Positions 1 through 64,000 of a stretch of 64,000 nucleotides of DNA are shown here, one piece after another. Within the stretch, counting starts at the first letter, position 1. Every line of letters begins with the position of its first letter. The position numbers and the translations under genes are program-made. A model generated the notes under the pieces. That model saw only the letters and a list, made by a program, of their open reading frames with translations, had not been told where the DNA came from and made no database searches. This DNA is from an uncultured Actinomycetes bacterium (GTDB lineage: Bacteria; Chloroflexota; Dormibacteria; Dormibacterales; Dormibacteraceae). Where the stretch lies: assembly GCA_964383855.1 (NCBI GenBank), contig CAYLIP010000004.1, positions 482-64,481 on the forward strand, written 5' to 3'.

Positions 1-2
1 AA

Positions 3-620
3 GTGCGCGAGGTGACGGATGACGAGTACCGGGAGGTCCTCGCCATCTGCGTCCGGGTGATGGCCGATTCAGGGATCCCCCACTGCTTCATCGGCGGCCT
101 CGCGTCGGCCATCTACGGCCGCCGGCGGTCGTCCCACGACCTCGATCTCTTCGTCAGGCCCGAGGACGCCGACCGCACTCTCAAGGCCCTGGCCGGGAAC
201 GGCTTCGAGGTCGAGCGATCCGACCCCGACTGGATCTTCAAGGCCGAGCGCGGCGGTCTCCTGGTCGACGTCATCTTCCGTTCCAGCGACGGCACTCTGC
301 TGGACCCCGAGCTCGAGAACCACATCCGGCTGGTCGACCACCTGGGCCTCCGGATCCCGGTGATTCCGCCAGAGGACCTCCTGATCACGAAGGTCTCGGC
401 CTTCCGCGAGGACACCCCGAGGCAGTGGTTCGACTGCCTCGCCGTCCTCGACCACCTGGAGCCGGACTGGGCCTACCTGGTCGAGCGCGCGCGGGGCAAG
501 CCCCATCGCGTGCTCTCCCTCCTGCTGTTTGCCGCCAGCAATGGCTGCCGCGTGCCCGGCGACGTCCTTAAGGAGCTGCTGGAAGCGGCGCTGCGGGTCG
601 ACCGGGAGCGCGCCGCTTGA
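3..620 (+). CDS. nucleotidyltransferase-fold protein (possibly 5'-truncated by the window edge)
   Basis: ORF starts with GTG at nt 3 and may extend upstream. GGLASAIYGRRRSSHDLDLFV fits the G-[GS]...D-x-D minimal nucleotidyltransferase core. Third codon positions are GC-rich. Confidence 0.6.
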   Translation: MREVTDDEYREVLAICVRVMADSGIPHCFIGGLASAIYGRRRSSHDLDLFVRPEDADRTLKALAGNGFEVERSDPDWIFKAERGGLLVDVIFRSSDGTLLDPELENHIRLVDHLGLRIPVIPPEDLLITKVSAFREDTPRQWFDCLAVLDHLEPDWAYLVERARGKPHRVLSLLLFAASNGCRVPGDVLKELLEAALRVDRERAA

Positions 621-1339
621 TCAGAGTCGCGGCCGTCGGGGACATTCATTACGGGGTGGGTGAGCGGGGAGTCCTCTCATCTCACCTGGAGGAGCTTCGC
701 AAGGAGGCCGACCTGCTCCTGATCGCGGGCGACCTGACCCGGCACGGCGAGCCCGAGGAGGCACAGGTGCTGGCCGGCGAACTGACAGAGCTGGAGATTC
801 CCACGATCGCCGTGCTGGGCAACCACGACTACCACCAGGACCGCCAGGGCGAAGTGACAGCGGTGCTCCGCGAGGCCGGCGTCTGCGTTCTGGAGGGCAC
901 CGCGCGCACGATCCAGCTCGATGGCATCCGGGTCGGGGTGGCGGGGGCCAAGGGCTTCGGCGGCGGTTTCGCCGGAGCCTGCGTGACCGAGTTCGGCGAG
1001 CCGGAGACCAAGGCCTTCGCGCACCACTCGGTCGTGGCCGCCGAGCAGATCAGCGCCGGGCTCGAGGAGGTGGCGGGCAGCGAGGTCGACATGCGGATCG
1101 CGCTCCTCCACTACTCGCCGATCGAGCAGACGCTGGTGGGCGAGCCGCTGCAGCTGTGGCCATTCCTCGGCAACTACCTCCTCGCAGAGGCCGTGGACCG
1201 GCTCGGCGCCGACCTCGTTCTCCACGGCCATGCCCACGCTGGATCCAGGGCAGGCGCCACGCCCAAGGGCATCCCGGTCTGGAACGTCGCCCAACCGGTG
1301 ATTCGCAGGCCGTACGAGCTGATCCAATTGGGGGCATGA
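617..1339 (+). CDS. calcineurin-like metallophosphoesterase
   Basis: TTG start overlaps the upstream stop (TTGA). Motifs GDIHYG, GDLTRHG, GNHDY and HGHAH are present. Confidence 0.85.
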   Translation: MIRVAAVGDIHYGVGERGVLSSHLEELRKEADLLLIAGDLTRHGEPEEAQVLAGELTELEIPTIAVLGNHDYHQDRQGEVTAVLREAGVCVLEGTARTIQLDGIRVGVAGAKGFGGGFAGACVTEFGEPETKAFAHHSVVAAEQISAGLEEVAGSEVDMRIALLHYSPIEQTLVGEPLQLWPFLGNYLLAEAVDRLGADLVLHGHAHAGSRAGATPKGIPVWNVAQPVIRRPYELIQLGA

Positions 1340-1965
1340 GAGCGGTTCGACTGGGAGGGGCTCTGGCCGGCTTGCTGCTGGCCGGCGCGGGGTGCTCGTC
1401 ACCCGATCTGCCGATCGTGGGGCCTCCCGCGCCGGAGGCGGTGGCGGTCCGCGCCGCCGACCTGCCGCAGGGCCTCAAGCAGTGCCCGGGATCGGGGGCG
1501 ATCGACGGCTATCTGAAGACGATCCGCGACCGTGACCCAGACTCCTACGGCCAGGTCTCCGACGCCTGGGCCGACTTCCGCCGCAACGGCGCCGACTCGG
1601 CCGCGATCACCTCGTTCACGCAGGATCCCTCGGCCTGCGTGGGCACGCTCGGAGCAGGCCAGGGCAGGAGCGCGGCCTCCTTCGTCATCCGCTACAAGGA
1701 CGCCGGTTCCGCGGCCGCCGCGTTCAAGAAGGGCATCATCGGGTTTCCCTCGCCCAGCGCGGACCAGCAGACGCCAGGCCTCACGGTGGGTACGGCGACC
1801 GGGCTGGGAGCCAATTCCTGGGTCTACGACCGCACCGTCGGCGGGCGCGCCGCGTACATAGCCTTCTGGCAGACAGGCCGCTACGACATCCTCGTCTTCA
1901 CCGCCGACCTGGACTCCAAGGCCTCGTCGCAGGCGGTCGATTCCGTCAACGGCCGGGCTCGCTAA
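1336..1965 (+). CDS. putative lipoprotein
   Basis: ATG at 1336 overlaps the upstream stop (ATGA). The N-terminus MRAVRLGGALAGLLLAGAGC is a signal peptide with a lipobox Cys. The track ORF from 1156 is an Arg/Pro-rich extension overlapping the previous gene. Confidence 0.7.
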   Translation: MRAVRLGGALAGLLLAGAGCSSPDLPIVGPPAPEAVAVRAADLPQGLKQCPGSGAIDGYLKTIRDRDPDSYGQVSDAWADFRRNGADSAAITSFTQDPSACVGTLGAGQGRSAASFVIRYKDAGSAAAAFKKGIIGFPSPSADQQTPGLTVGTATGLGANSWVYDRTVGGRAAYIAFWQTGRYDILVFTADLDSKASSQAVDSVNGRAR

Positions 1966-1999
1966 ACTTGGGGCTTCCGCGCCCTCCGCGCTTTCGTGC

Positions 2000-2075
2000 G
2001 CGCCTGTAGCTCACCGGATAGAGCGCATGCCTGCGGAGCATGAGGTAGCAGGTTCGATTCCTGCCAGGCGCACCA
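2000..2075 (+). tRNA. tRNA-Arg, anticodon GCG as read
   Basis: A 76-nt cloverleaf folded by hand. Acceptor stem GCGCCTG/CAGGCGC, D arm GCTC..GAGC with GG and A20, anticodon stem CATGC/GCATG with loop CTGCGGA, T arm GCAGG-TTCGATT-CCTGC, discriminator A, encoded CCA. Confidence 0.9.
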
Positions 2076-2088
2076 ACACACCGACTCG

Positions 2089-2805
2089 CTAGGCGGCGTA
2101 GTCGCTCGCGGGCTCGGTCCGCGCGGGCATTCTCGGGGTGTTGAATCCCTTCACGATCAGCCAGCTGGCGAAGGTCAGCTCCCAGAGGATGATCGGAATC
2201 ACGAGCACCTGGCCCGGCTCAAACCCACGCGTCGGATCGCCGACGCCCATCGCCAAACCGGCCGCGAGCATGCCGGCGGCCAGCAACCCCCAAACCGGGA
2301 GAAACCGGGGCACCAGGCGAGACGTGTAGAGCAGAACGTTCAGGATGGGGGTCGCTGCAAGATAGGCGAAGGTCGCCATGCGGCCGGCCCAGAACTGCTG
2401 CGCCAGCACCACGTCGGCCGATGCCCTGAGCGCGGCTTCGTCGGAGCCGCCGGCCGCCAGGTAGTGCTGGCTCAGCGGGATCAGCGACAGAAGCATTGCC
2501 GCGCTCGCCAGCAGGAGCACCCCCTCGACGGCCTTGAGGGCGGCGTAGCCGAGGGCCAGGCCTTCGCCATACCGCTTCAGGACCGGGAAGAGCAGCACCG
2601 CGTAGCCGATGAGCGCGACGTCGTTGACGTGGGTGATCAGCGTTCCCGCCACCACCCGCGTCGCGTGCGGATACATGCCGGCAAGGGCGTTCGTGCTGTT
2701 CGGGATGAACCCGGCGACCACGGCACCGACGAGGGTCACCAGGTTGCTGAGCCAGAAGAGCGCCCCCACCGCCACCGCCGTCCACCTCAAATCGCGAGTT
2801 CCCAT
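2089..2805 (-). CDS. multi-pass membrane protein (DUF4386-like by recall)
   Basis: The hydrophobic helices start at MGTRDLRWTAVAVGALFW (ATG at 2805). The 222 residues upstream in the track ORF are antisense to the TetR gene. Confidence 0.7.
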   Translation of the reverse strand: MGTRDLRWTAVAVGALFWLSNLVTLVGAVVAGFIPNSTNALAGMYPHATRVVAGTLITHVNDVALIGYAVLLFPVLKRYGEGLALGYAALKAVEGVLLLASAAMLLSLIPLSQHYLAAGGSDEAALRASADVVLAQQFWAGRMATFAYLAATPILNVLLYTSRLVPRFLPVWGLLAAGMLAAGLAMGVGDPTRGFEPGQVLVIPIILWELTFASWLIVKGFNTPRMPARTEPASDYAA

Positions 2806-2830
2806 GTCTTTCCCCCTCCAGTGACGCTGT

Positions 2831-2864
2831 TCGTACGTCGTACGATAACTCGTACACCGTACGA
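2831..2864. promoter_or_regulatory. two 15-bp palindromic operator candidates (TCGTAC-N3-GTACGA) in a divergent promoter region
   Basis: TCGTACgtcGTACGA at 2831..2845 and TCGTACaccGTACGA at 2850..2864, separated by taac. They lie between the membrane protein gene (-) and the TetR gene (+). Confidence 0.5.
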
Positions 2865-2877
2865 TGGTCAAGTCGAC

Positions 2878-3543
2878 ATGACGGCCATGGACCGGCTGAG
2901 CAGAAGCCTGGTGCTGAAAGCGGCGGTCGCTCTGGCGGACCGCGAAGGCATCGAGGCCGTCACCATGCGGAGGCTTGCGGCGGAGCTCGGCGCGGGCGCG
3001 ATGTCCCTCTATCACCATGTGCCCGGTAAGGGCGCGCTCCTCGACGGCATGGTCGATCTCGTCTTCGCCGAGATCGAGCCGCCCTCCCCAGGCGGCGACT
3101 GGAAGCTTGAGCTGCGCAAACGGGCGATCTCGACTCGCGAAGCCCTCCGTCGCCATCCCTGGGCGGTCGGCCGGATGGAATCGACGAGCAATCCCGGACC
3201 CAACGACCTGAAGCTGCACGAGGCCGTGCTCCGCTGCCTGAGGGAAGCCGGCTTCTCCGTTGAGATGGCGGTGCAGGCGTACTCGGTCCAGGACGCCTAC
3301 ATCTACGGCTACGCGCTGCAGGAACGCGGGATGGCCTACGCGACCCAGGACGAGTTCGCGGAAACGGCCGCGAAGCGAGCGGAGGAGGTCGGGGAGGCGA
3401 TGGAGGACATCGCCCGCGCCTATCCCTACCTGGCCGAGGTCGTCGCGGGCCACGTGGCGCAGCACGGCCACAGCCTTTCTGAGGCGTACGAGTTCGGCCT
3501 CGACGTCATTCTGTCCGGCCTCGATCGTCTCCGGACCCCGTGA
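2878..3543 (+). CDS. TetR/AcrR-family transcriptional regulator
   Basis: ATG at 2878. The N-terminal HTH is LKAAVALADREGIEAVTMRRLAAELGAGAMSLYHHVPGKGALL, followed by a tetracycline-repressor-like C-terminal region. Confidence 0.9.
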   Translation: MTAMDRLSRSLVLKAAVALADREGIEAVTMRRLAAELGAGAMSLYHHVPGKGALLDGMVDLVFAEIEPPSPGGDWKLELRKRAISTREALRRHPWAVGRMESTSNPGPNDLKLHEAVLRCLREAGFSVEMAVQAYSVQDAYIYGYALQERGMAYATQDEFAETAAKRAEEVGEAMEDIARAYPYLAEVVAGHVAQHGHSLSEAYEFGLDVILSGLDRLRTP

Positions 3544-3661
3544 ACGCCGTCGCCCTCACCGCCCCACCCTGGAGCCTGGCGCTCAAGGACGATGGCTCAA
3601 CCTGCGCCAGACCCCTCCATCGATTCGGAGATGACCCGGCGCCGATCCTGGGTGTGCTCGG

Positions 3662-4408
3662 TCAGCTGGTGAAGAGGTGAGTCAGCCCGGGGGATGCCGC
3701 GAGGACCACCGCAGCCGCGAGAGCCGCGACCGCGATCACGCGCGTTACGAGCTCCCCCCGCGGCAGCAGCTTTTCGGCCGCGATCGCCACCGTGAGCACC
3801 AGCATCACGACCAGGTTCATGACGCCTGCCGCGACCAGCAGCACCATCAATGGCCAGCAGCAGCCGGCACAGTACAACCCGTGACGAATGCCCACCTTCG
3901 CGTCGCGCAGCGGGCCCCTGAAGCTGGCATACCGGAGCAGCTGTGAGAGGGGCGATCGGCAGTGCGACAGACAGAGCCGCTTGAGCGGCGTGAGCTGGTA
4001 GACCGCGAGCCCCAGCAGGACGGCAATCAGCATGAACTGGATCAGGGCGGGGTCGAGCATCAACATTGAATCGACGGCCAGGGCGAGGAAGAAGGCAGGG
4101 ACGCCGAGCAGCGTCCAGACGAGCAGGTAGCCGAGCGAGAACTGAGCCAACCGCTCGGGTCGCTGCTCGCCCATGGCCCGGGCGTAAAGCCAGGCCACCG
4201 GGGCGACAGACGGCAGCATCATGGCGGCCATCATCAGCGCCCAGGCGCCGATGAATTCCACCGGTGCCATCCCCATCGTGGCCCCCATGCCCATGCTTGC
4301 GCTCCGGCTGAGAAGGACGACGCCCACCCAGGCGCAGGCGCCGATCATCGTCGCGAACAGCACGTGGCGGTAGGACGGCGCCTTCGCCGGGTGCAGCGAT
4401 TGCGCCAT
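3662..4408 (-). CDS. integral membrane protein, DUF2182-like (predicted metal-binding)
   Basis: Met-rich hydrophobic protein (MGMGATMGMAPVEF..MMAAMMLPS) with a C-terminal CAGCCWP. Its start overlaps the stop of the upstream DUF1326-like gene (TAATG). Confidence 0.75.
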   Translation of the reverse strand: MAQSLHPAKAPSYRHVLFATMIGACAWVGVVLLSRSASMGMGATMGMAPVEFIGAWALMMAAMMLPSVAPVAWLYARAMGEQRPERLAQFSLGYLLVWTLLGVPAFFLALAVDSMLMLDPALIQFMLIAVLLGLAVYQLTPLKRLCLSHCRSPLSQLLRYASFRGPLRDAKVGIRHGLYCAGCCWPLMVLLVAAGVMNLVVMLVLTVAIAAEKLLPRGELVTRVIAVAALAAAVVLAASPGLTHLFTS

Positions 4409-5010
4409 TAATCGCTCCAGGTGAAGGGCGACGAAAAGGCAGACCCATCCTCATTGTGGAAGGTCATGCCAAAGGCTTCGATCCGGGAGCTGACGGGCTT
4501 GTCCACGGTCAGCGTGGAGCTGGAGGGATGGAAGACACCGTCCAGCCGGGTGGGGCGACCGACCCCTTCGGGGATGAAGTCCTCGACCGCGACCTCGATG
4601 CCGGAGCCGATCCGGACCGAGTGCCGACCGCCCTCTGACGCGTAATCGATAGGGGCACGCTCGATGCCGAGAACCTTCCCGACGAGCGGTGCCAGCGCTG
4701 ACATGGGTCCTCCCTTCTGGCCGGAGAAGACGCCTGCGAGCGCGTCCGCCTGCTGGCCTGAGGCTCGTTCATCGATGATCAAGCCCAGGTTCCAGTTGCC
4801 GTCCGTCATCTGCTGCGGGGTGTCGGCGACCACTGCGACCGTGAGTCCCGACACGTCGGATCCCTCGATCTCGCCGCTGTCGACGTGGTAGACCAGGACC
4901 ACCTGGCACCGCTCCTGCGTGGCCGGCATGGTCAGGCTGGTGACCGAACAGGGGCAGACCCAGCGGCAGTTGCAGTTCTCGAAGTACGTTCCCTTCAGGT
5001 TCCAGCTCAT
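4408..5010 (-). CDS. DUF1326-like protein
   Basis: The N-terminal signature MSWNLKGTYFENCNCRWVCPC is characteristic of DUF1326 by recall. Translationally coupled to the DUF2182-like gene. Confidence 0.8.
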   Translation of the reverse strand: MSWNLKGTYFENCNCRWVCPCSVTSLTMPATQERCQVVLVYHVDSGEIEGSDVSGLTVAVVADTPQQMTDGNWNLGLIIDERASGQQADALAGVFSGQKGGPMSALAPLVGKVLGIERAPIDYASEGGRHSVRIGSGIEVAVEDFIPEGVGRPTRLDGVFHPSSSTLTVDKPVSSRIEAFGMTFHNEDGSAFSSPFTWSD

Positions 5011-5244
5011 CGGTCGAACCCCCTATTGGCGAATGGAAACGGACCGCTCGGTCGTCAGTTCGGGGAACATAACACGACAGGATCGCCAGTTCGAAGCCGC
5101 TGCCAGGTCTCATCGCATCATCGGCGCGGGCGGACGCATGTCCGGCGTCGCGCTTCGTGGGCTCCCGGTTCCTCGCCATGCATGGACCGCAGACCGCGGG
5201 CTTCTACGGTGCTGGAGGGGCGAGCGTGAGGCGCGTGCTTTCTT

Positions 5245-5826
5245 CTAGGGAGCACCGGGCGGGTCGGGGCCGTCGCCGAGCAGGCGCTCCAGCTCCAGCA
5301 GCGCCTGGTCGACCCGCGCGGGATCCTGTGCGGTGGCCGGGAACATCAGCAACCCGCGCAGCACGGCCTGGATCAAGGAGGCCCTCGCCGGCGCGCTCTC
5401 GTCCCCGCCCAGCAGCCGCACAAGCCAGCCGTGCCAGGCGGCATCGCTGCCCTGCAGCATTTCGGCGATCGCCGGATCCCGCACCGACCGCATCGCCAGC
5501 TCACCCATCACAGCCGCCAGCTCCGGTTCTTCGCGGAGCAGCCGGCGCAGACCCCTGAAGTGCGACCGCACCTGCTCCTCGCGGGAACCGGCGCTGCCGA
5601 GCGTGCTGGCGAAGCGGCTCACGGCGTGCGCCATCACCGCCCGGATCAACGCCTCCTTGGTCGGGAAGTAGTAGTGGAGCGTCGCGACGTTGACGCCGGC
5701 GTCCCCGGCCACGTCCCGGGTGCGGAGCCCCTCGAAGCCGGACACCGCCAGCCGCCGGTAGGCGGCCGCGACCAGGTCCGATCTCCGGCTTCGGGCGTCC
5801 TCCGGCCGCGGGTCGCTCACTTCCAT
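5245..5826 (-). CDS. TetR-family transcriptional regulator
   Basis: HTH FEGLRTRDVAGDAGVNVATLHYYFPTKEALI. ATG at 5826; the track start at 5829 is a TTG one codon upstream. Confidence 0.85.
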   Translation of the reverse strand: MEVSDPRPEDARSRRSDLVAAAYRRLAVSGFEGLRTRDVAGDAGVNVATLHYYFPTKEALIRAVMAHAVSRFASTLGSAGSREEQVRSHFRGLRRLLREEPELAAVMGELAMRSVRDPAIAEMLQGSDAAWHGWLVRLLGGDESAPARASLIQAVLRGLLMFPATAQDPARVDQALLELERLLGDGPDPPGAP

Positions 5827-5850
5827 CAATCAGTTGATTACAATGAGCAT

Positions 5851-6252
5851 ATGGCAACGCGAGCTTCCGCCCCTCGGCACCGGCTTCAGGCCCGCATCGC
5901 GCGGCGCGTCAACCCGAGCGTCGTCCGGCTGGCGCCATACATTCCGTTCTACTGCGTGCTCGATCACCGCGGGCGGTCCTCCGGCCGCAGCTTCCGGACG
6001 CCGCTGGCGGCGGTCCGGCTTGCGGATGGATTCCTGCTGCCGCTCGCCTTTGGCGAAGGCGCGAACTGGGTCCAGAACCTCACCCACGCCGGTTTCGCGG
6101 AACTCGAGTGGCGCGGACAGCGCTTCAAAGTGTCGAAGCCACGGCTGCTGGCCTGGGAAGAAGCGGCACTCTCATTGAACCCGGTCCAGCGTATCTTCGC
6201 GCCCGTCTTCGGGGCGCGCACCTTTCTCCGGGTCGAAGCCGGGACGGCCTGA
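5851..6252 (+). CDS. deazaflavin (F420H2)-dependent nitroreductase-family protein (DUF385-like)
   Basis: ATG at 5851. NPSVVRLAPYIPFYCVLDHRGRSSGRSFRTPL..GEGANWVQNL resembles the small split-barrel F420-dependent family. Divergent from the TetR gene. Confidence 0.7.
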   Translation: MATRASAPRHRLQARIARRVNPSVVRLAPYIPFYCVLDHRGRSSGRSFRTPLAAVRLADGFLLPLAFGEGANWVQNLTHAGFAELEWRGQRFKVSKPRLLAWEEAALSLNPVQRIFAPVFGARTFLRVEAGTA

Positions 6253-6314
6253 TTCGGGTCGGCGCGTCCAAAGCCTGGAGTGTTGTGCGCACTCCAAGCT
6301 CCGGCTGGCCGGCC

Positions 6315-6479
6315 TCAGCCTCCGTGATCGTGAGGCTGTTTCACTGTCTGACCGACAGCGACGTACAGGCAGCCGTAGCAGACGGCGGTTTCGCAGCCTG
6401 GCTCTTCGCAGCACTCGCAGATTTCGATCGAGCGGTTGCAATGGGAGCATGAGACCGGAACGTTCGGCGTAGTCATCAT
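6315..6479 (-). CDS. 54-aa Cys-rich mini-protein (zinc-ribbon-like), absent from the ORF track
   Basis: Hand translation gives MMTTPNVPVSCSHCNRSIEICECCEEPGCETAVCYGCLYVAVGQTVKQPHDHGG. It has 8 Cys (CxxC..CxCC..C..CxxC). The ATGATGA overlap with the stop of the upstream rhodanese-CBS gene implies translational coupling. Confidence 0.5.
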   Translation of the reverse strand: MMTTPNVPVSCSHCNRSIEICECCEEPGCETAVCYGCLYVAVGQTVKQPHDHGG

Positions 6480-7165
6480 GTCGCCGCCTTCTGTGCGGCC
6501 ACCGCGTCCTCCTGTCGCAGCAGGCCGACGAGCCGTCCATCGGACGTGGTTATCGGGGAGCTGGTGAGCTGGTGCTCAGCCATGAACTGCGCCATCTCTT
6601 TGGCGGAGGCGAAGGGCCTGAAGGTGCTGGGTCCAGGGCGCATCGCCTGCTCGATCAGCTGATCCGGGTCCTTCTCGAGTTCCCTGGCCCGCAGCAGGCC
6701 GAGCACGACCCGCTCGTCGTTGACGACCACGACGGCGTCCCAACGCTGGCCTTTCACCCGGTCGCGCACATCGCCAAGCCGCTCTTTCAGACCGCAGGTC
6801 GGCGCATCCTTTCGCGCGAGGTCACCGGCTCGGGGAAGCTGCGCATTCGTCCCCTCGGTGCGCAGCCCGGCGCCCATCCAATCCACCTTGCCGTCGACGT
6901 AGTCGTAGACCCCTTCGAATCCCAAACTTTCGAGCCGCCACGCGGCTCGCGGAGACATGTCTCAAACGGCATCCCAGCAGTAGACGACGGCCGGCCGGCC
7001 GGGATCCAGCAACCGCGCCGCCTCGGACTCGATGTGGCGAAGCGGGATGTTGATCGCGCCTGGCAGATGGTCCTCCTCGTACTCATCCTTAGGAAGCACC
7101 TCGACCAGCTGAGCGCCGCCTTCGAGCAGCCGTTGAAGCTCTTCGCGATGGATTGACCTCGGCAC
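6476..7165 (-). CDS. rhodanese-domain / CBS-pair fusion protein with in-frame UGA (6962..6964); predicted selenoprotein, or a disrupted gene
   Basis: Track ORFs 6962..7165 and 6476..6958 are in the same frame, separated only by TGA-GAC. The joined reading VVYCWDAV-U-DMSPRAAWRLESLGFEGVYDYVDGKVDW restores a complete rhodanese fold. GTG start at 7165 with an AGGAGGA RBS. Confidence 0.6.
6931..6949 (-). promoter_or_regulatory. SECIS-like hairpin downstream of UGA
   Basis: On the minus strand: UGA, then 12 nt, then CGAGCCGC-GUG-GCGGCUCG (8-bp stem). Confidence 0.4.
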
Positions 7166-7412
7166 GTCTCAGTCCTCCTCTCTGCCAGAACGTCATGACT
7201 TTCAGCTTTTGCCATGGTGGCACCCCCTCCGGGGGTCATGGCGTCGATCTTGAAACCATGCCCACGCTACGCGACGGCGCAGGAACGCTCTGTCACGGCC
7301 ATCACGACCTCCCTCCGCCGGCCATGGGTTTGGACCGGTGCGTTTCAGACCGTGGCCGGCCGGACATCATCTAAGGGTGATCCCGGGTCACAGCCGCGGA
7401 TCGACACGCTCC

Positions 7413-7703
7413 ATGAACCTGCGGCACATGTCCAAATCTGAACTGCCGGAAGAAACGATCGTCGTCTACGCGACGTCCTGGTGTGGCGACTGCCGCCTCG
7501 CCAAGGCCGTGCTCGACGAGCAGCGGGCGCCCTACACCTTGATCGACATCGATCGGGAGCCGTCCGCAGTCGAGACGGTGCTGAAGCTCAACGGCGGCTA
7601 TCGAACCGTGCCAACGATAATCTTCCCCGACGGCAGGATCCTGGTCGAGCCGTCGCGCCGTGAACTCGAGGAAGCTCTGAAGGATTCCGCTTCGGCGGCC
7701 TGA
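7413..7703 (+). CDS. glutaredoxin/mycoredoxin-like thiol-disulfide oxidoreductase
   Basis: IVVYATSWCGDCRLAKAVL (CxxC) followed by TVPTIIFPDG, the thioredoxin-fold cis-Pro region. Start is ATG 7413 or 7428; the track start at 7338 is unlikely. Confidence 0.8.
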   Translation: MNLRHMSKSELPEETIVVYATSWCGDCRLAKAVLDEQRAPYTLIDIDREPSAVETVLKLNGGYRTVPTIIFPDGRILVEPSRRELEEALKDSASAA

Positions 7704-7758
7704 CGTCTGGCGGGTGAGTGGCCGAGGCCGATCGCTTCGGGCAACCGGAGGTGAAGAC

Positions 7759-8598
7759 ATGACGACGCTGAGACTGCCCAGCGGTGACGAGCTCAGTCCT
7801 GAGGATCGCGAGGTGGTCGACGGCATCGCCAGACGGCTCGGGACGCCTCCGGACGAGATGTCGATGATCTGGCAAGCGCAGCTTCACTGGCCCCAGCACC
7901 TGGAGGCCAACTACCGGCAGATGCTCTACAGCTACCGCTTCCAGGGCAGGATCCCGGCGCTGGCCAAGGAGGCCATGCACGCGGCGGTCTCCATGCACAA
8001 CCGCTGCGAGTTTTGACTGACGACGCATACGGCCGGCGTGCTCCGGCTGGGAATCGGCGAAAGGGGTGTCAGCGAGATCGTCGCCGTCGCCGAGCACGTC
8101 GCGAGCCTCTGTGCCGCCGCTGAGGCGCTGCGTCTTCCGGTCGATGTTCCCGAGGCGTCCAGGACCGCCGGCGCCGTTCGGCCGCTGGAGGCGGTCTCTC
8201 TCCAGGGCGAAGCCCGCGCCGCCATGGAGGAGATCGCGAGTTGGACTCAGGCCGGCCTGGGCACCTCTCACGTGCCTCTGATCTGGCGAAGCCTCGCCCA
8301 TCAGCCGCGGATGTTCGTCAACACCTGGCGCAAGGACCGCCTCGTCATGTCGGCGGGGCGGCTGGAACCCGGAATAAAGGCGTGCATCGCCTTCGCGGTG
8401 GCCGCCGCCAGGCAGAGCCCGTACATGATCGCGTACACCACTTCGCAGGTGAAGAGGTCGCTCGACCTCGAGGACGGCGCCCTGGTGGAGCTGGTTGCCG
8501 CGGTGATGCACTACGTCTCCTTCAACACGATCTCGCATGCGATGCTGCTGGAGCCGAGCCACACCGAGATGCGTGCGGCTGACTTCACCCAGGACTGA
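7759..8598 (+). CDS. two-domain AhpD/carboxymuconolactone-decarboxylase-like protein with in-frame UGA (8014..8016); predicted CxxU selenoprotein
   Basis: ATG at 7759 follows a GGAGGTG RBS. Track ORFs 7714..8016 and 8038..8598 share one frame. The joined reading AVSMHNRCEF-U-LTTHTAGVLRLGIGERGVSEIVAV matches the CMD-family C-x-x-C-x3-H motif, with U at the second Cys. Confidence 0.65.
8030..8049 (+). promoter_or_regulatory. SECIS-like hairpin downstream of UGA
   Basis: UGA, then 13 nt, then CGGCCGG-CGUGCU-CCGGCUG (7-bp stem including one G-U pair). Confidence 0.4.
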
Positions 8599-8720
8599 AG
8601 CGCGCCACTCCCGCAAGGGTCGGCTGTCCCAAGCCCGGGACACGCACGAGTCACACTTCAGGCACTGATACGTCGCAGGAGCCGGCGAAAGATCCAAACC
8701 CCGTTGTGAGGTCAGCTGAA

Positions 8721-9128
8721 ATGCGCGAGAGATACACCGCCCCGTACGTCAACTTCCAGGGTCGCGCGCGAGAGGCGATGGAGTTCTATCACCGGGCCCT
8801 GGGAGGCGACCTTCAGCTCGTCGCCCAGGACGAGAACGGCCAGCCCCGGCCGGCCGGCCCCGGCGATCGCATCATGCACGCGCGCCTCGAGTCTGACGGC
8901 ATCCTGATAGTCGGCTCGGACGGCCATCCCCAGTTCCCGGCGAGGGTGGGCGAGAACCTGGCCATCGTTCTCGGCGGCAGTGACCGGGAAGGGCTGGCCA
9001 GGGCATTCGAGGCCTTGAGCGAGGGTGGCCAGGTCAAGATGCCACTGACGAAGACGCCGTGGGGCGAGGCGGCCTGGTTCGCGGACCGATTCGGCATCAA
9101 CTGGAACGTGGACATCGACGCCGGTTAG
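8721..9128 (+). CDS. VOC/PhnB-like (glyoxalase-fold) protein
   Basis: YVNFQGRAREAMEFYHRALGG..MHARLE..PWGEAAWFADRFGINW. ATG at 8721 follows a GAGG RBS; an alternative GTG lies at 8706. Confidence 0.8.
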   Translation: MRERYTAPYVNFQGRAREAMEFYHRALGGDLQLVAQDENGQPRPAGPGDRIMHARLESDGILIVGSDGHPQFPARVGENLAIVLGGSDREGLARAFEALSEGGQVKMPLTKTPWGEAAWFADRFGINWNVDIDAG

Positions 9129-9272
9129 AGGCAGCGGCCGACCCATCGGCCGGCGCCTGGGTGGAGGGCGGAGACGGCTTCGTCGGCATCGAAGTCATGA
9201 GCGCGGAGCAGTACGCAAAGCCGGCGCAGTAACCCGCCGCCGGGGACCCCTCGCCGGGGCCACCGGCCGGGC

Positions 9273-9872
9273 TCAGCCGGACCGGCCGGCCTCGTCGCGG
9301 CGGGTCAGGATCCCGAGCAAGGCCTTCCAGGGTCCGACGGCCTGGTCGCGGCTGCCTGCCAGCGCGGCATACATCTGCTGCACGTGGTCCAGGTCGTGCA
9401 CCGCCCAGGTTGAGACGAGCTGGCCCAGGGTCACCTCTCCGAATTCGGGGTGAACTCCGCGGCGCTCCAGGTCGGCCTCGTCGTCAACCAGAGCTGCCAG
9501 GCGGGCCAGGCTCTGGGCCCGAAGTGAGGCGAAGCGCTCCACCAGGTCGGCCAGCGGCACGCCCACGTCCCGCTCGACGTGGGCAAACCGGTCGAAGCCG
9601 TCGAAGGTCCGGCTCGTGCCCTCCGTGAGGATCATCTCAACCCGCGGGATCCAGTTCTGGACTTCGGCCGAAATCAGGTGACCCACGACATCGCGTGGCG
9701 TCCAGCCACCGGCGGTGTCCAGCTCCTCGAGCCAGCTCTCTGGGAGACCCACCAGCAGCTCGCGCACAACCGCCGGCGTCCGCCCCAGCAGGGCAATCGT
9801 ATCTTCCATGAAGGCGCCGGCGGCCACCGCGCCATGGTAAAAGGGCTTGCGCATCGGCGCCGTTCGGTCCAC
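9273..9872 (-). CDS. DinB-family (four-helix-bundle metal-binding) protein
   Basis: GHLISAE..WAVHDLDHVQQM gives the histidine pattern of DinB_2-type proteins. The start is uncertain (9872, 9854 or 9809). Confidence 0.7.
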   Translation of the reverse strand: MDRTAPMRKPFYHGAVAAGAFMEDTIALLGRTPAVVRELLVGLPESWLEELDTAGGWTPRDVVGHLISAEVQNWIPRVEMILTEGTSRTFDGFDRFAHVERDVGVPLADLVERFASLRAQSLARLAALVDDEADLERRGVHPEFGEVTLGQLVSTWAVHDLDHVQQMYAALAGSRDQAVGPWKALLGILTRRDEAGRSG

Positions 9873-9886
9873 TCTTTCCGGCGCCA

Positions 9887-10564
9887 GTGACCAAAGAGGT
9901 GTCCGGCCCGGCGGTTCGACCGGGCGCCCGGCGGCCGATGAAGACCCGCCAGCGAGCCTGGGCTCGCGCCACCGGAAGCTGGCTGGCGACGCGCCAAGTG
10001 CGCCCGAACTGGATCTCGATCGCCGGCGTGGCCGCGGCCGGGCTGGGCGCCGTCTGCCTGGCGCTGGTCCCGCACGCGGGCCGGCCGCTGCAGGCTGCGC
10101 TGCTCCTGCTCGCCGCCGGGTTGGTTCCCCTGCGGCTCCTGGCCAACATGCTCGACGGGCTGGTCGCGGTGGAGGGAGGCCTGCGGTCCCCGGTGGGCGA
10201 ACTCTTCAACGAGATCCCCGACCGGATCTCCGACGCGGTGCTTCTGGTCGCCGCGGGGTACGCGATCCCCGCCAACTACGGCCCGGCTCTCGGCTGGCTG
10301 GTCGCGCTGCTGGCGGTGGGAACCGCCTACGTGCGACTGCTGGGCGGTTCTCTGGGCCTGAAGCAGGACTTCGGCGGGCCGCTGGCAAAGCCGCAGCGCA
10401 TGGTGGTGCTGATCGTCGCCTGCCTCGCGTCGATCGGCGAGGTGGCGGTCTTCGGCTACCAGGGGCTGGTCATGACGGTCGCGCTGGCCATCCTCGCCGC
10501 GGGGACGGCGGTCACGCTGGTGAGGAGGACGCGACGGATCGCCGGCGGCCTGGCGCGCCCGTGA
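9887..10564 (+). CDS. CDP-alcohol phosphatidyltransferase-family protein
   Basis: Multi-pass membrane protein with NMLDGLVAVEGGLRSPVGELFNEIPDRISD, a variant of the DG..G..D-x3-D motif. Confidence 0.8.
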   Translation: MTKEVSGPAVRPGARRPMKTRQRAWARATGSWLATRQVRPNWISIAGVAAAGLGAVCLALVPHAGRPLQAALLLLAAGLVPLRLLANMLDGLVAVEGGLRSPVGELFNEIPDRISDAVLLVAAGYAIPANYGPALGWLVALLAVGTAYVRLLGGSLGLKQDFGGPLAKPQRMVVLIVACLASIGEVAVFGYQGLVMTVALAILAAGTAVTLVRRTRRIAGGLARP

Positions 10565-11187
10565 TGCAGCGCGTGATCGCGGCCCTTGCCCGCGTCGTCA
10601 TCGGCGCCACCGTCGCCTGGTCGCCGGAGCTCGCCGCCGACGCTCAGCGGATCTACGTGGCCAACCACTCGAGCCATTTCGATTTCGTTGCCATCTGGGC
10701 CGCGCTGCCCCAGCACCTGCGCGCTCGGACCCGGCCGGTCGCCGCCGAGGACTACTGGTCGCAGGGCCGGCTCCGGCGGTACTTCGCGCGCGACATCTTC
10801 AGGGCGGTGCTGATCAGGCGATCGGCGCCCGGGGCAGGAGCGGAGGAGGCGCGTAGGGCCGGCCAGGAAGGCGTGGCAAGGATGCGCCAGGCGCTCGACG
10901 AGGGGAGTTCCCTGATCCTGTTTCCGGAGGGCACGAGGGGATCGGGAGGCACGATGGGACCGTTCCGGAGCGGCCTCTACCACCTGTGCGGCGAACGGCC
11001 CGACGTCGACGTGGTGCCCGTGCACCTCCTCAACCTGAACCGCGTGCTTCCCAAGGGGCAGATGATCCCGCTGCCGATCGTCACCCGGGTCAGGTTCGGG
11101 CCGCCTTTCCGCCTCGGACCGGGAGAGTCGAGGGATGCCTTCCTGGAGCGAGCGCGCACGGCCGTGGCGGAGCTCGTGATCAGTTGA
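10564..11187 (+). CDS. lysophospholipid (1-acyl-glycerol-3-phosphate-type) acyltransferase
   Basis: ATG overlaps the upstream TGA (GTGATG). Motifs HSSHFD (H-x4-D) and FPEGTRG are present. Confidence 0.85.
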   Translation: MQRVIAALARVVIGATVAWSPELAADAQRIYVANHSSHFDFVAIWAALPQHLRARTRPVAAEDYWSQGRLRRYFARDIFRAVLIRRSAPGAGAEEARRAGQEGVARMRQALDEGSSLILFPEGTRGSGGTMGPFRSGLYHLCGERPDVDVVPVHLLNLNRVLPKGQMIPLPIVTRVRFGPPFRLGPGESRDAFLERARTAVAELVIS

Positions 11188-12134
11188 TGCTGCTGCACGA
11201 CCGCGCCTTCCAGACGCTCGCGGTCGGCGCCTTCGCATTCCTGCTGCTGGCGACCGTCGCCGGCCGACTCATCGCCTGGCGGGTTGCCAGCCCGGGCGCC
11301 GCCGAGACGGTGCGCAACCTGAATGCGCGCATCAACGCCTGGTGGGCGATGGCGGCGGTCTTCGCGCTGGCCGTCATCACCGGCGGCATCGGTTCATTCA
11401 TCCTCTTCGGACTCCTGTCGTTCCTGGCCCTCAGGGAGTTCATCGCCCTGACTCCAACCGGGACCGCCGATCACCAGGCGCTGGTCATCAGCTTCTTTGT
11501 CGTGACGCCGCTCCAGTACTTCCTGGTCTGGACCTACTGGGCCGACCTCTTCACGATCATGATCCCGGTCTACGCCTTCCTCTTCATCACGCTCCGGATG
11601 GTGGTGGCGGGCGACACGAGAGACTTCCTGGCCCGGGCGGCCAGCGTCCAGTGGGGCCTCATGATCTGTGTCTACCTGCTCAGCTACGCGCCCGCCCTGC
11701 TCGAGATCAATCTGCGCCGCTCCGGACACCAGGGCGCCAAGCTCCTGCTCTTCCTGGTCCTCATCACGCAGTTCAGCGACGTGTTCCAGTACATATTCGG
11801 CAAGCTCTTCGGCCGGCGCCCGGTGGCGCCCTCACTGAGCCCGAGCAAGACCTGGGAGGGCCTGATCGGAGGCATCGGCTGCGCCGTGCTGCTGGGTGCC
11901 GGGCTGTGGTGGGCGACTCCCTTCAACCCCTGGGAGGCAGCGATCATGGCGCTCCTGATTGCGGTCATCGGCTTTGGCGGCGGCCTGGTGATGTCGGCTG
12001 TGAAGCGCGATCGGGGCGTGAAGGATTGGGGCTCGCTGATCGCCGGTCACGGAGGAGTGCTCGACCGAATCGATTCGCTGACATTCGCGGCGCCCATCTT
12101 CTTCCACGCCACCCGCTTCTTCTTTGGCGGCTGA
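11187..12134 (+). CDS. cdsA: phosphatidate cytidylyltransferase
   Basis: ATG overlaps the upstream TGA (TGATG). Polytopic membrane protein with the SPSKTWEGLIGG..GHGGVLDRIDS signature. Confidence 0.85.
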   Translation: MLLHDRAFQTLAVGAFAFLLLATVAGRLIAWRVASPGAAETVRNLNARINAWWAMAAVFALAVITGGIGSFILFGLLSFLALREFIALTPTGTADHQALVISFFVVTPLQYFLVWTYWADLFTIMIPVYAFLFITLRMVVAGDTRDFLARAASVQWGLMICVYLLSYAPALLEINLRRSGHQGAKLLLFLVLITQFSDVFQYIFGKLFGRRPVAPSLSPSKTWEGLIGGIGCAVLLGAGLWWATPFNPWEAAIMALLIAVIGFGGGLVMSAVKRDRGVKDWGSLIAGHGGVLDRIDSLTFAAPIFFHATRFFFGG

Positions 12135-12280
12135 TCGGGAGTCTGCCCGCCGCCGGCTAGGATTGCAGAGCGCCGCCCGCGATACCACCTCCCCGCCGCC
12201 CCACGGCGGCCGGAGGCCCGCAGGGTAACCGAGGGTTGCGGACGGCGCCCCCTCCGCCTCAGCCTCCGCCTGGCCGAGCC

Positions 12281-14065
12281 TCAGTCACGCCGGCCGCTTC
12301 TCAGCCGCTCGTAACCGGGTCCCCGGTCGATCAAAGGCCGCGGCGAGCGACCCTCGCGCCGCAGCCCGGCGATCGCGCCCTCCCGGACGATCACGCCGTA
12401 GTCGCGCTCCGCCGCCGCCTCCGAGACCAGTCCGCGGAGCACGTCCTGGAGCACCAGCTCGGGCTCCCGCTCGAAGGGGTTCCCCCAGCCGCCGCCGCCG
12501 GTCGTGCGCAGGCGCAGCAGGGTCCCGGCGGGGAGGGCCACATCGTCGTTCATCCCCGGCAGCACCTCGCCGTCGACGCTCGCCTGGTAGGGCAGGCCGG
12601 CCATACCGCCGGCCACGCCGTAGGGGCCGAGCTCGCACCGATCGGCCGTGGAGACGAAGGCCGCGTCGCGGAGCAGCCGGATGTGCTTGTCGTAGCCGAG
12701 ACCGCCCCGCCGCCGGCCGGGGCCGCCAGAGTCGGTGGCCAGCGCCAGCTTCTCGATCAGGACCGGAAACCGGGTCTCGGCAAACTCCGCGGGCAGGTTC
12801 TTCGAGTCGGGCACGATGTGAATCGCGTCCGAGCCGTCGGCGTAGAAGCGACCACCTGAGCCTCCGCCGAGGACCTCGCGAAGCAGGTACCAGCCGCCGC
12901 CGGCGTCGGTGCCGTGGATGCCCCAGTAGCGGATCGTCTCCTGATCGGCCGGCATCCGCCCGCCCACGGCCTGGGCCAGGCAGCCGGCGAAGACGCCGAG
13001 CAGCCGCAGGATGAGGAAGGAGCGGGCGTTGGTGGGCGCCGGGAAGACGGGCGTCACGAGCGTCCCCTTGGGCGGAAACCGCAGCTCGAGGATGTCGCAG
13101 ATGCCCTCGTTGATGTCGAGCTGGGCGGCGCGCTCGGGCGACCCGGCCAGGTTGCGGAGGATGCAGGCCATCCACTTGCGCAGGAAGAGGCCGTCGGCAT
13201 AGTCGCCGGCGTGGTTGATGGGGCCGCGGGCCTGCGGCCCGGTGCCGGTGAGGTCGCAGACGATGCGGTCGGCCGTCTTGGTCATGGTCAGCCTGAGCAC
13301 GTGCAGGCGCTGATCGGTGACGCCGTCCTGCTCGATGTAGTCCTCGAACTCGTAGACGCCATCGGGAATGCGGGGCAGGATCTCGGTCCGAAAAGTGGCG
13401 GCGCAGCGCTCGATGAGCGCGTCAAAGCAGGCCTCCACGGTCTCGGTCCCGTACGTCTCGAAGAGGCGCTGGAGGCGCCGGGCGCCCATCTGGCACGCGG
13501 CCACCTCGCTGTCGAGATCGCCCGCGAAGGATTCGGGGGTCCGCGAGTTGCGCACGATCACGCGATAGAGGTCCTCGTTGCGCCGGCCCGCGTCGAAGAG
13601 CTTGACCGGAGGCACCATCAGCCCCTCCTGGAAGGCGCTGGTGGCGTGGGCGGGCATCGATCCCGGGACCATGCCGCCGATGTCGTCGTGGTGGCCGAAG
13701 GCCTGCACGAAAGCGACCACCTCGCCCTCGTGGAAGACCGGCACCGTGGTCGTCAGGTCGGGCAGGTGGCCGACCGATCCCTCCGAGAGATAGACGTCGT
13801 TGTGGTAGTACACGTCGCCCTCGCGCATGGCCATGGGCGGAAAGTCGCGGACCACCGGCTGCACCATGGCCGAGTAGGAGCGCCCGGTCAGCTTGCGGCA
13901 GCGACGGTCATGGATTCCGGCCCGGTAGTCGTGCTGGTCGCGGATCATGGGCGAGCGCGCGGTGCGCTCGATCGCCGCCTCGACCTCGGCCTCGACCGAC
14001 CGCAGGGTGCCGTCAACGACCTCGAGCACGATCGGGTCGACCGCGGCGCGGCTAGCGGTGCTCAA
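12281..14065 (-). CDS. hyuB: hydantoinase B / oxoprolinase-family subunit
   Basis: 594 aa. The N-terminus DPIVLEVVDGTLRSVEAEVEAAIERTARSPMIRDQHDYRAG is typical of HyuB. Overlaps the HyuA stop by 14 nt. Confidence 0.9.
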   Translation of the reverse strand: MSTASRAAVDPIVLEVVDGTLRSVEAEVEAAIERTARSPMIRDQHDYRAGIHDRRCRKLTGRSYSAMVQPVVRDFPPMAMREGDVYYHNDVYLSEGSVGHLPDLTTTVPVFHEGEVVAFVQAFGHHDDIGGMVPGSMPAHATSAFQEGLMVPPVKLFDAGRRNEDLYRVIVRNSRTPESFAGDLDSEVAACQMGARRLQRLFETYGTETVEACFDALIERCAATFRTEILPRIPDGVYEFEDYIEQDGVTDQRLHVLRLTMTKTADRIVCDLTGTGPQARGPINHAGDYADGLFLRKWMACILRNLAGSPERAAQLDINEGICDILELRFPPKGTLVTPVFPAPTNARSFLILRLLGVFAGCLAQAVGGRMPADQETIRYWGIHGTDAGGGWYLLREVLGGGSGGRFYADGSDAIHIVPDSKNLPAEFAETRFPVLIEKLALATDSGGPGRRRGGLGYDKHIRLLRDAAFVSTADRCELGPYGVAGGMAGLPYQASVDGEVLPGMNDDVALPAGTLLRLRTTGGGGWGNPFEREPELVLQDVLRGLVSEAAAERDYGVIVREGAIAGLRREGRSPRPLIDRGPGYERLRSGRRD

Positions 14066-16040
14066 GCACCAGGTTCCCCAGGCCGTCGACGCGGAAGTCG
14101 AAGCCGGCCTCGATCACGGTCGTCGAGCCGTACTCCTCGACGATCGCCGGTCCCTCCGCGCCGAACCCGACCGGGAGATCGTCGCGGCGGTAGACCACAA
14201 AGCCCGCCCGCTTCCCGGTCGGCCGCCCGCTCCCGGCAGGCGGCGCCAGCTCCAGCGGCGGGCGGTCGATCAGGCCGATGCCCGTGACCTTCCAGTTCAC
14301 GAACTCGACGACCTGCCGGTCGCGGTAGGCGTAGCCGTAGGAGCGCTCGTGAAGGTCGTGGAAGCCGGCGGCGGCGAGCGCCGGATCGAAGGCGGAGCCC
14401 ACGTCGACCGACAGCTCGTGCGCCTCGCCCAGATAGCGCGCGTCGACCGACCGGCGCAGCCGCATGCGCTCCTCGGGGATGCCCTGCCGTTGCAGCGACT
14501 CACGAGCCAGCTCCTCGAGGCTTGCGAAGGCGGCGGCCACGGCGCCGGCGTCGACCGCGTCGTGGCGCTGAACCCGGGTCAGGACGTACTCGTCCTTGAA
14601 GTCGACTGCGAGCAGTCCAAACGCGGAAACGTTGCCCGGGTTGGGCGGGATCATGACGCTCCGCAGCCCCAGCAGCTGGGCGATCCGGGCAGCCTGCAGC
14701 GGGCCGGCGCCACCGAAGGCGACAAGGGTGTCTCCGGCCGGGTCGATGCCGCGCTTGACGGTCAGCTGGAGCACGGCGTTGGCCTGGTTGTGCGCGGAGA
14801 TCTCGAGGATGCCCTCGGCGGTCCGCTCCGGCGTCAGGCCGAGGGAACCGGCCAGGCGCCGGATGCCCTCGGCGGCCAGCTCGGACCGGAGTGACACCGC
14901 CCCGCCCGCCAGGCGCTCGGGCAGCCGCCCCAGGACGAGCTGAGCGTCGGTCACGGTCGGCTGCTCGCCGCCCCGCCCGTAGGCCATCGGTCCCGGGAAG
15001 GCGCCCGCGCTCCGGGGACCGACGCGCAGCCCGCCCTCGGGGCTCAACCAGGCGATCGAGCCGCCGCCGGTCCCCACCGAGACGATGTCGATCATCGGGA
15101 CCCGCACCGGGAATTCGCCGATGTGGCCCTCGCGGGTCAGCTGGGGCTCGGCCGCCTCGACCAGGCAGACGTCGGTCGAGGTGCCGCCGGTGTCAATCGT
15201 GATCACGCGCTCGAAGCCGGCCTGGCGGGCCAGCCAGGAGGCTCCCAGCGCCCCCGCGGCCGGCCCGGAGAGCGCCGTCGCGATCGGGCGCCGCGCCACC
15301 GCGGCCGCCGGCAGCACGCCACCGTTCGACTTCATGATCAGGAGCGGCGCGCCCGGCGTCAGTTCCTCGAGCTGCGCCGCGGCCCGTTCCAGGTACCCGT
15401 TCACATGCGGCTTGACGAAGGCGTCGACCAGGGTCGTCATCGCCCGCTCGTACTCCCTGTACTCGGGCCACACCTCGCTCGAGATCGAGACGACCGCCCC
15501 CGGATGCTCCTCGAGCAGGAGCTCGCGCATCCGCACCTCGTGGGCGGGGTTGGCGTACGAGTGCAGGAAGCAGATCCCCACCGCCGTGACGCCGTCTTCC
15601 CGGAGACGCCGGCCGGCGGCGCGCGCCTCCGCCTCGTCGAGCGGCGTCAGCACCTCGCCGGTGTAGAGCAGCCTCTCGGTCACCTCGAAGACGCGCTCAA
15701 GGGGCACGATCCGCTCGGGCTTGACCCAGAAGTAGGAGTTGCCGTATCCGCTGGGAACGCTCTGCCGGGCGATCTCGAGCACGTGCCGGAATCCCCTCGT
15801 GGTGACCAGCGCCAGCGACTGAAAGCGGTGCTCGAGCATCGCGTTGGTGGCGACCGTCGTCCCGTGGGCGACCGCTCCCACGCGGCGCCCGGAGGCGATC
15901 TCGCGCAGGCCGTCGACCAGCGCCCGGGCGGGGTCGGAAGGGGTGCTGGGAACCTTCAGCTGCACCGCCTTACCCGACTCCTCGAGGAGCACCAGGTCGG
16001 TGAAGGTCCCCCCCGTGTCTATTCCGACCCGAACCGGCAC
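14052..16040 (-). CDS. hyuA: hydantoinase A / oxoprolinase-family subunit
   Basis: VRVGIDTGGTFTDLV begins at GTG 16040, just after the upstream response regulator stop at 16051. The track start at 16166 would overlap that gene. Confidence 0.9.
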   Translation of the reverse strand: MPVRVGIDTGGTFTDLVLLEESGKAVQLKVPSTPSDPARALVDGLREIASGRRVGAVAHGTTVATNAMLEHRFQSLALVTTRGFRHVLEIARQSVPSGYGNSYFWVKPERIVPLERVFEVTERLLYTGEVLTPLDEAEARAAGRRLREDGVTAVGICFLHSYANPAHEVRMRELLLEEHPGAVVSISSEVWPEYREYERAMTTLVDAFVKPHVNGYLERAAAQLEELTPGAPLLIMKSNGGVLPAAAVARRPIATALSGPAAGALGASWLARQAGFERVITIDTGGTSTDVCLVEAAEPQLTREGHIGEFPVRVPMIDIVSVGTGGGSIAWLSPEGGLRVGPRSAGAFPGPMAYGRGGEQPTVTDAQLVLGRLPERLAGGAVSLRSELAAEGIRRLAGSLGLTPERTAEGILEISAHNQANAVLQLTVKRGIDPAGDTLVAFGGAGPLQAARIAQLLGLRSVMIPPNPGNVSAFGLLAVDFKDEYVLTRVQRHDAVDAGAVAAAFASLEELARESLQRQGIPEERMRLRRSVDARYLGEAHELSVDVGSAFDPALAAAGFHDLHERSYGYAYRDRQVVEFVNWKVTGIGLIDRPPLELAPPAGSGRPTGKRAGFVVYRRDDLPVGFGAEGPAIVEEYGSTTVIEAGFDFRVDGLGNLVLEHR

Positions 16041-16050
16041 ACGCCGATTA

Positions 16051-16656
16051 TCAGGCCCGGCGGCGGACCCGCCGGCGGCGCTCCGGGCGCCCGGCGGCGT
16101 CCCGGTTGACGATCTCGGCGACCTGCGCCCGGAGGGTCGCCATATCGGGCGCCGCAAAGGGCGCAATCCCCCGGGCCGCCAGCAGAGCCGCCGCGCCCAG
16201 CGGCAGCTCCGAGACCGCCAAGCTGGTGGTCGCCCGCAGCATCTGGAGAACGTCGTCCAGCCTGCGCGGCTGCCGGCGGCGATCGGCCGGACGGCCGACC
16301 GCGTTCTCGATCAGCGAGACCAGCTGGGCCGGCGTCGTCCGGCTCTTCACGATGAACGGGGCCCCGAGCCTGAGCACATCCTCCCGCAGCTCGGGGAGCT
16401 CGCTGTTGGAGACGACAAGCGCGGGCAGCGCCGCGGTCGTCGAACTGGCCCGGATGTGCCTCAGCACCTCGGCTCCGCTGAGCCCGGGCAGCGAGAGGTC
16501 GAGGATCACGGCCGCGTGAGCCTCCTCCCCGACCAGGGCGACGCCCGCATCCCCGCTGGACGCGATGTCGACCTGCCAGCCGGCGTTGCGCAGGGCGAGC
16601 GCGTACATGCCGGCGATGCTGGCATCGTCTTCGACCAGGAGCAGCCGTGAGGGCAC
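16051..16656 (-). CDS. response regulator receiver protein with uncharacterised C-terminal extension
   Basis: RLLLVEDDASIAGMY..AVILDLSLPGLSG..VVSN..K matches a receiver (REC) domain. No recognisable output domain follows. Confidence 0.8.
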   Translation of the reverse strand: MPSRLLLVEDDASIAGMYALALRNAGWQVDIASSGDAGVALVGEEAHAAVILDLSLPGLSGAEVLRHIRASSTTAALPALVVSNSELPELREDVLRLGAPFIVKSRTTPAQLVSLIENAVGRPADRRRQPRRLDDVLQMLRATTSLAVSELPLGAAALLAARGIAPFAAPDMATLRAQVAEIVNRDAAGRPERRRRVRRRA

Positions 16657-16864
16657 CAGCAGAGGGTGGCCGGAGGCGCCTGCCTATCGGCTGCAGAGCC
16701 TTTACTTCGCTTGATGCCACGCTTCGCCGCCTGGCCGGGCGACCCGGCAAATGCACGGAAGTGGCTGTAAGCCGTTGGCAGTCGGGGCGCCAGGGGCTAC
16801 CTTTCCGGCGGCGACGTCAGTCGTCCAAGTCACCGTTCGGACCAGGAAGGGAGAGGGGCAGCAT

Positions 16865-17083
16865 ATGGCCGGTGCGCCGGCGGAATCTGAGTTCATATTT
16901 CTCGACGGGCGCCCTGAGGGCGCTGCGGTCGACTGGATGACCGCGGCCGAGGTGGCCGAGGTCTTCGGCTACGGGCCGGCGGTCGCCTCCGGCTCGGCCC
17001 CGGTTTGGGGCGAGCCGGCCCAGCCGCCCGCCGCAACCGACACCGAGTGGGGGCGCTGCCCGGGCTGCTTGCGCCGGGCCTGA
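16865..17083 (+). CDS. hypothetical small protein
   Basis: ATG follows GGAAGGGAGAGG. 72 aa ending in CPGC. No family recognised. Confidence 0.3.
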   Translation: MAGAPAESEFIFLDGRPEGAAVDWMTAAEVAEVFGYGPAVASGSAPVWGEPAQPPAATDTEWGRCPGCLRRA

Positions 17084-17127
17084 CCAGCGCCGCCATGCGG
17101 CGCGCCGCGTTCTGAGAAGCTGCGGCC

Positions 17128-18231
17128 ATGCGGATCGCGGTCATCGGGGGCGGCATCGCCGGCGTCTCGATCGGCTACGAGCTTGCCGGGCGGGCCAGCG
17201 TGACGCTGCTGGAGGCCGAGCCCCAGCTCGCGTACCACACCACCGGGCGCTCGGCCGCCATGTACCTGCAGAGCTACGGCAACGCGCCGGTCCGGGCGAT
17301 CACGCTGGCCAGCCGCCCCGACTTCGACAGCCTGGCGGCCCGCTACCAGACGCCGCCCCTGCTCGTTTCCCGATCGCTGCTCTGGACGGCCGATGCCGGC
17401 GGCCAGGAGGAGCTGGAAGAGCTGCTCGGCCAGGGCGGCCCGCTGGTCCCGGTCTCGCCGGAGGAGGCGATCAGGATGTGCCCGGTCCTGCGCCGGGATC
17501 GCCTGGCCGGCGCCGCGCTCGACACCCAGGCCATGACCATCGACGTCCCCTCCCTCCACCAGGCCTACGTGCGCGGCCTGCTCGAGCGTGGGGGCGAGAT
17601 CCGCAGAGGTCAGCCGGTCACGGCGCTCGAGCGGACGGCCGGTGGCTGGGCCGTGGCCGCCGGGCTGGAGCGGCTGGAGTTCGACGCGGTCGTCAACGCG
17701 GCCGGCGCCTGGGCCGACGTCCTGGCCGCCAGGGCCGGGGTGCGGCCGGTCGGCCTGCGGCCGATGCGCCGGACCATCTTCACGAGCCCGCTGCACGGGC
17801 AGGGCGACGTCTCCGGCTGGCCCTTCGTCAGCGATGTCGGGGAGCGCTTCTACTTCTTCGCCGAGCACGACCAGGTGATCGTGTCGCCCGCCGACGAGGT
17901 CCCCGACGAGCCCCGGGATGCCCGGCCCGAAGAACTGGACATCGCCGCCGCCATCGAGGTGGTCAACGAGTTCACGACCCTTGGCCTCCGCAGCGTGCGC
18001 CGAGCCTGGGCCGGCCTCCGTTCATTCGTCGCCGACCGCTCGCCGGTGGTGGGGTCCCGGCCCGAGGAGGAGGGCTTCTTCTGGTTCGCCGCCCAGGGCG
18101 GCTACGGCATCCAGATGGCTCCGGGCCTCGCGCGCGCGGGGGCGTCGCTCCTCCTTGACGGCACATTGCCGGACGACATCGAGGCGCTCGGGATCACCGC
18201 GAGTGCCCTCTCCCCGGTACGGCTCGCCTAA
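17128..18231 (+). CDS. FAD-dependent oxidoreductase (DAO/glycine-oxidase-like)
   Basis: MRIAVIGGGIAGVSIGYELA is a dinucleotide-binding motif. Length is about 367 aa. Confidence 0.85.
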   Translation: MRIAVIGGGIAGVSIGYELAGRASVTLLEAEPQLAYHTTGRSAAMYLQSYGNAPVRAITLASRPDFDSLAARYQTPPLLVSRSLLWTADAGGQEELEELLGQGGPLVPVSPEEAIRMCPVLRRDRLAGAALDTQAMTIDVPSLHQAYVRGLLERGGEIRRGQPVTALERTAGGWAVAAGLERLEFDAVVNAAGAWADVLAARAGVRPVGLRPMRRTIFTSPLHGQGDVSGWPFVSDVGERFYFFAEHDQVIVSPADEVPDEPRDARPEELDIAAAIEVVNEFTTLGLRSVRRAWAGLRSFVADRSPVVGSRPEEEGFFWFAAQGGYGIQMAPGLARAGASLLLDGTLPDDIEALGITASALSPVRLA

Positions 18232-18241
18232 GCTTTTTCAC

Positions 18242-18763
18242 ATGGTCCGCTGGCCCTTCTTCGAGCCGAGCCCGATGCGCGACGTCCTGGAGGCGCTGCT
18301 GCAGGACGAGCGCCGCCGCGGCCCCGCGCCTCGCGGGCGCCGGGGCGAGACCAGAGGCGAGCCGATGCCCGTCAACGTCCATCAGGAAGCAGACGCCATG
18401 GTCGTGCAGGCGATGATTCCGGGCGCCCTGCCCGACGACGTCGAGATCCAGTGCTCCGACGGCGTCCTCACGATCCGCGCGCGCACCCGCGTCGCCGAGC
18501 GCGAGTACGTGCACCAGGAGATCGGCCCCACCGAGTGGTTCCGGCAGCTCGCCCTGCCCGCCGACCTCCGCTACGAGGAGGCGCAGGCCGACGCCGACAA
18601 CGGCATTCTGACCATCCGCATCCCGAGGGCCAAGCCACAGGCGCCCGAGAAGATAAGGATCCAGGTCACGCGGCGAGACACCGGCCCGGCCACCATCGAA
18701 GCCGAGCCGGGCAAGGGCTACTCCGAGGTCAAGCCCAAGCGGAGGCCTCGGGCTTCGCAGTAG
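18242..18763 (+). CDS. Hsp20/alpha-crystallin-family small heat-shock protein
   Basis: ATG at 18242. PVNVHQEADAMVVQAMIPGALPDDVEIQCSDGVLTIRA..ADADNGILTIRIP. Confidence 0.85.
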   Translation: MVRWPFFEPSPMRDVLEALLQDERRRGPAPRGRRGETRGEPMPVNVHQEADAMVVQAMIPGALPDDVEIQCSDGVLTIRARTRVAEREYVHQEIGPTEWFRQLALPADLRYEEAQADADNGILTIRIPRAKPQAPEKIRIQVTRRDTGPATIEAEPGKGYSEVKPKRRPRASQ

Positions 18764-18853
18764 CCGCGTCGGAGGCGCACGCCGTCACGACGCTCGTTCC
18801 GGGCTGACCCGGGCGATGGCCGTCACCCACGAGGCGCCTGGAGGCCTGGCTCC

Positions 18854-19546
18854 TCAGGACATGTCGGTTCGCCGCAGACGGACCTCGATGCCGACCCCGT
18901 CCTCGATCACGTCCGCGTTCGAGAAGATGCTCTCGGCGACCAGGCGCTCGAACTGAGCGCGCGTGTAGGCCCGCCGGCGAAGCCCGGCCAGGATCAGCTT
19001 CGTGATGAACCCGTTGAGTCCGGCCAGCCCCTGAGCGTCGACCTCGCGGTCGATGGCGGCGGTGGAGGCGTCCTTGCACAGGTCCTGGATGACCGCCACG
19101 CCGCCGCTCCGCAGTACGCGATGCATCTCGTTCAGAGCGTTCACCGGCCGCCGGAAGTTCTTGAACGCGGCCTGGCAGATGATGAGGTCGAAGCTCCCGT
19201 CCGGAAAGGGCATCGCGGCGACGTCGCCCTCGCGGAAGTCGACGTTCACTCCCGCCTTGCGCGCGGTCTCGCCCGCGATCTGGACCATCGTCCGGCTGAT
19301 GTCGAGACCGGTGACCTGGACCCCGCCCCGCCGGGCCACCTCGACGGCCAGGTAGCCAGGTCCGGGCGCCACCTCCAGCACCGATGCGCCGTCAGGCAGG
19401 CCGGCGGTGAGCTGTGCCGCCTGCTTCCGCCAGGCCTCGACCTGCCTGGACGTACCCCGCTGGCGCGCGTACCAGCGGGCGGTCAAGCCTTCCATCTCCG
19501 GCAGCAGGAGCCGCCGCTGCGTCGGGACCGCGGTCGTCTGAGTCAT
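18854..19546 (-). CDS. class I SAM-dependent methyltransferase
   Basis: ATG at 19546 follows an AAGGAGGTG RBS. Motif I is VLEVAPGPGYL; motif post-I is VTGLDIS. Confidence 0.85.
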   Translation of the reverse strand: MTQTTAVPTQRRLLLPEMEGLTARWYARQRGTSRQVEAWRKQAAQLTAGLPDGASVLEVAPGPGYLAVEVARRGGVQVTGLDISRTMVQIAGETARKAGVNVDFREGDVAAMPFPDGSFDLIICQAAFKNFRRPVNALNEMHRVLRSGGVAVIQDLCKDASTAAIDREVDAQGLAGLNGFITKLILAGLRRRAYTRAQFERLVAESIFSNADVIEDGVGIEVRLRRTDMS

Positions 19547-19639
19547 CGGGTTGCACCTCCTTGAATCGAGCTTTACGCTGTTAGGGAATTTGGACGCTCG
19601 AATAATCCCATACACCGTTAGGGGCTGTCAACAGAGGTA

Positions 19640-20812
19640 ATGCCTGTGCCTGAATCCGACCAGCGGCAATCCGGCCTGAGCCGCGCGCGCATGGCGGCGG
19701 CGGCTCTCGACCTGGTTCAGGAGGAGGGCCTGGCCGCGCTCTCGATGCGGCCGCTGGCCGACCGCCTGGGCGTCAAGGCGGCGTCGCTCTACTGGCACGT
19801 GCGTGACCGCGATGAACTCCTCGGGCTGGTGGCGGCTGCGCTCCTGGCCGAGATCCGTTGGACCGGCACCGGGGGCGGATGGCGAGCCGAAGCGCTGGCT
19901 GTCTGCGGTGCCCTCGAGCGGCTGACGGCGAGCCGGCGCGATGCCGCCCGCGTCCTGCTGGAGGTGCCCGAGGCGCTCGAGGAAAGCGATCTCCACGCGA
20001 GGCTGACTCAGGTGCTCTCGGAGGCCGGGCTCCCGCCGCCAGAAGCCATCGAAACCGCGACCATGATGCTGTCGGCTGTCCTGGTCGCTTCGCTGAGGCC
20101 GGTCGATCCGCAGGCTTCCGAGCCTGGACGGCCGGTCCTCCTTGCCATCGACAGCGGCTCTCGCGGCGTCACGATCCGCGCTGGTTCAGGCATGAGCGGC
20201 CTGATTCGGGCCGCGCAAGATCCCCAGGTGGCCGCACCCGCGGTCATCCAAGGCGACCGCGTGATAGTTCGCCGGCTCCGCGGCGGCCGCCGGGCCGAGC
20301 TTGAGCTCAATCCGGCTCATGCCTGGCGCTTCCAGGTCCAGGCACCCACCTGGAACACGAGGCTCGACCTGTCCGGCCTCGACGTCCGGAGCATCATGGT
20401 CGACAGTGGCGCCGCTCGCGTCGAATGCCTTCTCCCGGCGCCGCGCGGCATCGTGCCCATAGACATCTCCAGCGGCGTGGCCGGCGTCCGCCTGCGCCGG
20501 GCGCCAGGCGTTCCCATCGTCGCCGACGTCAGTCCAGGTTCCCTCCAGCTGCGCCTGGATGGCCGACTGGTCTCCGCCTCGACCGCGGACACGCGTTGGG
20601 AGAGCCGCGACGGCGCGTCCTCCGGCAGCCACTACCGCCTGAAGGTCAACAGCGGGACGATGCGGGTGACGGTCGAGGAGGACGCCTCGATCGGTCAACC
20701 CGGGACGGGATCGGCGGCGCCGATCGCCCGGGCCGGTGTCAGCGCCGCTTTGGACGTGGCCCTGGACGGGGTGGCGGCCCGGTTACCGGCTCCGCCCCAG
20801 CTCAACGGCTAG
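19640..20812 (+). CDS. TetR-family HTH fused to a toast-rack/DUF4097-like beta-rich C-terminal domain
   Basis: The N-terminus ALDLVQEEGLAALSMRPLADRLGVKAASLYWHVRDRDELL is a TetR HTH. The C-terminal ~200 aa carry repetitive G-x-G/beta-strand patterns (VDSGAARVECLLP..DISSGVAGVRLRRAPG..KVNSGTMRVTV). Confidence 0.7.
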   Translation: MPVPESDQRQSGLSRARMAAAALDLVQEEGLAALSMRPLADRLGVKAASLYWHVRDRDELLGLVAAALLAEIRWTGTGGGWRAEALAVCGALERLTASRRDAARVLLEVPEALEESDLHARLTQVLSEAGLPPPEAIETATMMLSAVLVASLRPVDPQASEPGRPVLLAIDSGSRGVTIRAGSGMSGLIRAAQDPQVAAPAVIQGDRVIVRRLRGGRRAELELNPAHAWRFQVQAPTWNTRLDLSGLDVRSIMVDSGAARVECLLPAPRGIVPIDISSGVAGVRLRRAPGVPIVADVSPGSLQLRLDGRLVSASTADTRWESRDGASSGSHYRLKVNSGTMRVTVEEDASIGQPGTGSAAPIARAGVSAALDVALDGVAARLPAPPQLNG

Positions 20813-21648
20813 AAGAAGGGCGTCGTCCGGCGGGCACGGAGCTGGTCGACCCTTCGCTGCACCCAACCGCGGACCTCGTCGGCGATGTCGAGCGCCAGAC
20901 CGTGGTCCTCGGCGGCCTCGGGGCCGAGGCTGCGGGTATCGATGGGCGGCCCAAAGCTGATGAACCACTTGGAGGGCAGCGGCACCAGCCCGAGCGCGCC
21001 CAGCCAGGGGAAGGTGAGCGTGAGCGGAACCGTGCCGGTTCCCAGCGCGCGTCCCAGCGAGGCGAGGTCGTAGACGACCGGGTGCACCTCCTCGGCGCCG
21101 ACCACGGCCACCGGGATCACGGGGGCGCCCGTTCGCAGGGCCACGGAGACGAAGCCGCCGCGCCCGAAGCGCCGGATCTTGTACCGCTCGGTGTAGCGCT
21201 TGGCGGCGCCCTTCACCCCCTCGGGGAAGACTCCGACCAGCTGGTCGCGCTCGAGCAGCGTGCGCGCGTTGTCAGGGTGCGCGAGGACGTTCCCGGTTCG
21301 GAGCAGGAACTGCGATAGGCCGGGGGTGGCAAACGCGAAGTTGACGACCAGCATGCGAGCGTGGCGCGGCTCCGGGTGCTCGAGCATGATGCCGGTCCGG
21401 ATCATCGCCCCGTCCCACGGCACGACGCCGGCATGGTTGGACGCGAGCAGGGCGCGCCCGCTTCCGGGAACGTTCTCGAGGCCGTCGACCTCCACGCGCC
21501 AGTAGCGGCGGTAGAGCCACTCGAACACCGGCAGCATCCGCTCGGTGAATGCCGGATCGAAGCCGAAATCGTCCCGCGCCGGCAGCCCGGCCCCGCCGCG
21601 CCCTGACGGTCGGCCGGCCTGGTCGACGAGCCTCAGCGCCCTCGCCAC
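20809..21648 (-). CDS. lysophospholipid acyltransferase-family protein
   Basis: NHAGVVPWD (H-x4-D) and FPEGVKG. Confidence 0.8.
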   Translation of the reverse strand: MARALRLVDQAGRPSGRGGAGLPARDDFGFDPAFTERMLPVFEWLYRRYWRVEVDGLENVPGSGRALLASNHAGVVPWDGAMIRTGIMLEHPEPRHARMLVVNFAFATPGLSQFLLRTGNVLAHPDNARTLLERDQLVGVFPEGVKGAAKRYTERYKIRRFGRGGFVSVALRTGAPVIPVAVVGAEEVHPVVYDLASLGRALGTGTVPLTLTFPWLGALGLVPLPSKWFISFGPPIDTRSLGPEAAEDHGLALDIADEVRGWVQRRVDQLRARRTTPFF

Positions 21649-21689
21649 TCCCTCCGATTATTCACCTCAAGAGATAAGCGCAGGTTAGG

Positions 21690-22643
21690 ATGCAGGCGGC
21701 CTCGCTCATGCCTCTCGATTTCCAGGCCGCCGCCTCCGAATACCTCAGCTGGCTGCAGCTGGAGGCGAACAAGAGTCCCAACACCGTCCGGGCGTATGAC
21801 GGCGAGATCCGCCGCCTGGGCGGCTTCCTGGCTGCTCGCGGCCATTCGCTGCAGATGGACGAGGTTGCCTACGAGGACATCCGCGCCTACCAGCGGCATC
21901 TGGCGGAGGCGCTTCCCAAGGCGTCGTCGCGTCACCGCGCCCTGGTCGCGATCCGCTCCTGGCTGCGCTGGCTGGCCCGGGAGGAGCTGATCCCAAAGGA
22001 TTTCTCGAACCGGATCACGCTGCCCAAACTCGAGCAGCGGCTGCCCAAGCCGATGCCGCCCGAGGAGATGACCCGGCTTTTGTCGGCGCTGCCCGGAGCG
22101 AGCCCGATCGAGAAGCGAGACCGGGCGCTGGTTCACTTCCTGATCAGCACCGGCTGCCGCATCAGCGAGGCGCTGAACCTGGATCGCAACGACGTGCCCG
22201 CCCAGGGCAACCGGCTGGTGGTCACCGGCAAGGGCTCCAAGCAGCGCGCCGTCTACCTGACCGAGGACGCTCGAGAAATGCTCGACGACTACCTGCGCAG
22301 CCGCGAGGACACCTCACTGGCGCTCTTCGTCAACTACGACCGCAAACTCGGGCGCGGCGCCGACCGCCGGCTCACGCCGGCCGGCGCGCGCCATGTCGTC
22401 AACCGGATCCGAAAGGAACTGGGCGCCTGGTCCTTCCGGTCGCCGCACGTGGCCAGGCACACGGCGGCGACGACCCTCCTCGAGGTCACCGGCGGCGACG
22501 TCCGCCTGGTGCAGGAGGTCCTCGGGCACGCCAACCTGAACACCCTGCAGGGGTACACGCGGATCGTCGATGCCCGCAAACAGGACGCCTACCGGGCTTA
22601 TCAGCGGTTCCTGGAGGAGAAGCGAGCCCTACCGCCCGAGTGA
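21690..22643 (+). CDS. tyrosine recombinase (XerC/XerD-like / phage-integrase family)
   Basis: An N-terminal SAM-like domain is followed by the catalytic set: R in TGCRISE, GKGSKQR, HVARHTAAT, LGHANL, QGYTRI. Confidence 0.85.
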   Translation: MQAASLMPLDFQAAASEYLSWLQLEANKSPNTVRAYDGEIRRLGGFLAARGHSLQMDEVAYEDIRAYQRHLAEALPKASSRHRALVAIRSWLRWLAREELIPKDFSNRITLPKLEQRLPKPMPPEEMTRLLSALPGASPIEKRDRALVHFLISTGCRISEALNLDRNDVPAQGNRLVVTGKGSKQRAVYLTEDAREMLDDYLRSREDTSLALFVNYDRKLGRGADRRLTPAGARHVVNRIRKELGAWSFRSPHVARHTAATTLLEVTGGDVRLVQEVLGHANLNTLQGYTRIVDARKQDAYRAYQRFLEEKRALPPE

Positions 22644-22717
22644 GTTCAGCCTCCTGCCGGCTCGGCGGGGTGTGCGCCCCGGCCAGGCCGGGGCACAGTC
22701 GCGGGGCGAGAACCTCC

Positions 22718-23581
22718 TCAGGTCTGAGCGCCGAAGATGACGACCGCCCTCAGGGCGAGGACGCCCACCAGGACCGCCGCCGGGGCGAGCAGCGGTGAGC
22801 GGCCGCGCAGGAAGAACGGCGTGGCCAGGCCGGCCAGGACCAGCAGCCAGAGCACGATCATGAGGGGCGAGAAGAGCCGCGCCACCGTCCCCGCGACCGC
22901 CACGGCGGCCAGGAAGATGACGATCAGCACGGCCTCGAGGAGGACGAAGTAGCGGTCGGCCCCCTCGACCCGAAGCACGCTCGGCCGCAGCTCGCGCCGC
23001 CAGCCGGCGAGCAGCAGGAGGAGCGCGGCCGAGCCGGAGAGGCCGGAAGCCAGGAAGAGCCCGCCCAGCGGCCAGGCGTCTGACCAGACAGGCTGGTTGG
23101 AGACCGCGAGCAGGACGCCGGTGTAGGCGGCGACGTAGAGTCCGGCCAGCGAGCCGGCGACCATCCAGGCCGCCGCCAGGGGACCTGTGAAGAAGCCGAG
23201 CGGCGAGCCCCGCAGGCCCATGAAGGCGTCGACGGCCGAGACGAACGCGAACAGCCCGAAGAGGAGCAGCGCGTAGGCGCCGACCGACATCGGCGACCAG
23301 GCCTTGAAGGCGGGCGTGCCGGCGCCGGTGTCGACCAGCATGTGCCAGAAGCGGAGCGGCTGGCCGAGGTCGACGGTCAGGAAGACCGGGCAGAGGGCGA
23401 CCGCCAGCAGCGACACGATGAAGGCGGTGCGGGAGGCACTGACGTCTTCCGGGCCGCCCCAGAGGCGCAGCATCGTACCCATCACGTACGACCCGCCGGC
23501 TATCCCGGCCAGAAAGAAATAGGCGAGGATCCACCACTCCCAGGCCGGCGCGCGGACGAAATGCTCGGCGGCCAGGTACAT
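22718..23581 (-). CDS. NrfD/PsrC-type polytopic membrane subunit of the formate dehydrogenase complex
   Basis: ATG at 23581 overlaps the fdnH stop. EWWILAYFFLAGIAGGSY..DLGQPLRFWHML is typical of the NrfD family. The track ORF's first 167 aa are an out-of-frame overlap. Confidence 0.8.
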   Translation of the reverse strand: MYLAAEHFVRAPAWEWWILAYFFLAGIAGGSYVMGTMLRLWGGPEDVSASRTAFIVSLLAVALCPVFLTVDLGQPLRFWHMLVDTGAGTPAFKAWSPMSVGAYALLLFGLFAFVSAVDAFMGLRGSPLGFFTGPLAAAWMVAGSLAGLYVAAYTGVLLAVSNQPVWSDAWPLGGLFLASGLSGSAALLLLLAGWRRELRPSVLRVEGADRYFVLLEAVLIVIFLAAVAVAGTVARLFSPLMIVLWLLVLAGLATPFFLRGRSPLLAPAAVLVGVLALRAVVIFGAQT

Positions 23582-24513
23582 CACCTCTTCCTCCTCGTGC
23601 CCGCACCGTCGCCGCCGCCGTCGCCGTCGCCGCCTTCGCCCCCGCCCCGCGGCCGGCCCGCCGCCGGCGCCGGCTCCCTGGCCGGCTCGACCGGCACCGT
23701 CTCGGTCATGGCCGGCGGCGACCCTCCGCGGCGGCGAAGGGCTATCAAGCCGCCGACCACGGCCAGCACCGCCGTCACGACCGCGCCCAGGTAGCCGGGA
23801 ATGTTGTTGCGGCTGGGCAGCACCGCATTGGCGGCGCTGGGCAGCTTGTATGTCTCCGGCTCGTCCATGAGCAGGAAGAAAGAGTTGAGGCCGCCGTAGA
23901 CGCTGGTGTCGCGCCCGTAGAGCTGCGCCTTCTTGAAGCCCTGTCCCTGGAGCAGAGCCAGCCGGGCGTCGGCCGCCTTGTGGAGATCGGCGAGCGTGCC
24001 GAACTGGATCGACTGCGTGGGGCAGGCCTTGGCGCAGGCGGGCATGAGGTTGTTCTGGAGCCGGTCGTAGCAGAGCGTGCACTTGTGCGCGGTCCCGGTC
24101 GTCGAACTGAAGCCGATCACCGAGTACGGGCAGGCGGAGATGCAGTCGCGGCAGCCGTTGCAGACCGGCTGCTGGATGAAAACGGTGTCGAACTCGGTCC
24201 GGATGATGGCACCGGTCGGGCAGACCTCCATGCAGGAGGCGTGCTGGCAGTGCTTGCAGACGTCGGACATCATGAGGAACGCCTGGCCGCCCGCCGCCGT
24301 CGGCTGCTTGATCTCGCCGCCGGCGGGAACGGTCTCGATGAACCGGACATGGCGCCAGTTCTGAGCGTCGAGCTGGCCCGTGTTGTCGAAGGAGTCGAGC
24401 AGCAGGTTGGGCTCATTGCCCTCGAGCTGGTTCCACTCCTTGCAGGCCACCTCGCACGCCTTGCATCCGATGCAGACGGAGGTGTCGGTGAAGAACCCGA
24501 CCGGCTCGGCCAC
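23581..24513 (-). CDS. fdnH: formate dehydrogenase iron-sulfur (beta) subunit with C-terminal TM anchor and Gly/Asp-rich tail
   Basis: Several ferredoxin Cys clusters are present (CIGCKACEVACKEWN, CKHCQHASCMEVCP, CNGCRDCISACP, CTLC..CAKACP). Confidence 0.9.
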   Translation of the reverse strand: MAEPVGFFTDTSVCIGCKACEVACKEWNQLEGNEPNLLLDSFDNTGQLDAQNWRHVRFIETVPAGGEIKQPTAAGGQAFLMMSDVCKHCQHASCMEVCPTGAIIRTEFDTVFIQQPVCNGCRDCISACPYSVIGFSSTTGTAHKCTLCYDRLQNNLMPACAKACPTQSIQFGTLADLHKAADARLALLQGQGFKKAQLYGRDTSVYGGLNSFFLLMDEPETYKLPSAANAVLPSRNNIPGYLGAVVTAVLAVVGGLIALRRRGGSPPAMTETVPVEPAREPAPAAGRPRGGGEGGDGDGGGDGAGTRRKR

Positions 24514-24529
24514 TCTGCTGCTTACCTCC

Positions 24530-25321
24530 TCAAAACCCCATCAGGTTGGGCGTGATCTTGGCCAGCCCGCGGTCGCGCGCGTAGAGGTCGAGGGGGATGG
24601 CCGCCAGCTCGTCAACCACGGGAACCGCCCGTCCGTCCTTGGCGCAGTCGACGGTGACCAGGTACCGGCGGCAGGACGCGCAGGCGTCGACGCGCAGGCT
24701 CGGAAAGACGTCGTGGTCGGCGTAGACGGGGAGATTCCGGCTCTCCGATTCACCGCAGCCGGCGCAGACCATGCGCGCGACCGGCCAGGCCCGCGCGCAG
24801 CGCGAGCACTCGAGCATGCGCTGGCCGGTCAGCAGCGCCTCGCCGCCGGCCGTGAAGACGGAGACCTGGGGCGGCGCGCCGCACTCAGGGCAGTGCAGCC
24901 GATCCGGCGCTTGAGGACGCGGCATGACGCCGGGCAGCGCCTCCAGCACCGGCGCGCACGAGGCTCGCGCGAGATACCGCGCGGCCGGCTCCTGCTCGGC
25001 CCCGGTCAGCCAACCGCCGATCGCATCCTGCACGCCGCCCGCATAGACCAGCGCCTGGAGGGCGGTCACCAGCGTCTCCGGACCCACCGCCGCGGTGACG
25101 GTGACCACGGCGGGCGCCACCGCCTCGGCCACCCAGCGGGGCAGCTCGTCGAAGCCGGGGCCGGCCTCGGTGGCGGCGGTGCCCGCCCGCTCCTGCACAT
25201 CCAGCAGCGATGCGTAGAGGCGCAGCATCTCGCCGGCGTGAGGGTAGCGTTCGGCCAGCTCGCGGGCGCGCGTCCTGCGCGCCTGGTAGGTCGCGATCGG
25301 GGTCCCCAGTGCGGTGCTCAC
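24530..25321 (-). CDS. fdhE: formate dehydrogenase accessory protein FdhE
   Basis: Paired CxxC motifs (CPECG, CSRC, CAGCG, CASCRRYL) in the FdhE-like order. Located between the fdnG and fdnH genes. Confidence 0.8.
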   Translation of the reverse strand: MSTALGTPIATYQARRTRARELAERYPHAGEMLRLYASLLDVQERAGTAATEAGPGFDELPRWVAEAVAPAVVTVTAAVGPETLVTALQALVYAGGVQDAIGGWLTGAEQEPAARYLARASCAPVLEALPGVMPRPQAPDRLHCPECGAPPQVSVFTAGGEALLTGQRMLECSRCARAWPVARMVCAGCGESESRNLPVYADHDVFPSLRVDACASCRRYLVTVDCAKDGRAVPVVDELAAIPLDLYARDRGLAKITPNLMGF

Positions 25322-28300
25322 AGCTTCTTGATGTTGACGAGGAACGACTTGAACTCGGGGGTGCGCGAGTTGGCGTCGCCCACGAACGGGGTGAGGGCGT
25401 TGGCAAGCCAGTTCTTCGAGCGGTCGGGGTTCTGCTCGGCCGATACGCCGACGAAGCCCCAGTGGATGGGGATCCCGATGTGATAGACCTTCTTGCCGCC
25501 GACCGTGAGCGGCCCCAGTCGCTTGGTCACAAGCGCGGCCACCGTCAGCTTGCCGCGGGGGTTGAACACCTCGACCGCGTCACCGTTGGCGATGCCAAGC
25601 TTGGCGGCCAGCTCCTCGGGCACCTCGACGAAGGCCTGGGGCTGCAGGCCGACCAGCAGCGGCACGTGCTGCGTCACGTAGTGCTCGTGCTCCGTCAGGC
25701 GGTAGCTGGTGGCGATGTACGGGTAGTCCTTGGCGGTGCCGAACCGGCTCTTACGGCCCGCCTGCTGGTCGTACAGGAAGGCCACCGGGGACTCGCTCTG
25801 GCCGGGATGGAGCGGGTTCGGGATCGGCGACTCGATGGGCTCGTAGTGCTCGGGAAAGGGCCCGTCGTTGAGCGAGTTGCTGAAGAGCCGGCCCACCCCC
25901 TCGCCGTTCATGATGAAAGGCAGCCAGGCGACCGGATCCTGGGTGATCGGCTTCATGGTGGGCGGGTAGTCGGGCACGTCGCCCACCCACTTGGAGCCGT
26001 CCCACTGGATGCCGGCGCGCTTGGGGTCCCAGGGCTTGCCGTCCAGGTCGGCGGAGGCGCGGTTGTAGAGGATCCGCCGGTTGAGCGGCCACGTCCAGCC
26101 CCACTGGTGGTAGAAGCCAAGGCCGGTCGGATCGTTCTTGGCCGGGTCCTGGATGCCGTCGCGGCGCTTCATGAGGTTGCCGGCGTCGGGATAGGAGCCG
26201 GTGTAGATCCAGTCGCCGGCGGTGGTGGAGCCGTCGTCCTTCAGGTTGGCGAAGGTCGTCAGCTGCTTGCCGGTCGTGAGGTCCTGGCCATTGATCTCGC
26301 GGGCGAGCTCGTCCAGGTCGGGCTTGACCGGGTCCTTGTAATTGAAGGTCAGCGCCTTGATCGGGTCGGGAAACTTGCCGCCTGACTGGTAGAGCTTGCG
26401 CACCCGCTGAAAGAGATCGGCCAGGATCCAGTGGTCGTGCCGCGATTCACCCTCGGGCGGGATCACGGCGTCCTTCCACTGGCCCATCCGCCCGCTGTTG
26501 ACGAAGGAGCCCTCCTTCTCGATCCAGTGCGTCGCGGGCAGCATGAAGACCTCGGTCTGGATGTTCTTGGGGTCGAGGCCGGGCGCATGCCAGAACTCGC
26601 TGGACGTCGTCTTGAGCGGGTCCATCACGACCAGCCACTTGAGGTTGGACAGCGCTTGCAGGACCTGGTTGGAGTCGGGACCGATGCTGGTCGCCGTCAT
26701 CCCGCTCAGGATCACCCCCTGCATCTTTCCCTTCAGCGCCTGGTCGTAGATCGAGATCCAGCTCGAGTTGGCCGCCGGCTTGGGGATGTAGGAGTACGCG
26801 AAGTCGTTGTCCTTGGTCGCGGCATCGCCGTACCAGGTCTTCAGCAGCGAGACCAGGAACTTCTTGTAGTTGAGACCGAAAAAGTTCCAGGAGTTGGGGT
26901 CGCTCTTCTTGGGCGGCGCTTTGTCGTTGTACTGGGCGACCGTCTGCCATGCGGGATCGGGGATCTTGAGATAGCCGGGAAGGATCTCCCAGGAGATGGC
27001 GTTGTCCGTGTTGCCCTGGATGTTGGCGTGTCCGCGCTCGGCGTTCATGCCGCCGCCGGGCATGCCCATGTTGCCCAGCAGCAGCTGGAGGACGGCGCCG
27101 CTGCGGATCAGCTGGACGCCGGTGGTGTGGTGCGTCAGGCCGACCGCGTAGACGATCGTCATCACCTTGTCCGGCTTCCCCATCTCGCCGACCAGCCTGG
27201 CGACCTCCAGGAACTGGTCCTTAGGTATGCCGGTGACCTGCTCCACCATCTCCGGCGTGTAGCGCGAGTAGTGCTTCTTCATGAGCTGGAAGACGGTCTG
27301 CGGGTCCTGCAGCGTCATGTCGCGGGCGGCGTAGCTGTCGCTGCCGGTGGTCTGCGGTCCCTGGCCCTGCCCCAACCCTGCGTTCTGGTCGTTCTGGCTG
27401 GGCGGCGTGGCGTTCTGGTACGCCCAGGTCGAGATGTCGTAGCTGCGCTTGGCCTTGTCGTAGCCGCTGAACAGCCCGTCCGTGAAGCCGAAGCCCTCCT
27501 TAACCAGGAAGGAGGCGTTGGTGTAGTGCTTGACGTACTCGGCCTGGTGGAGGTTGTTCGAGAGCACGTAGTTGATCAGTCCGCCGAAGTAGGCGACGTC
27601 GCTACCCGTGCGAATGCGCAGGTAGATGTCGGCCATCGCCGAAGTCCGCGTGAAGCGCGGGTCGGCGTGGACGATCCGGGCACCGCCGCCGCTGCCCGGA
27701 CCCCGCTTGGGATCGAGCTTGGCCTTGACGAACCACTGGAACCCGACCGGGTGCGCCTCCGCCGGGTTGGCGCCGTTGATCAGGATCAGGTCGGCGTTCT
27801 TGATGTCGCGCCAGTGGTTGGTCATGGCGCCTCTCCCGAACGTGGCCGCCAAACTGACGACCGTCGGGCCGTGTCAAACGCGGGCCTGTTGCTCTATGTG
27901 CACCACGCCAAGGCCACGCATGACCTTGGCGGCGAAGTAGCCCTCCTCGCTGCTGAAGGCGGCCCCGCCGGCGAAGGCGATGCCCTCGGTCCGGTTGACC
28001 GTGTTGCCGGCCGCATCCTGGGCGACGAACGTCGCGTCCCGCGAAGCCTTGATGTTCTGCGCGATCTTGTCGAGCACGAAGTCCCAGGACTTCTCCTGCC
28101 AGGCGGAGCTGCCGGGAGCCCGGTAGAGCGGCTTCTGAACGCGGCGGGCGGACACGGCCAGCTGCATGGAGCTGGCGCCCTTGGGACACAGCCGGCCCTC
28201 GTTGACCGGGCTGTTGGGGTCGCCTTCGATCTGCAGGAGCTCGGTCTTGCCGCCGGCGCCGGTCCGCGTGTAGGCGACCAGCGAGCAGCCCACCGCGCAG

Positions 28301-28458
28301 TAGGGGCAGACGCTGTGCGATTCCCTGGCGTCGGCGATCCGCAGGCCCTGGCTCACGGTGCGTGCCTGAGCGAGATCAAAGCCGAGCCCGGCCACGCCCA
28401 GGGCGGCGGTGGAGGCTGCTCCAATCTTGATGAAGTCACGCCTGGAGACGTGAGTCAT
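25318..28458 (-). CDS. fdnG: formate dehydrogenase-N-type catalytic (alpha) subunit, selenocysteine-containing (UGA at 27874..27876), Tat-exported
   Basis: Track ORFs 27874..28458 and 25318..27852 are in one frame (3141 nt). The junction IEQQARV-U-HGPTVVSLAATFGRGAMTNHW matches the E. coli FdnG Sec site (ARVUHGPTV). Also has the twin-arginine signal SRRDFIK and a CPYCAVGC FeS motif. Confidence 0.9.
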
Positions 28459-28508
28459 TTACGCCCTCCTGTTACCCGCGGATCGTGCGCCCCGACAATA
28501 TCCCGCGG

Positions 28509-29396
28509 TCAGGCAAGCGTCAACGGACCGGTTTGGGTGAGCGCGGCCGCGCCCGAGTAGATGTTGAAGCGGCCGTCCCTGACGAACCCGGCGAGCGTCA
28601 GGCCGAACCGCCTCGCCGCCTCGACCGCGAGGCTGGAGGGGGCGCCGACCGCGATCACCGCCGGGATCCCGGCCACGATCGCCTTCTGGGCGACCTCGTA
28701 GCCCACTCGGCCGCTCACCGCGAGCACCAGCGCCGAGAGGTCGCGAGCATCGAGCATCGAGCGGCCCACGACCTTGTCGACGGCGTTGTGGCGCCCGATG
28801 TCCTCGCGCACCACCACCGCTTCGCCGGCGGCCGTGAAGAGGCCGGCACCGTGCAGCCCGCCCGTTCGCTCGAAGATGCCCTGAGCCGCCCGAAGCCGGT
28901 GGGCGAGCCGGGGCAGCAGCGCCGCCTCCAGGCGGGGTGCCGGCCCCAGGGCGCGCACATCGTGGGCCAGCTCCTCCACCGTCGTCTGGCCGCAGACGCC
29001 GCACGCCGAGCTGACCGGCAGCGCCCGCGCCCGTACCCTCCCCGCCGCCGCCGGCGCCAGCCGGACGTCGACCGCGTTCGACTCGAGCAGGCTGCGTTCG
29101 ATCGTGACCGCCGTCTCGGACACCTCGGAATCCGGAAGCTCGGCCGAGGCGGCCAGGCTCTTCACGTCGGGCAGCGCCTGGATGACGCGCTCGCTGCGGA
29201 GCAGCCCCAACGCCAGCTCCACGTCCGAGCCCGGCGTGCGCATCACGATCGACCACGGGCTGCCGTCGATCAGCAGCTGGAGCGGCTCCTCGGCCGCCAC
29301 CTGGTCGTCCTCGACCGTGAATGCCCCCTCGATCCAGCGGGTCACCGTGATCGGCGGGGCCTGCGGCCGCGGCATGGCGCTGATCCTATACTCCAC
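28509..29396 (-). CDS. fdhD: formate dehydrogenase sulfurtransferase accessory protein FdhD
   Basis: SSACGVCG and GRHNAVDKVVG motifs. The start may be the internal Met at 29375. Confidence 0.9.
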   Translation of the reverse strand: MEYRISAMPRPQAPPITVTRWIEGAFTVEDDQVAAEEPLQLLIDGSPWSIVMRTPGSDVELALGLLRSERVIQALPDVKSLAASAELPDSEVSETAVTIERSLLESNAVDVRLAPAAAGRVRARALPVSSACGVCGQTTVEELAHDVRALGPAPRLEAALLPRLAHRLRAAQGIFERTGGLHGAGLFTAAGEAVVVREDIGRHNAVDKVVGRSMLDARDLSALVLAVSGRVGYEVAQKAIVAGIPAVIAVGAPSSLAVEAARRFGLTLAGFVRDGRFNIYSGAAALTQTGPLTLA

Positions 29397-29402
29397 GCTC
29401 CG

Positions 29403-29819
29403 ATGCTCCCAGTCGTGGTCGAGCTGCCGGGTGAGTTCGAGTCGGCCGGGGAGTGGCTGGCCGACGCCCAGGCCATGGAGTCAGCGGGCGCCGCGGCCCT
29501 GCTCGTCAAGGCCGGGTCACTCGATCGCCAGGCCCTGCTCGCCGCGCTGGCCGCCTCGACCCTTCGCGTGACCATCGCCGCCGCTGATGCTTCCCCGACC
29601 GTTCGGCTCCTGGGCCGCGGACGCGTCGTCGCCGAGGACGACGGGTGGCGACGCCTTCCCGAGCCCGAGAGCCGGGCTCACTGGCGCGAACTGCACGCGG
29701 AGGCCGAGGCCGGCGGCGCAACCGGCGTCGTCGCAGCCTTCAGCCCGCGGCTGCTCGACCTCCTCCGCAACGACGACGTGGAGGAGGATCGCTCCGACCT
29801 CCGGCTCGCGCAGGGCTGA
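29403..29819 (+). CDS. hypothetical protein
   Basis: 138 aa with strong GC3 bias and no recognised family. It starts only 6 nt from the divergent fdhD track start, so one of the two starts is probably wrong. Confidence 0.45.
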   Translation: MLPVVVELPGEFESAGEWLADAQAMESAGAAALLVKAGSLDRQALLAALAASTLRVTIAAADASPTVRLLGRGRVVAEDDGWRRLPEPESRAHWRELHAEAEAGGATGVVAAFSPRLLDLLRNDDVEEDRSDLRLAQG

Positions 29820-29859
29820 CCGCCGAGGCCGTTCGGCGCTAAATTCTCTTGCCGTGAGC

Positions 29860-30189
29860 ATGGATTCCGTAAACGAGCCCAGGAACGGCACGGTCCTGCG
29901 GTTGGTGGCGGACGACCGCGGCAACTACGTCGAGGTCAACGACGAGGCCGTCCGGGTTCTCGGCTACAGCCGCGAGGAGCTCCTGCAGATGAGCGTGTGG
30001 GACCTCACTCCGGGCGCCCGCGAGCTCGACGGCCTGGCCATGTGGCAGGACTTCATTCGCAGCGGCGAGCAGTCCGGGGAGTACGTGATGAAGACCAAGG
30101 GCGGTGCCCTGCTCAAGCTGTACTACCGCGCGCGCGCCAACATCGCGCCCGGCCGCCACGAGTCGATCCTGACGCTGATCCCGAGTTAG
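29860..30189 (+). CDS. stand-alone PAS-domain protein
   Basis: ATG at 29860. YVEVNDEAVRVLGYSREELLQMSVWDLTP..GEYVMKTKGGALLKLYYRA is a PAS core. Confidence 0.7.
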   Translation: MDSVNEPRNGTVLRLVADDRGNYVEVNDEAVRVLGYSREELLQMSVWDLTPGARELDGLAMWQDFIRSGEQSGEYVMKTKGGALLKLYYRARANIAPGRHESILTLIPS

Positions 30190-30225
30190 CGAGCCGGTCA
30201 GCGGGCGGGGCTATCCTCGGCGCAA

Positions 30226-31695
30226 ATGCGCCGCCTTGCTCCGTACCTGGCGGGCGCCGCCGGCGTCATCCTGGTCACCGCCGCGATCGGCGCCGTCCGG
30301 CGCTGGCTCGACACGCCCGCCCTCACCGTCGCCTACATCGTGCTCGTGATCTATGTCGGGGCACGCTCGGGACGTCTGCCGGCGCTGGCGACCGCGGTGC
30401 TCGGCTTCGCCGTCTACGAGTTCTTCTTCGTACCCCCGTACGGCTCGCCGGCGATCAGCGCGCCGCGCGACGCCGTCAGCCTGGTCCTGCTGCTGGCCGC
30501 CGCAGCCCTCAGCGAGCGAATCGTCGGCGCCCTCGTGCAGCGAAGCATGGGCGCGGAGGCCAAGGCGCGGGAGTCACAGAGCCTTTACGAGGTGGCGTTC
30601 GCCGCGCTCGGCAAGGCCGAGCCCGCGGCCGCCCTCGAGCTGCTCTGCCATCGCGCCGCGCACGAGCCGGGGATCCTCTCCATGACCATCCTCGAGGAGA
30701 AGGACGGCAGGCTCGAGGTGCTGGCCGGCCCGGCGCCGAGCGCGCCCGAGTCTTCACGGGCGGGCTGGGTGGCGGCGCACGGGCAATCGCTCGGGGTGCG
30801 CCTGGACGGTGGCGGGCTCGCACTCCTGAAGACCTTCCCGACCGAGCCGGCGTACGTCCGGCTCCCGGCCGGGGTGGCTGTCATCCGGGTGGCGGCGTCC
30901 GGGCCTTCGTCGGAGTCGGCGCGCGTCCTGGCGGCGCTGGCGGCCATGGCCGGCCTGCTCCTCGACCGCCGTCGCGTCGGCGAGCAGGCCGAACGCGCGC
31001 GCTCGGCCGAGGAATCCGACCGGCTCAAGACGAGCGTTCTCTCTGCCCTCACCCACGACGTCAAGACGCCGCTCGCCTCGCTCCAGACCGGCCTCGGCGC
31101 GATGGAGCTCGATCCGCGGCTGAACGAGGAGCAGCGACAGATGCTGCAGGGCCTCGAGTCGCAGGCAGCGCGCCTCGACCGCATCGTCCACAACGTGCTG
31201 ACGCTGACTCGGCTGGACGTGGGGCCACCCGGCGTGAGCGCCCCGGTGTCCCTGCCCGAGGTCGTCGGCTCGGCGGTCACATCGCTGGAGCGGGTCCTCT
31301 CGCCTTTCAAGCTCGACGTCAGGGTGCCGGAAGATCTGCCACCGGTGCTGGCCGACGAGGTGGAGCTCGACCGGGTGTTCACCAACCTGCTCGACAACGC
31401 CGCCCACTGGGCGCCCGCGGGCGCTCACATCGAGGTCGGCGCGCGGGCGCGCGAGGCGCGGGTGGAGGCCTGGGTCGAGAACGAGGGCCCGGATATCCCG
31501 CCCCAGGCGCTGAGCGAGATCTTCGCCAGCTACTGGACGCAGCGGCCGGAGGGTTCCGGCCTCGGACTCGCCATCTGCCGCCGGATCCTGGAGAGGCATG
31601 GTGGCTCGATCAGCGTCCGCAACACGCGGCGCGGGCCCCGGTTCACCCTCCGGCTCCCGATCGCCGGCGAGGCCCGGGCGGACAAGCAGCCTTGA
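30226..31695 (+). CDS. sensor histidine kinase, KdpD C-terminal type (DUF4118 membrane module + HisKA + HATPase)
   Basis: The membrane module TVAYIVLVIYVGARSG..GFAVYEFFFVPPYGS is DUF4118-like. H-box LTHDVKTPL, N-box NLLDNA, G-box GSGLGLAI. No KdpD N-terminal sensor domain. Confidence 0.9.
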   Translation: MRRLAPYLAGAAGVILVTAAIGAVRRWLDTPALTVAYIVLVIYVGARSGRLPALATAVLGFAVYEFFFVPPYGSPAISAPRDAVSLVLLLAAAALSERIVGALVQRSMGAEAKARESQSLYEVAFAALGKAEPAAALELLCHRAAHEPGILSMTILEEKDGRLEVLAGPAPSAPESSRAGWVAAHGQSLGVRLDGGGLALLKTFPTEPAYVRLPAGVAVIRVAASGPSSESARVLAALAAMAGLLLDRRRVGEQAERARSAEESDRLKTSVLSALTHDVKTPLASLQTGLGAMELDPRLNEEQRQMLQGLESQAARLDRIVHNVLTLTRLDVGPPGVSAPVSLPEVVGSAVTSLERVLSPFKLDVRVPEDLPPVLADEVELDRVFTNLLDNAAHWAPAGAHIEVGARAREARVEAWVENEGPDIPPQALSEIFASYWTQRPEGSGLGLAICRRILERHGGSISVRNTRRGPRFTLRLPIAGEARADKQP

Positions 31696-32372
31696 GCGGT
31701 CGGGTCCTGGTCGTCGACGACGAGGAGGAGATGCGCCGCGCCCTGCGCACGGGCCTCATGCATTCGGAGTTCGAAGTCCGGGCGGTGGCCAGCGGCGAGG
31801 AGGCGCTCGAGGTGCTCGGCAGCTGGAGGCCGGACGTGCTGCTGCTCGACCTCGGCCTCCCGGGCATCGGCGGCCTGGAGGTCCTGCGCAGGCTGCGCAG
31901 GCGCGGCGACCGGGTGGCCGTGCTCGTGGTCAGCGTCATGCCCGACGAGCGAGACAAGGTCGAGGCGCTGGAGCTCGGGGCCGACGACTACGTCGTCAAG
32001 CCGTTTGGGATGCGCGAGCTGCTGGCCCGGATCCGGGCCGTGCTCCGCCGCCAGGCCGGCGCACGCGAGCCCGTGCTCGAGGCGGGCGACCTGCGCATCG
32101 ACCTCGCGCGCCGCGAGGTCACCCGGGCCGGGCGGCCGGTCCGGCTGACCCCGACCGAGTACGAGGTGCTGCGCACCCTGGCCATGCGCGCGGGCCGTCC
32201 GATCACCCACACCGCCCTGCTCCGCGAGGTGTGGGGAGAGTACGCGGTCGGCGACCGCTACAACACGCGCTACGTGGTGGCGCAACTGCGCAAAAAGCTC
32301 GGCGACGACGCCGCCCGCCCGCGGTACATAACCAGCGTGCCGGGAGTCGGCTACCGCCTGGAAACCGGATAG
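31692..32372 (+). CDS. OmpR/KdpE-type response regulator
   Basis: The probable TTG start overlaps the kinase stop (CTTGA). REC domain (VLVVDDEEE..LLLDLGLPGIGG..K) followed by a winged helix (LTPTEYEVLRTL..VPGVGYRL). Confidence 0.9.
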   Translation: MSGRVLVVDDEEEMRRALRTGLMHSEFEVRAVASGEEALEVLGSWRPDVLLLDLGLPGIGGLEVLRRLRRRGDRVAVLVVSVMPDERDKVEALELGADDYVVKPFGMRELLARIRAVLRRQAGAREPVLEAGDLRIDLARREVTRAGRPVRLTPTEYEVLRTLAMRAGRPITHTALLREVWGEYAVGDRYNTRYVVAQLRKKLGDDAARPRYITSVPGVGYRLETG

Positions 32373-32383
32373 CCGCTCGCGAT

Positions 32384-32434
32384 CCCCGCGCCGTCCGATC
32401 CATACGGGATCCATACGGGAGCGCGGGGTTTTCT
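32384..32434 (+). terminator. candidate intrinsic terminator with internal 11-nt direct repeat
   Basis: CCCCGCGC (32384..32391) pairs with GCGCGGGG (32421..32428) and is followed by TTTTCTC. The loop contains GATCCATACGG twice. Confidence 0.45.
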
Positions 32435-32471
32435 CACGGCCTGCATACGCGCCCCGACCTAGTTTGGAAGC

Positions 32472-32699
32472 ATGAAGGACGCTCTTCGAGTGGTGGCCGA
32501 GGACAGGGTCCGCGCCTCCCGGTATCGGAAGCGGAACCTGCGCATCGCCGTCCGCCAGCTGGAGCGGGCCGAGCTCTACATCGAAGCGCTCAACTCGCTC
32601 GACGTCGACGACGAAGGAGCGGGTGAGAGCGTCGCCCAGCTCGTCGACGACCTCCGGGGGCTTCGGCGGTACCTGCTGGCGCGAAAGGCCAGCGTGTGA
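32472..32699 (+). CDS. small helical hypothetical protein, translationally coupled to the downstream permease
   Basis: 75 aa. Its stop overlaps the GTG start of the next gene (GTGTGA). Confidence 0.5.
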   Translation: MKDALRVVAEDRVRASRYRKRNLRIAVRQLERAELYIEALNSLDVDDEGAGESVAQLVDDLRGLRRYLLARKASV

Positions 32700-34552
32700 C
32701 AGCGCACGCGGCCGCCCGGCCGCGGCGCCGGGTGAAGGTCCGCGGCGGACACCTCGGGCCCCTGCTCTGCTGGGGCGTCGTATTCGCCGACATCGGCACC
32801 TCGGTCTACTACGTGCCGGGCATCCTCTACGGGCATTTCGGCACCCGGTCGGCGCTCTTCGTCGGCATGACCCTGATCGTGTTCGTGCTGCTCACGATCA
32901 AGTACGCCGAGGTGGCATGGCGCTACCCGGAGGGGGGCGGCGTGGTGACGGTCGCCTCGCGCGGGCTGCATCCCTTCGCGGGGCTCGTCGGCGGCCTCTT
33001 CATCACCGTCGACTACTACCTGACGGCCGCCCTCAGCGCGCTCTCGGGAATGTTCTACCTATCGGTCGTCGTCCCCAGCCTCAAGCCCTACGTCCTGGCC
33101 GCCACCGTGATCGCCCTCGTCGCCCTCGGCCTGCTCAACGTGATCGGGATCAAGGAGAGCGCGGTCGTCAGCTTCGCCTTCGCGACGCTGGCCGGCGCCG
33201 GCCAGCTGCTGGTGGTGGCGGCGGTCGCGGTGCACCTGGGACCGGGCGGCATCGCGGAGACGTTCCGGGCGCTCGGGCACGGCCAGGCGCTCACGCCGCT
33301 GGCCATGATCACCGGCTATGGGGCAGCATTTCTCGCCTTCTCAGGCCTGGAGAGCATCGCCCAGGTCTCGCCGGCGATGCTCGAGCCCCGCAAGCGGGTG
33401 GCGGCGCGCGCCATGGCGCTGGTCGTGCTCACCATCGCCATCACCAGCCCGCTGCTGACGCTGTGGTCGACGGTCCTCATCAACGACCCGAGCGCCGACC
33501 CCAACCAGTTCATCTCGCTGCTCGGGGCCAAGGTTTCCGGCTACGCGCTGGGGGCCTACGTCGCTGTCAGCGGCTCCCTTCTCCTGGTCTTCGCCAGCAA
33601 TACGGCCATCATCGGCTGCTACCACGTCTTTCTGGCCCTGACGCGGATGGGGTTCATGCCCCGGGCGCTCGAGCGCCGGAACCGGCTGCGCAAGACGCCC
33701 CAGTGGGCGATCCTGGCCGCGGTCTCGGTGCCGATCGCGGTGGTGATCCTGTCCAACGGCCAGGTCGATCTTCTCGGCGACCTCTACGCCTTCGGACTGC
33801 TCGCCGCCTTCGTGCTCACCTGCTTTGCCCTGGACGTCGTCCGCTGGCGTGACCCGGTGAAGGATGTGACCCTGCTCCAGCGGCTGGGCTACGGACTGGG
33901 CGTCGCCACCACGCTGGCGGTGCTCGTGGCCTGGTGCGTCAACCTGGTCGCCAAGCCGCTGGCCACCGAGTTCGGTGGCGGCCTGACCGTCTTCGGGCTG
34001 ATCGTCGGCTTTGCGACGTATTACTACAACCGCCGCCGCCGGCCCGCCGTCTTCCCGGTTCCATACCGGCGCGCGTCGGCGGCCATCCGGCGCGAGTTCA
34101 GCCGCCAGCCGGCCGAGGTCCTCGTGATCCTGCCCCATGACCCCGAGGACGCCCAGGTGGTCCTGAACGAGGCGGTCCGGGTGACCGGTGCCCGAGGCGC
34201 GGTCTTCCTCTTCCGGGGCGGCCGCCAGCCGACCGACCATGCCGATCTCTGGGAGGTCAACGACCCGTATCTGAAGGACTACCACGCCCAGGATGCGTTT
34301 GCGCGGGCCGAGCAGGCCGCGCGAAGGGCCCGGATCTCGTCGCGACGCTATGTGTACGTGTCGGGCTCGCACCCCCGCGACGTGGTCGGAGACGTCTGGC
34401 GGGAGATCCATCCCCGGGAGACGGTCGCCGGAGACGTGGACTTCGACGTCATGCCCCCGATCGCCCTGGACCGGGTGCGCCGCCACCGGGTGGAGGACCA
34501 GACCGTGCTCCACATGTTCACGGGGCGGCTGCCCAGAGCTGCCGGAGCCTAG
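32696..34552 (+). CDS. APC-superfamily permease with a long cytoplasmic C-terminal domain
   Basis: About 12 predicted TM helices. YPEGGGVVTVAS..FITVDYYLTAALS is the APC signature region. A soluble tail of roughly 150-170 aa follows. Confidence 0.85.
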   Translation: MTAHAAARPRRRVKVRGGHLGPLLCWGVVFADIGTSVYYVPGILYGHFGTRSALFVGMTLIVFVLLTIKYAEVAWRYPEGGGVVTVASRGLHPFAGLVGGLFITVDYYLTAALSALSGMFYLSVVVPSLKPYVLAATVIALVALGLLNVIGIKESAVVSFAFATLAGAGQLLVVAAVAVHLGPGGIAETFRALGHGQALTPLAMITGYGAAFLAFSGLESIAQVSPAMLEPRKRVAARAMALVVLTIAITSPLLTLWSTVLINDPSADPNQFISLLGAKVSGYALGAYVAVSGSLLLVFASNTAIIGCYHVFLALTRMGFMPRALERRNRLRKTPQWAILAAVSVPIAVVILSNGQVDLLGDLYAFGLLAAFVLTCFALDVVRWRDPVKDVTLLQRLGYGLGVATTLAVLVAWCVNLVAKPLATEFGGGLTVFGLIVGFATYYYNRRRRPAVFPVPYRRASAAIRREFSRQPAEVLVILPHDPEDAQVVLNEAVRVTGARGAVFLFRGGRQPTDHADLWEVNDPYLKDYHAQDAFARAEQAARRARISSRRYVYVSGSHPRDVVGDVWREIHPRETVAGDVDFDVMPPIALDRVRRHRVEDQTVLHMFTGRLPRAAGA

Positions 34553-34580
34553 CCGGCCGGCCCTGTCGAGCGTGCCCCCT

Positions 34581-35264
34581 CTAGCTCTCCGGCGCCAGGA
34601 GCTCCTTCACCTCGGGATGCCGGGCGATCAGTGACGGCGGAGCCGCCAGCGTGGTGATCGGCTGCGGCGAGCGGACCCAGTTCCAGACCATCTCGGCGAG
34701 CACGGCCTTGGCGGTGGCGACGGGGAACTCCGCCGCCTGGAAGCGCTCGAGCATGGCATCGACGCTGAAGTGCATGCTCGCGATCAGGGCCTCCGCCAGG
34801 GGCTGCAGCCGCCGCTCGCGCTCGTCGTCGGAAAGCCGCGCCGCATCGCGCTGCTCGGCGAGGAAGGCGTCGAGCTGCGTGCGTGAGGCGGCGACCAGGG
34901 CCAGCCGGATCTGGCTGACGATCTCCCGTCGGGGACCAACGCTCTCGGCCCACCGCTCACGGGCTGCCGCGTCTCCGATGCGGCACCGCGGGTAGGCGGT
35001 CCCCTGGCGGAAGGCGGAGGCTTCCAGGTTGCGGCAGGTCCAGGCCCGCTGCAGGGGCCTACCCAAAGAATCGGTGGGAATGAAGCTGATCGGCTGGTAG
35101 GCCTCGCAGTCACCGAACTCGGGCGGGAACGGCCGCGGGTACGGGCAGCGATCGGTCGCCGGCTGGAGGTGGCCCGGGTGCGGGAGCGGCTCGGCTGCAG
35201 GCGGATTCATATCAGCGCGCGGGGTCTCGGCCGGCGGGCGCGACGGCTGCTTCTTCATCGGCAT
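34581..35264 (-). CDS. hypothetical protein
   Basis: Start at MPMKKQ (35264). Pro-rich N-terminus followed by a helical domain. No family recognised. Confidence 0.55.
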   Translation of the reverse strand: MPMKKQPSRPPAETPRADMNPPAAEPLPHPGHLQPATDRCPYPRPFPPEFGDCEAYQPISFIPTDSLGRPLQRAWTCRNLEASAFRQGTAYPRCRIGDAAARERWAESVGPRREIVSQIRLALVAASRTQLDAFLAEQRDAARLSDDERERRLQPLAEALIASMHFSVDAMLERFQAAEFPVATAKAVLAEMVWNWVRSPQPITTLAAPPSLIARHPEVKELLAPES

Positions 35265-35351
35265 GTCGTCGCCCGAAGTGTATGGCGGCCGGATTCCTTC
35301 CCTCCCCAGCCTTAGGCGTCCAGGGGGCTGTACTGGGGCGCTCGGTAGTGT

Positions 35352-36437
35352 GTGGGTATGCCGCGCTCGCGAGAGGCAGCGGCGCGCCGGCGGCGCATCG
35401 CCCTCATCTCTCCGCCGTGGTACTCGGTCCCTCCAGACGGGTACGGGGGCATCGAGCTGGTCATCTACCTGCTGGCCAAGGAGCTTGGCCGGTGGGGCCA
35501 CGACGTCACCGTGTTTGCGGCCCAGGGCTCAGACCCGGGCGTCAGGGTGGAGGCGCTCGCCGACGCCGGCTGGGCCCGGGACCTGGGCACGCGCAATCAG
35601 CGGGCGCGCGAGGCAACCTACCTTCGCCGCGTCTACGACCGGCTGAAGAGGGATCAGTTCGACGTCGTCCATGAGCACAACGAGTACCCGGGGATGATGG
35701 TCGCGCACACGCTCGGCCTGCCCGGGCCGGTGGTGGCGACGGTGCACGGCCCGATCGGAGAACCCGAGGCCACCTTCCTGCGCGAGATCGATTCGGAGAT
35801 CGGCCTGGTGGCGATCAGCGAGGCCCAGGCGAGCGCCGCTCCCGGGGTCGCCTGGGACGCCGTCGTCCACAACGCGATCGATACCTCGCAGCTCGACTTC
35901 TCGGCCGAGAAGGACGAGTACCTGATTCAGCTTGCGCGCATCAACCCGGACAAGGGCCAGCACACCGCCATCGAGGTGAGCCGAGCCGTCGGGATGCCGC
36001 TGGTCCTGGCCGGAAAGCTGGATCACGATCCGCGGTCGCGCGAGTACTTCGAAAAAGAGATCAAGCCGAATCTGGGCGAAGACGTCCGCTGGATCGAGAA
36101 CGTCCAGGGCGACGAAAAGCGCCGGCTGCTCGCGCGCGCCCGCGCCATGCTCTTCCCTCTCGAATGGGACGAACCGTTCGGACTCGCCATGGTCGAGGCG
36201 ATGGCCTCCGGGACGCCGGTCGTCGCCTTCCCGAAAGGCGCCGCGGCGGAGCTCGTCGAGCCTGGCGTCTCCGGCTTCCTGGCCGCGGACGTGGGGGAGA
36301 TGGTCGACCTGGTGCGCCGCGTCGGGGAGATAGATCCGCACACCTGCCGCCAGCACGTCGAAAACGGCTTCGACGCCGAGCGCATGGCGAGCGGCTACGA
36401 GGCGGCCTACGAGCTCGCCCGGCAGCGCTACCGATGA
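35352..36437 (+). CDS. GT4-family (GT-B fold) glycosyltransferase
   Basis: ISPPWYSVPPDGYGGIELVIYLLAKELGRWGHDV at the N-terminus and the C-terminal E-x7-E region FPLEWDEPFGLAMVEAMASGTPVV. Confidence 0.85.
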   Translation: MGMPRSREAAARRRRIALISPPWYSVPPDGYGGIELVIYLLAKELGRWGHDVTVFAAQGSDPGVRVEALADAGWARDLGTRNQRAREATYLRRVYDRLKRDQFDVVHEHNEYPGMMVAHTLGLPGPVVATVHGPIGEPEATFLREIDSEIGLVAISEAQASAAPGVAWDAVVHNAIDTSQLDFSAEKDEYLIQLARINPDKGQHTAIEVSRAVGMPLVLAGKLDHDPRSREYFEKEIKPNLGEDVRWIENVQGDEKRRLLARARAMLFPLEWDEPFGLAMVEAMASGTPVVAFPKGAAAELVEPGVSGFLAADVGEMVDLVRRVGEIDPHTCRQHVENGFDAERMASGYEAAYELARQRYR

Positions 36438-37876
36438 CCGCACATGCCCGGAAGCACGGCGCGGCGGATCGCGGAGACCGTGGCCGAAGTTGCCACGGCG
36501 GCCGCCTCAGCTCGTCTTTTCAAGAGGTAGCAGGGCTCGCAGGCTGCTCGCGCCTGGGCGGGCGCCGGGCGATCCAGGCGGCGGATGACCCGGGCCGGCA
36601 CAAGCATCGTGAAGGTGCTTCCCTCCCCCGGCTCGCTGACGACCTCGAGCGTGCCGCCCATCAGCTCCATCAGGCGCCGGCTGATGGGAAGCCCGAGGCC
36701 CGTGCCGGAGGCGGAATCGCCGCCGGTGTCGAGCTGGACGAACTCCTCGAAGATCCGCCCGACGTCGGCGCGAGCGATTCCCGGCCCGGTGTCCTGGACG
36801 TCCACCCGCACCTTCTCGCCGCTCTCGACCTCCTGGCAGCGAACGGCCACGCGGCCGCCGGCTGGAGTGAACTTGACCGCGTTGCTGACCAGGTTGGTCA
36901 GGACCTGGCGCAGCCGGATCGGATCCGCATAGACCGGCGACTCGCCAGGCGCGCTGACATCAAAGACCAGCGATTTCTGCGCCGCCAGGGGCGCCGCCTC
37001 CGCTGCCACCCCCCGCACGACCGCCGCCATGTCCACCCAGGCCGGCTCCATGGTGGTGCGGCCGGACTGGACCTTGGCCAGGTCGAGGACCTCGTTGATG
37101 ACGGACAGGAGGTGGTTGCCGCTGACCTCGATGTTGCGGACGTAGCGGCGCTGCTGGGAGTTGAGCGGGCCGAAGTCCCCCGACGCCAGGAGCTGCGCGA
37201 AGCCGAGGATTGAGTTGAGCGGCGTCCGCAGCTCGTGGCTCATGGCGGTCAGAAACTGGCTTTTGGCCACGCTCTCCCGGCGCGCCTGCATCGCCTCGAG
37301 CCGGTCGGAGACGTCGCGCAGCGAGGCGCAGAAGAGGGGGCCTCGCTCAGTCGCCAGCACGGTCACCGAGAGATCGAGCGGAAACGTGGTCCCATCGGTC
37401 CGCCGGCCCACGGCCGTGACCCGATGGTCTCGGCGGCTGTCCTGCGGCGTGGCCAGGAAGTCCGAGAATGCCTGCCGTTGAGCCGCGATCAGGCTCTCGG
37501 GATCGAGCAGCATGGCCACCGGCCGGCCGGCGACGTCACGCGCGGGGCGCCCGAACGCGAGCTCGGCGGCGCGGTTGAAGTCGACCACCCGCCCGCTTCC
37601 GTCGACCGAGATGATGGGATCCAGCGCCGCCTCCATCAGCTCGCGCCTGAGCTCGGTCTCGACCAGCGCCCGGCCCTCGGCGGGGCGGCCGGCGACGAGT
37701 TCTCGGCCCATCAGCCGAAGCGCCGTCCAGGGGTCGGCGGGTGCGCCGGCCAGAGCGCTGCCCGCGACCGACGTGATGGCGCGCGCGAGCCTCACGTGGG
37801 CGATGACGGCGACCGCCGCCACCGCAATCGATACCAGCGCCACAAGCATGAAGAACACGGGCGGCATCGAGCCCAA
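36428..37876 (-). CDS. membrane-anchored PAS sensor histidine kinase
   Basis: N-terminal TM helix, PAS region, H-box MSHELRTPLNSI, N-box NLVSNAVKF, G-box GTGLGLPI. Confidence 0.9.
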   Translation of the reverse strand: MGSMPPVFFMLVALVSIAVAAVAVIAHVRLARAITSVAGSALAGAPADPWTALRLMGRELVAGRPAEGRALVETELRRELMEAALDPIISVDGSGRVVDFNRAAELAFGRPARDVAGRPVAMLLDPESLIAAQRQAFSDFLATPQDSRRDHRVTAVGRRTDGTTFPLDLSVTVLATERGPLFCASLRDVSDRLEAMQARRESVAKSQFLTAMSHELRTPLNSILGFAQLLASGDFGPLNSQQRRYVRNIEVSGNHLLSVINEVLDLAKVQSGRTTMEPAWVDMAAVVRGVAAEAAPLAAQKSLVFDVSAPGESPVYADPIRLRQVLTNLVSNAVKFTPAGGRVAVRCQEVESGEKVRVDVQDTGPGIARADVGRIFEEFVQLDTGGDSASGTGLGLPISRRLMELMGGTLEVVSEPGEGSTFTMLVPARVIRRLDRPAPAQARAACEPCYLLKRRAEAAAVATSATVSAIRRAVLPGMCGHR

Positions 37877-38129
37877 CCTTAGACCGCTACCGCCGCCTGC
37901 ACTTGACAGCGCCTGCGACGGCTGCGCCCTGTCCCAGACCGGCGGTTGAAGCTTGAAAGCGACATGACCCTTGCCCTCTCCTCGGCGTCATTTCAGCACC
38001 GGGTGGGCCTGACCGAGCGTCATTTCGCCGTCAATCCACCGTCTTCGAGGGAGCGTCCAAAAGAGGCTTCGTCACGCAGGTCACTTGACGGCGGATACTC
38101 GTCCGACCAATACCACTGGAGGTGCGCAG

Positions 38130-38225
38130 ATGCGCTCGACCCTGATCCGCCTTTCGTTCGCCGCCCTGACCGTCTTCGCCTTCGCCCACACGGCGACGGC
38201 AGCATGGGTTTCCAACTGGCCATAA
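38130..38225 (+). CDS. 31-codon ORF: signal peptide + C-terminal heptapeptide AWVSNWP (candidate secreted signalling pro-peptide), absent from the ORF track
   Basis: GGAGGTG lies 6 nt upstream of the ATG. The product is MRSTLIRLSFAALTVFAFAHTATA/AWVSNWP, with a basic n-region, a hydrophobic core and an A-x-A-like cleavage site. It ends 51 nt upstream of the HTH-TPR gene. Confidence 0.45.
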   Translation: MRSTLIRLSFAALTVFAFAHTATAAWVSNWP

Positions 38226-38251
38226 CCTCGTAAACAAGGGGTTACACCGGG

Positions 38252-38281
38252 GGCATGGGCGACTTAACATCCGCCCATGCC
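38252..38281 (+). promoter_or_regulatory. 10-bp stem-loop that sequesters the start codon of the HTH-TPR gene
   Basis: GGCATGGGCG (38252..38261) pairs with CGCCCATGCC (38272..38281) across a 10-nt loop. The ATG at 38277 lies inside the 3' arm. Confidence 0.4.
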
Positions 38282-39644
38282 TGAACGTCGCCGGCGTCGA
38301 GCCGGCGTCCACGTGCGGCCGGAGGCCGTCCGTCAAGCACGGCGCGAAGCCGGGCTGTCGCTCGCCCAGGTCGCCGGCGGCGAGGTGAGCCGGAACGCGA
38401 TTCACCTCGTTGAGAGCGGTCGCGCGCGCCCGTCAATCGCCACCCTTCGCCTGATCGCCCAGCGCACGGGCCGGCCGGTGGAGTTCTTCCTGGCCACCGC
38501 GCCCGACGCCGCCGCGGAGACCTGGGCGGCCGACAACCTGCAGCTGGTCGAGCTCGAGAGCCGACTGGCGCGCGCCGAGCTGGCAGCCGCGCTCGAGCTC
38601 GGTGAGCGGCTGCTCGAGCAGGTCGGAGAGGGCCCGCTGGCCGCCACTGTCAAGCTCCGGCTGGCAGAGGCCTGCTGCCGGCTGCGGCGGCCCGAGGCGG
38701 CACTCGAGCACCTGTCGGGAGTGCGGGCCGCGCTCGAGGCGACCGGCGACGACTGGGCCGCGATCGAGGCCCTCGACTGGGAGGCGGCCGCCTACTTCCT
38801 GCTCGAGGACCCGAGCGCCGTCGACCTGCTCGAGGAAGCACGCAGGCGCTGCCTGGCGCTCGCGGCGCCCGCTCCCTGGCTCCTCGCACGCATCGAGACT
38901 CACCTGGCCACCGTCCACGTCCACCGCCATTCCTGGCGCAATGCCATCCGGGCCTTCGAGGCCGCTATCAGCGCTGGCGGCGGCCTGTTCGACCTGCTCG
39001 AGCTGGCCCACGCCCACAGCGGCCTGGGCACCGCCTACCAACACTTGGGCCAGCCGGCCAAGGCACTCGTCCATGCGTCGAAGGCGCTCGCGCTCTACGA
39101 GCTGCGCGCCGAAGCCCGCATGCGGGCCAACGCCCACAACAACATCGGCGACCTGCTGCTACACGAAGGTCAGCTCGACGCGGCGGAGCGTCACATCCGG
39201 GAGGCGTTGACGGCTTACGCGGAGCTGAAGGCCGAGCGGCAGGGGCTGGGTTACGCGCTGACCAGCCTGGCCGAGCTCGAGGTGCGCCGCGGCAACGGCC
39301 TGGCGGCGCTCGAAGCGGCACTGGAGGCGATCGAGACGGCGCGCGAGGCGGGCGAGAAGGTGGTCATCGGGATGGCCCACATCGAGCTGGGGGCCGCCCA
39401 TGAGCTGCTGGGCCGGACGCGCGATGCGGATGGCGCCTTCGACCAGGCCCTCGCCGTCCTGGCCGCGGTCGACCAGCCGCTGCACCTCCGGGATGCGCAC
39501 ATGCGGGTGGCGGAGATCCTCGAGGCCCGCGGAAGGGTCGACCAGGCGGCCGCCCACTGGCGGGCGGCCGCGCAGCTCGGACGTGACCATGGGACCGGCA
39601 TCGCCCAGCCGGCCGGTTGGCTGGGAGCCGCCGCAGCCGGCTAG
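38277..39644 (+). CDS. XRE-type HTH transcriptional regulator with a large TPR domain
   Basis: The HTH is VRQARREAGLSLAQVAGGEVSRNAIHLVESGRARPSIATLRLIAQRTG. About 380 aa of Ala/Leu-rich TPR-like repeats follow. Confidence 0.85.
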   Translation: MPERRRRRAGVHVRPEAVRQARREAGLSLAQVAGGEVSRNAIHLVESGRARPSIATLRLIAQRTGRPVEFFLATAPDAAAETWAADNLQLVELESRLARAELAAALELGERLLEQVGEGPLAATVKLRLAEACCRLRRPEAALEHLSGVRAALEATGDDWAAIEALDWEAAAYFLLEDPSAVDLLEEARRRCLALAAPAPWLLARIETHLATVHVHRHSWRNAIRAFEAAISAGGGLFDLLELAHAHSGLGTAYQHLGQPAKALVHASKALALYELRAEARMRANAHNNIGDLLLHEGQLDAAERHIREALTAYAELKAERQGLGYALTSLAELEVRRGNGLAALEAALEAIETAREAGEKVVIGMAHIELGAAHELLGRTRDADGAFDQALAVLAAVDQPLHLRDAHMRVAEILEARGRVDQAAAHWRAAAQLGRDHGTGIAQPAGWLGAAAAG

Positions 39645-39732
39645 CCAGAACAGCCCTCGCCACTTGGCCTGGCGGGCCGGCCGCCACCTCCAGGCCGCGC
39701 AGCGGCGACGGAGGGCAATCCCCTACTCTGGC

Positions 39733-40257
39733 TCAGGGCTGGTGGGCGCGCTCCACCCGCTCTGCGGCGGCCATCACCTCGCGCTGTCCAGCCTCCAGGT
39801 GCTGCAGGATCTGCACCGTGATCTCGGTGTTGCGCCGGATCTCGTCGAGGATGGTCAGCGTCCGCTCCTCGGTCTGCTGCGCCTCGTCGGCCGCATGCTC
39901 CAGCGTCAGCCGGTCCTTTTGCGCCTGGCGGTTGCCGGCCAGCAGCAGGACCGGGCCCGTGTAGGCAGCCTGAACACTGAACATCAGGTTCAGCAGGATG
40001 AACGGGTAGGGGTCCCACCGCAGCGTCAGCCCGATCAGGTTTAACCCGACCCAGGCCAGCACCAGGATCGTCTGGACGATGAGGAAGGTCCAGGAGCCGA
40101 TCCCCGTCGCGACCCTGTCTGCAATGCGCTCGCCGAGCGTCGCCTCGTCGTGGTGGACGACATTCACCGGGTGGGAGTGCGCCTCCTCTCCCGACTTGTG
40201 ACGCCTCAGATGTCCAACCGGCTTGGCGGCCATCTCGGCTGCCTCTGCATCCGCCAT
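39733..40257 (-). CDS. DUF1003-like membrane protein
   Basis: GSWTFLIVQTILVLAWVGLN..WDPYPFILLNLMFSVQAAYTGPVLLLAGNRQ is the DUF1003 signature by recall. Confidence 0.8.
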   Translation of the reverse strand: MADAEAAEMAAKPVGHLRRHKSGEEAHSHPVNVVHHDEATLGERIADRVATGIGSWTFLIVQTILVLAWVGLNLIGLTLRWDPYPFILLNLMFSVQAAYTGPVLLLAGNRQAQKDRLTLEHAADEAQQTEERTLTILDEIRRNTEITVQILQHLEAGQREVMAAAERVERAHQP

Positions 40258-40423
40258 CAGTTCCTCCAGGTGTTGCGTGCTCTGCTCGCGCAGGCCCGCG
40301 AAGTATGTACCGAGGATGCCCTATTCCAGGTCTGATGCGCCGAAATCGGCGGCCGGCAGCCGCCCGGCAGCTTCCGATCGTGCCGATCACCGGCACTAAA
40401 CATGATATAAGTGATATCAGAGA

Positions 40424-41962
40424 ATGTCCCAGTCCCAACGCCGCAACAACCGCGGGCCCGGCGTCGAGTCAAAGCCTGGCTCTCACCGACGACCCAGGCC
40501 GGGCGCCGGCGGTGGCTCCGCCGCCAACGGCGGGCCGGTCAACGATCCCGTGCTTTCCGCCCTGCCCGTGGGCCCCGACCAGGAGCCCGAGCTTGACGAG
40601 CTCCTGAAGGAGAAGGGGGAGCGGTCGGGGCAGGCCGCGGCCACCGGCGTCCCCCCCGCCGGGCGCACGACCCTCGACGAGGCGCGGCGGCGGGGCCCGG
40701 TCGGGTGGCTCCAGCTCCTCGGCCCCGGGCTGATCACCGGTGCCAGCGACGATGACCCGAGCGGGATCGGTACGTACTCCCAGGTCGGCAGCCAGTTCGG
40801 CTTCGGCATGCTCTGGATGGCGCTCTTCACCTTTCCTCTCATGGCGGCCATCCAGGAACTCTGCGGACGGATCGCGCTCGAAACTGGCGTCGGGCTCGGC
40901 GTCGCGCTCAGGCGCAAGTTTCCGACCTGGCTGATCGGCGTCTGCATCCTGGCGCTCTTCGTGGCCAACACCTTCAACATCGGCGCCGACATCGGCGCGG
41001 TCGCGACCGGCGGCTCGATGCTCACTCGTGGCCACGTCCCTGAGGGCTGGCTCGTGGTGCCGGTGGCGCTGCTGGTGCTGGGACTCCAGTTCTTCGTCAG
41101 CTACCGGCGGATCTTCTCGATCTTCAAGTGGCTGACGCTCGCCCTCTTTGCCTACATCGTCACCGGGCTTATCGCGCACCCCGACGCGCTGACCGTGCTG
41201 AAGTCCACCCTCGTCCCTCACGTCGAGCTGTCGAAGGACTTCATCACGGCGATGGTCGCGGTGCTCGGCACCACCATCTCGCCCTACCTGTTCTTCTGGC
41301 AGGCCTCCTCAGAGGTCGACGAGATGCGAGCCGCCGGAATGCAGACGGAGGCCGACCGGCGGGGCGTCAAGATCTCCGAGCTGAAGGCGGCCAGGACCGA
41401 CATCCTGATCGGGATGTTCTTCTCGCAGGTGGTGATGTACTTCATCATCTTCACCACCGCCTCCGTGCTGCATGCGCACGGCAAGACCGACATCCAGACC
41501 GGCGAGCAGGCGGCGGCGGCGCTGACGCCCTTCCTCGGACCGTTTGCCTTCGTCGCCTTCGCGGTCGGGCTGATCGGGACCGGGCTCCTCGCCGTCCCCA
41601 TCCTCTCCGGCTCGGCGGCCTACGCCGCCAAGGAGTTCTTCGGGATCAAGGGCGCGCTCTCGACGCGGCCGATCTACCGTCCGACCTTCTACGGGATCCT
41701 CGCCCTGGCCACGCTCGCCGGCCTGACCATGAACTTTCTGCACCTCGACCCGATCAAGGCGCTCTTCTACACGGCGGTGATCAACGGCGTCGTGGCGCCA
41801 CCGCTGATGGTGCTGATCATCCTGCTCGGGTCCGACCCGGCCTACATGAACGACAAGGTGAGCGGACGGCTGTCGAAGGCGCTGACCTGGATCGGCGCCG
41901 CCGCCATGGCGGTGGCCGCGGTGGCGATGCTGGTCCTGGTGATCCCGGGCATCAAGCTCTGA
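40424..41962 (+). CDS. Nramp-family divalent metal transporter (distant clade, long disordered N-terminus)
   Basis: [21 protein letters not shown] is the DPGN-like region, followed by about 11 TM helices. Confidence 0.85.
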
Positions 41963-41983
41963 CCGCCGCCGAGGCGGAGGCCG

Positions 41984-42643
41984 TCAGCAGCAGCGTACGC
42001 GGCCCTCGCGCGCGCCCTCGATCGCCTCGCGCGTCTCGGGCACAAGCCAGACCAGCATTAGGATCGCGCCCGCGTAGTCGGCCCACCACCAGCCCAGGAA
42101 GGTGTTGAGCGCCACGGCGGCCAGCACGGCCCCGGCCAGGTAGGCGCAGGCGATCGACTCCGCGATGTCGGCCTGCAGCGCGGCACTGCCGAGGACCCGG
42201 TTGGCCCGCCGCTTGGCCGCCGCCAGCAGCGGCATCCCGACCAGGGCCGCCCCGGCGACGAGGAGGCCGGGCACCGATCCCTCCGGACGGAGGCGGAGCG
42301 CGAGCCCGCCCGCGGCCGCCGCCAGCACGTAGAGGCAGAGCAGCACGAGCAGCCCCGCCGCCAGCCAGGCCGCCCGAGCCTCGACCGCGTTGACGCGGGC
42401 CGGCGAGCTGGCGCGCTGCTCAACCGCAAGCCTCCAGAGGAGCAGGGCGCCGCTCAGCAGCTCGATCAAGCTGTCGGTGCCGAAGGCGCCGAGGGCGACG
42501 CTTCGGGCGCCCGCCGCGGCCGCGATGGCGACCCCCGATTCGACCGCCATCCAGGCCACGGTGAGCACTTCCAGGAGGAGGGCGGCGCGAACCGCCTGGC
42601 GCCGCCCCGGCGAGTTCACTTGAGCTAGTTCTGGTATCTGCAT
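41984..42643 (-). CDS. cation-efflux (CDF-like) membrane protein lacking a cytoplasmic domain
   Basis: Six hydrophobic helices; FGTDSLIELLSG resembles the CDF TM2 metal site. Divergent from the DtxR-family gene. Confidence 0.65.
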   Translation of the reverse strand: MQIPELAQVNSPGRRQAVRAALLLEVLTVAWMAVESGVAIAAAAGARSVALGAFGTDSLIELLSGALLLWRLAVEQRASSPARVNAVEARAAWLAAGLLVLLCLYVLAAAAGGLALRLRPEGSVPGLLVAGAALVGMPLLAAAKRRANRVLGSAALQADIAESIACAYLAGAVLAAVALNTFLGWWWADYAGAILMLVWLVPETREAIEGAREGRVRCC

Positions 42644-42645
42644 TC

Positions 42646-42678
42646 GGTTAGCCTAGCAGCCATGTTAGGGTATCCTAA
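42646..42678. promoter_or_regulatory. candidate DtxR/IdeR/MntR-type operator
   Basis: The perfect inverted repeat TTAGG-GTAT-CCTAA lies at 42665..42678, with a TTAGCCTA half-site at 42648..42655. Both resemble the TTAGG..CCTAA arms of iron boxes. They lie between the divergent CDF-like and regulator genes. Confidence 0.45.
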
Positions 42679-42683
42679 AAGAC

Positions 42684-43360
42684 GTGGTGGAGACGAGGAC
42701 CAGCTTCACGCAGGCGCAGGAGGACCATCTGAAGGCCCTCTACCACCTGGGCGGCGCGGATCATGCCGTGCCGACCGGGGAGCTCGCGGTGCGTCTTGGC
42801 ATCTCGCCCGCCTCGGTCAGCGAGATGGTCGGGCGACTGGCCGCCCAGGGCCTGGTCACCCATGACCGCTACCGCGGGCAGCAGCTCACAGAGGAGGGCC
42901 GCTCGGCCGCCCTCGAGCTGGTCCGGCACCACCGCCTGATCGAGATGTTCCTGGTCCAGGTCCTTGGCTACGGCTGGGACGAGGTTCACGAGGAGGCCGA
43001 GCGCCTAGAGCACGTGATCTCGGAGCGGATGGAGGAGCGGATCTTCGAGCTGCTCGGCCGGCCTGATCTCGATCCGCACGGCCACGCCATACCCACCCGC
43101 CAGGGCCGGCTGCGGGAGGTCGCCTCGCGCCCGCTCAGCGGCTGCACCGCCGGCGAGAACGTGGTCGTCCGCGTGGTCGCCGACGACGACGCGGCGCGGC
43201 TGCGCGAGCTCCGCCGGCGGGGATTGGTTCCGGGCGCTCGACTCGAGGTGCTGCTGGGGACCGCCTACGACAGCCCGATCGAGGCGCGGCTCGGGGGTCA
43301 CCGGATCAGCGTTCCTCTCGGACTGGCGCGGGGGGTCTTCGTGGAGGGCACCGCGACCTG

Positions 43361-43361
<1 letters not shown>
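42684..43361 (+). CDS. DtxR/IdeR/MntR-family metal-dependent transcriptional regulator with C-terminal SH3/FeoA-like domain
   Basis: EDHLKALYHL..GELAVRLGISPASVSEMVGRLAAQGLV..RHHRLIEMFL..HEEAERLEH. GTG start. Confidence 0.9.
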
Positions 43362-44659
<1,298 letters not shown>

Positions 44660-44712
44660 GTCCCCGGCGGGCCTATGGGAACCGCCTGCTCTCCGGTCTT
44701 CTGTCGCGGCCT

Positions 44713-45021
44713 CTATGCGGGCTCGCGGGTCCGCATGGCTTGGTGGAGAACGCTCCCATCGTGCCAGTCCGGGTCGGCGACCAGGCGCTCCCGCAGCTTG
44801 CGGTAGGTCGCGTCCATCTCGGGGCTGTCCGCGTTGGCCCGGTAGAGATCCTCGCTCTCGAACACGACGCTGATCCAGATCTCGTCGGGATCGGCGGTGC
44901 TCCGGTAGATGGTGTGGTAGAGCCATCCCTCCGGCGCCGAGCTCTCGAAGCGCTTGAGCTCGTCGATCAGCCCGTCCACCTGACCGGGCCGGCAGCGATA
45001 CCTGGCGATGGTTCCGAACAT
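44713..45021 (-). CDS. small ABM/dimeric alpha-beta-barrel-like protein
   Basis: ATG at 45021 (MFGTIARYRCRPGQ...). 102 aa with a ferredoxin-like pattern. The family call is tentative. Confidence 0.5.
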   Translation of the reverse strand: MFGTIARYRCRPGQVDGLIDELKRFESSAPEGWLYHTIYRSTADPDEIWISVVFESEDLYRANADSPEMDATYRKLRERLVADPDWHDGSVLHQAMRTREPA

Positions 45022-45165
45022 GTTCGTCACCCCCTGTATGACCAGCCGGAAAGCGGCCGGTTCGGAGATGGTAGTCCCAAATTTGGCCGCGTGCCCGTGG
45101 ATCTCGGACTGCCCGATGGGCCGGCCGGGCACGCGATCGCTGCCTGTGCCATCATCTGTGGCCTC

Positions 45166-47085
45166 ATGGCCGACCAGCGGCCGCCGCCGGCTGACAAGCG
45201 TCCGGCACCCCAAGGCGCGCCTCCTCGGAGCGCGATGCAGTCGCCGCGATTCTGGCTCGTGTTCCTGCTCGTGCTGGTGCTCAACGTCCTCATCACCAAC
45301 GTCTTCTTCGGTCCCTCACAGCCGGCCTCGGTCGCTCTCTCCTACAACGACTTCAAGGCGCAGCTGGCGAGCGGCAATGTGGTCGGCGTCACCACCACCG
45401 GGAACGCCATCAGCGGTTTGACCCGCCACCCCGTCAAGGAGTCCTCCTCAAAGTCGACCGCCACGCACTTCACGACCGAACGGCCCTCCTTCGCAGCTGA
45501 CGACCTCGAGGGACTGCTCGAGGCGCACGACGTCACCGTCAACGCCAAGCCCGAGAACCCGCCGCCGCCCTTCTGGGAGACGCTGCTGCTGAGCTTCGGC
45601 CCGACCGCGTTGATCATCCTTGGGCTGCTCTACTTCCTGAACCGCGCCGCTCGCGGCGGTGCCGGCGGCATCCTGGGCTCCTTTGGCCAGAGCCGAGCGC
45701 GCGTCTATGACCCGGAGACCCCGGGCACGACCTTTGCCGACGTCGCCGGGATCGACGAGGTCAAAGAGCAGCTGCAGGAGGTCGTCGACTTCCTTCGCGA
45801 GCCTCAGAAGTACGAGCGCCTGGGCGGCAGGATCCCCAAGGGCGTCCTGCTCATAGGTCCGCCCGGCACCGGCAAGACGCTGCTCGCCCGCGCGGTGGCG
45901 GGCGAGGCGCGGGTCCCGTTCTTCAGCCAGTCGGCATCGGAATTCGTGGAGGCGATCGTCGGCGTGGGGGCCTCCCGCGTCCGCGACCTTTTCGCCAAGG
46001 CTCGGGCCGCCGCACCGGCGATCATCTTCATCGACGAGCTCGACGCCATCGGGCGCAGCCGCAGCGCCGCGATGCGCCTGGGCGGTAACGACGAGCAGGA
46101 GCAGACCCTCAATCAGATCCTCACCGAGATGGACGGCTTCGATGTTCGCCAGGGCGTGATCGTGCTGGCGGCGACCAACCGGGGCGACGTCCTCGACCAG
46201 GCGCTGCTGCGTCCCGGCCGCTTTGACCGGCGGATCACGGTGCAGCCGCCCGACCGGCGCGGCCGCGCGGCGATCCTCCGGATACACAGCAAGGCCGTGC
46301 CTCTGAACGCCGACGTCGATCTCGATGACATCGCGAGCCAGACGGCGGGCTGGGTCGGCGCCGACCTCGCCAACCTGGTCAATGAGGCGGCCCTCGGCGC
46401 GGCGCGGCGCGGCGTGTCCCAGGTCGCAACGCAGGATTTCAACGAGGCGGTCGAGCGGGTGCTGCTCGGCGCCGAACGGAACCTCACGCTCACGCTGCAG
46501 GACCGGGAGCGCATCGCCTACCACGAATCGGGCCATGCCCTGCTGGGGCTCCTGGTGCCCGGCGCCGACCCCGTCCGGAAGGTCACGATCATCCCGCGCG
46601 GCATGGCGCTCGGCGTCACGGTTCAGAGCCCGATCGACGACCGCTTCAACTACGGCGAGGACTACTTGCGCTCACGGATCGTCGGGGCGCTGGGCGGGCG
46701 GGCGGCCGAGAAGCTGGTCTACGGGGTGGTCAGCACGGGCGCCGAGAACGACCTCCAGCAGGTGACCCAGATCGCGCACCAGATGGTGGTGCGCTGGGGC
46801 ATGAGCCCCCGGATCGGGCCGGTCGGCTTCTCAGAGGATGGCGGGACCGCTGGCGCCGGGATCCAGCGGCCCTACAGCGAGGCCACCGCTCGGGAGGTGG
46901 ACGCCGAGGTCAAGCGCATCGCCGAGGAGTGCTTCGCGGACGCCAGCCGCCTGCTGGCCTCCAACCGGGAGCGCCTGGATGCGCTGGCGGCGGCGCTGCT
47001 CAAGGAGGACTCGCTCGACGAGGCGCAGGTGCTCGAGGTGACCGGACTTCAGCCGGCCACGCAATCTGGTGTGAGCGCTGGCTGA
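45166..47085 (+). CDS. ftsH: ATP-dependent zinc metalloprotease FtsH
   Basis: Walker A GPPGTGKT, Walker [12 protein letters not shown] region, zinc site HESGHAL. ATG at 45166 (alternative 45235). The track ORF from 43555 is an out-of-frame read through mntH. Confidence 0.9.
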
Positions 47086-47208
47086 CGGCGCCACCGAACG
47101 GCCTGGCCGGCGGCAGCGACGCGGCGACCATTTCGCAAGCGACGCGAACGCGCCGTCCAGCTCGAGTCGGAACCAGACCTCGAGGTCGTCGGCGTCTCCG
47201 GGCCGGCG

Positions 47209-47482
47209 TCACCGTCCGGCGCGAGGGTCGCGACCCGATGCCCGAACCAGCCCGGACTCATAGGCGGCGACAACAGCCTGTACCCGATCGCGCAGCTCGA
47301 GCTTGTCGAGGATGGTCCGACATGGGTCTTCACAGTGGCCTCGCTGAGGAACAGCCTTGACGCGATCTCCGAATTCGAGAGCCCCGGCCTACCAGCCGTA
47401 GAACCTCGAGCTCTCGCTCGGTGAGAGAGTCGACTGCGATCCCTGCCGCTCGCAGGCAATGCTGCGGCGTCGTCATGGACAT
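47209..47482 (-). pseudogene. stand-alone LuxR/GerE-type HTH gene interrupted by two -1 frameshifts
   Basis: Three frames carry consecutive pieces. LTERELEVLRLVGRG is followed by a shift near 47382..47385 in a G/C run, then LSNSEIASRLFLSEATVKTHVG, a second shift near 47314..47321, then ILDKLELRDRVQAVVAAYESGLV. Confidence 0.6.
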
Positions 47483-47499
47483 CGTCCGCACTGACGCCG

Positions 47500-48747
47500 C
47501 TACCCTTCCGCCCGAGATTGCTCCGCGAGCGGCAACCACAGCGTGAAGACGCTGCCCTCCCTGGGCCGCGAGCTGACGGTGATGTCGCCTCCATGCATTC
47601 GGGCGAGGTCGCGGCTGAGATGGAGACCCAAGCCGGTACCGGGAATGTGGCTGTTCTCAGACGTCACGATGCGTCCGAATCGGGTGAAAAGGTCGGGCAG
47701 GTTCTCCTCTGCGATCCCCAATCCGCGGTCCCGGACCTCGACGTACGCGCGCCCATCCTTCACGCCCGCCCGACAGTGCACGGCACCGCCGTCAGGTGAG
47801 TACTTGATGGCATTGTCGACAAGGTTCGAAATGATGGTTCCCAGGCGTTCGGCGTCGCCTTCAACGCGGATCGCGCCGGCCGGCCGCTCAAGGAAGACGG
47901 ATATACCGGATGGCGCGATCAGCCCGGCCACGTCAACAGCCTGCCGGCAGATCGTGCCCAGGTCGACGATCTCCCGCCTCAGCTCCAGGCGACCTTCGTC
48001 GAGGCGCGCGACCTCGAGCATCTGGGTGACGAGCGCGTCCATCTGGGCGGCCTTGCCGTTCAGAATCGGCAGCACCCGGCGGAGCGCGCTCTCGTCCAGG
48101 GAGCCGTCGGCGAGCATCTCGAGGTATCCGCGAATGACGGTGACGGGCCCCCGGAGCTCGTGCGCCGCAAGGTTGAGGATCCGCCGCTTCATCTCCTCCA
48201 ACTCCAGTGCGCGGTCGGCGATCGAGCGAGCGCGTCCAGCCTCGTCGCGCCGCATCGCGACGATGCGTTGGACGAACTGCCTCTGCCGGCAGACGACGGC
48301 TGCCGCCGAGGCCGCAATGTCGAAAGCTTGACGGTCGGCGTCCGTGAACCCGTCCGCGGTCGAATCCAGGACCGCCACCGCCCCGAGCTTGATATCACCG
48401 CTCTGCCAGGGCGCGACGAGCATGTCGCCGAACGGCTCGTGACGTCTCGCTTCCGGCTGTATCTGCGTGGCGCGGTACGCGTCCACCGCCGTGCGAAGCC
48501 GATCGGATGGAACCCCTCCAGATTCGCCGACCGGCCGAAGCTGGCCGGCCTCATCGAGAAGCAGTGCGCCGGCTCGCGCGCGCGCCACGCGCGCGATCAC
48601 CTTGGCGAGGCGCGCGTAGAACTCGCTTTCCGTGTCGTCCACCGGTTGAAGCTGGTTCGCGACCTCATCGACCGCCCGGCGAAGGCTTGAGGTCTCGCCG
48701 CTCATGACGCCGTCAAGCGCCGCGTTCGATGTAGAGGGGGCTCCCAT
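47500..48747 (-). CDS. cytoplasmic GAF-domain sensor histidine kinase
   Basis: The N-terminal ~170 aa are GAF-like. H-box AAHELRGPVTVI, N-box NLVDNAIKY, G-box GTGLGLHL. Confidence 0.85.
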   Translation of the reverse strand: MGAPSTSNAALDGVMSGETSSLRRAVDEVANQLQPVDDTESEFYARLAKVIARVARARAGALLLDEAGQLRPVGESGGVPSDRLRTAVDAYRATQIQPEARRHEPFGDMLVAPWQSGDIKLGAVAVLDSTADGFTDADRQAFDIAASAAAVVCRQRQFVQRIVAMRRDEAGRARSIADRALELEEMKRRILNLAAHELRGPVTVIRGYLEMLADGSLDESALRRVLPILNGKAAQMDALVTQMLEVARLDEGRLELRREIVDLGTICRQAVDVAGLIAPSGISVFLERPAGAIRVEGDAERLGTIISNLVDNAIKYSPDGGAVHCRAGVKDGRAYVEVRDRGLGIAEENLPDLFTRFGRIVTSENSHIPGTGLGLHLSRDLARMHGGDITVSSRPREGSVFTLWLPLAEQSRAEG

Positions 48748-49294
48748 GCAGGCTGCGGTCGTTGAGGAAGACGACGGGATGCGTGCCCAGGCCGCCCTCG
48801 ATGAGCTGCCGGCCCGTAAGCCGGGGCACTCCGTACGTGCAGATGATCACGGCGGGATAAGCCATGACCGCTTCGTTAACCTGCGACTCGAATTCGAGAA
48901 GCTCGTCTTCATCCGGCCACCCCTCGGCTCCCCAGGCAATGAAGCCCAGGAATCGAACGAGCTGTGCTCCTCTTTCCATGGCGGCGTCGAGCTCGGCGGC
49001 GATGCGCGAGAGGAGCCCCTCGCGCGTCGCCGCGCCACCGATCAACGCAAGGCGTCGTTCCTCCAGCGCCTGATCGACGTCGCCGTGGTAGCCGTCCTGG
49101 AGCCAGCCAAGCAGCTCTCTGTGCCGCGCCTCGTCCGCGAAGATGACATTGAAGGTGTCGCCTTCGTCGAGGCCGGTTCGAACGAACGTCAGCGTCTGCT
49201 TCACGGTCGGCTCGTCGGTGTAGTAGAAGCAGGCATGGGTGTGCAGTGGCACCACCTCATCGGACCAGCCCAGCGTCACCTGTCTTACGGCCAT
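48713..49294 (-). CDS. MEDS-domain protein
   Basis: HACFYYTDEPTVKQTLTFVRTGLDEGD..VRFLGFIAWG..VIICTY matches the MEDS sensory domain by recall. It overlaps the kinase start by 35 nt. The start is placed at 49294. Confidence 0.65.
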   Translation of the reverse strand: MAVRQVTLGWSDEVVPLHTHACFYYTDEPTVKQTLTFVRTGLDEGDTFNVIFADEARHRELLGWLQDGYHGDVDQALEERRLALIGGAATREGLLSRIAAELDAAMERGAQLVRFLGFIAWGAEGWPDEDELLEFESQVNEAVMAYPAVIICTYGVPRLTGRQLIEGGLGTHPVVFLNDRSLHGSPLYIERGA

Positions 49295-49612
49295 CGTTGT
49301 CAGGATATCCCCGGTCGGCGATCGGGTACGTGAGTCAAGCCTCCCGCGAGAGGGGTCGTGGCTCATCCTCGCGGACCGTCATGCAACCTCGTGGTCCGTC
49401 TGTACGCACCGTAGCCGGCGACGGTACGGCCTTCCGTCCAGCTCATGGATGCGAAGGACCTTCAGCCTCGGCGTACTCATCGGATCGGTCACGACCGGCG
49501 TCCCGGAGAATTCTGCAAAGAAATCCGGTAGGCGGTGTCGGATCGGGGCGGTGGTGTTCGTAGCAGGGGTGAGGTTGCCCGCATGGGGCGGCCAAGGCAA
49601 AGGAGCCACATC

Positions 49613-50221
49613 ATGAAGCTCACGACCATGACTCAGGTCACCATCGATGGAGTGATGCAGGGAAACGGCGCCGCGTCGGATGACCGCGGGAACGGATTCG
49701 AGCGCGGCGGATGGGCCCGGGGGAAGGGCGATGACGAGACCAGGACGCTCATCACGCAGACCTACCAGCGCGCAGAGGCGTTTTTGTTCGGCCGGCGCAC
49801 CTACGAGCTGTTCGCCGGCTCCTGGGGATCGATCGACCAGATGCGCGCACATCCCATCGGCGTGGCCTTGAACGAGGCCCCCAAGTACGTTGCCTCGACC
49901 ACGCTCACCGCGCCGCGTTGGAAGGACACGACCGTTCTCCGCGGTGACCTCGCGGCGGCCATCAGTGAGCTGAAGGCCAAGCCCGGGGGCGAGCTGCAGG
50001 TGCACGGCAGTGGCGCCCTGACCCGGTGGCTGCTGGAGAACGATCTGGTCGACGAGATGACTCTGATCGTGATCCCGGTGATCCTCGGCCAGGGCGCGAG
50101 ACTGTTTCCGGAGACCGGCCCGGATCTCGCGCTCGAACTGCTCGAGTCGCGAGTCGACTCGAAGGGCGTGACGATCCAGGTCTACCGGCCGGCCGGGCGC
50201 CCGCAGTACGCGACCGCCTGA
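49613..50221 (+). CDS. dihydrofolate-reductase-family (RibD C-terminal domain) protein
   Basis: ATG follows an AAGGAG RBS. FGRRTYELF..GELQVHGSGALTRWLLENDLVDEMTLIVIPVILGQG. Confidence 0.85.
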   Translation: MKLTTMTQVTIDGVMQGNGAASDDRGNGFERGGWARGKGDDETRTLITQTYQRAEAFLFGRRTYELFAGSWGSIDQMRAHPIGVALNEAPKYVASTTLTAPRWKDTTVLRGDLAAAISELKAKPGGELQVHGSGALTRWLLENDLVDEMTLIVIPVILGQGARLFPETGPDLALELLESRVDSKGVTIQVYRPAGRPQYATA

Positions 50222-50274
50222 AGTCCCTCACCACCGAACCACGCCGTCTTGAAACCACAGGAGATGATTTTCAG

Positions 50275-50598
50275 ATGCAGTACCTGGTTTCCGTGATCGA
50301 TGACAAGAGCAATCCCGGCAGCACGGACAGGCAGCCTGCGATCAGCGCCTTCAACGAACGACTGATCGCCGAGGGCTACTGGGTTTTCGCGGGCGGACTC
50401 GCGGACACCGACGCGGCCACGGTGATCGACAACCGGGGCGAGCAGGCGGTGTTCAGCGACGGGCCCTTCCTGGAGTCGAAGGAGTACATCGCGGGCGTCT
50501 GGGTGTGGGAGGCCCCCAACCTGGACGTGGCTCTCGAGCTGGGCACCGAGGCGTCGAAGGTCTGCGATCGAAAGATTGAGGTGCGGCCGTTCCAGTGA
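50275..50598 (+). CDS. YCII-related domain protein
   Basis: MQYLVSVIDD..FNERLIAEGYWVFAGGL..GPFLESKEYIAGVWVWEA. Confidence 0.8.
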   Translation: MQYLVSVIDDKSNPGSTDRQPAISAFNERLIAEGYWVFAGGLADTDAATVIDNRGEQAVFSDGPFLESKEYIAGVWVWEAPNLDVALELGTEASKVCDRKIEVRPFQ

Positions 50599-51917
50599 GC
50601 GACGTCGAGCAGGCGATCACCCAGGCCCACCACGACGAGTGGCCGCGGGTGGTGGCGGCCCTGACCAGGCGCTTCGGTGACCTCGACATCGCCGAGGAGG
50701 CAGCGGCCGAGGCGTTCACGACCGCCGTCGAGCGGTGGCCGGCCGGCGGCGTACCGCCCAACCCAGGCGCCTGGCTGACCACCACCGCCAACCGCAAGGC
50801 CATCGACCGGATCCGGCGCGAGAACAAGCGCGACGACAAGCAGAGGGAGGCTCAGATGGCGAACCACGACGACCTGCCCGAGCCTCCCGGCGCCATGGAC
50901 GACGACCGCCTGCGGCTTATCTTCACCTGCTGTCACCCAGCGCTTGGGATGGAAGCCCGGGTGGCGCTGACGCTGCGCATGGTCGGCGGTCTGACGGTGC
51001 CCGAGATCGCCCGCGCCTTCCTGGTGGCCGAGAGTGCCATGGGGCAGCGGATCACCCGCGCGAAGGCCAAGATCAAAGCGGCACGCATCCCGTATCGCGT
51101 GCCGTCCGCCGTGGACCTCCCGGCACGCGTCTCCGGCGTACTCACCGTCCTCTTCCTCATCTTCAACGAGGGATACCTTGCGACCGGGCCCGACACCGAT
51201 CCCCTGCGTCACGACCTGACCGCCGAGGCGATCCGGCTCACCCGGCTGATCCGTACCCTCCTGCCGGACGACGGTGAGGTGGCCGGGTTGCTGGCGCTGA
51301 TGCTCCTCACCGAGGCCCGCCGCAGCGCCCGGGTGTCAGGCAGCGGTGAACTGGTCTCCCTCGACGAGCAGGACCGTGCGGCCTGGGACGCGGCGCTGAT
51401 CGCCGAGGGGCACCGGCTGGTGCGCGAGCGCCTCGCGGCTGCCGCCGCCGGGGTCGCTCCCGGCCGCTATCAGATCCTCGCCGCCATCAACGCGGTGCAC
51501 ACCTCCGCCCGCGCCATGCGCGACACCGACTGGTCGCAGGTCCTCGCGCTCTACGACCAGCTCGTCCGGCTCGACCCCTCGCCGGTCATCGCCCTCAACC
51601 GGGCCATCGCAGTCGCCGAGCTCGAGGGCCCGGAGGTGGGTCTTGCAGCCGTTGACCGTCTCGAGCAGAGGTTGGCCGGCTATCACGCCTACCACGCCAC
51701 CCGCGCCGCCCTGCTGCGCCGGCTGGGCCGCGGCCAGGAGTCGCGAGAGGCCTACGACAAAGCCATCGACCTGGCGGGCAACACCGCCGAGGCCGCCTAC
51801 CTGACCCGCCGCCGCGACCAACTCCTAATCCCGCATGAGGTTGCGACATATGTAAGCCCAGCAGCCAGAAAAAGAAAAACGCCCGATCCGTGTTCGAATC
51901 GGGCGTCAGAGTGTTAA
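50595..51917 (+). CDS. ECF-type RNA polymerase sigma factor with long C-terminal (DUF6596/TPR-like) domain
   Basis: The start overlaps the YCII gene stop. Sigma-2 region PGAWLTTTANRKAIDRIRRE and sigma-4 region LTVPEIARAFLVAESAMGQRITRAK. The last ~30 codons run through low-GC DNA and a terminator hairpin. Confidence 0.8.
   Translation: MSDVEQAITQAHHDEWPRVVAALTRRFGDLDIAEEAAAEAFTTAVERWPAGGVPPNPGAWLTTTANRKAIDRIRRENKRDDKQREAQMANHDDLPEPPGAMDDDRLRLIFTCCHPALGMEARVALTLRMVGGLTVPEIARAFLVAESAMGQRITRAKAKIKAARIPYRVPSAVDLPARVSGVLTVLFLIFNEGYLATGPDTDPLRHDLTAEAIRLTRLIRTLLPDDGEVAGLLALMLLTEARRSARVSGSGELVSLDEQDRAAWDAALIAEGHRLVRERLAAAAAGVAPGRYQILAAINAVHTSARAMRDTDWSQVLALYDQLVRLDPSPVIALNRAIAVAELEGPEVGLAAVDRLEQRLAGYHAYHATRAALLRRLGRGQESREAYDKAIDLAGNTAEAAYLTRRRDQLLIPHEVATYVSPAARKRKTPDPCSNRASEC
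51864..51906 (-). terminator. rho-independent terminator for the minus-strand gene 51942..52304
   Basis: A 9-bp stem (ACGCCCGAT/ATCGGGCGT, 51879..51906, 10-nt loop) is followed on the minus strand by TTTTTCTTTTTCT. Confidence 0.65.
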
Positions 51918-51941
51918 CGAATGCTGGACGAGACGAGAGGC

Positions 51942-52304
51942 CTACTCGTCCTCGATCTGGTTGTACATGAGGCTGTCCTGGATCTCGTAGAGGAGGTCCA
52001 TCGCCGTGATCACGCTCTCCGGCCGGACCTCGACCTCGAGCTCCGACTCCGACAGGAGCGTGTCGACCGCGTTGCCGAGCGCGCTCGGGAGCTCCGTGCG
52101 ATCGGCAAGGTTGAGCATCTCGAGCTCGTTCAGGAGCCGGTCGATGTAGCGCATCTTGTTCCGGCGCGCGTACTTCAGCTCCTGCTGACGTGTCTCGCGC
52201 TCACTGGCGCTCTCGATGGCTACGTTGGCTTCGCTGAGCATGACGTTCTCTCCGCTTGTGCTGTCCCGACTCCGCCATTCTATGACCGCCCACCCTTTTG
52301 TCAA
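51942..52304 (-). CDS. small acidic helical hypothetical protein in a lower-GC patch
   Basis: The ORF has visibly lower GC than its neighbours. The likely start is MLSEANV at 52241. It has its own terminator. No family recognised. Confidence 0.5.
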   Translation of the reverse strand: MTKGWAVIEWRSRDSTSGENVMLSEANVAIESASERETRQQELKYARRNKMRYIDRLLNELEMLNLADRTELPSALGNAVDTLLSESELEVEVRPESVITAMDLLYEIQDSLMYNQIEDE

Positions 52305-52406
52305 TAAGACTATGGAGAAAATCAGGTGGCGACCGGCGGGCCTGTGCTACGCTCCGATTGGCGAGCCTGGCTGATGCCCTCCATGATCTCCGGCCGCTCG
52401 ACGAGG

Positions 52407-53030
52407 ATGGAGATCCTCGAACACCTGCGCCGCAACCGCTCGGCGAGTGCCGAGGCGATCAGCGCCGAGCTGGGGATCACCCCCAACGCTGTCCGCCAGC
52501 ACCTGACCAATCTCGAGCGGGACGGGTATGTGGTGAGCACGCCCCTGAAGAGCATGCGCGGCCGGCCCGCCCTGATGTTCTCCCTGACCGACAAGGCCGA
52601 CCAGGCCTTTCCCAAGCGCTACGGGCAGCTGGCGACCATGGTGCTCAACGAGATCCAGGAGATGGGTGGCGAGGCGGCGCTCGATGAAGTCTTCCGGCGC
52701 ATCGCCCTGCGGCACGCCGGCGAGGTCGAGCCTCAGCTCTCCGGTCTCTCCTTCGACGCCAAGCTGCGGCGGATCGTCGACTGGATCGGCCGCGCCGGCA
52801 CTCTGGCCGAGCAGGAGACCCTGCCCGACGGCTCGACGCGGGTGACCATTCACAACTGCCCGTTCCGGACCACCGCGCTCAAGTTCCCGCAGGTCTGCAC
52901 CATCACCCCCCACCTCCTCCACCGGCTGCTGGACGCCCCCGTCTCCCAGGACGAGAGCATCCACCGCGCCGACCCGCACTGCTCGTTCATTGTCCAGCGA
53001 CCCCGGCGCCGCGCTGCCCGCGCTCACTAG
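52407..53030 (+). CDS. ArsR/SufR-like winged-helix transcriptional regulator with C-terminal Cys-containing domain
   Basis: MEILEHLRRNRSASAEAISAELGITPNAVRQHLTNLERDGYV, then C-terminal NCPF..VCTITPH..HC. The start is uncertain (52326-52407). Confidence 0.65.
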   Translation: MEILEHLRRNRSASAEAISAELGITPNAVRQHLTNLERDGYVVSTPLKSMRGRPALMFSLTDKADQAFPKRYGQLATMVLNEIQEMGGEAALDEVFRRIALRHAGEVEPQLSGLSFDAKLRRIVDWIGRAGTLAEQETLPDGSTRVTIHNCPFRTTALKFPQVCTITPHLLHRLLDAPVSQDESIHRADPHCSFIVQRPRRRAARAH

Positions 53031-53694
53031 CGCCCAGGTCCGCGAGGTCGACCGGCTCTCGGCCGAGCGCTTCGGGATTCCTGTGGAATGGCTGATGGAG
53101 GCCGCCGGCTGGCAGCTGGCGCGGCACTGCCGGGGGCGCACGGCGGTCGTCTGCGGCCGTGGCAACAACGGGGGCGACGGCCTGGCCGCCGCCCGCCACC
53201 TGCACCGGTGGGGCCGGCTGCACTCGGTCAGCTGCCCCGACGTTGGAGCGCTGCATGGCCCGGCGGCGGCCGAGGCGCTGGCCCTGACCGGGGCCGGGGT
53301 CGAGATCCAGGAGCGGCCGCAGCTTGGCGGCGCCCAGGTTGTGCTCGACGCCGTGCTGGGCACCGGGCTGACGCGGCCGCCGGAGGGCGCCCTGGCCGAG
53401 GCGATCGAGCTGATCAACGCTTCCGGGAAGCGAGTGCTGGCGGCGGACATCCCCTCGGGTCTGGAGGCAGACACCGGCCGCGCGCTCGAGCCGGCGGTCA
53501 GCGCCGACCTCACCATCACCCTCGGGCTGCCCAAGGTCGGCATGCTGACCGGGGACGGGCCGCGCCTCTGCGGCGAGATCTGGGTGGCGGACATCGGGAT
53601 CCCGATGGCGGCTTACGAGGCGCTGGGCCTGGCGGTGCCCGATCATGTCTTCGGCATGCACGACCGCCTCCAGCTGGGAGCCCTCCGACTGTGA
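52990..53694 (+). CDS. nnrE: NAD(P)H-hydrate epimerase (YjeF N-terminal domain)
   Basis: LMEAAG..VVCGRGNNGGDGLAAARHL..DAVLGTGL..DIPSGL. Confidence 0.8.
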   Translation: MSSDPGAALPALTSAQVREVDRLSAERFGIPVEWLMEAAGWQLARHCRGRTAVVCGRGNNGGDGLAAARHLHRWGRLHSVSCPDVGALHGPAAAEALALTGAGVEIQERPQLGGAQVVLDAVLGTGLTRPPEGALAEAIELINASGKRVLAADIPSGLEADTGRALEPAVSADLTITLGLPKVGMLTGDGPRLCGEIWVADIGIPMAAYEALGLAVPDHVFGMHDRLQLGALRL

Positions 53695-54659
53695 CCCACC
53701 CCGTCACCTGGGACCGGGGCATCTCGCTGGTCGGGCACGACCTCTGGCTCGACCCGCCCGTGGTGCGGGCGGCGGCGGTTGTGACCCATGCCCACTCGGA
53801 CCATGCCCGCCGGCACCGCCACGCCCTCCTGACCGCGGCCACCCTGGCGCTGGCGCCCGGGCCCAGGCGGCCGCACGGCTGCGCGGTGCTCGAGTACGGC
53901 GAGCCGCACCGGCTGGGGACGGCGAGCGTCACCCTCCACGACGCCGGCCACATGCTGGGCTCGGCCCAGGTGGTGTTCGAGCACCACGGCACGAAGATCC
54001 TCTACACGGGCGACCTGAAGCTGCGACGGGCCGGGGCCCTGCCCGACACGCCGATTCCCACCTGCGACGTGCTGATCTTGGAGAGCACCTACGGCCGCCC
54101 CCACTTCCGTTTCCCCGACGCGGGAAGCGTGGTCGAGGCGCTGGGCACGTGGTGCCGGCGCTGCCTGGACGCGGGCACGACACCGGTCCTCCTGGCGCAC
54201 GCGTTGGGCAAGGCGCAGGAGCTGATGCTGGCCCTAGGCGCATACGGGTTCCGGTTCGCGGTCGAAGAGCGCGCCGTCGACCCGGCGCGCGCCTACCAGG
54301 CATGTGGCGTGTCCCTGCCCGACTGGGTGCCGCTCGGCGAGGAGGAGCCGGTGGGACGGGTGGTGATCACCCCGCCGGCAGGCAAGGAGCGCATCCGGCG
54401 GCTGCGCCGTTACCGGACGGCGCTGGTGTCGGGTTGGGCGCAGGATCCCTCCTTCGCACGTCTCTTCGGCGCCGACGTCACCTTTCCCCTCTCCGACCAC
54501 TGCGACTTCCTGGAGCTCCTCGACGTGGTCGAGCGCTCAGGCGCGCGGCAGGTTTACACGGTGCACGGCTTCACCGACGACCTCGCCCGCCAGCTTCGAA
54601 AGCGCGGTCACCGCGCCCACGCGCTGGCCGCGACCGAGCAGCTGGCGCTCGCGCTCTGA
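53691..54659 (+). CDS. MBL/beta-CASP-type exonuclease (ligase-associated DNA damage response exonuclease-like)
   Basis: The GTG start overlaps the upstream TGA. THAHSDHA, DAGHMLGS, ESTYG and a C-terminal LSDHCD..VHG. Confidence 0.7.
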   Translation: MTHPVTWDRGISLVGHDLWLDPPVVRAAAVVTHAHSDHARRHRHALLTAATLALAPGPRRPHGCAVLEYGEPHRLGTASVTLHDAGHMLGSAQVVFEHHGTKILYTGDLKLRRAGALPDTPIPTCDVLILESTYGRPHFRFPDAGSVVEALGTWCRRCLDAGTTPVLLAHALGKAQELMLALGAYGFRFAVEERAVDPARAYQACGVSLPDWVPLGEEEPVGRVVITPPAGKERIRRLRRYRTALVSGWAQDPSFARLFGADVTFPLSDHCDFLELLDVVERSGARQVYTVHGFTDDLARQLRKRGHRAHALAATEQLALAL

Positions 54660-54672
54660 CCGGGCCACCTGC

Positions 54673-55035
54673 CTACCGGGGCGCGAAGTCCCAGCCCGAG
54701 CGGCTCAGCGCCTGGCGCAGATCGTGGTTGTAGGAGGCCTCGAACCGCAGCGCGCTCAGCAGCTGCTCGCACCACTGCGCCGGCTCGGTGCGCGGCTCGA
54801 CCTCCAGCGCCTGCTTGCGCAGCCGGGCACGAAAGCGCCGCCCGGCCGCCGTGATCTCGAAAGAGCGGACGGGACCCCGGCGCAGCACCCCCCGCCGCGC
54901 GCGACCCTGAGGCAGGCGGCTCGCCAGGTAGTCGAGGAGGCCGGTGGAGTCGGGTTCGACTTCCAGCGGAGACCGGCAGAAGACGCAGACGCCACCCGAT
55001 GGCAGCGCGGGCGCCGAGCAGACCGGGCACTTCAT
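54673..55035 (-). CDS. hypothetical protein with N-terminal zinc-ribbon
   Basis: MKCPVCSAPALPSGGVCVFC (CxxC-x11-CxxC). Overlaps the stop of the upstream peptidase gene. Confidence 0.5.
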   Translation of the reverse strand: MKCPVCSAPALPSGGVCVFCRSPLEVEPDSTGLLDYLASRLPQGRARRGVLRRGPVRSFEITAAGRRFRARLRKQALEVEPRTEPAQWCEQLLSALRFEASYNHDLRQALSRSGWDFAPR

Positions 55036-55859
55036 CCGGCCGCCGTCCCCGCCAGGTCGACCAGCGCCAGAAAGAGCCGGAAAGCCTCCAGGTAGTCGGC
55101 TGATCCGAAGGCGACGGTCCTCGGACCCTCGCGCCGCACGCCGGGGATTCGCAGGCAGGCTTCGGCCAGAGCCACGGACTGGAAGTCAACCTCGAACTCG
55201 GAGGTGGCAGCCGGCGCCAGCGCGGGGATGTTGGAGAGCCGCTCGAGCGCTCGCCGGGCGCCGGTCCGGATGCGGGCCTGCGCGACCGAGGGGTGCAGGG
55301 AGCGGGCCGCCTCGCGGCCCACCGCCTCCTTGACCACCACGCCCTCGACCTCGAGGCAGTACTCGTGCATCTGGGAAACGGCCGTCGAGTCACCGGTGAA
55401 GAGCGCGACCGGGCAGTCGAAGGCGCCGCAGACGTAGCCGTTGAGAGAGCCCTCGCTCTGCGGCCTGCCGTTGAGGCGGACCTCCATGACCTGAGCCGGG
55501 TCGGCATAGGTGTGATCGAGAACGGCGTCCAGGGTGCCCGCCGAAGCGTGGTAGCCGACGAAGAAGGCGGCGTCGAAGTTGGGACCCATGCCCTCCGCCA
55601 TCGAGAGGGGCCGGCCGTGGCCGGTCACGACCTCGACCGCCGGGTTGAGCTCCTCGAGCAGCAGGTTGTTGCCGTTCCAGTGGCCGTCGTTGACCACGAT
55701 CTCCTGCGCGCCGCCCTCCAGCGCCCCCTCGACGGCCGCGCTCACCTCCCCGGTCATAAGCCGGCAGGAGCGCTCCCAGCCAGGCTGGAAGGGCGCCGTT
55801 TCGGCGCCGCGGCTGACTCCGGCCACGCCCTCCATGTCGGCCGAGATGAAGACGCGCAC
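55032..55859 (-). CDS. M55-family D-aminopeptidase (DppA-like)
   Basis: The MRVFISADMEGVAGV N-terminus is diagnostic of peptidase family M55. Confidence 0.85.
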   Translation of the reverse strand: MRVFISADMEGVAGVSRGAETAPFQPGWERSCRLMTGEVSAAVEGALEGGAQEIVVNDGHWNGNNLLLEELNPAVEVVTGHGRPLSMAEGMGPNFDAAFFVGYHASAGTLDAVLDHTYADPAQVMEVRLNGRPQSEGSLNGYVCGAFDCPVALFTGDSTAVSQMHEYCLEVEGVVVKEAVGREAARSLHPSVAQARIRTGARRALERLSNIPALAPAATSEFEVDFQSVALAEACLRIPGVRREGPRTVAFGSADYLEAFRLFLALVDLAGTAAG

Positions 55860-55885
55860 GCCCGGAACTTTAGCCTTGGGAGCCG

Positions 55886-57541
55886 GTGCTCTCGTTCGCC
55901 GGAACTGCAGCCAGCATCGGCTCGACCTCCTCGACCCTCGAGAAGGCTCGCATCCTCGCCGAATACCTCCGTGGGCTCGACGAGGCCGACCTGCGGCGGG
56001 CCTGCGTGTGGTTCTCGGGGCAGCCCTACGGGCGCGCCGAGCGCAAGAGCATCAACCTCGGGTGGGCGGCCATCAGCAAGGCGGTCAACGCGCTCTCGCC
56101 TCGCTCGGCCGGCGACCTGACGGAGATGTTCCTCAGGCACTCCGACCTCGGCGACTGGGCGGGCGAAGCGCTCCAGGGCGCCACCCGGCCGGAGCCCTTG
56201 ACCATCCGCGAGGTGGAGGCCGAGATCGACCGGATGCGCGCGCTGCGGAGCGCGGATTCCCGCCAGGAAGCCCTCCAGGCACTGCTCTCTCGTCTCGACC
56301 CGCGGGCCGCGCGCTTTCTGGTCAAGGTGCTCAGCGGCGAGCTCCGGATCGGCCTCCAGGAAGGCATCGTCGAGGCCGCCACCGCGCGGGCCTTCGAGGT
56401 GCCTCTGGAGACGGTCCGGCGCGTCCACATGCTGACCGGCGACATCGGCGAGACGGCGGTCCGCGTAAGGCGCGGGGAGGTGGCGGGCACAGGGATCGTG
56501 CTCTTCCAGCCCCTGCGGTTCATGCTCGCCAGCCCGGTCGAGACCGCGCAGGAGGCGATCGACCGGATGGCCACGGAGACGGTCTGGACCGAGGAGAAGT
56601 ACGACGGGGTGCGCTGCCAGCTGCACCTGGCGGCCGGCCGCTGCGAGCTCTTCAGCCGCGACCTGAAGGAGACCACCGCCAGCTTCCCGGAGATCGTCGA
56701 GGCCGCCGGCGGGCTAAAGCACGAGCTGATCCTTGACGGCGAGGTTCTGGCCCACCGCGGCGACCGCGTGCTGCCCTTCTTCGACCTCCAGCGGCGGCTG
56801 GGCCGCAAGGTGGTCGGCGAGCGGCTGCGCCGGGAGGTGCCGCTCGTCTTCGTGGCCTTCGACCTGCTCCAGCTGGATGGCGAAATCCAGCTCGACCACC
56901 CCCTGCGGGAGAGAAGGGCGAGGCTCGAGGCTCTCGGCCTGGAGCCGCCGTTCCTGCTCGCGCGCGTGGAGACCGCGGTCAGCGCCGAGGACCTCGACCG
57001 GATCTTCGCCGAGACCCGCGACCGGGGCAACGAGGGGCTGATGCTGAAGAACCCCGAGTCGGCCTATCAGCCCGGGCGCCGGGGCATGGCCTGGCTCAAG
57101 CTCAAGCGCCCGCTGGCCACGCTCGACTGCGTCGTCACCGCCGTCGAGTGGGGCCACGGCAAGCGGCGCGGGGTGCTCTCCGACTACACCTTCGCGGTGC
57201 GGGACGTGGATTCGGGCCGGCTCGTCAACGTCGGCAAGGCCTATTCCGGCCTGACCGACGCCGAGATCGCCGAGATGACGCGCTGGTTCCTCGAGCACAC
57301 GGTGACCGACCATGGACGGGTGCGCCTGGTCGAGCCCGCGATCGTGGTCGAGATCGCGTTCGACTCGATCCAGCGCTCCAACCGCCATCGCAGCGGTTTC
57401 GCCATGCGCTTCCCGCGGATCCTCCACCTGCGCGCCGACAAGGCTCCAGAGGAAGCCGATACGCTCGACCGCGTGCGCGAGCTCTACGACCGCTACTTCG
57501 GAACGCTGACGCCGCTGTCGGAGGTTGCCGAGACCGAGTGA
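55886..57541 (+). CDS. ATP-dependent DNA ligase
   Basis: Adenylation motif I EEKYDGVR, motifs LDGEV, FDLL and EGLMLK, plus a C-terminal OB domain. GTG start. Confidence 0.9.
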   Translation: MLSFAGTAASIGSTSSTLEKARILAEYLRGLDEADLRRACVWFSGQPYGRAERKSINLGWAAISKAVNALSPRSAGDLTEMFLRHSDLGDWAGEALQGATRPEPLTIREVEAEIDRMRALRSADSRQEALQALLSRLDPRAARFLVKVLSGELRIGLQEGIVEAATARAFEVPLETVRRVHMLTGDIGETAVRVRRGEVAGTGIVLFQPLRFMLASPVETAQEAIDRMATETVWTEEKYDGVRCQLHLAAGRCELFSRDLKETTASFPEIVEAAGGLKHELILDGEVLAHRGDRVLPFFDLQRRLGRKVVGERLRREVPLVFVAFDLLQLDGEIQLDHPLRERRARLEALGLEPPFLLARVETAVSAEDLDRIFAETRDRGNEGLMLKNPESAYQPGRRGMAWLKLKRPLATLDCVVTAVEWGHGKRRGVLSDYTFAVRDVDSGRLVNVGKAYSGLTDAEIAEMTRWFLEHTVTDHGRVRLVEPAIVVEIAFDSIQRSNRHRSGFAMRFPRILHLRADKAPEEADTLDRVRELYDRYFGTLTPLSEVAETE

Positions 57542-58275
57542 AGGTGACCTTCATGGGCACCGCCGGCGCGCGCTTCATGGTGGCCAAGCAGCTGGCCGCG
57601 TCGGGCGGCCTCTACATCGAGGAGGGGCAGACTCGACTCGCCTGCGACCCCGGGCCGGGAGCGATCGTCCAGTACGCCAAGCGCAAGATCGACCTGACCC
57701 GACTCGACGGCATCCTGGTCAGCCACCGGCACCTGGACCACTCCGGGGACGTCAACGTGATGGTCGAGGCGATGACAGAGGGCGGCTTTCGCCCCCGGGG
57801 CCGGCTGCTGTGCCCGTCGGACGCTCTCGACGACGACCCGGTCGTGCTCCGGTATCTGCGCGAGTGGCCGGACGAGGTGGTCCGGCTGGAGCCGGAGAAG
57901 AGCTACCGGGTGGGAGCGATCGAGTTCACGACCTCGCCGCGGCACGTCCACGGCGCCGAGACCTACGGCTTCCGATTCGGCGACCGGCTGGGCTGGGTGA
58001 CCGATTCCGGCTACTACCCGGGGCTCTCCGAGCAGCACCGGGCCCGCGTCATGATCCTGCATACGGTGCTCATCGAGCATCGCCCGGAGCTGCCCCATCT
58101 GGGCATCGACGACGCCGCCCGGATCATCACGGAGGCGCGGCCGGAGCTGGCCATCATCACGCACTTCGGGATGACGGTCTGGCGCGCGCATCCCTGGGAG
58201 GTGGCGGCGAAGCTGACCGAGGCGACCGGGGTCCAGGTGAAAGCGGCGCGGGACGGGATGACGATCGAGGTCTGA
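57538..58275 (+). CDS. MBL-fold metallo-hydrolase
   Basis: The GTG start overlaps the ligase stop (GTGA). SHRHLDHSGD motif. Confidence 0.8.
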   Translation: MKVTFMGTAGARFMVAKQLAASGGLYIEEGQTRLACDPGPGAIVQYAKRKIDLTRLDGILVSHRHLDHSGDVNVMVEAMTEGGFRPRGRLLCPSDALDDDPVVLRYLREWPDEVVRLEPEKSYRVGAIEFTTSPRHVHGAETYGFRFGDRLGWVTDSGYYPGLSEQHRARVMILHTVLIEHRPELPHLGIDDAARIITEARPELAIITHFGMTVWRAHPWEVAAKLTEATGVQVKAARDGMTIEV

Positions 58276-58359
58276 CCGGTTAGGCTTCCCGGGCAGGGCG
58301 TGCCGGGAAGTCTGGTCGGCATTTTGCGGCGCTGACGCGCCGGAATCGAATCGAAAGCC

Positions 58360-59556
58360 ATGTCCCAAGCCCAGACCTTCCTGCTCTTCCTGCTGATCCT
58401 GGCCGGCATCGCCGCCGTGCTGCGGCTGGTCGCCCACGACCGGCTGCCCGTGCCCTACCAGGTCGTTCTCGCCTCGGCCGGCATCGCGCTCGGCCTGATC
58501 CCGGGGCTGCCGCTGCCGAGGATCCAGCCCGACCTGATCCTGCTCGCCTTCGTGCCCGGGCTGGTCTTCGAGGCGGCCATCACGCTCGACCTGAGCGAGC
58601 TGCGCCGCGTGGCGGCGCCGGTGGGGTTGCTGGCGACGCTCGGCGTGGCCATGACCGTGGTCGGGATGGGCTTCCTGCTCCATCTCCTGCTCGGGCTCAG
58701 CTGGCCTGGCGCCTTTCTGCTGGGCGCGATCATGGCTCCCACCGACCCGATCGCGGTGGTCAGCATCCTGCGCCGCCTGCGGGCCCCCGCGGGCCTGGCC
58801 GCCATCCTGGAGGGCGAGAGCCTCTTCAACGACGGCACCGGGGTGGCGCTCTTCGCGGCCGTGTCGGCCTCCCTCGCCTCCGGCGCGCCCACGGCCGGCG
58901 ACGCCGTGTCGCGCTTCCTGCTGCTGGCGGTCGGAGGCGTGGCGGTCGGGCTCGTCGCCGGGGTGGCCAGCGTGGCGCTCGTGCGCCTGGCGCCGGGCGC
59001 CGAGCTTGAGATCCTGGCCACCGGCCTGGCGGCCTACGGCAGCTACCTGGGCGCCGACCTGCTCCACCTCTCCGGGGTGCTGGCGGTCGTTGTGGCGGGG
59101 CTGGTGGTGGCACGGCTCGGGATCCGGCGCGACCCCGCCCGCCCGAACACGCAGCTGCTCGGCTTCTGGGGCCTGCTCGCCTTCGTGCTCAACGCGATCC
59201 TCTTCGTGCTGGTCGGCGCCGCCCTGCCCACCGGGCGGGTGCTCGGGATGGTGGGGGCGGTCGGCGTCGCCTGGGCGGTGATGATGGCCGCCCGGCTGCC
59301 ACCTGTCTACGCGCTGCTGGCGGCGAGCGACCCGGCGGCCCGAAAGATCGTGTGGCCATGGCGCCACATCACCTGGTGGGGTGGCATACGGGGCGCGCTC
59401 TCGGTGGCGCTGGCGCTCGTGGTGGCGGGGACTCCCGGCGTGGAGCCCTCGGTCTCCACGATCGCCTACGGCGTGGTGGTCGTCTCCCTGCTCGCGCAGG
59501 GCGCGCTCATCGTTCCGCTGACGCGCTGGCTGCTGCCAGCTCGGGCGACTGGATGA
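58360..59556 (+). CDS. cation:proton (NhaP/CPA1-type) antiporter
   Basis: About 11 TM helices, [21 protein letters not shown] motif. Confidence 0.85.
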
Positions 59557-60133
59557 CGGCGTCGATGACGCCGTACTCGATCGCCTCCTCGGGCGACATG
59601 TAGAAGTCGCGGTCGGTATCGCGTTCGATGCGCTCGATCGGCTGACCGGTGTGGCGGGCGATCAGCTCGTTCAGCTCCTGCTTGATCCGGATGATCTCGC
59701 GCGCGTGGATGTCGAGGTCGGTGGCCTGCCCCGAGATGCCCCGGCCCGAGATCAGCGGCTGATGAATGTGGATCCGGGCGTTGGGCAGCGCAAAGCGGCG
59801 GCCCTTGCGCCCGGCCATCAGCACGATGGTGCCGAAGCTGGCCGCCCGTCCGACGGCAACCGTCGACACCGGCGCCTTTATGTACTGAATGGTGTCGTAG
59901 ATGGCAAAGCCGGAGGCCACCTGGCCGCCCGGGCTGTTGACGTAGATCTGGATCTCCTTGTCCGGGTCGTCGGCAGCCAGGTAGATCAGCTGGGCGACGA
60001 CCAGGTTGGCGACGGCGTCGTTGATCGGGCGGCCGAGGAGGATGATCCGGTCTCGGAGCAGGCGCGAATAGATATCGAAGGAGCGCTCACGGTTGCCGCC
60101 CTCGTTCTCGACGACGGTGGGAATCAGGGCCAT
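59507..60133 (-). CDS. clpP: ATP-dependent Clp protease proteolytic subunit
   Basis: [39 protein letters not shown], with the Ser-His-Asp catalytic triad in context. Confidence 0.9.
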
Positions 60134-60159
60134 GGGCCGCTCACAGGATACTGATCCCT

Positions 60160-60600
60160 GTGCGACCGGCGGCCCGCCACGCCCTCAGCCCCCGGCAGTT
60201 CTTCGAGGTGCTGCCGACCGCGGTCGCCTCCCGGGTGCCCGCCGAGCTGCGGGGGTTCGAGACACTGGGCGGCCGGGGCCGGCTGCTCAAGTTCCACTAC
60301 GGCGATCCTGGCGTGCATTTCGAGGGCTGGCACCATGCCGGGGCGGGCCGCTTCGAGGTGGGGCTCCACCTGGAGGCCGATCCGGCGACCAACCAGCGCC
60401 GGTTTGAGGCGCTGAGGGGGCGGATGGTGGAGGTAAAGGGGGCGCTGCCGCGCGCCGAGCTGGAGCCGTGGGATCGCGGCTGGTGCCGGCTCTATGAGAC
60501 GTTTCCGGCTCCCGTCCTCGATCACGCGGTGGTGGCGGAGGCGGGGGAGCGGCTGGCCGCTTACATCAGCGTGCTGCAACCGCTGCTGGAGGGGCTGTAG
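60160..60600 (+). CDS. hypothetical protein
   Basis: 146-aa ORF with a GTG start and coding-like GC3. No family recognised. Confidence 0.5.
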
Positions 60601-60620
60601 GCAGGCCCGCTCGAGTTGAT

Positions 60621-60780
60621 AAAGGGCGCATGCGCCCGCACATGTGCCGTATCGGGGAGCGGGAAAGGCGCAGGCGCCCGCACATGCGCGTTATGGGGGC
60701 GCGGGAAAGGCGCAGGCCCCCGCACATGCGCGTTATGGGGACGCTCGAAAGGCTCTGGCGCCCGCACATGCGCTTCAGCC
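60621..60780. repeat. four tandem copies of a 42-nt repeat
   Basis: Copies start at 60621, 60663, 60705 and 60747. The core is GAAAGGCGCAGGCGCCCGCACATGCGCGTTATGGGG. Copy 4 decays into the moaD-moaE stop codon. Confidence 0.85.
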
Positions 60781-61443
60781 GCCTGACTCCTCCACCCAGG
60801 TCGCACCAGAGGCCGCATGCTCCTTCTTCCAGATCGGCACCGACTCCTTGAGCCGGTCGATCCCCCACCTGCAGGCGGCGATCGCCTCCGCCCGGTGCGG
60901 CGCCGACGCGGAGACGACCACCGACGCCTCACCGACCTCGAGCCGGCCCGTCCGGTGCGCCATCGCCACCCGCACGTCCGGCCACCGCTCACCGATCTCG
61001 GCCGCGATCCTCGCCATCTCCCGCTCCGCCATCCCCGCGTACGCCTCGTACTCGAGGTGCGTCACCGCCTCACCCCGGGAGAAGTCGCGGACGATGCCGG
61101 TGAAGCTGCAGATCGCCCCCGCCCCCGCATGCGCCACCGCCGCCTCGAGGCGGCGCGCATCCAGCGGCTCCTCGGTCAGCTCAACGAGGACCGGCTCGCT
61201 GCCCCCGCTCACGGGCGGGATGAAAGCCAGCTCGTCGCCCTCCTCGAGGCGCTCGTCCCAGGCGCAGAAGTCCTGGTTGCGGGCGGGCCGGACACCGGAG
61301 GGTTCGGCCGGCAGCGCGGGGTGGCGGCGGTGCAGCTCGTTCCAGGCGTCGCGCGCGGTGGCGCCCTCGCTCAGCTCGAGCTCGTCCTGGCCGGTCCCCG
61401 CCAGCTCCCGGAAGCGGGCGAAGAGCCGCGCCGTGGCCATCAT
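60775..61443 (-). CDS. fused MoaD-MoaE molybdopterin synthase (MoaX-like)
   Basis: The N-terminal ~85 aa end in AFIPPVSGG, the MoaD C-terminal GG. A MoaE domain follows (ICSFTGIVRD..VAMAHRTGRLEVGE..PIWKKE). The start overlaps the upstream stop. Confidence 0.85.
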   Translation of the reverse strand: MMATARLFARFRELAGTGQDELELSEGATARDAWNELHRRHPALPAEPSGVRPARNQDFCAWDERLEEGDELAFIPPVSGGSEPVLVELTEEPLDARRLEAAVAHAGAGAICSFTGIVRDFSRGEAVTHLEYEAYAGMAEREMARIAAEIGERWPDVRVAMAHRTGRLEVGEASVVVSASAPHRAEAIAACRWGIDRLKESVPIWKKEHAASGATWVEESGG

Positions 61444-61787
61444 GCCCGCGCCCTGAACACGTGCACCTCGCGACCGCTGTCCAGCGCCCGCTCGACGGTG
61501 GCCCGGGTGCCGCCCGAGGATCCGTCCCAGAAGGCGACCAGCACGTCGCACTGGTCGACCAGGCGCTGGTTGCGGGCCGCCGCCGCCTGCTGGTCGCCCG
61601 CCTCCTCGAAGGAGGCGGGAACGACCCGCACGGCCAGCCCGCGCTCCCGCGCGGCCCGGGTCACGGCGGCATCGACTCCACTCGCGCTGCCGGTCACCAG
61701 GCGCGCATCCGCGGGCAGGGCCCGGACGTAGCTCTCGACCTGGGTCAGGTCGGAAAAGTGGCGGCTGCCAATGATGGCGACCCGCAA
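61440..61787 (-). CDS. DUF2493 / SLOG-family (YspA-like) protein
   Basis: MRVAIIGSRHFSD..LVTGSASGVDAAVTRAARERGL..RNQRLVDQCDVLVAFWDGSSGGT matches the DUF2493 pattern by recall. Confidence 0.65.
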   Translation of the reverse strand: MRVAIIGSRHFSDLTQVESYVRALPADARLVTGSASGVDAAVTRAARERGLAVRVVPASFEEAGDQQAAAARNQRLVDQCDVLVAFWDGSSGGTRATVERALDSGREVHVFRARA

Positions 61788-61798
61788 ACTGCCGGCCG

Positions 61799-63367
61799 TC
61801 AGCCCGCGGTCGAGCCGCCCCGGCCCACGTTCCCGTAGTTCTCGTCGAACATCTGGCGCAGCTTGCGGGCCTGGCGGTCGTAAGCCTCGGCATCGGGCCA
61901 GGCGCGGCGCGGGTCGAGCACCTCGGCCGGCACGTCCGGCACGGCGTCCGGGATGTGCACGCCAAAGACCGGGTCCTGGTGAGTCGGGACGCCGCGCAGC
62001 CGGCCCTCAACCACCGCGCGCACGATGGCGCGGGTGTGCGCGATCGAGATCCTCTCGCCGACGCCGTAGGGCCCACCGACCCAGCCCGTGTTGAGCATCC
62101 AGACCTCGGCGCCGTGCTTCCTCACCCGCTCGATCAGCATGTCGGCGTAGGTGTCCGGCGGCAGCACCAGGAAGGGCGATGCAAAGCAGGTGCTGAACGT
62201 CGGCTCGGGCTCGGTGACGCCGCGCTCGGTACCCGCCACCTTGGCCGTGTAACCGGATAGGAAGAAGTAGCGCATCTGGTCGGCGTCCAGCCGGGCCACC
62301 GGCGGCAGTACACCGAATGCGTCGGCGGACAGGAAGAGCACGTTGCTGGGATGGCCGGCCCGGCCCGAGAGGTCGGCATTGGGGATCAGGTCGACCGGAT
62401 AGGCCGACCGGGTGTTCTCGGTCCGGCTCTCGTCGTCGTAATCCGGGATCCGCGTGTTGGGGTCGAAGGCGACGTTCTCGAGGATGGTGCCGAAATGCTC
62501 GGTGGCGGCATAGATCTCGGGCTCCGCCTGCTTCGAGATGCGGATCGTCTTGGCGTAGCAGCCGCCCTCGAAATTGAAAACGCCCTCGTCCGACCAGCCG
62601 TGCTCGTCGTCTCCGATAAGCCGGCGCGTGGGCTCCGAGGAGAGCGTGGTCTTGCCCGTCCCGGAGAGACCGAAGAAGAGGGCGACGTCGCCGTCGGCGC
62701 CGACGTTGGCCGAGCAGTGCATGGGCATCGCGCCCTGCTCGGGCATCAGGTAGTTGAGCGCGGTGAAGATCGATTTCTTGATCTCGCCCGCGTACTGGGT
62801 GCCGCCGATGATGACCATCCGGCGCTGGAAGTTGACCAGGATGAAGGTCTCGCTGCGGGTGCCGTCGGAGGCGGGGTCGGCCGTGACCGAGGGCAGCGAC
62901 ATCACCGTGAAGTCGGGCTCGAAGTTTTCGCGCTCCTCGCTCGAGGGCCGGATGAAGAGGTTGTGGGCGAAGATGCTGTGCCACGCCAGCTCGGTGACGA
63001 CCCTCACCCGAAGCCGGTAGCGGGGGTCTGCGCAGGCGAAGACGTCCTGGACGTAGATCTCGTGCTCGGCTATGAAGTCGGTCATCTTCTGGAGCAGGCG
63101 ATCGAACTTGTCCGGCCCGATCGGCCGGTTGCCGGCATGCCACCAGATCTTGTCTTTGGAGCCGGGCTCCTCGACGAAGAACTTGTCCTTCGGCGATCTG
63201 CCGGTGTGCTTCCCGGTCTCCGCCGTGAGGGCGCCGCTCTCGACGACCGTGCCTTCACCGCGCCGGACGGCATGCTCGTAGAGCTCGGCGACCGAGAGGT
63301 TGTGCCAGCTGCGGGTCGGCTTGGCGAGTCCGACGTGCCTCAGGACAGGCTCGTTCTTGATCTGCAT
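61799..63367 (-). CDS. pckA: phosphoenolpyruvate carboxykinase (ATP)
   Basis: 522 aa. Kinase-1a motif GLSGTGKTTLS; FNFEGGCYAK and LPPDTYA regions. Confidence 0.95.
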   Translation of the reverse strand: MQIKNEPVLRHVGLAKPTRSWHNLSVAELYEHAVRRGEGTVVESGALTAETGKHTGRSPKDKFFVEEPGSKDKIWWHAGNRPIGPDKFDRLLQKMTDFIAEHEIYVQDVFACADPRYRLRVRVVTELAWHSIFAHNLFIRPSSEERENFEPDFTVMSLPSVTADPASDGTRSETFILVNFQRRMVIIGGTQYAGEIKKSIFTALNYLMPEQGAMPMHCSANVGADGDVALFFGLSGTGKTTLSSEPTRRLIGDDEHGWSDEGVFNFEGGCYAKTIRISKQAEPEIYAATEHFGTILENVAFDPNTRIPDYDDESRTENTRSAYPVDLIPNADLSGRAGHPSNVLFLSADAFGVLPPVARLDADQMRYFFLSGYTAKVAGTERGVTEPEPTFSTCFASPFLVLPPDTYADMLIERVRKHGAEVWMLNTGWVGGPYGVGERISIAHTRAIVRAVVEGRLRGVPTHQDPVFGVHIPDAVPDVPAEVLDPRRAWPDAEAYDRQARKLRQMFDENYGNVGRGGSTAG

Positions 63368-63414
63368 CTCCGACCGATGATACGGGTGGGTGGATCGCTG
63401 TGAGAGGGCTTAGG

Positions 63415-63765
63415 TCACCTCGGCAGGCGCGATTCGACCCGGTCGATTCTCTCCTCGAGCTTGCGCAGGCGGGCGTCGACGCCGCCGGGCAGGGAAGCCC
63501 CCTCCTCGGTTCCGTTGGCGGCCGCGGCGAGCAGGGCGTCGATCGAGAGGCGCGACATGTTGGCGGCCGCCACCAGCGCGACCGCGGGAATCCGGGTCGT
63601 CCCCGCCTCCCACGCATAGACCGCGGCCATCGAGAGCGATGACCACCCGATCTCGCGGCGGAGGTCGTTGGTGAATTCCCGCATGGTCCCATAGCGCTTG
63701 CGGGCCAGCTTCAGGGCGCGAGCCACCAGGTCCCGGCGGCGCGCCGCAGAGTCGTCGTCCGTCAC
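63415..63765 (-). CDS. small HTH-domain protein
   Basis: RKRYGTMREFTNDLRREIGWSSLSMAAVYAWEAGTTRIP is XRE-like. The tail is coiled-coil. Confidence 0.6.
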   Translation of the reverse strand: MTDDDSAARRRDLVARALKLARKRYGTMREFTNDLRREIGWSSLSMAAVYAWEAGTTRIPAVALVAAANMSRLSIDALLAAAANGTEEGASLPGGVDARLRKLEERIDRVESRLPR

Positions 63766-63853
63766 TTGACAGCGAGTCCTAACAGCCGCCGGCGGCCAAA
63801 GACAACGCTTTCAGCTCAAATTGAGGGCCCTCAGGATTCCCTTACGATGAGCC

Positions 63854-64000
63854 ATGGGCGTGAGCGTCGACTCGAGCGTGGGTTTCAGTGGCACCCTGGC
63901 CGAGGATCCGTCCGGCCGCCTCTACGACCGAAGGACCCGGGAGCAGTTGGGGCGGTCTCCCCACTTCGCCGATGAGCGCCAGCGGACGGCGGCAGAGACG
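63854..64000 (+). CDS. hypothetical protein, 3'-truncated by the window end
   Basis: The reading frame from ATG 63854 stays open to the window end (MGVSVDSSVGFSGTLAEDPSGRLYDR...). Confidence 0.3.
   Translation, partial: MGVSVDSSVGFSGTLAEDPSGRLYDRRTREQLGRSPHFADERQRTAAET

Follow-up and report, generated by a model that had tools for sequence, protein, structure and literature searches.

A rhodanese-CBS gene with a conserved in-frame UGA and a small Cys-rich partner gene: a probable selenoprotein with a C-x4-U active-site loop

In the window, i.e., the whole stretch of 64,000 nucleotides of DNA that was analysed here, positions 7165 to 6476 of the minus strand are one gene, which codes for a rhodanese domain followed by a CBS pair and is interrupted only by a single in-frame UGA. 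Codon conservation, the Cys residue found at the same column in homologues, and a constrained hairpin 3' of the stop codon suggest that this UGA is very probably decoded as selenocysteine (Sec). The explanation as a whole, a single gene for a selenoprotein of 229 residues, is in our judgment highly likely. Directly downstream of most loci of this kind we newly found a gene for a protein of ~50 aa with seven Cys residues. The coordinates of all features are collected in Table 1.

Table 1. Features of the rhodanese-CBS locus and of the FdnG gene in the window
Feature	Position	Strand	Basis or remarks
Predicted rhodanese-CBS selenoprotein gene, 229 residues	6476..7165	minus	230-codon single frame, sole internal stop TGA
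GTG start	7165..7163	minus	
Stop codon of rhodanese-CBS gene	6478..6476	minus	
Shine-Dalgarno site AGGAGG, 8 nt 5' of GTG start	7174..7179	minus	Read from sequence
First mechanical ORF, 67 aa, GTG start	6962..7165	minus	
Second mechanical ORF, 160 aa	6476..6958	minus	Same frame as 6962..7165
Rhodanese domain PF00581, residues 8-97	6875..7144	minus	Pfam, E 4.8e-14
Cys63 codon TGC, canonical rhodanese catalytic position, end of VVYC strand	6977..6979	minus	Invariant in alignments
In-frame UGA in active-site loop, proposed Sec68 codon	6962..6964	minus	TGA conservation, Cys in homologues
CBS pair (Bateman module), residues ~118-228	6482..6814	minus	Pfam, homologue model, Foldseek
Putative SECIS-type hairpin within coding region	6931..6949	minus	8-bp stem, loop GUG
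Partner gene, 54 aa	6315..6479	minus	ATG overlaps upstream stop (ATGA)
FdnG	28458..25318	minus	UGA at 27876..27874, context QQARV-U-HGPTV

A first, sequence-only reading of this DNA had described two minus-strand open reading frames (ORFs) of the same frame that are separated by nothing but TGA and one GAC codon, and had judged neither of them plausible as a protein by itself. The observation is confirmed and its interpretation supported: each of the checks proposed in that reading and run here had a favourable outcome. The arrangement is present as described (joined translation, ..RPAVVYCWDAV-*-DMSPRAAWRLESLGF..), and the judgment was borne out: the 67-aa piece ends within the active-site loop, the 160-aa piece begins mid-helix, and full-length Cys homologues are colinear with the joined frame. 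Relatives were collected in a species scan with one genome per species, which yielded 574 relatives, and the codon was read in the best 80 of them. In all 80 of these loci, residues 1 to ~224 aligned straight over the TGA by tblastn, and conservation at the protein level was found on both of its flanks. The ORF is thus conserved both before and after the in-frame UGA, as expected for a bacterial selenoprotein gene. A split into two independently conserved genes, which the sequence-only reading had considered as a possible outcome, was not what the relatives displayed; they carry one continuous frame.

That the 67-aa rhodanese fragment and the 160-aa CBS protein are themselves the products, either of two genes or of programmed termination, is highly improbable. 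Gene callers and GenBank do give two ORFs, and in the window an ATG lies two codons past the TGA, but inspection of the sequence before this ATG (at 6958) revealed no Shine-Dalgarno site comparable to the strong AGGAGG that precedes the GTG start. Moreover, among the 66 Sec forms (as we designate the sequences with TGA at this site) that were tabulated with the peptide RAAWRLE, the codon two after TGA was ATG in only 21, and CTC, CTG, ATC, CTT, or TTG in the rest, so that a second gene cannot start there in most species; neither a start codon nor a ribosome-binding site past the TGA is conserved. Together with a first piece that stops inside the active-site loop, a second that sets in mid-helix, and the colinear Cys homologues, this speaks for one gene with one product. 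In all public records examined, the gene appears either split into 67-aa and 160-aa "hypothetical" ORFs or, on some short JGI contigs, as a full-length call in which TGA is read as Trp (genetic code 4). Only 19 of the best 150 cluster representatives at 50% identity were full length; ~130 of these 150 start 3' of the TGA, usually with the Met that lies two codons further on.

A pseudogene, or a base-call error that turned TGC or TGT into TGA, would require a single base change (TGC to TGA), and resequencing of the locus had been proposed in order to exclude such an error. However, 926 nt including the TGA were identical in 4 contigs that came from independent assemblies of different sequencing runs, and TGA was found in 79/80 species (best 80 of 574 relatives) with both flanks conserved as protein. 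These two observations already refute an error or a decayed gene, to which we assign a negligible probability, and the single intact gene is the reading pursued below.

The one exception among the 80 codons was CGA. TGA at exactly one codon in 79 of the 80 species genomes makes the match to the TGA site far exceed chance. Cys is found at this column in more distant homologues, including most of the full-length ones in the databases. A search with the loop pattern for such Cys forms returned 120 metagenome loci, the loop codon could be extracted in 117 of them (101 unique sequences), and it was TGC or TGT in all 117. Some database homologues appeared to have Trp instead; in one of these, P0015, the DNA reads TGA, and translation of the gene under code 11 fails to reproduce the query. 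The "Trp" homologues on short JGI contigs are therefore Sec forms that were read with code 4. The sequence-only reading had cited a rhodanese subfamily with the motif YC-x4-C-x2-S-x2-AA and had placed the UGA on its second Cys. This motif is real, since it occurs in the full-length Cys homologues and in the BH2092 structure 3NHV, and the placement of the UGA agrees with Cys in the homologue column and TGA behind the "Trp" entries.

The best 80 relatives belonged to Actinomycetota, to Candidatus Dormiibacterota (including older bins named "Chloroflexi CF_"), and to a few other groups. Neighbour-joining placed the TGA forms in one clade of 109 leaves; ~20 Cys forms, 2 Arg forms (CGA), and 1 Ser form were nested within the Sec clade, and ~90 Cys forms fell outside. 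The distribution is best explained by a family that is one clade, mainly of soil Actinomycetota and Dormiibacterota. The tree further suggests a single Sec-using lineage with occasional secondary replacement of Sec by Cys, a reading that is provisional because a distance tree of this kind carries no support values.

An 8-bp hairpin beginning 12 nt after the UGA, which had also been pointed out in the sequence-only reading, was confirmed. The stem strand CGAGCCGC (6949..6942) pairs with GCGGCUCG (6938..6931) around a GUG loop (6941..6939); the gap between UGA and stem is exactly 12 nt, and the loop begins 20 nt past the UGA. The hairpin has an energy of -15.3 kcal/mol, and an equally good fold arose in 1 of 200 shuffles. 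The bSECIS model specifies a loop of 3 to 9 nt, a stem of 4 to 16 bp, a G at the loop's opening two nucleotides, as G and then G or U, a spacing of 16 to 37 nt between UGA and loop, and an energy of at most -7.5 kcal/mol (PMC13188914), and the hairpin agrees with the model of PMC13188914 on every one of these points. The geometry is shared across the family: among 81 Sec-form sequences, the stem ran unbroken for 7 bp or more in 77, the loop was GUG in 69, and it began 19 to 20 nt past the UGA in 80. Rfam gave no match to a SECIS family, neither in the entire window at gathering thresholds nor at E values up to 10 over positions 6800..7100; as Rfam is without a matching bacterial model, this negative result carries no information.

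Since the stem lies in the codons for the conserved peptide RAAWRLE, synonymous sites were examined. Counted from the UGA, Ala +6 was encoded by GCC in 80/81 Sec forms versus 12/17 Cys forms that share this peptide, Ala +7 by GCG in 81/81 versus 11/17, Arg +9 by CGG in 80/81 versus 14/17, and Leu +10 by CTC in 81/81 versus 13/17. In the Sec forms, the codon entropy of these four stem codons was 0 to 0.10 bit, compared with 1.1 to 2.3 for the remaining codons of the gene that have 4- or 6-fold degeneracy; the adjacent Ser, Pro, and Gly codons varied freely. The best stems of the Cys forms centred on 4 bp. As a counterpoint, 28 of the 101 Cys forms also had stems of 7 bp or more, because the hairpin encodes a conserved peptide (RAAWRLE) in codons that are preferred at high G+C. 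Variation within the stem was one-sided, either from A-U to G-U or, at the bottom pair only, from C-G to an A/G mismatch, and no compensatory double changes were seen among the 81 Sec-form sequences. The case for a SECIS element therefore rests on frozen synonymous sites and not on covariation. At the level of sequence comparison, these sites establish that the hairpin 3' of the UGA is under RNA-level selection.

The host decodes Sec, judging by FdnG. As the sequence-only reading had claimed, the window contains a canonical Sec-containing FdnG (ARV-U-HGP), with a Tat signal and the motif CPYCAVGC; downstream of its UGA comes an 8-bp hairpin whose loop, GUU, lies 19 nt past the UGA. A third in-frame UGA of the window lies in an AhpD-like gene and has a 7-bp hairpin with the loop CGUGCU, 20 nt past the UGA. 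Three UGAs with one hairpin geometry in one organism are what a single SelB would require. The genes selA, selB, selC, and selD were not found within the 64-kb window, including the surroundings of FdnG.

These features bear on a further explanation, in which the UGA would be read through without Sec, by a near-cognate tRNA (Trp or Cys) or by other recoding, and in which the hairpin would merely slow termination. Such readthrough would fit the one locus with CGA and the one homologue with Ser at the UGA site, which indicate that other residues are tolerated in some lineages. We nevertheless consider it improbable: Cys in the homologue column makes a classic Cys/Sec pair, the hairpin shares its spacing and a G-U loop with the FdnG SECIS of the same window, and Sec decoding is already in use in this organism, for FdnG. 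Selenocysteine remains the preferred reading of this codon. Its insertion would be brought about by SelB with Sec-tRNA, recruited by the 8-bp/GUG hairpin 12 nt 3' of the UGA, and would presumably depend on SelB.

The prediction that the joined protein is a rhodanese-CBS fusion was upheld by Pfam, which found both PF00581 and PF00571 on it. The rhodanese profile scored 53.1 bits, above its gathering score of 22.2, and the Cys at the catalytic position is present, so that the first half can be counted among the rhodaneses. The codon of Cys63 was TGC in 81/81 Sec-form sequences. The UGA follows five residues past Cys63, in the order VVYC63-WDAV-U68-DMS and then PRAAW. In the second half, PF00571 matched one CBS repeat (residues 172-224, E 4.5e-11). 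For the structure, the Cys homologue P0007 was used as a stand-in for the window protein; its AlphaFold model (pLDDT 95.4) comprised the entire CBS module, and Foldseek matched the CBS half of P0007 to AcuB, the CBS domain of MgtE, and CBSX1/2 with E values of ~1e-9. By way of this homologue model and the Foldseek matches, two CBS repeats are seen to fold as one module.

The small gene downstream codes for a protein with the pattern C-x2-C-x6-C-x2-C-x4-C-x4-C-x2-C, whose seven Cys are invariant. Members of the partner family are ~50 aa long, and most end in PHxHGG immediately before the stop (QPHDHGG in the window copy); in one sub-group, a basic tail rich in Ser and Thr takes the place of PHxHGG. 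The partner gene often overlaps the gene before it. Among 79 Sec-form loci with room for such an ORF, the partner was directly downstream in 58 by a position-restricted motif scan and in up to 63 by tblastn, and the ORF was absent from 17. By contrast, it was found downstream in 0/75 Cys-form loci, including four Cys forms that are nested in the Sec clade. The partner ORF is thus specific to Sec forms. Other neighbours in the window, i.e., a Grx-like gene, the AhpD-like gene, a TetR gene, and an F420-type reductase, co-occurred with the family in 0/80 loci.

No Pfam or NCBIfam model matched the partner protein, and a profile search retrieved only 125 relatives, all but one of them unnamed or "hypothetical". 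The exception bears an unrelated JGI label, SIR2-family deacetylase. The fold of the partner was predicted with moderate confidence (pLDDT 78.6), and the model had no significant match in the PDB; the best ones, at E >1, were zinc fingers of the ZZ, PHD, and RING (binuclear) types. With regard to the C-terminal Gly-Gly, a ThiS/MoaD-like sulfur carrier was considered and rejected, as the predicted fold is not a beta-grasp; in addition, no E1-like gene is linked, and ~10 of the 58 partners are without the motif.

A mechanism can be proposed along the following lines. Cys63 and Sec68, placed as C-x4-U-x2-S in an extended loop, would act as a redox or sulfane-transfer pair, in which Sec68 might accept the persulfide (sulfane) sulfur carried by Cys63 or form a selenenylsulfide with it. 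Cys/Sec pairs of other thiol-type selenoproteins form selenenylsulfides. The CBS pair could gate the activity of Cys63 and Sec68 through binding of an adenosine ligand, and the seven-Cys protein might serve as a dedicated substrate of the selenoprotein or as its partner in an electron or sulfur relay. A dedicated role of this kind would explain why the partner is retained only where Sec is retained. To our knowledge, the C-x4-C rhodanese subfamily contains no protein to which a function has been assigned, and for this reason the mechanistic part, i.e., the chemistry of Cys63 and Sec68, the gating by the CBS pair, and the role of the partner, is offered tentatively, with the chances somewhat against it.

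Reports of new selenoprotein families in bacteria continue to appear regularly, so that one more is not surprising in itself. What makes this one worth following up, for specialists in selenoproteins and in soil microbiomes, is the breadth of the family, its uniform mis-annotation (the Sec gene is cut in two, or its TGA is read as Trp), and the Sec-specific partner gene. If the assignment is true, it would add a new selenoprotein family for soil Actinomycetota and Dormiibacterota, lineages absent from the selenoproteome surveys consulted here; should the wider view given at the end also hold, selenium would be tied to a specific redox or sulfur relay in lineages that are not regarded as selenoprotein-rich. 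The Sec form and its seven-Cys partner are a testable pair with which one can ask why Sec and not Cys is used in a rhodanese loop; the same pair could show what the C-x4-C rhodanese subfamily represented by BH2092 does.

BH2092 of Bacillus halodurans (PDB 3NHV and 3O3W), a structural-genomics entry, was the best match of the rhodanese half, both in sequence (E 1e-8) and in fold (30% identity at an rmsd of 1.7 A, with the P0007 model). The extended loop is shared, as YCWGPAC-x2-[ST]-x2-AA (ITYCWGPACNGATKAAAKFAQLGF in 3NHV), but BH2092 differs in having Cys for Sec and no CBS pair. The Cys rhodanese-CBS proteins, which IMG lists as [quoted passage not shown], share the architecture and the length at 40 to 70% identity and have Cys at the Sec column. 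Unlike the Sec forms, they have no UGA, no constrained hairpin, and no Cys-rich gene downstream (0/75).

The 2026 catalogue of prokaryotic selenoproteins contains five rhodanese-like forms, with the motifs UxxS (form 1, WP_010941598.1), UxxG (form 2), CxU (form 3, NF041203), UxxG (form 4), and UxxxxU (form 5, TsoB, NF045694) (PMC13188914). The first finds of forms 1 to 4 were made in Geobacter, Deltaproteobacteria, and marine metagenomes (PMC13188914). Earlier surveys likewise located such proteins in Deltaproteobacteria and marine metagenomes, and the sequence-only reading had mentioned rhodanese-related selenoproteins from metagenomic surveys. Like the protein described here, forms 1 to 4 have a single rhodanese domain with Sec in or beside the active-site loop, but none of them is described with a CBS pair, with a small Cys-rich partner, or in Actinomycetota or Dormiibacterota. 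Forms 2 and 4 have Sec in place of the catalytic Cys; here Cys63 is kept, and Sec would stand at +5, followed by D-M-S. The model of form 3, NF041203, gave no match at E <=0.01, and its motif is CxU as opposed to C-x4-U. Form 1, which was compared by its short motif alone, is literally fitted by U-D-M-S, since its motif is UxxS.

TsoB, form 5 (NF045694; Haft & Tolstoy 2025, as listed in PMC13188914), resembles the window protein in its rhodanese domain and in a five-spaced pair, U-x4-U there versus C-x4-U here. Its model was the sole NCBIfam selenoprotein match (residues 8-115 against profile positions 49-168, E 8.6e-5), and U-x4-U of TsoB may represent the same two loop positions as C-x4-U. 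However, the match reached 20.8 bits, far below the cut-off of 805, and the window protein has one Sec and no DsbD-like part, which places it outside the TsoB family; as listed there, TsoB is a fusion of ~570 residues with a DsbD-like part, two Sec, no CBS pair, and a different gene neighbourhood. None of the NCBIfam selenoprotein models was reached at its cut-off by the 229-residue protein.

The sequence-only reading had regarded a Sec-rhodanese fused to a CBS pair as an unfamiliar architecture. This agrees with the catalogue, in which none of the five forms is described as C-x4-U or with a CBS pair (PMC13188914); with respect to form 1 (UxxS), the claim of novelty stands at the level of the motif only. 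We classify the present family as an additional form of rhodanese-like selenoprotein whose architecture, lineage, and partner are new, with form 1 compared by motif alone, because no model is reached, the catalytic Cys is kept, and a CBS pair is present, while links to TsoB and form 1 may exist. The wider view, that this is an uncatalogued sixth rhodanese-like form (C-x4-U plus CBS pair), widespread and diverse among soil Actinomycetota and Dormiibacterota, and working as a two-component system with a Sec-only seven-Cys metalloprotein that usually ends in PHxHGG, we hold to have an even chance of being correct.

Five database homologues of the rhodanese-CBS protein (P0015, P0010, P0016, P0019 and P0059), all derived from short JGI contigs, carried Trp at the column occupied by selenocysteine (Sec) in the window. 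For P0015 (locus L205:78-749), the one of these five inspected at the DNA level, the codon behind the Trp was TGA, indicating that the gene caller had applied genetic code 4. In protein alignments, "W" entries of this kind can mask Sec codons. A few members of the Sec clade, the clade of TGA-form sequences, had Arg (P0005; locus L060, CGA at position 184) or Ser (P0026) at the Sec position, and L060 had its downstream hairpin still intact. These members suggest that the Sec codon was lost recently or that the copy is inactive.

TGA-form rhodanese-CBS loci were also present in two bins, one labelled as the archaeon Candidatus Nitrosopolaris (L039, DASPYG010000152.1) and one assigned to Bacillota (L021, JAJPKS010000042.1). 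Each showed ∼70% identity to the copies from Actinomycetota and Dormiibacterota, and both had the same partner ORF, the small 7-Cys protein gene. Mis-binning seems a more likely explanation for their placement than transfer.

Within the window, the SECIS hairpin of the canonical FdnG gene had a GUU loop 19 nt 3' of the UGA. FdhE-like and NrfD-type membrane subunit genes followed FdnG, and no selA, selB or selD was found close to it in the window.

Further features of the window
Feature	Coordinates	Strand	Characteristics
Glutaredoxin-like protein	7413..7703	+	WCGDC motif; PF00462, E 2.3e-13
AhpD/carboxymuconolactone-decarboxylase-like ORF	7714..8598	+	in-frame TGA at 8014..8016; hairpin 8030..8049
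NrfD-type membrane subunit gene	22721..24082		after FdnG
FdhE-like gene	24533..25321		after FdnG
FdnG, canonical, Sec-containing	25318..28458	-	TGA 27874..27876; ARV-U-HGP, CPYCAVGC motif, Tat signal

The glutaredoxin-like gene is divergent from the rhodanese-CBS gene and lies immediately ahead of the AhpD-like ORF; this local redox cluster was not kept in the other 80 rhodanese-CBS loci, the best 80 of 574 relatives. The AhpD-like ORF, which appears in public gene calls as two ORFs of 85 and 186 aa, looks like a second unannotated selenoprotein in the window. Its in-frame TGA falls within an NRCEF-U-LTTH (CxxU) motif, and a 7-bp hairpin with the loop CGUGCU is located 20 nt downstream of the UGA. 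The ORF matched PF02627. It also matched TIGR01926, a family catalogued as a CxxU selenoprotein, with a score under the curated cut-off.

What the first reader, a model, noticed from the sequence alone, without database searches (positions are those of the whole stretch)
6315..8598. Divergent thiol/selenol redox island: Cys-rich mini-protein, Sec-rhodanese-CBS, glutaredoxin-like protein, Sec-AhpD-like protein
Minus-strand unit: the rhodanese-CBS gene (candidate Sec) is translationally coupled, through an ATGATGA overlap, to a 54-aa protein with 8 Cys. Plus-strand unit, across a 247-nt divergent region: a CxxC glutaredoxin/mycoredoxin-like protein, followed by the CxxU AhpD-like protein.

Four small redox-active proteins in a head-to-head arrangement, two of them predicted selenoproteins, suggests one functional module. 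Possible roles are persulfide/selenide trafficking or peroxide/disulfide stress defence, with the CBS pair acting as a ligand sensor. I do not recognise this combination as a described system.
Basis: inference. Interest (0 to 1): 0.7.

Follow-up and report, generated by a model that had tools for sequence, protein, structure and literature searches.

The report
Two unrelated selenoprotein units, head-to-head
The four genes and both selenocysteine readings are real, but only the rhodanese-CBS selenoprotein and its tiny cysteine-rich partner form a cassette conserved across many soil bacteria; the glutaredoxin-like and AhpD-like genes sit next to it in this organism only.

Summary

- **Rhodanese-CBS:** 79 of 80 related genomes keep TGA at this codon. 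Full-length homologs carry Cys there. The hairpin downstream has frozen synonymous sites only in the TGA forms.
- **AhpD-like gene:** 79 of 79 relatives keep TGA in the CxxU motif, and the hairpin shows compensatory base changes.
- **Sec use in this genome:** the window also encodes a canonical formate dehydrogenase selenoprotein.

None of 80 rhodanese-CBS loci has a glutaredoxin or AhpD-like gene within 6 kb. The conserved unit is a two-gene cassette:

- a Sec-rhodanese-CBS protein with a Cys63-x4-Sec68 active-site loop;
- a translationally coupled protein of about 54 aa with seven conserved Cys and a C-terminal PHxHGG.

The small partner is present in 64 of 80 Sec-form loci and in 0 of 9 Cys-form loci. 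It matches no Pfam, NCBIfam or PDB entry.

The AhpD-like protein belongs to a different, almost always Sec-containing family. Elsewhere that family sits among other redox and organometallic-type genes.

Both selenoproteins are new variants of known kinds. The partner protein and the cassette were not found described. Biochemical function is inferred only.

The parts
6315..6479 (-). Gene for a 54-aa Cys-rich mini-protein. Conserved pattern: CxxC-x6-CxxC-x4-C-x4-CxxC...PHxHGG-stop.
   Evidence: ORF. Homologous ORF immediately downstream of rhodanese-CBS in 64/80 loci. 104 stand-alone representatives of 47-69 aa in an exhaustive search. Invariant C11 C14 C21 C24 C34; over 90% C29 C37 H50 H52 G53 G54. 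AF2 pLDDT 82.
6476..7165 (-). Rhodanese-CBS selenoprotein gene (229 codons, GTG start with GGAGGA upstream; stop overlaps the mini-protein start in ATGA).
   Evidence: AF2 model of the Cys homolog has pLDDT 94.8.
6875..7144 (-). Rhodanese domain (residues 8-97) with active-site loop C63-W-D-A-V-U68-D.
   Evidence: PF00581, 53 bits. In the model: strand 59-62, loop 63-69, helix 70-80. C63 in 80/80 and U68 in 79/80 loci. PDB 3nhv (BH2092) has the same YCWGPAC loop.
6962..6964 (-). In-frame UGA read as selenocysteine (residue 68).
   Evidence: TGA in 79/80 related genomes, CGA in one. Cys (TGC/TGT) in full-length homologs.
6931..6949 (-). SECIS-like hairpin CGAGCCGC-GUG-GCGGCUCG, starting 13 nt (12 intervening bases) after the UGA.
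   Evidence: Fold (z -2.5 for the 40-nt context). Nucleotide-level conservation. Synonymous sites frozen in TGA forms but not in Cys forms.
6494..6814 (-). CBS domain pair (approximately residues 118-224).
   Evidence: PF00571, 43 bits, 2 stretches. Structural neighbours are nucleotide-bound CBS pairs: AcuB, CBSX2, MgtE.
7166..7414 (.). 249-nt divergent intergenic region between the two units.
   Evidence: No sigma-70-like promoter or Rfam element found.
7415..7703 (+). Glutaredoxin/mycoredoxin-like gene (96 aa, WCGDC).
   Evidence: PF00462, 50.5 bits. TIGR02200 79.1 bits, below cutoff 89.5. Called as a 96-aa gene in public assemblies.
7759..8598 (+). AhpD/CMD-like selenoprotein gene (279 codons, tandem CMD-like halves; first half carries C83-E-F-U86-x3-H).
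8014..8016 (+). In-frame UGA read as selenocysteine (residue 86; the CxxU of the AhpD motif).
   Evidence: TGA in 79/79 relatives. Aligns with the second Cys of CRHC in the single full-length Cys homolog P0159.
8030..8049 (+). SECIS-like hairpin C-GGCCGG-CGUGCU-CCGGCU-G, starting 14 nt (13 intervening bases) after the UGA.
   Evidence: Fold. 92.7% of cells paired over 61 distinct sequences, 3 pairs with compensatory changes, covariation score reached by 0/500 shuffles.

Best explanation
The region holds two independent selenoprotein units that lie head-to-head only in this organism.

**Unit 1 (minus strand)** is a widely conserved bicistronic cassette.
- The first gene encodes a cytoplasmic rhodanese-CBS selenoprotein. 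Its canonical catalytic Cys63 is followed at loop position +5 by Sec68. Ordinary rhodaneses have Arg, Thr or Ser at that position.
- The second gene encodes a translationally coupled ~54-aa protein with seven conserved Cys and two conserved His, ending in PHxHGG. It looks like a zinc finger.

*Shown:* gene structure, Sec recoding with a SECIS hairpin, conservation of the pair, and the position of Sec in the active-site loop.

*Inferred:*
- Cys63 accepts sulfane sulfur or is oxidised.
- The neighbouring selenolate resolves this as a Se-S (or S-S-Se) bridge.
- Sulfur or redox equivalents are then exchanged with the thiolates of the 1:1 co-translated mini-protein.
- The CBS pair gates activity through an adenosine-type ligand.

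**Unit 2 (plus strand)** is a mycoredoxin-like CxxC protein followed by a tandem-CMD AhpD-like selenoprotein with CxxU-x3-H.

*Inferred:* it acts as a hydroperoxide/disulfide reductase whose selenenylsulfide is recycled by the Grx-like protein.

The two units share a chemical theme and dependence on Sec. They are not a co-inherited module.
For: **Sec in the rhodanese gene**
- TGA at the same codon in 79/80 species-level genomes, with conserved coding sequence on both sides.
- Cys at that column in full-length homologs.
- More than 80 database homologs are called as 159-160-aa fragments starting just after the TGA.
- Hairpin codons are frozen in TGA forms: GCC 76/77, GCG 77/77, CGG 76/77, CTC 77/77. 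In Cys forms they are relaxed: 5/9, 6/9, 7/9, 7/9.

**Sec in the AhpD-like gene**
- 79/79 TGA.
- The Cys homolog has CRHC at that motif.
- The hairpin shows covariation.

**The genome decodes Sec**
- A Tat-signal formate dehydrogenase with ...QQARV-U-HGPTV lies at 27876..27874, next to FdhD.
- TGA is also the commonest ordinary stop codon in the window, 30/46.

**Cassette**
- Mini-protein adjacent in 64/80 loci.
- 43 of the mini-protein ORFs recovered start with the same 4-nt overlap.
- Nothing else is conserved around the pair.

**Independence of the two units:**

**Active-site geometry:** AF2 pLDDT 94.8, with strand 59-62, loop 63-69 and helix 70-80. HMM alignment places C63 on the catalytic Cys of CAGRTRS in 1yt8.
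Against: - No Sec machinery (selA/B/D, tRNA-Sec) is in the 64-kb window. The trait is therefore inferred from the three UGA genes.
- No Rfam SECIS family matches.
- Single-sequence folding of the AhpD hairpin is not better than shuffles (z -0.4).
- All biochemical steps are inference. No ligand, metal or substrate is known.
- 16/80 Sec-form loci lack the mini-protein, so it is not obligatory.
- One metagenomic contig (L093) carries both units 2 kb apart. A loose association therefore cannot be fully excluded.
Confidence: 0.75

Rival explanations
1. One reading: all four genes form one thiol/selenol redox module, co-regulated from the shared divergent region, for example for persulfide/selenide trafficking or peroxide defence.
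For: Head-to-head arrangement with a 249-nt spacer. The same arrangement occurs in at least 6 contigs of the same organism. All four proteins are thiol/selenol proteins. One contig (L093) has the rhodanese-CBS/mini pair and an AhpD-like gene within 3.7 kb. Selenoprotein genes are known to cluster (PMC13188914).
Against: 0/80 rhodanese-CBS loci have a Grx or AhpD-like gene within about 6 kb. Only 1/79 AhpD-like loci has a rhodanese-CBS gene. Elsewhere the AhpD-like gene keeps quite different neighbours. No shared promoter or operator was detected.
Confidence: 0.07
2. The UGAs are genuine stops, so the rhodanese and CBS parts (and the two AhpD parts) are separate small genes or pseudogene fragments.
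For: Public gene callers split both genes, into 67+160 aa and 85+186 aa. TGA is the main stop codon in the window.
Against: The same in-frame TGA is kept in 79/80 and 79/79 relatives, with protein-level conservation across it. Cys-containing full-length homologs exist. Hairpins are conserved at the expected distance. AF2 folds the read-through Cys homolog as one compact protein with pTM 0.85.
Confidence: 0.02
3. The cassette is a sensor-output pair rather than an enzyme-substrate pair. Rhodanese-CBS senses sulfane sulfur or oxidant together with adenylate status. It then switches the zinc-finger mini-protein, which acts on another partner (a protein or nucleic acid).
For: The weak best fold matches of the mini-protein are all cross-braced interaction fingers: ZZ, PHD, RING. 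CBS pairs are regulatory modules. By established knowledge, zinc-thiolate sites are classic redox switches (RsrA, Hsp33).
Against: Fold matches are not significant (E > 0.7). No DNA-binding or sigma-factor gene is conserved nearby. The mini-protein is absent from Cys-form loci, which a generic regulator would not predict.
Confidence: 0.12
4. The mini-protein is a sulfur or selenium carrier that is loaded on its invariant C-terminal Gly-Gly (thio- or selenocarboxylate) by the Sec-rhodanese. This would be analogous to Urm1/MoaD/ThiS with the rhodanese domains of Uba4/MOCS3/MoeZ.
For: The protein ends exactly at ...PHxHGG in most members: H50, H52, G53 and G54 are each over 90% conserved, and matches run to the last residue. 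It is obligatorily next to a rhodanese. By established knowledge, Gly-Gly-COOH carriers are thiocarboxylated via rhodanese persulfides.
Against: The model shows no beta-grasp fold. No E1-like adenylating enzyme is conserved nearby. A Dormibacterota subgroup lacks the HGG tail. The two His may simply complete the second zinc site.
Confidence: 0.07

Closest known systems
Rhodanese-like selenoproteins catalogued as forms 1-5 (PMC13188914: UxxS, UxxG, CxU/NF041203, UxxG, and TsoB NF045694 with UxxxxU)
   Same: Rhodanese fold with Sec in or near the active-site loop. TsoB has the same x4 spacing between its two redox residues. Form 1 is listed as UxxS, and the sequence here also reads U-D-M-S.
   Different: The protein scores far below the curated models: NF041203 12.7 vs 115 bits, NF045694 20.8 vs 805 bits. 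It is fused to a CBS pair and paired with a Cys-rich mini-protein. Neither feature appears in the review's table. I could not check whether form 1 shares the same Sec position.
BH2092 rhodanese of Bacillus halodurans (PDB 3nhv/3o3w; structural-genomics entry, function unknown)
   Same: Best structural and sequence match of the rhodanese half: 29% identity, rmsd 1.6 A. It has the same YCW-x3-C loop with Cys at +5.
   Different: It has Cys rather than Sec, no CBS pair and no known partner.
Nucleotide-sensing CBS-pair proteins (AcuB, plant CBSX1/2, MgtE cytosolic domain)
   Same: The C-terminal half superposes on AMP/ADP/ATP-bound CBS pairs. By established knowledge, CBSX proteins regulate thioredoxins, which is a precedent for CBS control of thiol redox enzymes.
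   Different: No solved structure combines rhodanese and CBS; every match covers only half of the model (TMq 0.48 or less). Ligand unknown. The usual G-h-h-S/T-x-x-D ribose motif reads GLLRxxE/D here.
AhpD-like / CMD-like CxxU selenoproteins (TIGR01926, PF02627, NF041238, NF041047; TIGR04169 arsenosugar-associated peroxidase-like protein)
   Same: CMD fold, CxxU-x3-H motif, and Sec replacing the second Cys.
   Different: Below all specific cutoffs: TIGR04169 36.7 vs 120, TIGR01926 27.2 vs 81.8, NF041238 23.5 vs 175. It is a tandem two-CMD architecture, and nearly every member found uses Sec. Only one Cys homolog appeared among the 120 best-scoring (listed) proteins of 229.
Multi-selenoprotein operons (SAO and Tso systems, PMC13188914)
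   Same: Several selenoprotein genes are juxtaposed. In other genomes the AhpD-like family sits beside DVU_1556-type methyltransferase, TrsS-like radical SAM, DsbD/CcdA and ResA-like genes.
   Different: None of those partners is in this window. The two selenoprotein genes here are divergent and are not co-inherited.
Gly-Gly-COOH sulfur carriers with rhodanese loaders (Urm1-Uba4, MOCS2A-MOCS3, CysO/MoaD-MoeZ)
   Same: A small protein ending in (H)GG is encoded next to a rhodanese.
   Different: The mini-protein model is a zinc-finger-like Cys cluster rather than a beta-grasp fold, and no adenylating E1 domain is linked. This is a resemblance only.

Membership tests
Bacterial selenoprotein (Sec-UGA recoding): rhodanese-CBS gene | In-frame UGA aligned with Cys in homologs, with conserved coding sequence on both sides | tested here: met
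   79/80 TGA; Cys in full-length homologs.
Bacterial selenoprotein (Sec-UGA recoding): rhodanese-CBS gene | SECIS stem-loop shortly downstream of UGA with G/U in the apical loop, under RNA-level constraint | tested here: met
   8-bp hairpin with GUG loop, starting 13 nt after the UGA. Synonymous sites frozen only in TGA forms. No compensatory changes, because the stem hardly varies.
Bacterial selenoprotein (Sec-UGA recoding): AhpD-like gene | UGA aligned with Cys, plus a SECIS hairpin supported by covariation | tested here: met
   79/79 TGA; 3 pairs with compensatory changes; 0/500 shuffles reach the covariation score.
Bacterial selenoprotein (either gene) | Genome encodes selA, selB, selD and tRNA-Sec | not testable with these tools
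   None is in the window, and the rest of the genome is not available. Indirect support comes from the canonical FdhA-U gene in the window.
Bacterial selenoprotein (either gene) | Selenium incorporated in the protein | not testable with these tools
   Needs 75Se labelling or mass spectrometry.
Rhodanese (PF00581) | Domain score above the gathering threshold, and catalytic Cys at the end of the central strand heading the active-site loop | tested here: met
   53.1 vs 22.2 bits. C63 is invariant. Loop 63-69 lies between strand 59-62 and helix 70-80.
Curated rhodanese selenoprotein families (NF041203 LYCAU; NF045694 TsoB) | Score at or above the curated cutoff | tested here: not met
   12.7 vs 115 bits and 20.8 vs 805 bits.
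CBS pair (PF00571) | Two tandem CBS motifs above threshold | tested here: met
   43.4 vs 24 bits, 2 stretches. Fold matches to CBS pairs at E about 1e-9.
AhpD/CMD family (PF02627) | Domain above threshold and a CxxC(U)-x3-H active-site motif | tested here: met
   40.3 vs 23 bits. Motif C-E-F-U-L-T-T-H.
Specific AhpD-type (seleno)protein families (TIGR04169, TIGR01926, NF041238) | Score at or above the curated cutoff | tested here: not met
   36.7 vs 120, 27.2 vs 81.8 and 23.5 vs 175 bits.
Mycoredoxin (TIGR02200) | Score at or above the curated cutoff | tested here: not met
   79.1 vs 89.5 bits. The general Glutaredoxin domain PF00462 is met at 50.5 vs 22.9 bits.
Gly-Gly sulfur-carrier proteins (ThiS/MoaD/Urm1 type), considered for the mini-protein | C-terminal Gly-Gly | tested here: met
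   G53 and G54 are over 90% conserved and terminal.
Gly-Gly sulfur-carrier proteins (ThiS/MoaD/Urm1 type), considered for the mini-protein | Beta-grasp fold and a linked E1-like adenylating enzyme | tested here: not met
   The AF2 model has two short strand pairs plus one helix and no beta-grasp fold. No conserved neighbour exists beyond the rhodanese-CBS gene.
Conserved gene cluster ('redox island' of four genes) | Co-localisation of the four genes in related genomes | tested here: not met
   0/80. 1/79 in a different arrangement.

The most novel reading that the evidence does not exclude
The Sec-rhodanese-CBS protein and its mini-protein form a new selenium-dependent two-protein system. In it, a non-beta-grasp zinc-finger protein is charged on its invariant C-terminal His-Gly-Gly, or on its Cys cluster, with sulfur or selenium by a Cys-x4-Sec rhodanese loop under nucleotide control. 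That would be a new type of S/Se carrier, widespread in soil Actinomycetota and Dormibacterota. The exclusive association of the partner with the Sec form (64/80 vs 0/9) would then reflect chemistry that only the selenol can do.
Probability: 0.08. Interest if true: 0.85.

Novelty: new variant of a known kind. Interest (0 to 1): 0.5.

Why it matters
- **Mis-annotation.** Gene callers cut two widespread soil-bacterial selenoprotein families into fragments. Each is split into two ORFs in every assembly examined, and neither is covered by a curated NCBIfam model. Selenoproteomes of Actinomycetota and Dormibacterota are therefore undercounted.
- **A testable partner.** The rhodanese-CBS cassette supplies a concrete candidate partner for a Sec-containing rhodanese. 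It also provides natural Sec/Cys/Arg variants at one active-site position, which suits a dissection of what selenium adds to rhodanese chemistry.
- **A caution.** Adjacent selenoprotein genes need not form a functional module.

Tried and rejected
- **Rfam:** gathering thresholds over the whole window, and E-value mode over 6850-8120, gave no SECIS or other relevant family.
- **Promoter/terminator scan of 6200-8750:** nothing above shuffled expectation.
- **Word-indexed homolog search with the mini-protein:** found only itself. The exhaustive phmmer search was needed instead.
- **Profile search of the mini-protein against PDB sequences, and Foldseek of its model:** no significant hit. There was only zinc-knuckle and PHD/ZZ-like resemblance at E > 0.2.
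- **Cluster look-up to name the source organism:** no names or accessions were returned.
- **Pfam scan of 20 large ORF segments (19 loci) in the window for selA/selB/selD:** none found.
- **MFE comparison of the rhodanese hairpin between Sec and Cys forms:** not significant (p = 0.37). The codon-level test was informative instead.
- **Correlation between conserved Cys124 and presence of the mini-protein:** none.
- **Literature searches** for rhodanese+CBS selenoproteins, TsoB, and Dormibacterota+selenocysteine found nothing specific.
- **Global UGA reassignment:** rejected, because TGA is the main stop codon in the window.
Full report
**What is in the sequence**

The four ORFs are as described.

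- Minus strand: a 229-codon gene (GTG 7165, preceded by GGAGGA) runs to 6476. It carries an in-frame TGA at 6964..6962.
- Pfam finds a rhodanese domain (residues 8-97, 53 bits) and a CBS pair (43 bits) in this gene.
- Its stop overlaps, in ATGA, the start of a 54-aa ORF (6479..6315) with eight Cys.
- Plus strand, 249 nt away: a 96-aa glutaredoxin-fold protein with WCGDC (7415-7703). It scores 79 bits against mycoredoxin TIGR02200, just under the cutoff of 89.5.
- Then a 279-codon AhpD/CMD-like gene (7759-8598), with TGA at 8014-8016 in the motif C-E-F-U-LTTH.
- Public assemblies of the same organism call both UGA genes as two fragments, 67+160 aa and 85+186 aa.

**Sec in the rhodanese-CBS gene**

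- A protein search returned many full-length homologs (225-240 aa). It also returned more than 80 clusters of 159-160 aa that begin exactly after the TGA.
- In the alignment, the full-length proteins have Cys at the UGA column: YCWDxxCD[LM]SPRAAWRLE.
- A scan of one genome per species found 551 relatives. In the best 80 loci the codon is TGA in 79 and CGA (Arg) in one. Protein-level conservation continues on both sides.
- Starting 13 nt (12 intervening bases) after the UGA lies an 8-bp hairpin with a GUG loop, CGAGCCGC-GUG-GCGGCUCG.
- The stem barely varies, so covariation cannot be scored. Its four fourfold-degenerate codons are nonetheless frozen in 77 distinct TGA forms: GCC 76/77, GCG 77/77, CGG 76/77, CTC 77/77.
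- The same codons drift in nine Cys-form genes: 5/9, 6/9, 7/9, 7/9. This is the signature of an RNA constraint tied to the UGA.

**Sec in the AhpD-like gene**

- Of 229 homologs, nearly all of the 120 best-scoring (listed) ones are C-terminal fragments of 174-216 aa. The single full-length one (P0159) has CRHC where the window has CEFU.
- In 79 of 79 metagenomic relatives the codon is TGA.
- The downstream hairpin (8030-8049) is paired in 92.7% of cells over 61 distinct sequences.
- Compensatory changes occur at three pairs. One is the C-G to G-C swap seen in this window. The covariation score was reached by none of 500 shuffles, and the slid controls are far lower.

**The organism decodes Sec**

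- Seventeen kilobases away, the window encodes a Tat-signal molybdopterin formate dehydrogenase. It has the canonical ...IEQQARV-U-HGPTV motif (TGA 27876..27874) and lies next to FdhD.
- TGA is also the commonest ordinary stop codon in the window, 30 of 46. A global reassignment is therefore excluded.
- No sel genes or tRNA-Sec lie in the window.

**The island test**

- Of the 80 rhodanese-CBS loci (up to 6 kb of flank), none contains a Grx or AhpD-like gene.
- Clustering all flanking ORFs found no family in more than 8 of 81 loci. Those 8 are close relatives of one another.
- Among 79 AhpD-like loci, only L093 also has the rhodanese-CBS/mini pair. There it lies on the same strand, 2 kb away.
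- A Grx lies directly upstream of the AhpD-like gene in 1 of 48 distinct loci, and within 1.5 kb in 3 of 27.
- The four-gene arrangement is therefore private to this organism.

**The real module**

- An HMM of the mini-protein finds it immediately downstream of rhodanese-CBS in 64 of 80 Sec-form loci, and nowhere else in those loci.
- In 43 of the mini-protein ORFs recovered, the start overlaps the stop by the same 4 nt.
- The family pattern is CxxC-x6-CxxC-x4-C-x4-CxxC, then about 12 residues, then PHxHGG-stop.
- An exhaustive search of 1.8 billion representatives found 104 members. Nearly all are stand-alone proteins of 47-69 aa, with the match running to the last residue. There are no informative fusions.
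- Pfam, NCBIfam and PDB sequence profiles give nothing.
- The AF2 model is confident in the Cys core (pLDDT above 90 for residues 10-40) and floppy in the tail.
- Its non-significant best fold matches are all two-zinc cross-brace fingers.
- None of nine distinct Cys-form loci has the mini-protein. Fisher p = 3e-6, uncorrected for phylogeny.
- The 16 Sec-form loci lacking it are scattered over the tree, which implies repeated loss.

**Anatomy of the enzyme**

- The AF2 model of a 70%-identical Cys homolog is very confident (pLDDT 94.8, pTM 0.85).
- It shows the canonical rhodanese active site: strand 59-62 ending in Cys63, loop 63-69, and helix 70-80.
- Sec68 is thus at loop position +5. HMM alignment to 1yt8 puts Cys63 on the catalytic Cys of CAGRTRS, and Sec68 on the loop Arg.
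- The natural TGA-to-CGA variant (L063) and P0005 restore that canonical Arg.
- Cys63 is invariant, and a third Cys (124) is present in 67/80.
- The nearest structures are BH2092 (same YCW-x3-C loop) for the N-terminal half, and AMP/ADP/ATP-bound CBS pairs (AcuB, CBSX2, MgtE) for the C-terminal half. No solved structure has both halves.

**How it probably works (inference)**

- Cys63 is the usual persulfide-carrying or oxidisable nucleophile.
- A selenolate five residues on, in the same cradle, would attack it to give a Se-S or S-S-Se bridge. This would turn a transferase loop into a fast redox or relay centre.
- The co-translated mini-protein, with its seven thiolates, is the obvious acceptor or reductant. 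The CBS pair would couple this to adenylate or SAM status.
- For unit 2, the CxxU-x3-H centre of an AhpD fold suggests hydroperoxide or disulfide reduction, with the adjacent Grx-like protein as recycler.
- None of these steps has been tested.

**Context of the AhpD-like family elsewhere**

- Its neighbours in other loci are: a DVU_1556-type methyltransferase (14 loci), a glutathione/mercuric-reductase-like flavoprotein (14), a DsbD/CcdA-like membrane protein (11), a ResA/TlpA-like thioredoxin (10), a TrsS-like radical SAM protein (9) and a peroxiredoxin (8).
- These are the kinds of genes found in the selenoprotein-rich SAO/Tso-type clusters reviewed in PMC13188914.
- In three close relatives, a PrdB/GrdB-like gene split by TGA (LLVPA-U-PVCH) sits between the Grx and the AhpD-like gene.

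**Comparison and novelty**

- Sec-rhodaneses and CxxU AhpD-like proteins are known kinds. The 2026 review lists five rhodanese forms and several AhpD/CMD forms.
- Neither protein here reaches any curated NCBIfam (seleno)protein model.
- Neither the CBS fusion nor the mini-protein partner appears in the review's table or in full-text searches.
- One caveat: form 1 is listed as UxxS, which the sequence here (U-D-M-S) also satisfies. I could not retrieve that sequence to compare positions.
- I therefore rate this as new variants of known kinds, with an apparently undescribed partner protein. The "island" itself is a chance juxtaposition.

Noticed in passing
window 25318-28458 (-), TGA at 27874-27876; FdhD at 28509-29480 (-): A Tat-signal formate dehydrogenase alpha-like molybdoenzyme with in-frame UGA in the canonical QQARV-U-HGPTV motif, next to an FdhD/NarQ gene. 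This is a third selenoprotein gene in the window, and gene callers would split it.
   Followed up: partly
L081-L160 (AhpD-like loci), e.g. L081:2150-2983, L101:8460-10247, L129:1296-2045, L096:8694-9389, L117:6201-7376: In other genomes the AhpD-like selenoprotein sits beside a DVU_1556-family methyltransferase, a TrsS-like radical SAM protein, a DsbD/CcdA-like membrane protein, a ResA/TlpA-like thioredoxin and a GR/MerA-like flavoprotein. This context resembles the SAO/Tso selenoprotein clusters, and none of it is present in this window.
   Followed up: partly
L088:~1140-2125 and L092:3971-~4950: A PrdB/GrdB-family gene split by an in-frame TGA (motif LLVPA-U-PVCH, i.e. UxxC) lies between the Grx-like and AhpD-like genes in three close relatives. 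It is probably another selenoprotein.
   Followed up: partly
L063 (codon aligned to window 6962-6964); protein P0005: Natural variants have Arg (CGA) in place of Sec/Cys at loop position +5, which restores the canonical rhodanese C-x4-R loop. L063 still keeps the mini-protein.
   Followed up: no
L093:1240-4907: This is the only other contig where the rhodanese-CBS/mini pair (1240-2084) and an AhpD-like selenoprotein gene (4095-4907) are close. They lie on the same strand, 2 kb apart, with unrelated ORFs between them.
   Followed up: partly
L002, L006, L007, L019, L033, L038 (Dormibacterota loci), mini-protein C-termini: A subgroup of mini-proteins replaces the PHxHGG tail with a basic, Ser/Thr/Pro-rich tail (...LDRLRxxP...) while keeping all seven Cys.
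   Followed up: no
window 24071-25483 (+): Two same-frame high-GC3 ORF segments are separated by a single TGA (24362-24364). Neither half has a Pfam match, and the first half has shadow-like codon statistics, so this is probably not a selenoprotein.
   Followed up: partly
window 40415-44659 (+): Two Nramp-family transporter genes lie in tandem. Several histidine kinases (30190-31695, 36428-37987, 47500-48846) and a hydantoinase A/B pair (12281-16310) are also in the window.
   Followed up: no

What the first reader, a model, noticed from the sequence alone, without database searches (positions are those of the whole stretch)
7759..8598. Two-domain AhpD/CMD-like protein with C-x-x-U redox motif encoded by in-frame UGA
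ORFs 7714..8016 and 8038..8598 share one frame. Reading through TGA 8014..8016 gives ..EAMHAAVSMHNRCEF-U-LTTHTAGVLRLGIGERGVSEIVAVAEH... This reproduces the carboxymuconolactone-decarboxylase/AhpD signature (S-x2-N-x-C-x-x-C-x3-H ... G-x-s-x-x-e-i), with Sec replacing the second Cys.

The downstream half is a second CMD-like domain in which both Cys are lost (AAARQSPYMIAYTTSQV). The UGA-containing motif would therefore be the only redox centre.

A 7-bp hairpin starts 13 nt after the UGA. An excellent RBS (GGAGGTG) precedes ATG 7759. As I recall, AhpD-like CxxU/UxxC selenoproteins are known from metagenomic surveys, so the family-level precedent is established. This specific tandem-domain member appears unannotated by the ORF track.
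Basis: partly seen in the sequence, partly recalled or inferred. Interest (0 to 1): 0.75.

Follow-up and report, generated by a model that had tools for sequence, protein, structure and literature searches.

The report
Two-domain AhpD-like selenoprotein gene
One 279-codon gene for an AhpD-type redox protein has been split in two by gene callers because its active-site selenocysteine is encoded by an in-frame UGA; it is a real but unsurprising new member of a selenoprotein class known since 2005.

Summary
Window 7759..8598 (+) is one reading frame with a single in-frame TGA (8014-8016) inside the motif S-x2-N-x-C-E-F-[TGA]-L-T-T-H. The Pfam CMD/AhpD domain is recognised only when the two halves are joined.

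The same TGA is present in 99 of 102 related loci, from MAGs assigned to seven phyla. The three TGC loci are all one Cys-form protein (C-R-H-C). Public gene calls split the family into 85-aa and ~186-216-aa fragments.

A hairpin 13 nt after the UGA (8030-8049, loop CGUGCU) meets all four published bacterial SECIS criteria. It is kept by compensatory changes that use synonymous codon positions.

The same window holds an FDH-N alpha subunit with the classical Sec UGA and a rhodanese-CBS gene with a UGA/Cys pair, so this organism very probably decodes Sec.

The protein is a tandem duplication of an AhpD-core unit. The first copy carries E71/C83/U86/H90, matching M. tuberculosis AhpD E118/C130/C133/H137. 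The second copy has lost the redox motif.

Verdict: a genuine CxxU AhpD-like selenoprotein from a subfamily that no curated NCBIfam model covers. The kind is well known, so interest is moderate to low.

The parts
7747..7753 (+). Shine-Dalgarno-like GGAGGTG, 5 nt upstream of the start codon
   Evidence: Read directly from the sequence.
7759..8598 (+). Complete coding sequence of the AhpD-like selenoprotein: 279 codons, Sec at codon 86, true stop TGA 8596-8598
   Evidence: Single frame with one internal TGA. Pfam CMD spans the stop. The start M-T-T-L-R is conserved. Codon-position variability runs pos3 > pos1 > pos2 on both sides of the UGA.
7969..7971 (+). Glu71, counterpart of M. tuberculosis AhpD Glu118
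   Evidence: hhalign of A1 against MtAhpD. Nearly invariant in A1.
8005..8007 (+). Cys83, first residue of C-x-x-U, counterpart of MtAhpD Cys130
   Evidence: Invariant in all homologues. Alignment.
8014..8016 (+). UGA codon 86, read as selenocysteine, counterpart of MtAhpD Cys133
   Evidence: TGA in 99 of 102 loci and TGC in the one Cys form. Aligned to the second Cys of CxxC in P0039, PDB 2ouw/2pfx and MtAhpD.
8026..8028 (+). His90, counterpart of MtAhpD His137
   Evidence: Invariant. Alignment.
8030..8049 (+). SECIS-type hairpin. Core stem 8032-8036 / 8043-8047, two weaker outer pairs, apical loop 8037-8042 (CGUGCU) with G-U at loop positions 2-3. There are 20 nt between the UGA and the loop.
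   Evidence: Fold. RNAalifold finds the same hairpin in 64 distinct sequences. Third positions of codons 92-94 are invariant. Consensus criteria come from PMC13188914.
7759..8148 (+). N-terminal AhpD-core unit (about residues 1-130), redox-active, carries C-x-x-U
   Evidence: Profile hits to PDB 2ouw, 2pfx, 3c1l and 1gu9. TIGR01926 and TIGR00778 partial hits. The N-domain of the P0039 model has pLDDT about 80-90.
8149..8238 (+). Variable linker (about residues 131-160)
   Evidence: Highest amino-acid entropy and length variation among homologues. Non-helical, at lower confidence than the flanking helices (block pLDDT about 81-92), in the model.
8239..8595 (+). C-terminal degenerate AhpD-core unit (about residues 161-279). 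The CxxC position is replaced by S220-P-Y-M223. Cys209 (8383-8385) is invariant among the Sec forms.
   Evidence: AF2 model pLDDT 88.5. Best Foldseek PDB hit is 2ouw (E 3.3e-4, TM 0.75 on the target, 131 columns). The 2ouw profile hits both halves of the query. MAFFT aligns N-fragments onto this domain. Cys invariance.
7413..7703 (+). Context: mycoredoxin/glutaredoxin-like gene (CGDC) ending 55 nt upstream on the same strand. Possible operon partner and electron donor.
   Evidence: Pfam Glutaredoxin. TIGR02200 mycoredoxin at 79.1 bits against a cut-off of 89.5. The partnership is an inference.

Best explanation
Window 7759..8598 (+) is one gene for a roughly 30-kDa selenoprotein of the AhpD/CMD superfamily.

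How it is translated: when the ribosome reaches UGA 8014-8016, the hairpin at 8030-8049 acts as a bacterial SECIS. It recruits SelB-GTP-Sec-tRNA(Sec), so selenocysteine is inserted as residue 86 and translation runs on to the real stop at 8596-8598.

What the protein is: a tandem duplication of an AhpD-core helical unit. The first unit keeps the catalytic set Glu71 / Cys83-x-x-Sec86 / His90. Sec sits at the position of the nucleophilic second Cys of the AhpD CxxC. The second unit has lost the redox pair and most likely serves as the built-in partner of a pseudo-dimer.

How it probably works: it cycles between selenol/thiol and selenenylsulfide. In doing so it acts as a thiol-disulfide oxidoreductase that re-reduces a peroxiredoxin-type partner, or a hydroperoxide directly. 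A small thiol protein, such as the mycoredoxin-like protein encoded 55 nt upstream, would reduce it in turn.

Shown here: single gene, conserved UGA, a Sec/Cys pair, the SECIS-type hairpin, two AhpD-core domains, and the catalytic residues. Inferred: actual Sec insertion, the substrate, the electron donor, and the role of the second domain.
For: - Domain continuity: Pfam CMD (E 3.1e-10) spans the stop, and neither half qualifies alone.
- Conservation of the UGA: TGA at the same column in 99 of 102 loci from MAGs labelled Actinomycetes, Dormibacterota, Chloroflexota, Gamma/Betaproteobacteria, Rokubacteria, Acidobacteria and Gemmatimonadetes. All 68 distinct genes have exactly one internal stop and no frame change.
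- Sec/Cys pair: full-length P0039 has C-R-H-C at the site. Distant two-domain CxxC forms exist.
- Gene callers truncate everywhere: the C-terminal hits are 186-216 aa at about 66% coverage, and 31 of 31 N-terminal hits are fragments ending in C-x-x: 27 of 85 aa, the rest 50-98 aa.
- Coding selection on both sides: codon-position entropy is 0.79/0.62/1.26 upstream and 0.74/0.52/1.29 and 0.78/0.65/1.26 downstream. The seven codons between the UGA and the called GTG start are conserved as protein.
- SECIS: the hairpin is found by RNAalifold in 64 distinct sequences. Pair 26-39 is CG 47, UA 9, GC 5, GU 3 with none unpaired. Pair 25-40 is GC 57, AU 3, GU 1. In pair 29-36 the window itself has GC where the other 63 have CG. 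The covariation score is 0.230 against 0.117 in shuffles (0 of 500 reach it) and at most 0.142 when partners are slid. The 3' partners are synonymous third positions of Arg and Leu codons. Third positions of codons 92-94 are invariant.
- All four bSECIS consensus criteria are met: 6-nt loop, 5-7 bp stem, G at loop position 2 followed by U, 20-nt spacing, MFE -14.8 kcal/mol.
- Sec decoding in this organism: an FDH-N alpha subunit (TIGR01553, 1280 bits) has UGA in ...QARV*HGPTV.... A rhodanese-CBS gene has UGA where homologues have Cys. All three UGAs are followed by hairpins with loop G-U at +23 to +26.
- Catalytic residues: E71/C83/U86/H90 align with MtAhpD E118/C130/C133/H137.
- Second domain: the AF2 model (pLDDT 88.5) matches AhpD core 2ouw with TM 0.75.
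- Neighbours in about 60 loci include AhpC-TSA 7, Redoxin 5, DsbD_TM 6 and Thioredoxin 2.
Against: - There are no experimental data.
- The folding energy of the single sequence is not better than shuffled 70%-GC sequence (z -0.26 and -0.09). The RNA argument therefore rests on comparative data.
- The compensatory changes trace to a few clades, perhaps 4-5 independent events. The shuffle control can be exceeded by related sequences without any structure.
- No selA, selB, selD or tRNA-Sec was found among the window ORFs tested.
- The U-to-C version scores 26.4 bits on TIGR00778, just under the 27.8 cut-off, and is far below the cut-offs of every specific AhpD-type model.
- The neighbourhood is not conserved. 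Only about 1 locus in 5 has a peroxiredoxin-like or DsbD-like neighbour.
- No reliable full-length model was obtained, so the arrangement of the two domains is unknown.
Confidence: 0.9

Rival explanations
1. The TGA is a true stop. There are two separate genes: an 85-aa peptide and a 186-aa protein started at GTG 8038, possibly translationally coupled. The conserved hairpin and the invariant GUG would then serve re-initiation.
For: Every public gene caller makes exactly this call. The GTG at 8038-8040 is invariant in 64 sequences.
Against: - The split falls inside one AhpD-core domain, one residue short of completing its CxxC motif, and neither half is a recognisable domain alone.
- The frame relation is kept in 68 of 68 distinct genes, and the seven codons before the GTG are conserved as protein (L-[TS]-x-H-x-A-A, His90 invariant).
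- Cys forms are single polypeptides.
- There is no purine-rich ribosome-binding site before the GTG.
- The GTG lies in the loop, where the SECIS consensus requires G-U.
Confidence: 0.04
2. UGA is read through without the Sec machinery, for example by near-cognate Trp or Cys insertion or some other recoding. The protein would be full length but not a selenoprotein.
For: No sel genes were seen in the 64-kb window. The computation cannot tell which residue is inserted.
Against: - Most genes in the window end in TGA, so UGA is the ordinary stop here.
- The site is the nucleophilic Cys position of a redox motif, with a Cys homologue.
- A consensus-type SECIS hairpin is maintained by compensatory changes.
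- FDH-N in the same window carries its classical Sec UGA.
Confidence: 0.04
3. It is a pseudogene or an assembly or sequencing error that created a stop in an ordinary CxxC AhpD-like gene.
For: None beyond the bare presence of a stop codon.
Against: The identical arrangement occurs in independent assemblies of the same organism (L020-L022). It also occurs in 64 distinct sequences from many samples and phyla.
Confidence: 0.01

Closest known systems
AhpD-like CxxU selenoproteins (AhpD-like 1, COG2128/TIGR01926; AhpD-like 2 / CMD-domain, PF02627) from the Sargasso Sea and GOS metagenomes
   Same: AhpD/CMD superfamily. Sec replaces the second Cys of CxxC. A bacterial SECIS hairpin with a loop G lies just downstream. 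Peroxiredoxin-like neighbours occur in some loci (PMC1088965, PMC2398784, PMC13188914).
   Different: The window protein is about 280 aa with two AhpD-core units. It scores only 27.2 bits on TIGR01926 (cut-off 81.8). It comes from soil and groundwater MAGs of Actinomycetes, Dormibacterota, Chloroflexota and others, not from marine plankton. Close relatives are almost all Sec forms: only one distinct Cys form (three TGC loci) among the 102 loci examined (99 TGA).
Mycobacterium tuberculosis AhpD (Rv2429; PDB 1gu9/1knc)
   Same: The catalytic constellation Glu / C-x-x-C / His aligns residue for residue: E71, C83, U86, H90 against E118, C130, C133, H137. From my own knowledge of the AhpD literature, Cys133 is the attacking nucleophile, which is the position occupied by Sec here.
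   Different: TIGR00777 scores 13.2 bits against a cut-off of 191.95. MtAhpD is a 177-aa all-Cys protein next to ahpC and is reduced by the lipoamide system. Here there is no adjacent ahpC, a mycoredoxin-like gene lies upstream, and an extra degenerate domain is present.
Rhodospirillum rubrum 'AhpD core' protein, PDB 2ouw (138 aa, function uncharacterised)
   Same: Best sequence-profile match (E 2.4e-14) and best structural match. Both halves of the window protein match it, so it represents the single unit that was duplicated.
   Different: A single-unit Cys protein with C-S-Y-C. No Sec and no tandem repeat.
NF041238 AhpD_rel_CFYUT, alkylhydroperoxidase-related (seleno)protein ('hypothetical protein 1' of the Sargasso Sea)
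   Same: A similar local motif (C-F-Y-U-T against C-E-F-U-L-T) in an AhpD-related domain.
   Different: 23.5 bits against a cut-off of 175. The model is 357 positions long and only positions 175-253 align.

Membership tests
Bacterial selenoprotein gene (Sec-UGA with bSECIS) | In-frame UGA conserved at the same position among homologues, with coding conservation on both sides | tested here: met
   TGA in 99 of 102 loci. 68 distinct genes each have exactly one internal stop. Codon-position pattern is pos3 > pos1 > pos2 on both sides.
Bacterial selenoprotein gene (Sec-UGA with bSECIS) | Cys-containing homologue with Cys aligned to the UGA | tested here: met
   P0039 has C-R-H-C. Distant two-domain CxxC forms include P0292, P0295, P0315, P0321 and P0379.
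Bacterial selenoprotein gene (Sec-UGA with bSECIS) | bSECIS consensus: 3-9 nt apical loop, 4-16 bp stem, G in the first two loop positions, 16-37 nt from the UGA to the loop, MFE <= -7.5 kcal/mol (PMC13188914) | tested here: met
   Loop CGUGCU (6 nt, G at position 2 followed by U), 5-7 bp stem, 20-nt spacing, -14.8 kcal/mol.
Bacterial selenoprotein gene (Sec-UGA with bSECIS) | Sec machinery (selA, selB, selC, selD) in the same genome | tested here: inconclusive
   None found in the 64-kb window, and the rest of the genome is not available. Indirect support: FDH-N alpha with its classical Sec UGA, and a rhodanese-CBS UGA/Cys pair, in the same window.
Bacterial selenoprotein gene (Sec-UGA with bSECIS) | Selenium actually incorporated at the UGA | not testable with these tools
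   Needs 75Se labelling or mass spectrometry.
AhpD/CMD superfamily (Pfam PF02627) | Score above the Pfam gathering threshold | tested here: met
   40.3 bits against 23 for the joined protein, with the best stretch at residues 58-126 across the UGA.
AhpD/CMD superfamily (Pfam PF02627) | AhpD catalytic signature: Glu ... C-x-x-C-x3-H | tested here: met
   E71, C83, U86 and H90 align with MtAhpD E118, C130, C133 and H137. They are invariant or nearly invariant in homologues.
AhpD/CMD superfamily (Pfam PF02627) | All-helical AhpD-core fold | tested here: met
   The C-terminal half model (pLDDT 88.5) matches 2ouw with TM 0.75, rmsd 3.3 A, E 3.3e-4. The N-terminal half is supported by profile only (2ouw 2.4e-14, 2pfx 7e-9). 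The full-length model is of low quality, and its structural matches (best 2ouw, E 0.076) are not significant.
TIGR00778 AhpD family core domain | Score at or above 27.8 bits | tested here: inconclusive
   The window protein with U changed to C scores 26.4, just below the cut-off. The Cys form P0039 scores 45.9 and passes.
AhpD-like 1 selenoprotein family (COG2128 / TIGR01926 peroxidase-related enzyme) | TIGR01926 score at or above 81.8 bits | tested here: not met
   27.2 bits. Residues 4-124 align to model positions 3-119 of 178. It is related but not a member by the curated cut-off.
NF041238 AhpD_rel_CFYUT (seleno)protein | Score at or above 175 bits | tested here: not met
   23.5 bits.
TIGR00777 AhpD (M. 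tuberculosis type) | Score at or above 191.95 bits; adjacency to ahpC | tested here: not met
   13.2 bits. No ahpC next to the window gene.

The most novel reading that the evidence does not exclude
The gene represents a distinct, not yet curated, nearly Sec-obligate clade of tandem AhpD-core proteins. This clade has spread, with its SECIS, by horizontal transfer among aerobic soil and groundwater phyla (Actinomycetota, Dormibacterota, Chloroflexota, Rokubacteria, Acidobacteriota, Gemmatimonadota, Pseudomonadota). In this actinomycete it would work with the adjacent mycoredoxin-like protein and the divergently transcribed C-x4-U rhodanese-CBS selenoprotein as a small selenium-based thiol/persulfide redox module.
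Probability: 0.15. Interest if true: 0.5.

Novelty: new member of a known kind. Interest (0 to 1): 0.33.

Why it matters
Practical value: public annotation splits this gene into two meaningless ORFs in hundreds of metagenomic and MAG records. No curated model would rescue it. A family model plus the SECIS alignment would correct these calls and add to the selenoproteomes of soil phyla that are poorly sampled for Sec use.

Biological value: it is a further case of Sec replacing the nucleophilic Cys of an AhpD CxxC, in a tandem architecture with one dead copy. It sits in an actinomycete-like genome whose 64-kb window alone holds three candidate selenoprotein genes.

It does not change what is understood about Sec decoding or about AhpD chemistry.

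Tried and rejected
- **Rfam.** Gathering-threshold scan of the whole window and an E-value scan of 7700-8700 gave only a tRNA and chance-level hits. Rfam has no usable bacterial SECIS model, so this is uninformative rather than negative.
- **Single-sequence folding energy.** Not distinguishable from shuffles (z -0.26 and -0.09). I dropped it as evidence in favour of comparative analysis.
- **A longer lower stem** pairing the CUGAC after the UGA with GUCAG about 50 nt downstream (MFE). It is not conserved in homologues.
- **Full-length structure prediction.** The tool refuses the U-to-C joined sequences. MAFFT aligns N-terminal fragments onto the C-terminal domain, or the reverse, because of the internal duplication. 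The Cys form P0039 with an N-fragment alignment gave pLDDT 62.9 with a poor C-domain, and its Foldseek matches were not significant (best 2ouw, E 0.076). Only the C-terminal half gave a confident model.
- **Sec machinery in the window.** ARAGORN found only tRNA-Arg. Thirty-three large ORFs scanned against Pfam or NCBIfam showed no SelA, SelB or SelD.
- **Conserved gene neighbourhood.** Only a minority of loci have peroxiredoxin, DsbD or thioredoxin neighbours, and the rhodanese and mycoredoxin neighbours of the window are not general.
- **Promoter/terminator scan of 6300-9300.** Nothing above the shuffled expectation.
- **Scan of the window for further in-frame TGAs with coding signal on both sides.** It returned only the three cases reported, plus antisense-frame noise.
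Full report
**1. The observation**

Translating window 7714-8598 (+) gives one frame with a single internal stop, TGA 8014-8016. The context is ...KEAMHAAVSMHNRCEF*LTTHTAGVLRLGIGERGVSEIVAVAEH.... GGAGGTG lies at 7747-7753, 5 nt before ATG 7759. The N-terminus M-T-T-L-R is the conserved start of the family.

With the stop replaced by Cys, the 279-aa protein hits Pfam CMD (PF02627) at E 3.1e-10. That is 40.3 bits against a gathering score of 23, and the best stretch (residues 58-126) runs across the stop at residue 86. The N-half alone hits nothing, and the C-half alone reaches only 15 bits. The window is 69.8% G+C. The + frame shows the expected GC3 excess on both sides of the stop.

**2. Comparative evidence that the UGA is decoded**

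- A search of 5.8 billion proteins returned more than 200 relatives. Nearly all are 186-216 aa and cover only the C-terminal 66% of the query, so they are truncated at the same place. One full-length relative, P0039 (267 aa), has C-R-H-C at the site.
- A search with the N-terminal 85 residues returned 31 proteins. Twenty-seven are 85 aa and the rest 50-98 aa; those fetched end in ...N-x-C-E-[FY].
- DNA of 13 genome loci and 80 metagenome loci was fetched. The codon at the aligned column is TGA in 99 loci and TGC in 3, and all three TGC loci encode P0039.
- The genome records are MAGs labelled Actinomycetes, Dormibacterota, Chloroflexota, Gammaproteobacteria, Hydrogenophaga, Rokubacteria, Acidobacteria and Gemmatimonadetes.
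- Sixty-eight distinct full genes each contain exactly one internal stop and no frame change.
- Codon-position entropies are 0.79/0.62/1.26 for residues 1-85, 0.74/0.52/1.29 for residues 94-130, and 0.78/0.65/1.26 for residues 161-279. Both sides are therefore under protein-level selection in the same frame.
- The seven codons between the TGA and the GTG that gene callers use as a start are conserved as L-[TS]-x-H-x-A-[AG], with His90 invariant.
- Most genes in the window end in TGA, so the genetic code is not reassigned.

**3. The RNA element**

Immediately downstream lies a hairpin:
- The core stem is 8032-8036 paired with 8043-8047.
- Two weaker outer pairs extend it to 8030-8049.
- The apical loop, 8037-8042, reads CGUGCU.

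RNAalifold on 64 distinct 54-nt segments predicts the same hairpin. Pair counts are:
- Pair 26-39 is C-G in 47 sequences, U-A in 9, G-C in 5 and G-U in 3, with none unpaired.
- Pair 25-40 is G-C in 57, A-U in 3 and G-U in 1, with 3 unpaired.
- Pair 29-36 is C-G in 63 sequences and G-C in one, the window itself. There an Ala-to-Gly change (GCC to GGC) is matched by a synonymous CTG-to-CTC change.

The 3' partners are third positions of Arg96 and Leu95 and the first position of Leu97. When residue 92 changes (Ala, Ser, Gly or Val), pairing is therefore restored through synonymous sites. One clade even uses the rare Arg codon CGA.

The covariation score is 0.230, against 0.117 ± 0.009 in shuffles (0 of 500 reach it) and at most 0.142 when partners are slid. 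Third positions of codons 92, 93 and 94 are invariant, although third positions elsewhere average 1.3 bits.

The published bacterial SECIS consensus has four criteria: a 3-9 nt loop, a 4-16 bp stem, G in the first two loop positions (usually followed by G or U), and 16-37 nt from the UGA to the loop with MFE <= -7.5 kcal/mol (PMC13188914). All are met here: a 6-nt loop with G-U at positions 2-3, a 5-7 bp stem, 20 nt of spacing, and -14.8 kcal/mol.

Caveats:
- The single-sequence energy is no better than shuffled sequence of this composition (z about -0.1 to -0.3).
- The compensatory changes trace to only a few clades.
- One homologue (L043) has loop CUUGCU.
- Rfam gave no hit, but it has no general bacterial SECIS model.

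**4. Does this organism decode Sec?**

No selA, selB, selD or tRNA-Sec lies in the window. Two other genes in the window carry in-frame UGAs at catalytic positions.

- *FDH-N alpha subunit.* Window 25318..28458 (-) encodes a Tat-signal formate dehydrogenase-N alpha subunit. It scores 1280 bits on TIGR01553 (cut-off 814), and TGA 27874-27876 falls in the classical ...QARV*HGPTV... site. It is flanked by FdhD, an FDH beta subunit and an FdhE-like gene.
- *Rhodanese-CBS protein.* Window 6476..7165 (-) encodes a rhodanese-CBS protein with TGA 6962-6964 in VVYCWDAV*DMSPRAAW, and the Pfam Rhodanese hit spans the stop. Full-length homologues carry Cys there (VVYCWDTVCDLSPRAAW). Dozens of other homologues (about 85 of the 120 listed) are called as 160-aa fragments. 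The TGA and its hairpin recur in two other actinobacterial loci.

All three UGAs are followed by GC-rich hairpins whose loops carry G-U at +23/24 (FDH), +24/25 (rhodanese) and +25/26 (AhpD-like), counted from the U of UGA. This makes Sec decoding in the organism very likely.

**5. What the protein is**

A profile of the family against PDB sequences finds the following:
- AhpD-core protein 2ouw, E 2.4e-14
- peroxidase-related proteins 2pfx, 2oyo and 2prr
- Mlr4105 (3c1l)
- RclX (7y4r)
- M. tuberculosis AhpD 1gu9, E 1e-3

The C-x-x-U aligns on their C-x-x-C. Both halves of the query match 2ouw: residues 62-129 and, separately, residues 165-206. MAFFT also persistently aligns N-terminal fragments onto the C-terminal domain. 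The protein is therefore a tandem duplication of an AhpD-core unit of about 130 residues.

In the second unit the motif position reads S220-P-Y-M223, so the redox pair is lost. An AlphaFold model of the C-terminal 186 residues has pLDDT 88.5 and pTM 0.83. Its best PDB match is 2ouw, with TM 0.75 on the target, rmsd 3.3 A over 131 columns and E 3.3e-4.

hhalign against MtAhpD aligns E71, C83, U86 and H90 with E118, C130, C133 and H137. From my knowledge of the AhpD literature, Cys133 is the nucleophile, activated through His137, a water and Glu118. Sec therefore occupies the attacking position, as is usual for CxxU and UxxC selenoproteins.

A full-length model could not be obtained with confidence.

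**6. Likely mechanism and context**

SelB-dependent insertion of Sec at codon 86 gives a two-domain protein. Its N-domain cycles between selenol/thiol and selenenylsulfide. It would act as an AhpD-like oxidoreductase towards a peroxiredoxin-type partner or a peroxide. The degenerate C-domain probably supplies the partner surface that homo-oligomers provide in single-unit relatives; this is an inference.

In the window a mycoredoxin/glutaredoxin-like gene (CGDC; TIGR02200 at 79 bits against a cut-off of 89.5) ends 55 nt upstream on the same strand. It is a plausible reductant, which is also an inference.

Across about 60 non-redundant loci the flanking ORFs include AhpC-TSA (7), Redoxin (5), DsbD_TM (6), DUF3179 (6), Crp-type regulators (7) and Thioredoxin (2). 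The association is suggestive of thiol redox, but it is not conserved.

**7. Comparison with what is known**

AhpD-like CxxU selenoproteins were described from the Sargasso Sea in 2005: 27 sequences, COG2128, plus four CMD-domain CxxU sequences and 'hypothetical protein 1'. They were among the most abundant families in GOS: AhpD-like 1 with 299 sequences and AhpD-like 2 with 70 (PMC1088965, PMC2398784). Current reviews and BSepDB list several AhpD-type selenoprotein families: TIGR01926, PF02627, NF041047, NF041238 and NF041537 (PMC13188914, PMC13326102).

The window protein reaches none of the curated cut-offs:

| Model | Score (bits) | Cut-off (bits) |
|---|---|---|
| TIGR01926 | 27.2 | 81.8 |
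| NF041238 | 23.5 | 175 |
| TIGR00777 | 13.2 | 191.95 |
| TIGR00778 | 26.4 | 27.8 |

NF041047 gives no hit. Its Cys relatives pass only the generic TIGR00778 domain model. More distant two-domain CxxC proteins of about 250-275 aa exist, so the tandem architecture predates the Sec clade. I could not check whether BSepDB already lists members of this subfamily.

**8. Verdict**

It is a new, unannotated member of a well-known kind of selenoprotein. Arguably it belongs to an uncurated tandem-domain subfamily. Its value lies mainly in annotation and in describing selenoproteomes of soil bacteria.

- Confidence that it is a selenoprotein gene: about 0.9.
- Confidence in the AhpD-like oxidoreductase function: about 0.6.
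- Interest: 0.33.

Noticed in passing
window 25318..28458 (-), TGA at 27874-27876: Formate dehydrogenase-N alpha subunit (Tat signal, 1046 codons) with the classical Sec UGA in QARV*HGPTV. It passes TIGR01553 (1280 bits) and is followed by a hairpin with loop GUU at +23-25. It is flanked by FdhD (28512..29480 -), an FDH beta subunit (23584..24540 -) and an FdhE-like ORF (24533..25579 -). A mechanical ORF list splits it into 194-aa and 851-aa pieces.
   Followed up: yes
window 6476..7165 (-), TGA at 6962-6964: Rhodanese + CBS protein with an in-frame UGA five residues after the active-site Cys (VVYCWDAV*DMSPRAAW, that is C-x4-U). Full-length homologues have Cys at that position, with Arg or Ser in a few. 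Dozens of others (about 85 of the 120 listed hits) are called as 160-aa fragments. The TGA and a GUG-loop hairpin recur in loci L107 and L109. It does not match the listed rhodanese selenoprotein models (NF045694 TsoB scores 20.8 bits against 805). It may be an undescribed Sec form of rhodanese and deserves its own evaluation.
   Followed up: partly
window 6476..8598: Two candidate selenoprotein genes (rhodanese-CBS on the minus strand, AhpD-like on the plus strand) flank a mycoredoxin-like gene (7413..7703 +). Together they form a compact thiol/selenol redox cluster. The arrangement is present in independent assemblies of the same organism (L020-L022, L104-L106) but not in other homologue-bearing loci.
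   Followed up: partly
window 8383-8385 (Cys209 of the AhpD-like protein): A Cys in the degenerate second domain (K-x-C, 'IKACIAF') is invariant in 62 C-terminal fragments of Sec forms. It is Phe in the Cys form P0039 and Tyr in L016. It may be a third redox-relevant residue; its position relative to Sec86 is unknown.
   Followed up: no
L043 (about 1501-2289): One Sec-form homologue has Leu instead of Val at residue 94. This changes the SECIS loop from CGUGCU to CUUGCU, which lacks the consensus G in the first two loop positions.
   Followed up: no
L018 (about 1990-2927): In a Dormibacterota MAG only the last ~84 codons of the gene remain. The upstream in-frame sequence looks like a transposase/integrase, so this copy appears to be cut by a mobile-element insertion.
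   Followed up: no
flanks of homologue loci L024-L103: Neighbouring ORFs include DUF3179 (6 loci; listed as a selenoprotein family in PMC13188914) and GRDB-like proteins (2 loci). This hints that some of these genomes cluster several selenoprotein genes.
   Followed up: no
window 29572..31695 (+), TAG at 30187-30189: A PAS-containing segment (205 codons, GC3 0.88) and a KdpD/HisKA-type histidine kinase ORF (501 codons) lie in the same frame, separated by a single TAG. This could be an interrupted sensor kinase, an assembly error, or two genes that are in frame by chance.
   Followed up: no
window 40415..44659 (+): Two Nramp-family transporter genes flank a DtxR/IdeR-type metal-dependent repressor with a FeoA domain (42669..43361). 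This looks like a manganese/iron uptake locus.
   Followed up: no
window 5851..6249 (+), 7413..7703 (+), 9276..9872 (-): An F420H2-dependent quinone reductase-like ORF, a mycoredoxin-like ORF and a DinB/MDMPI-like ORF, together with 69.8% G+C, point to an actinomycete-type host. The closest genome-resolved homologue (68% identity) is an 'uncultured Actinomycetes bacterium' MAG (L007).
   Followed up: partly
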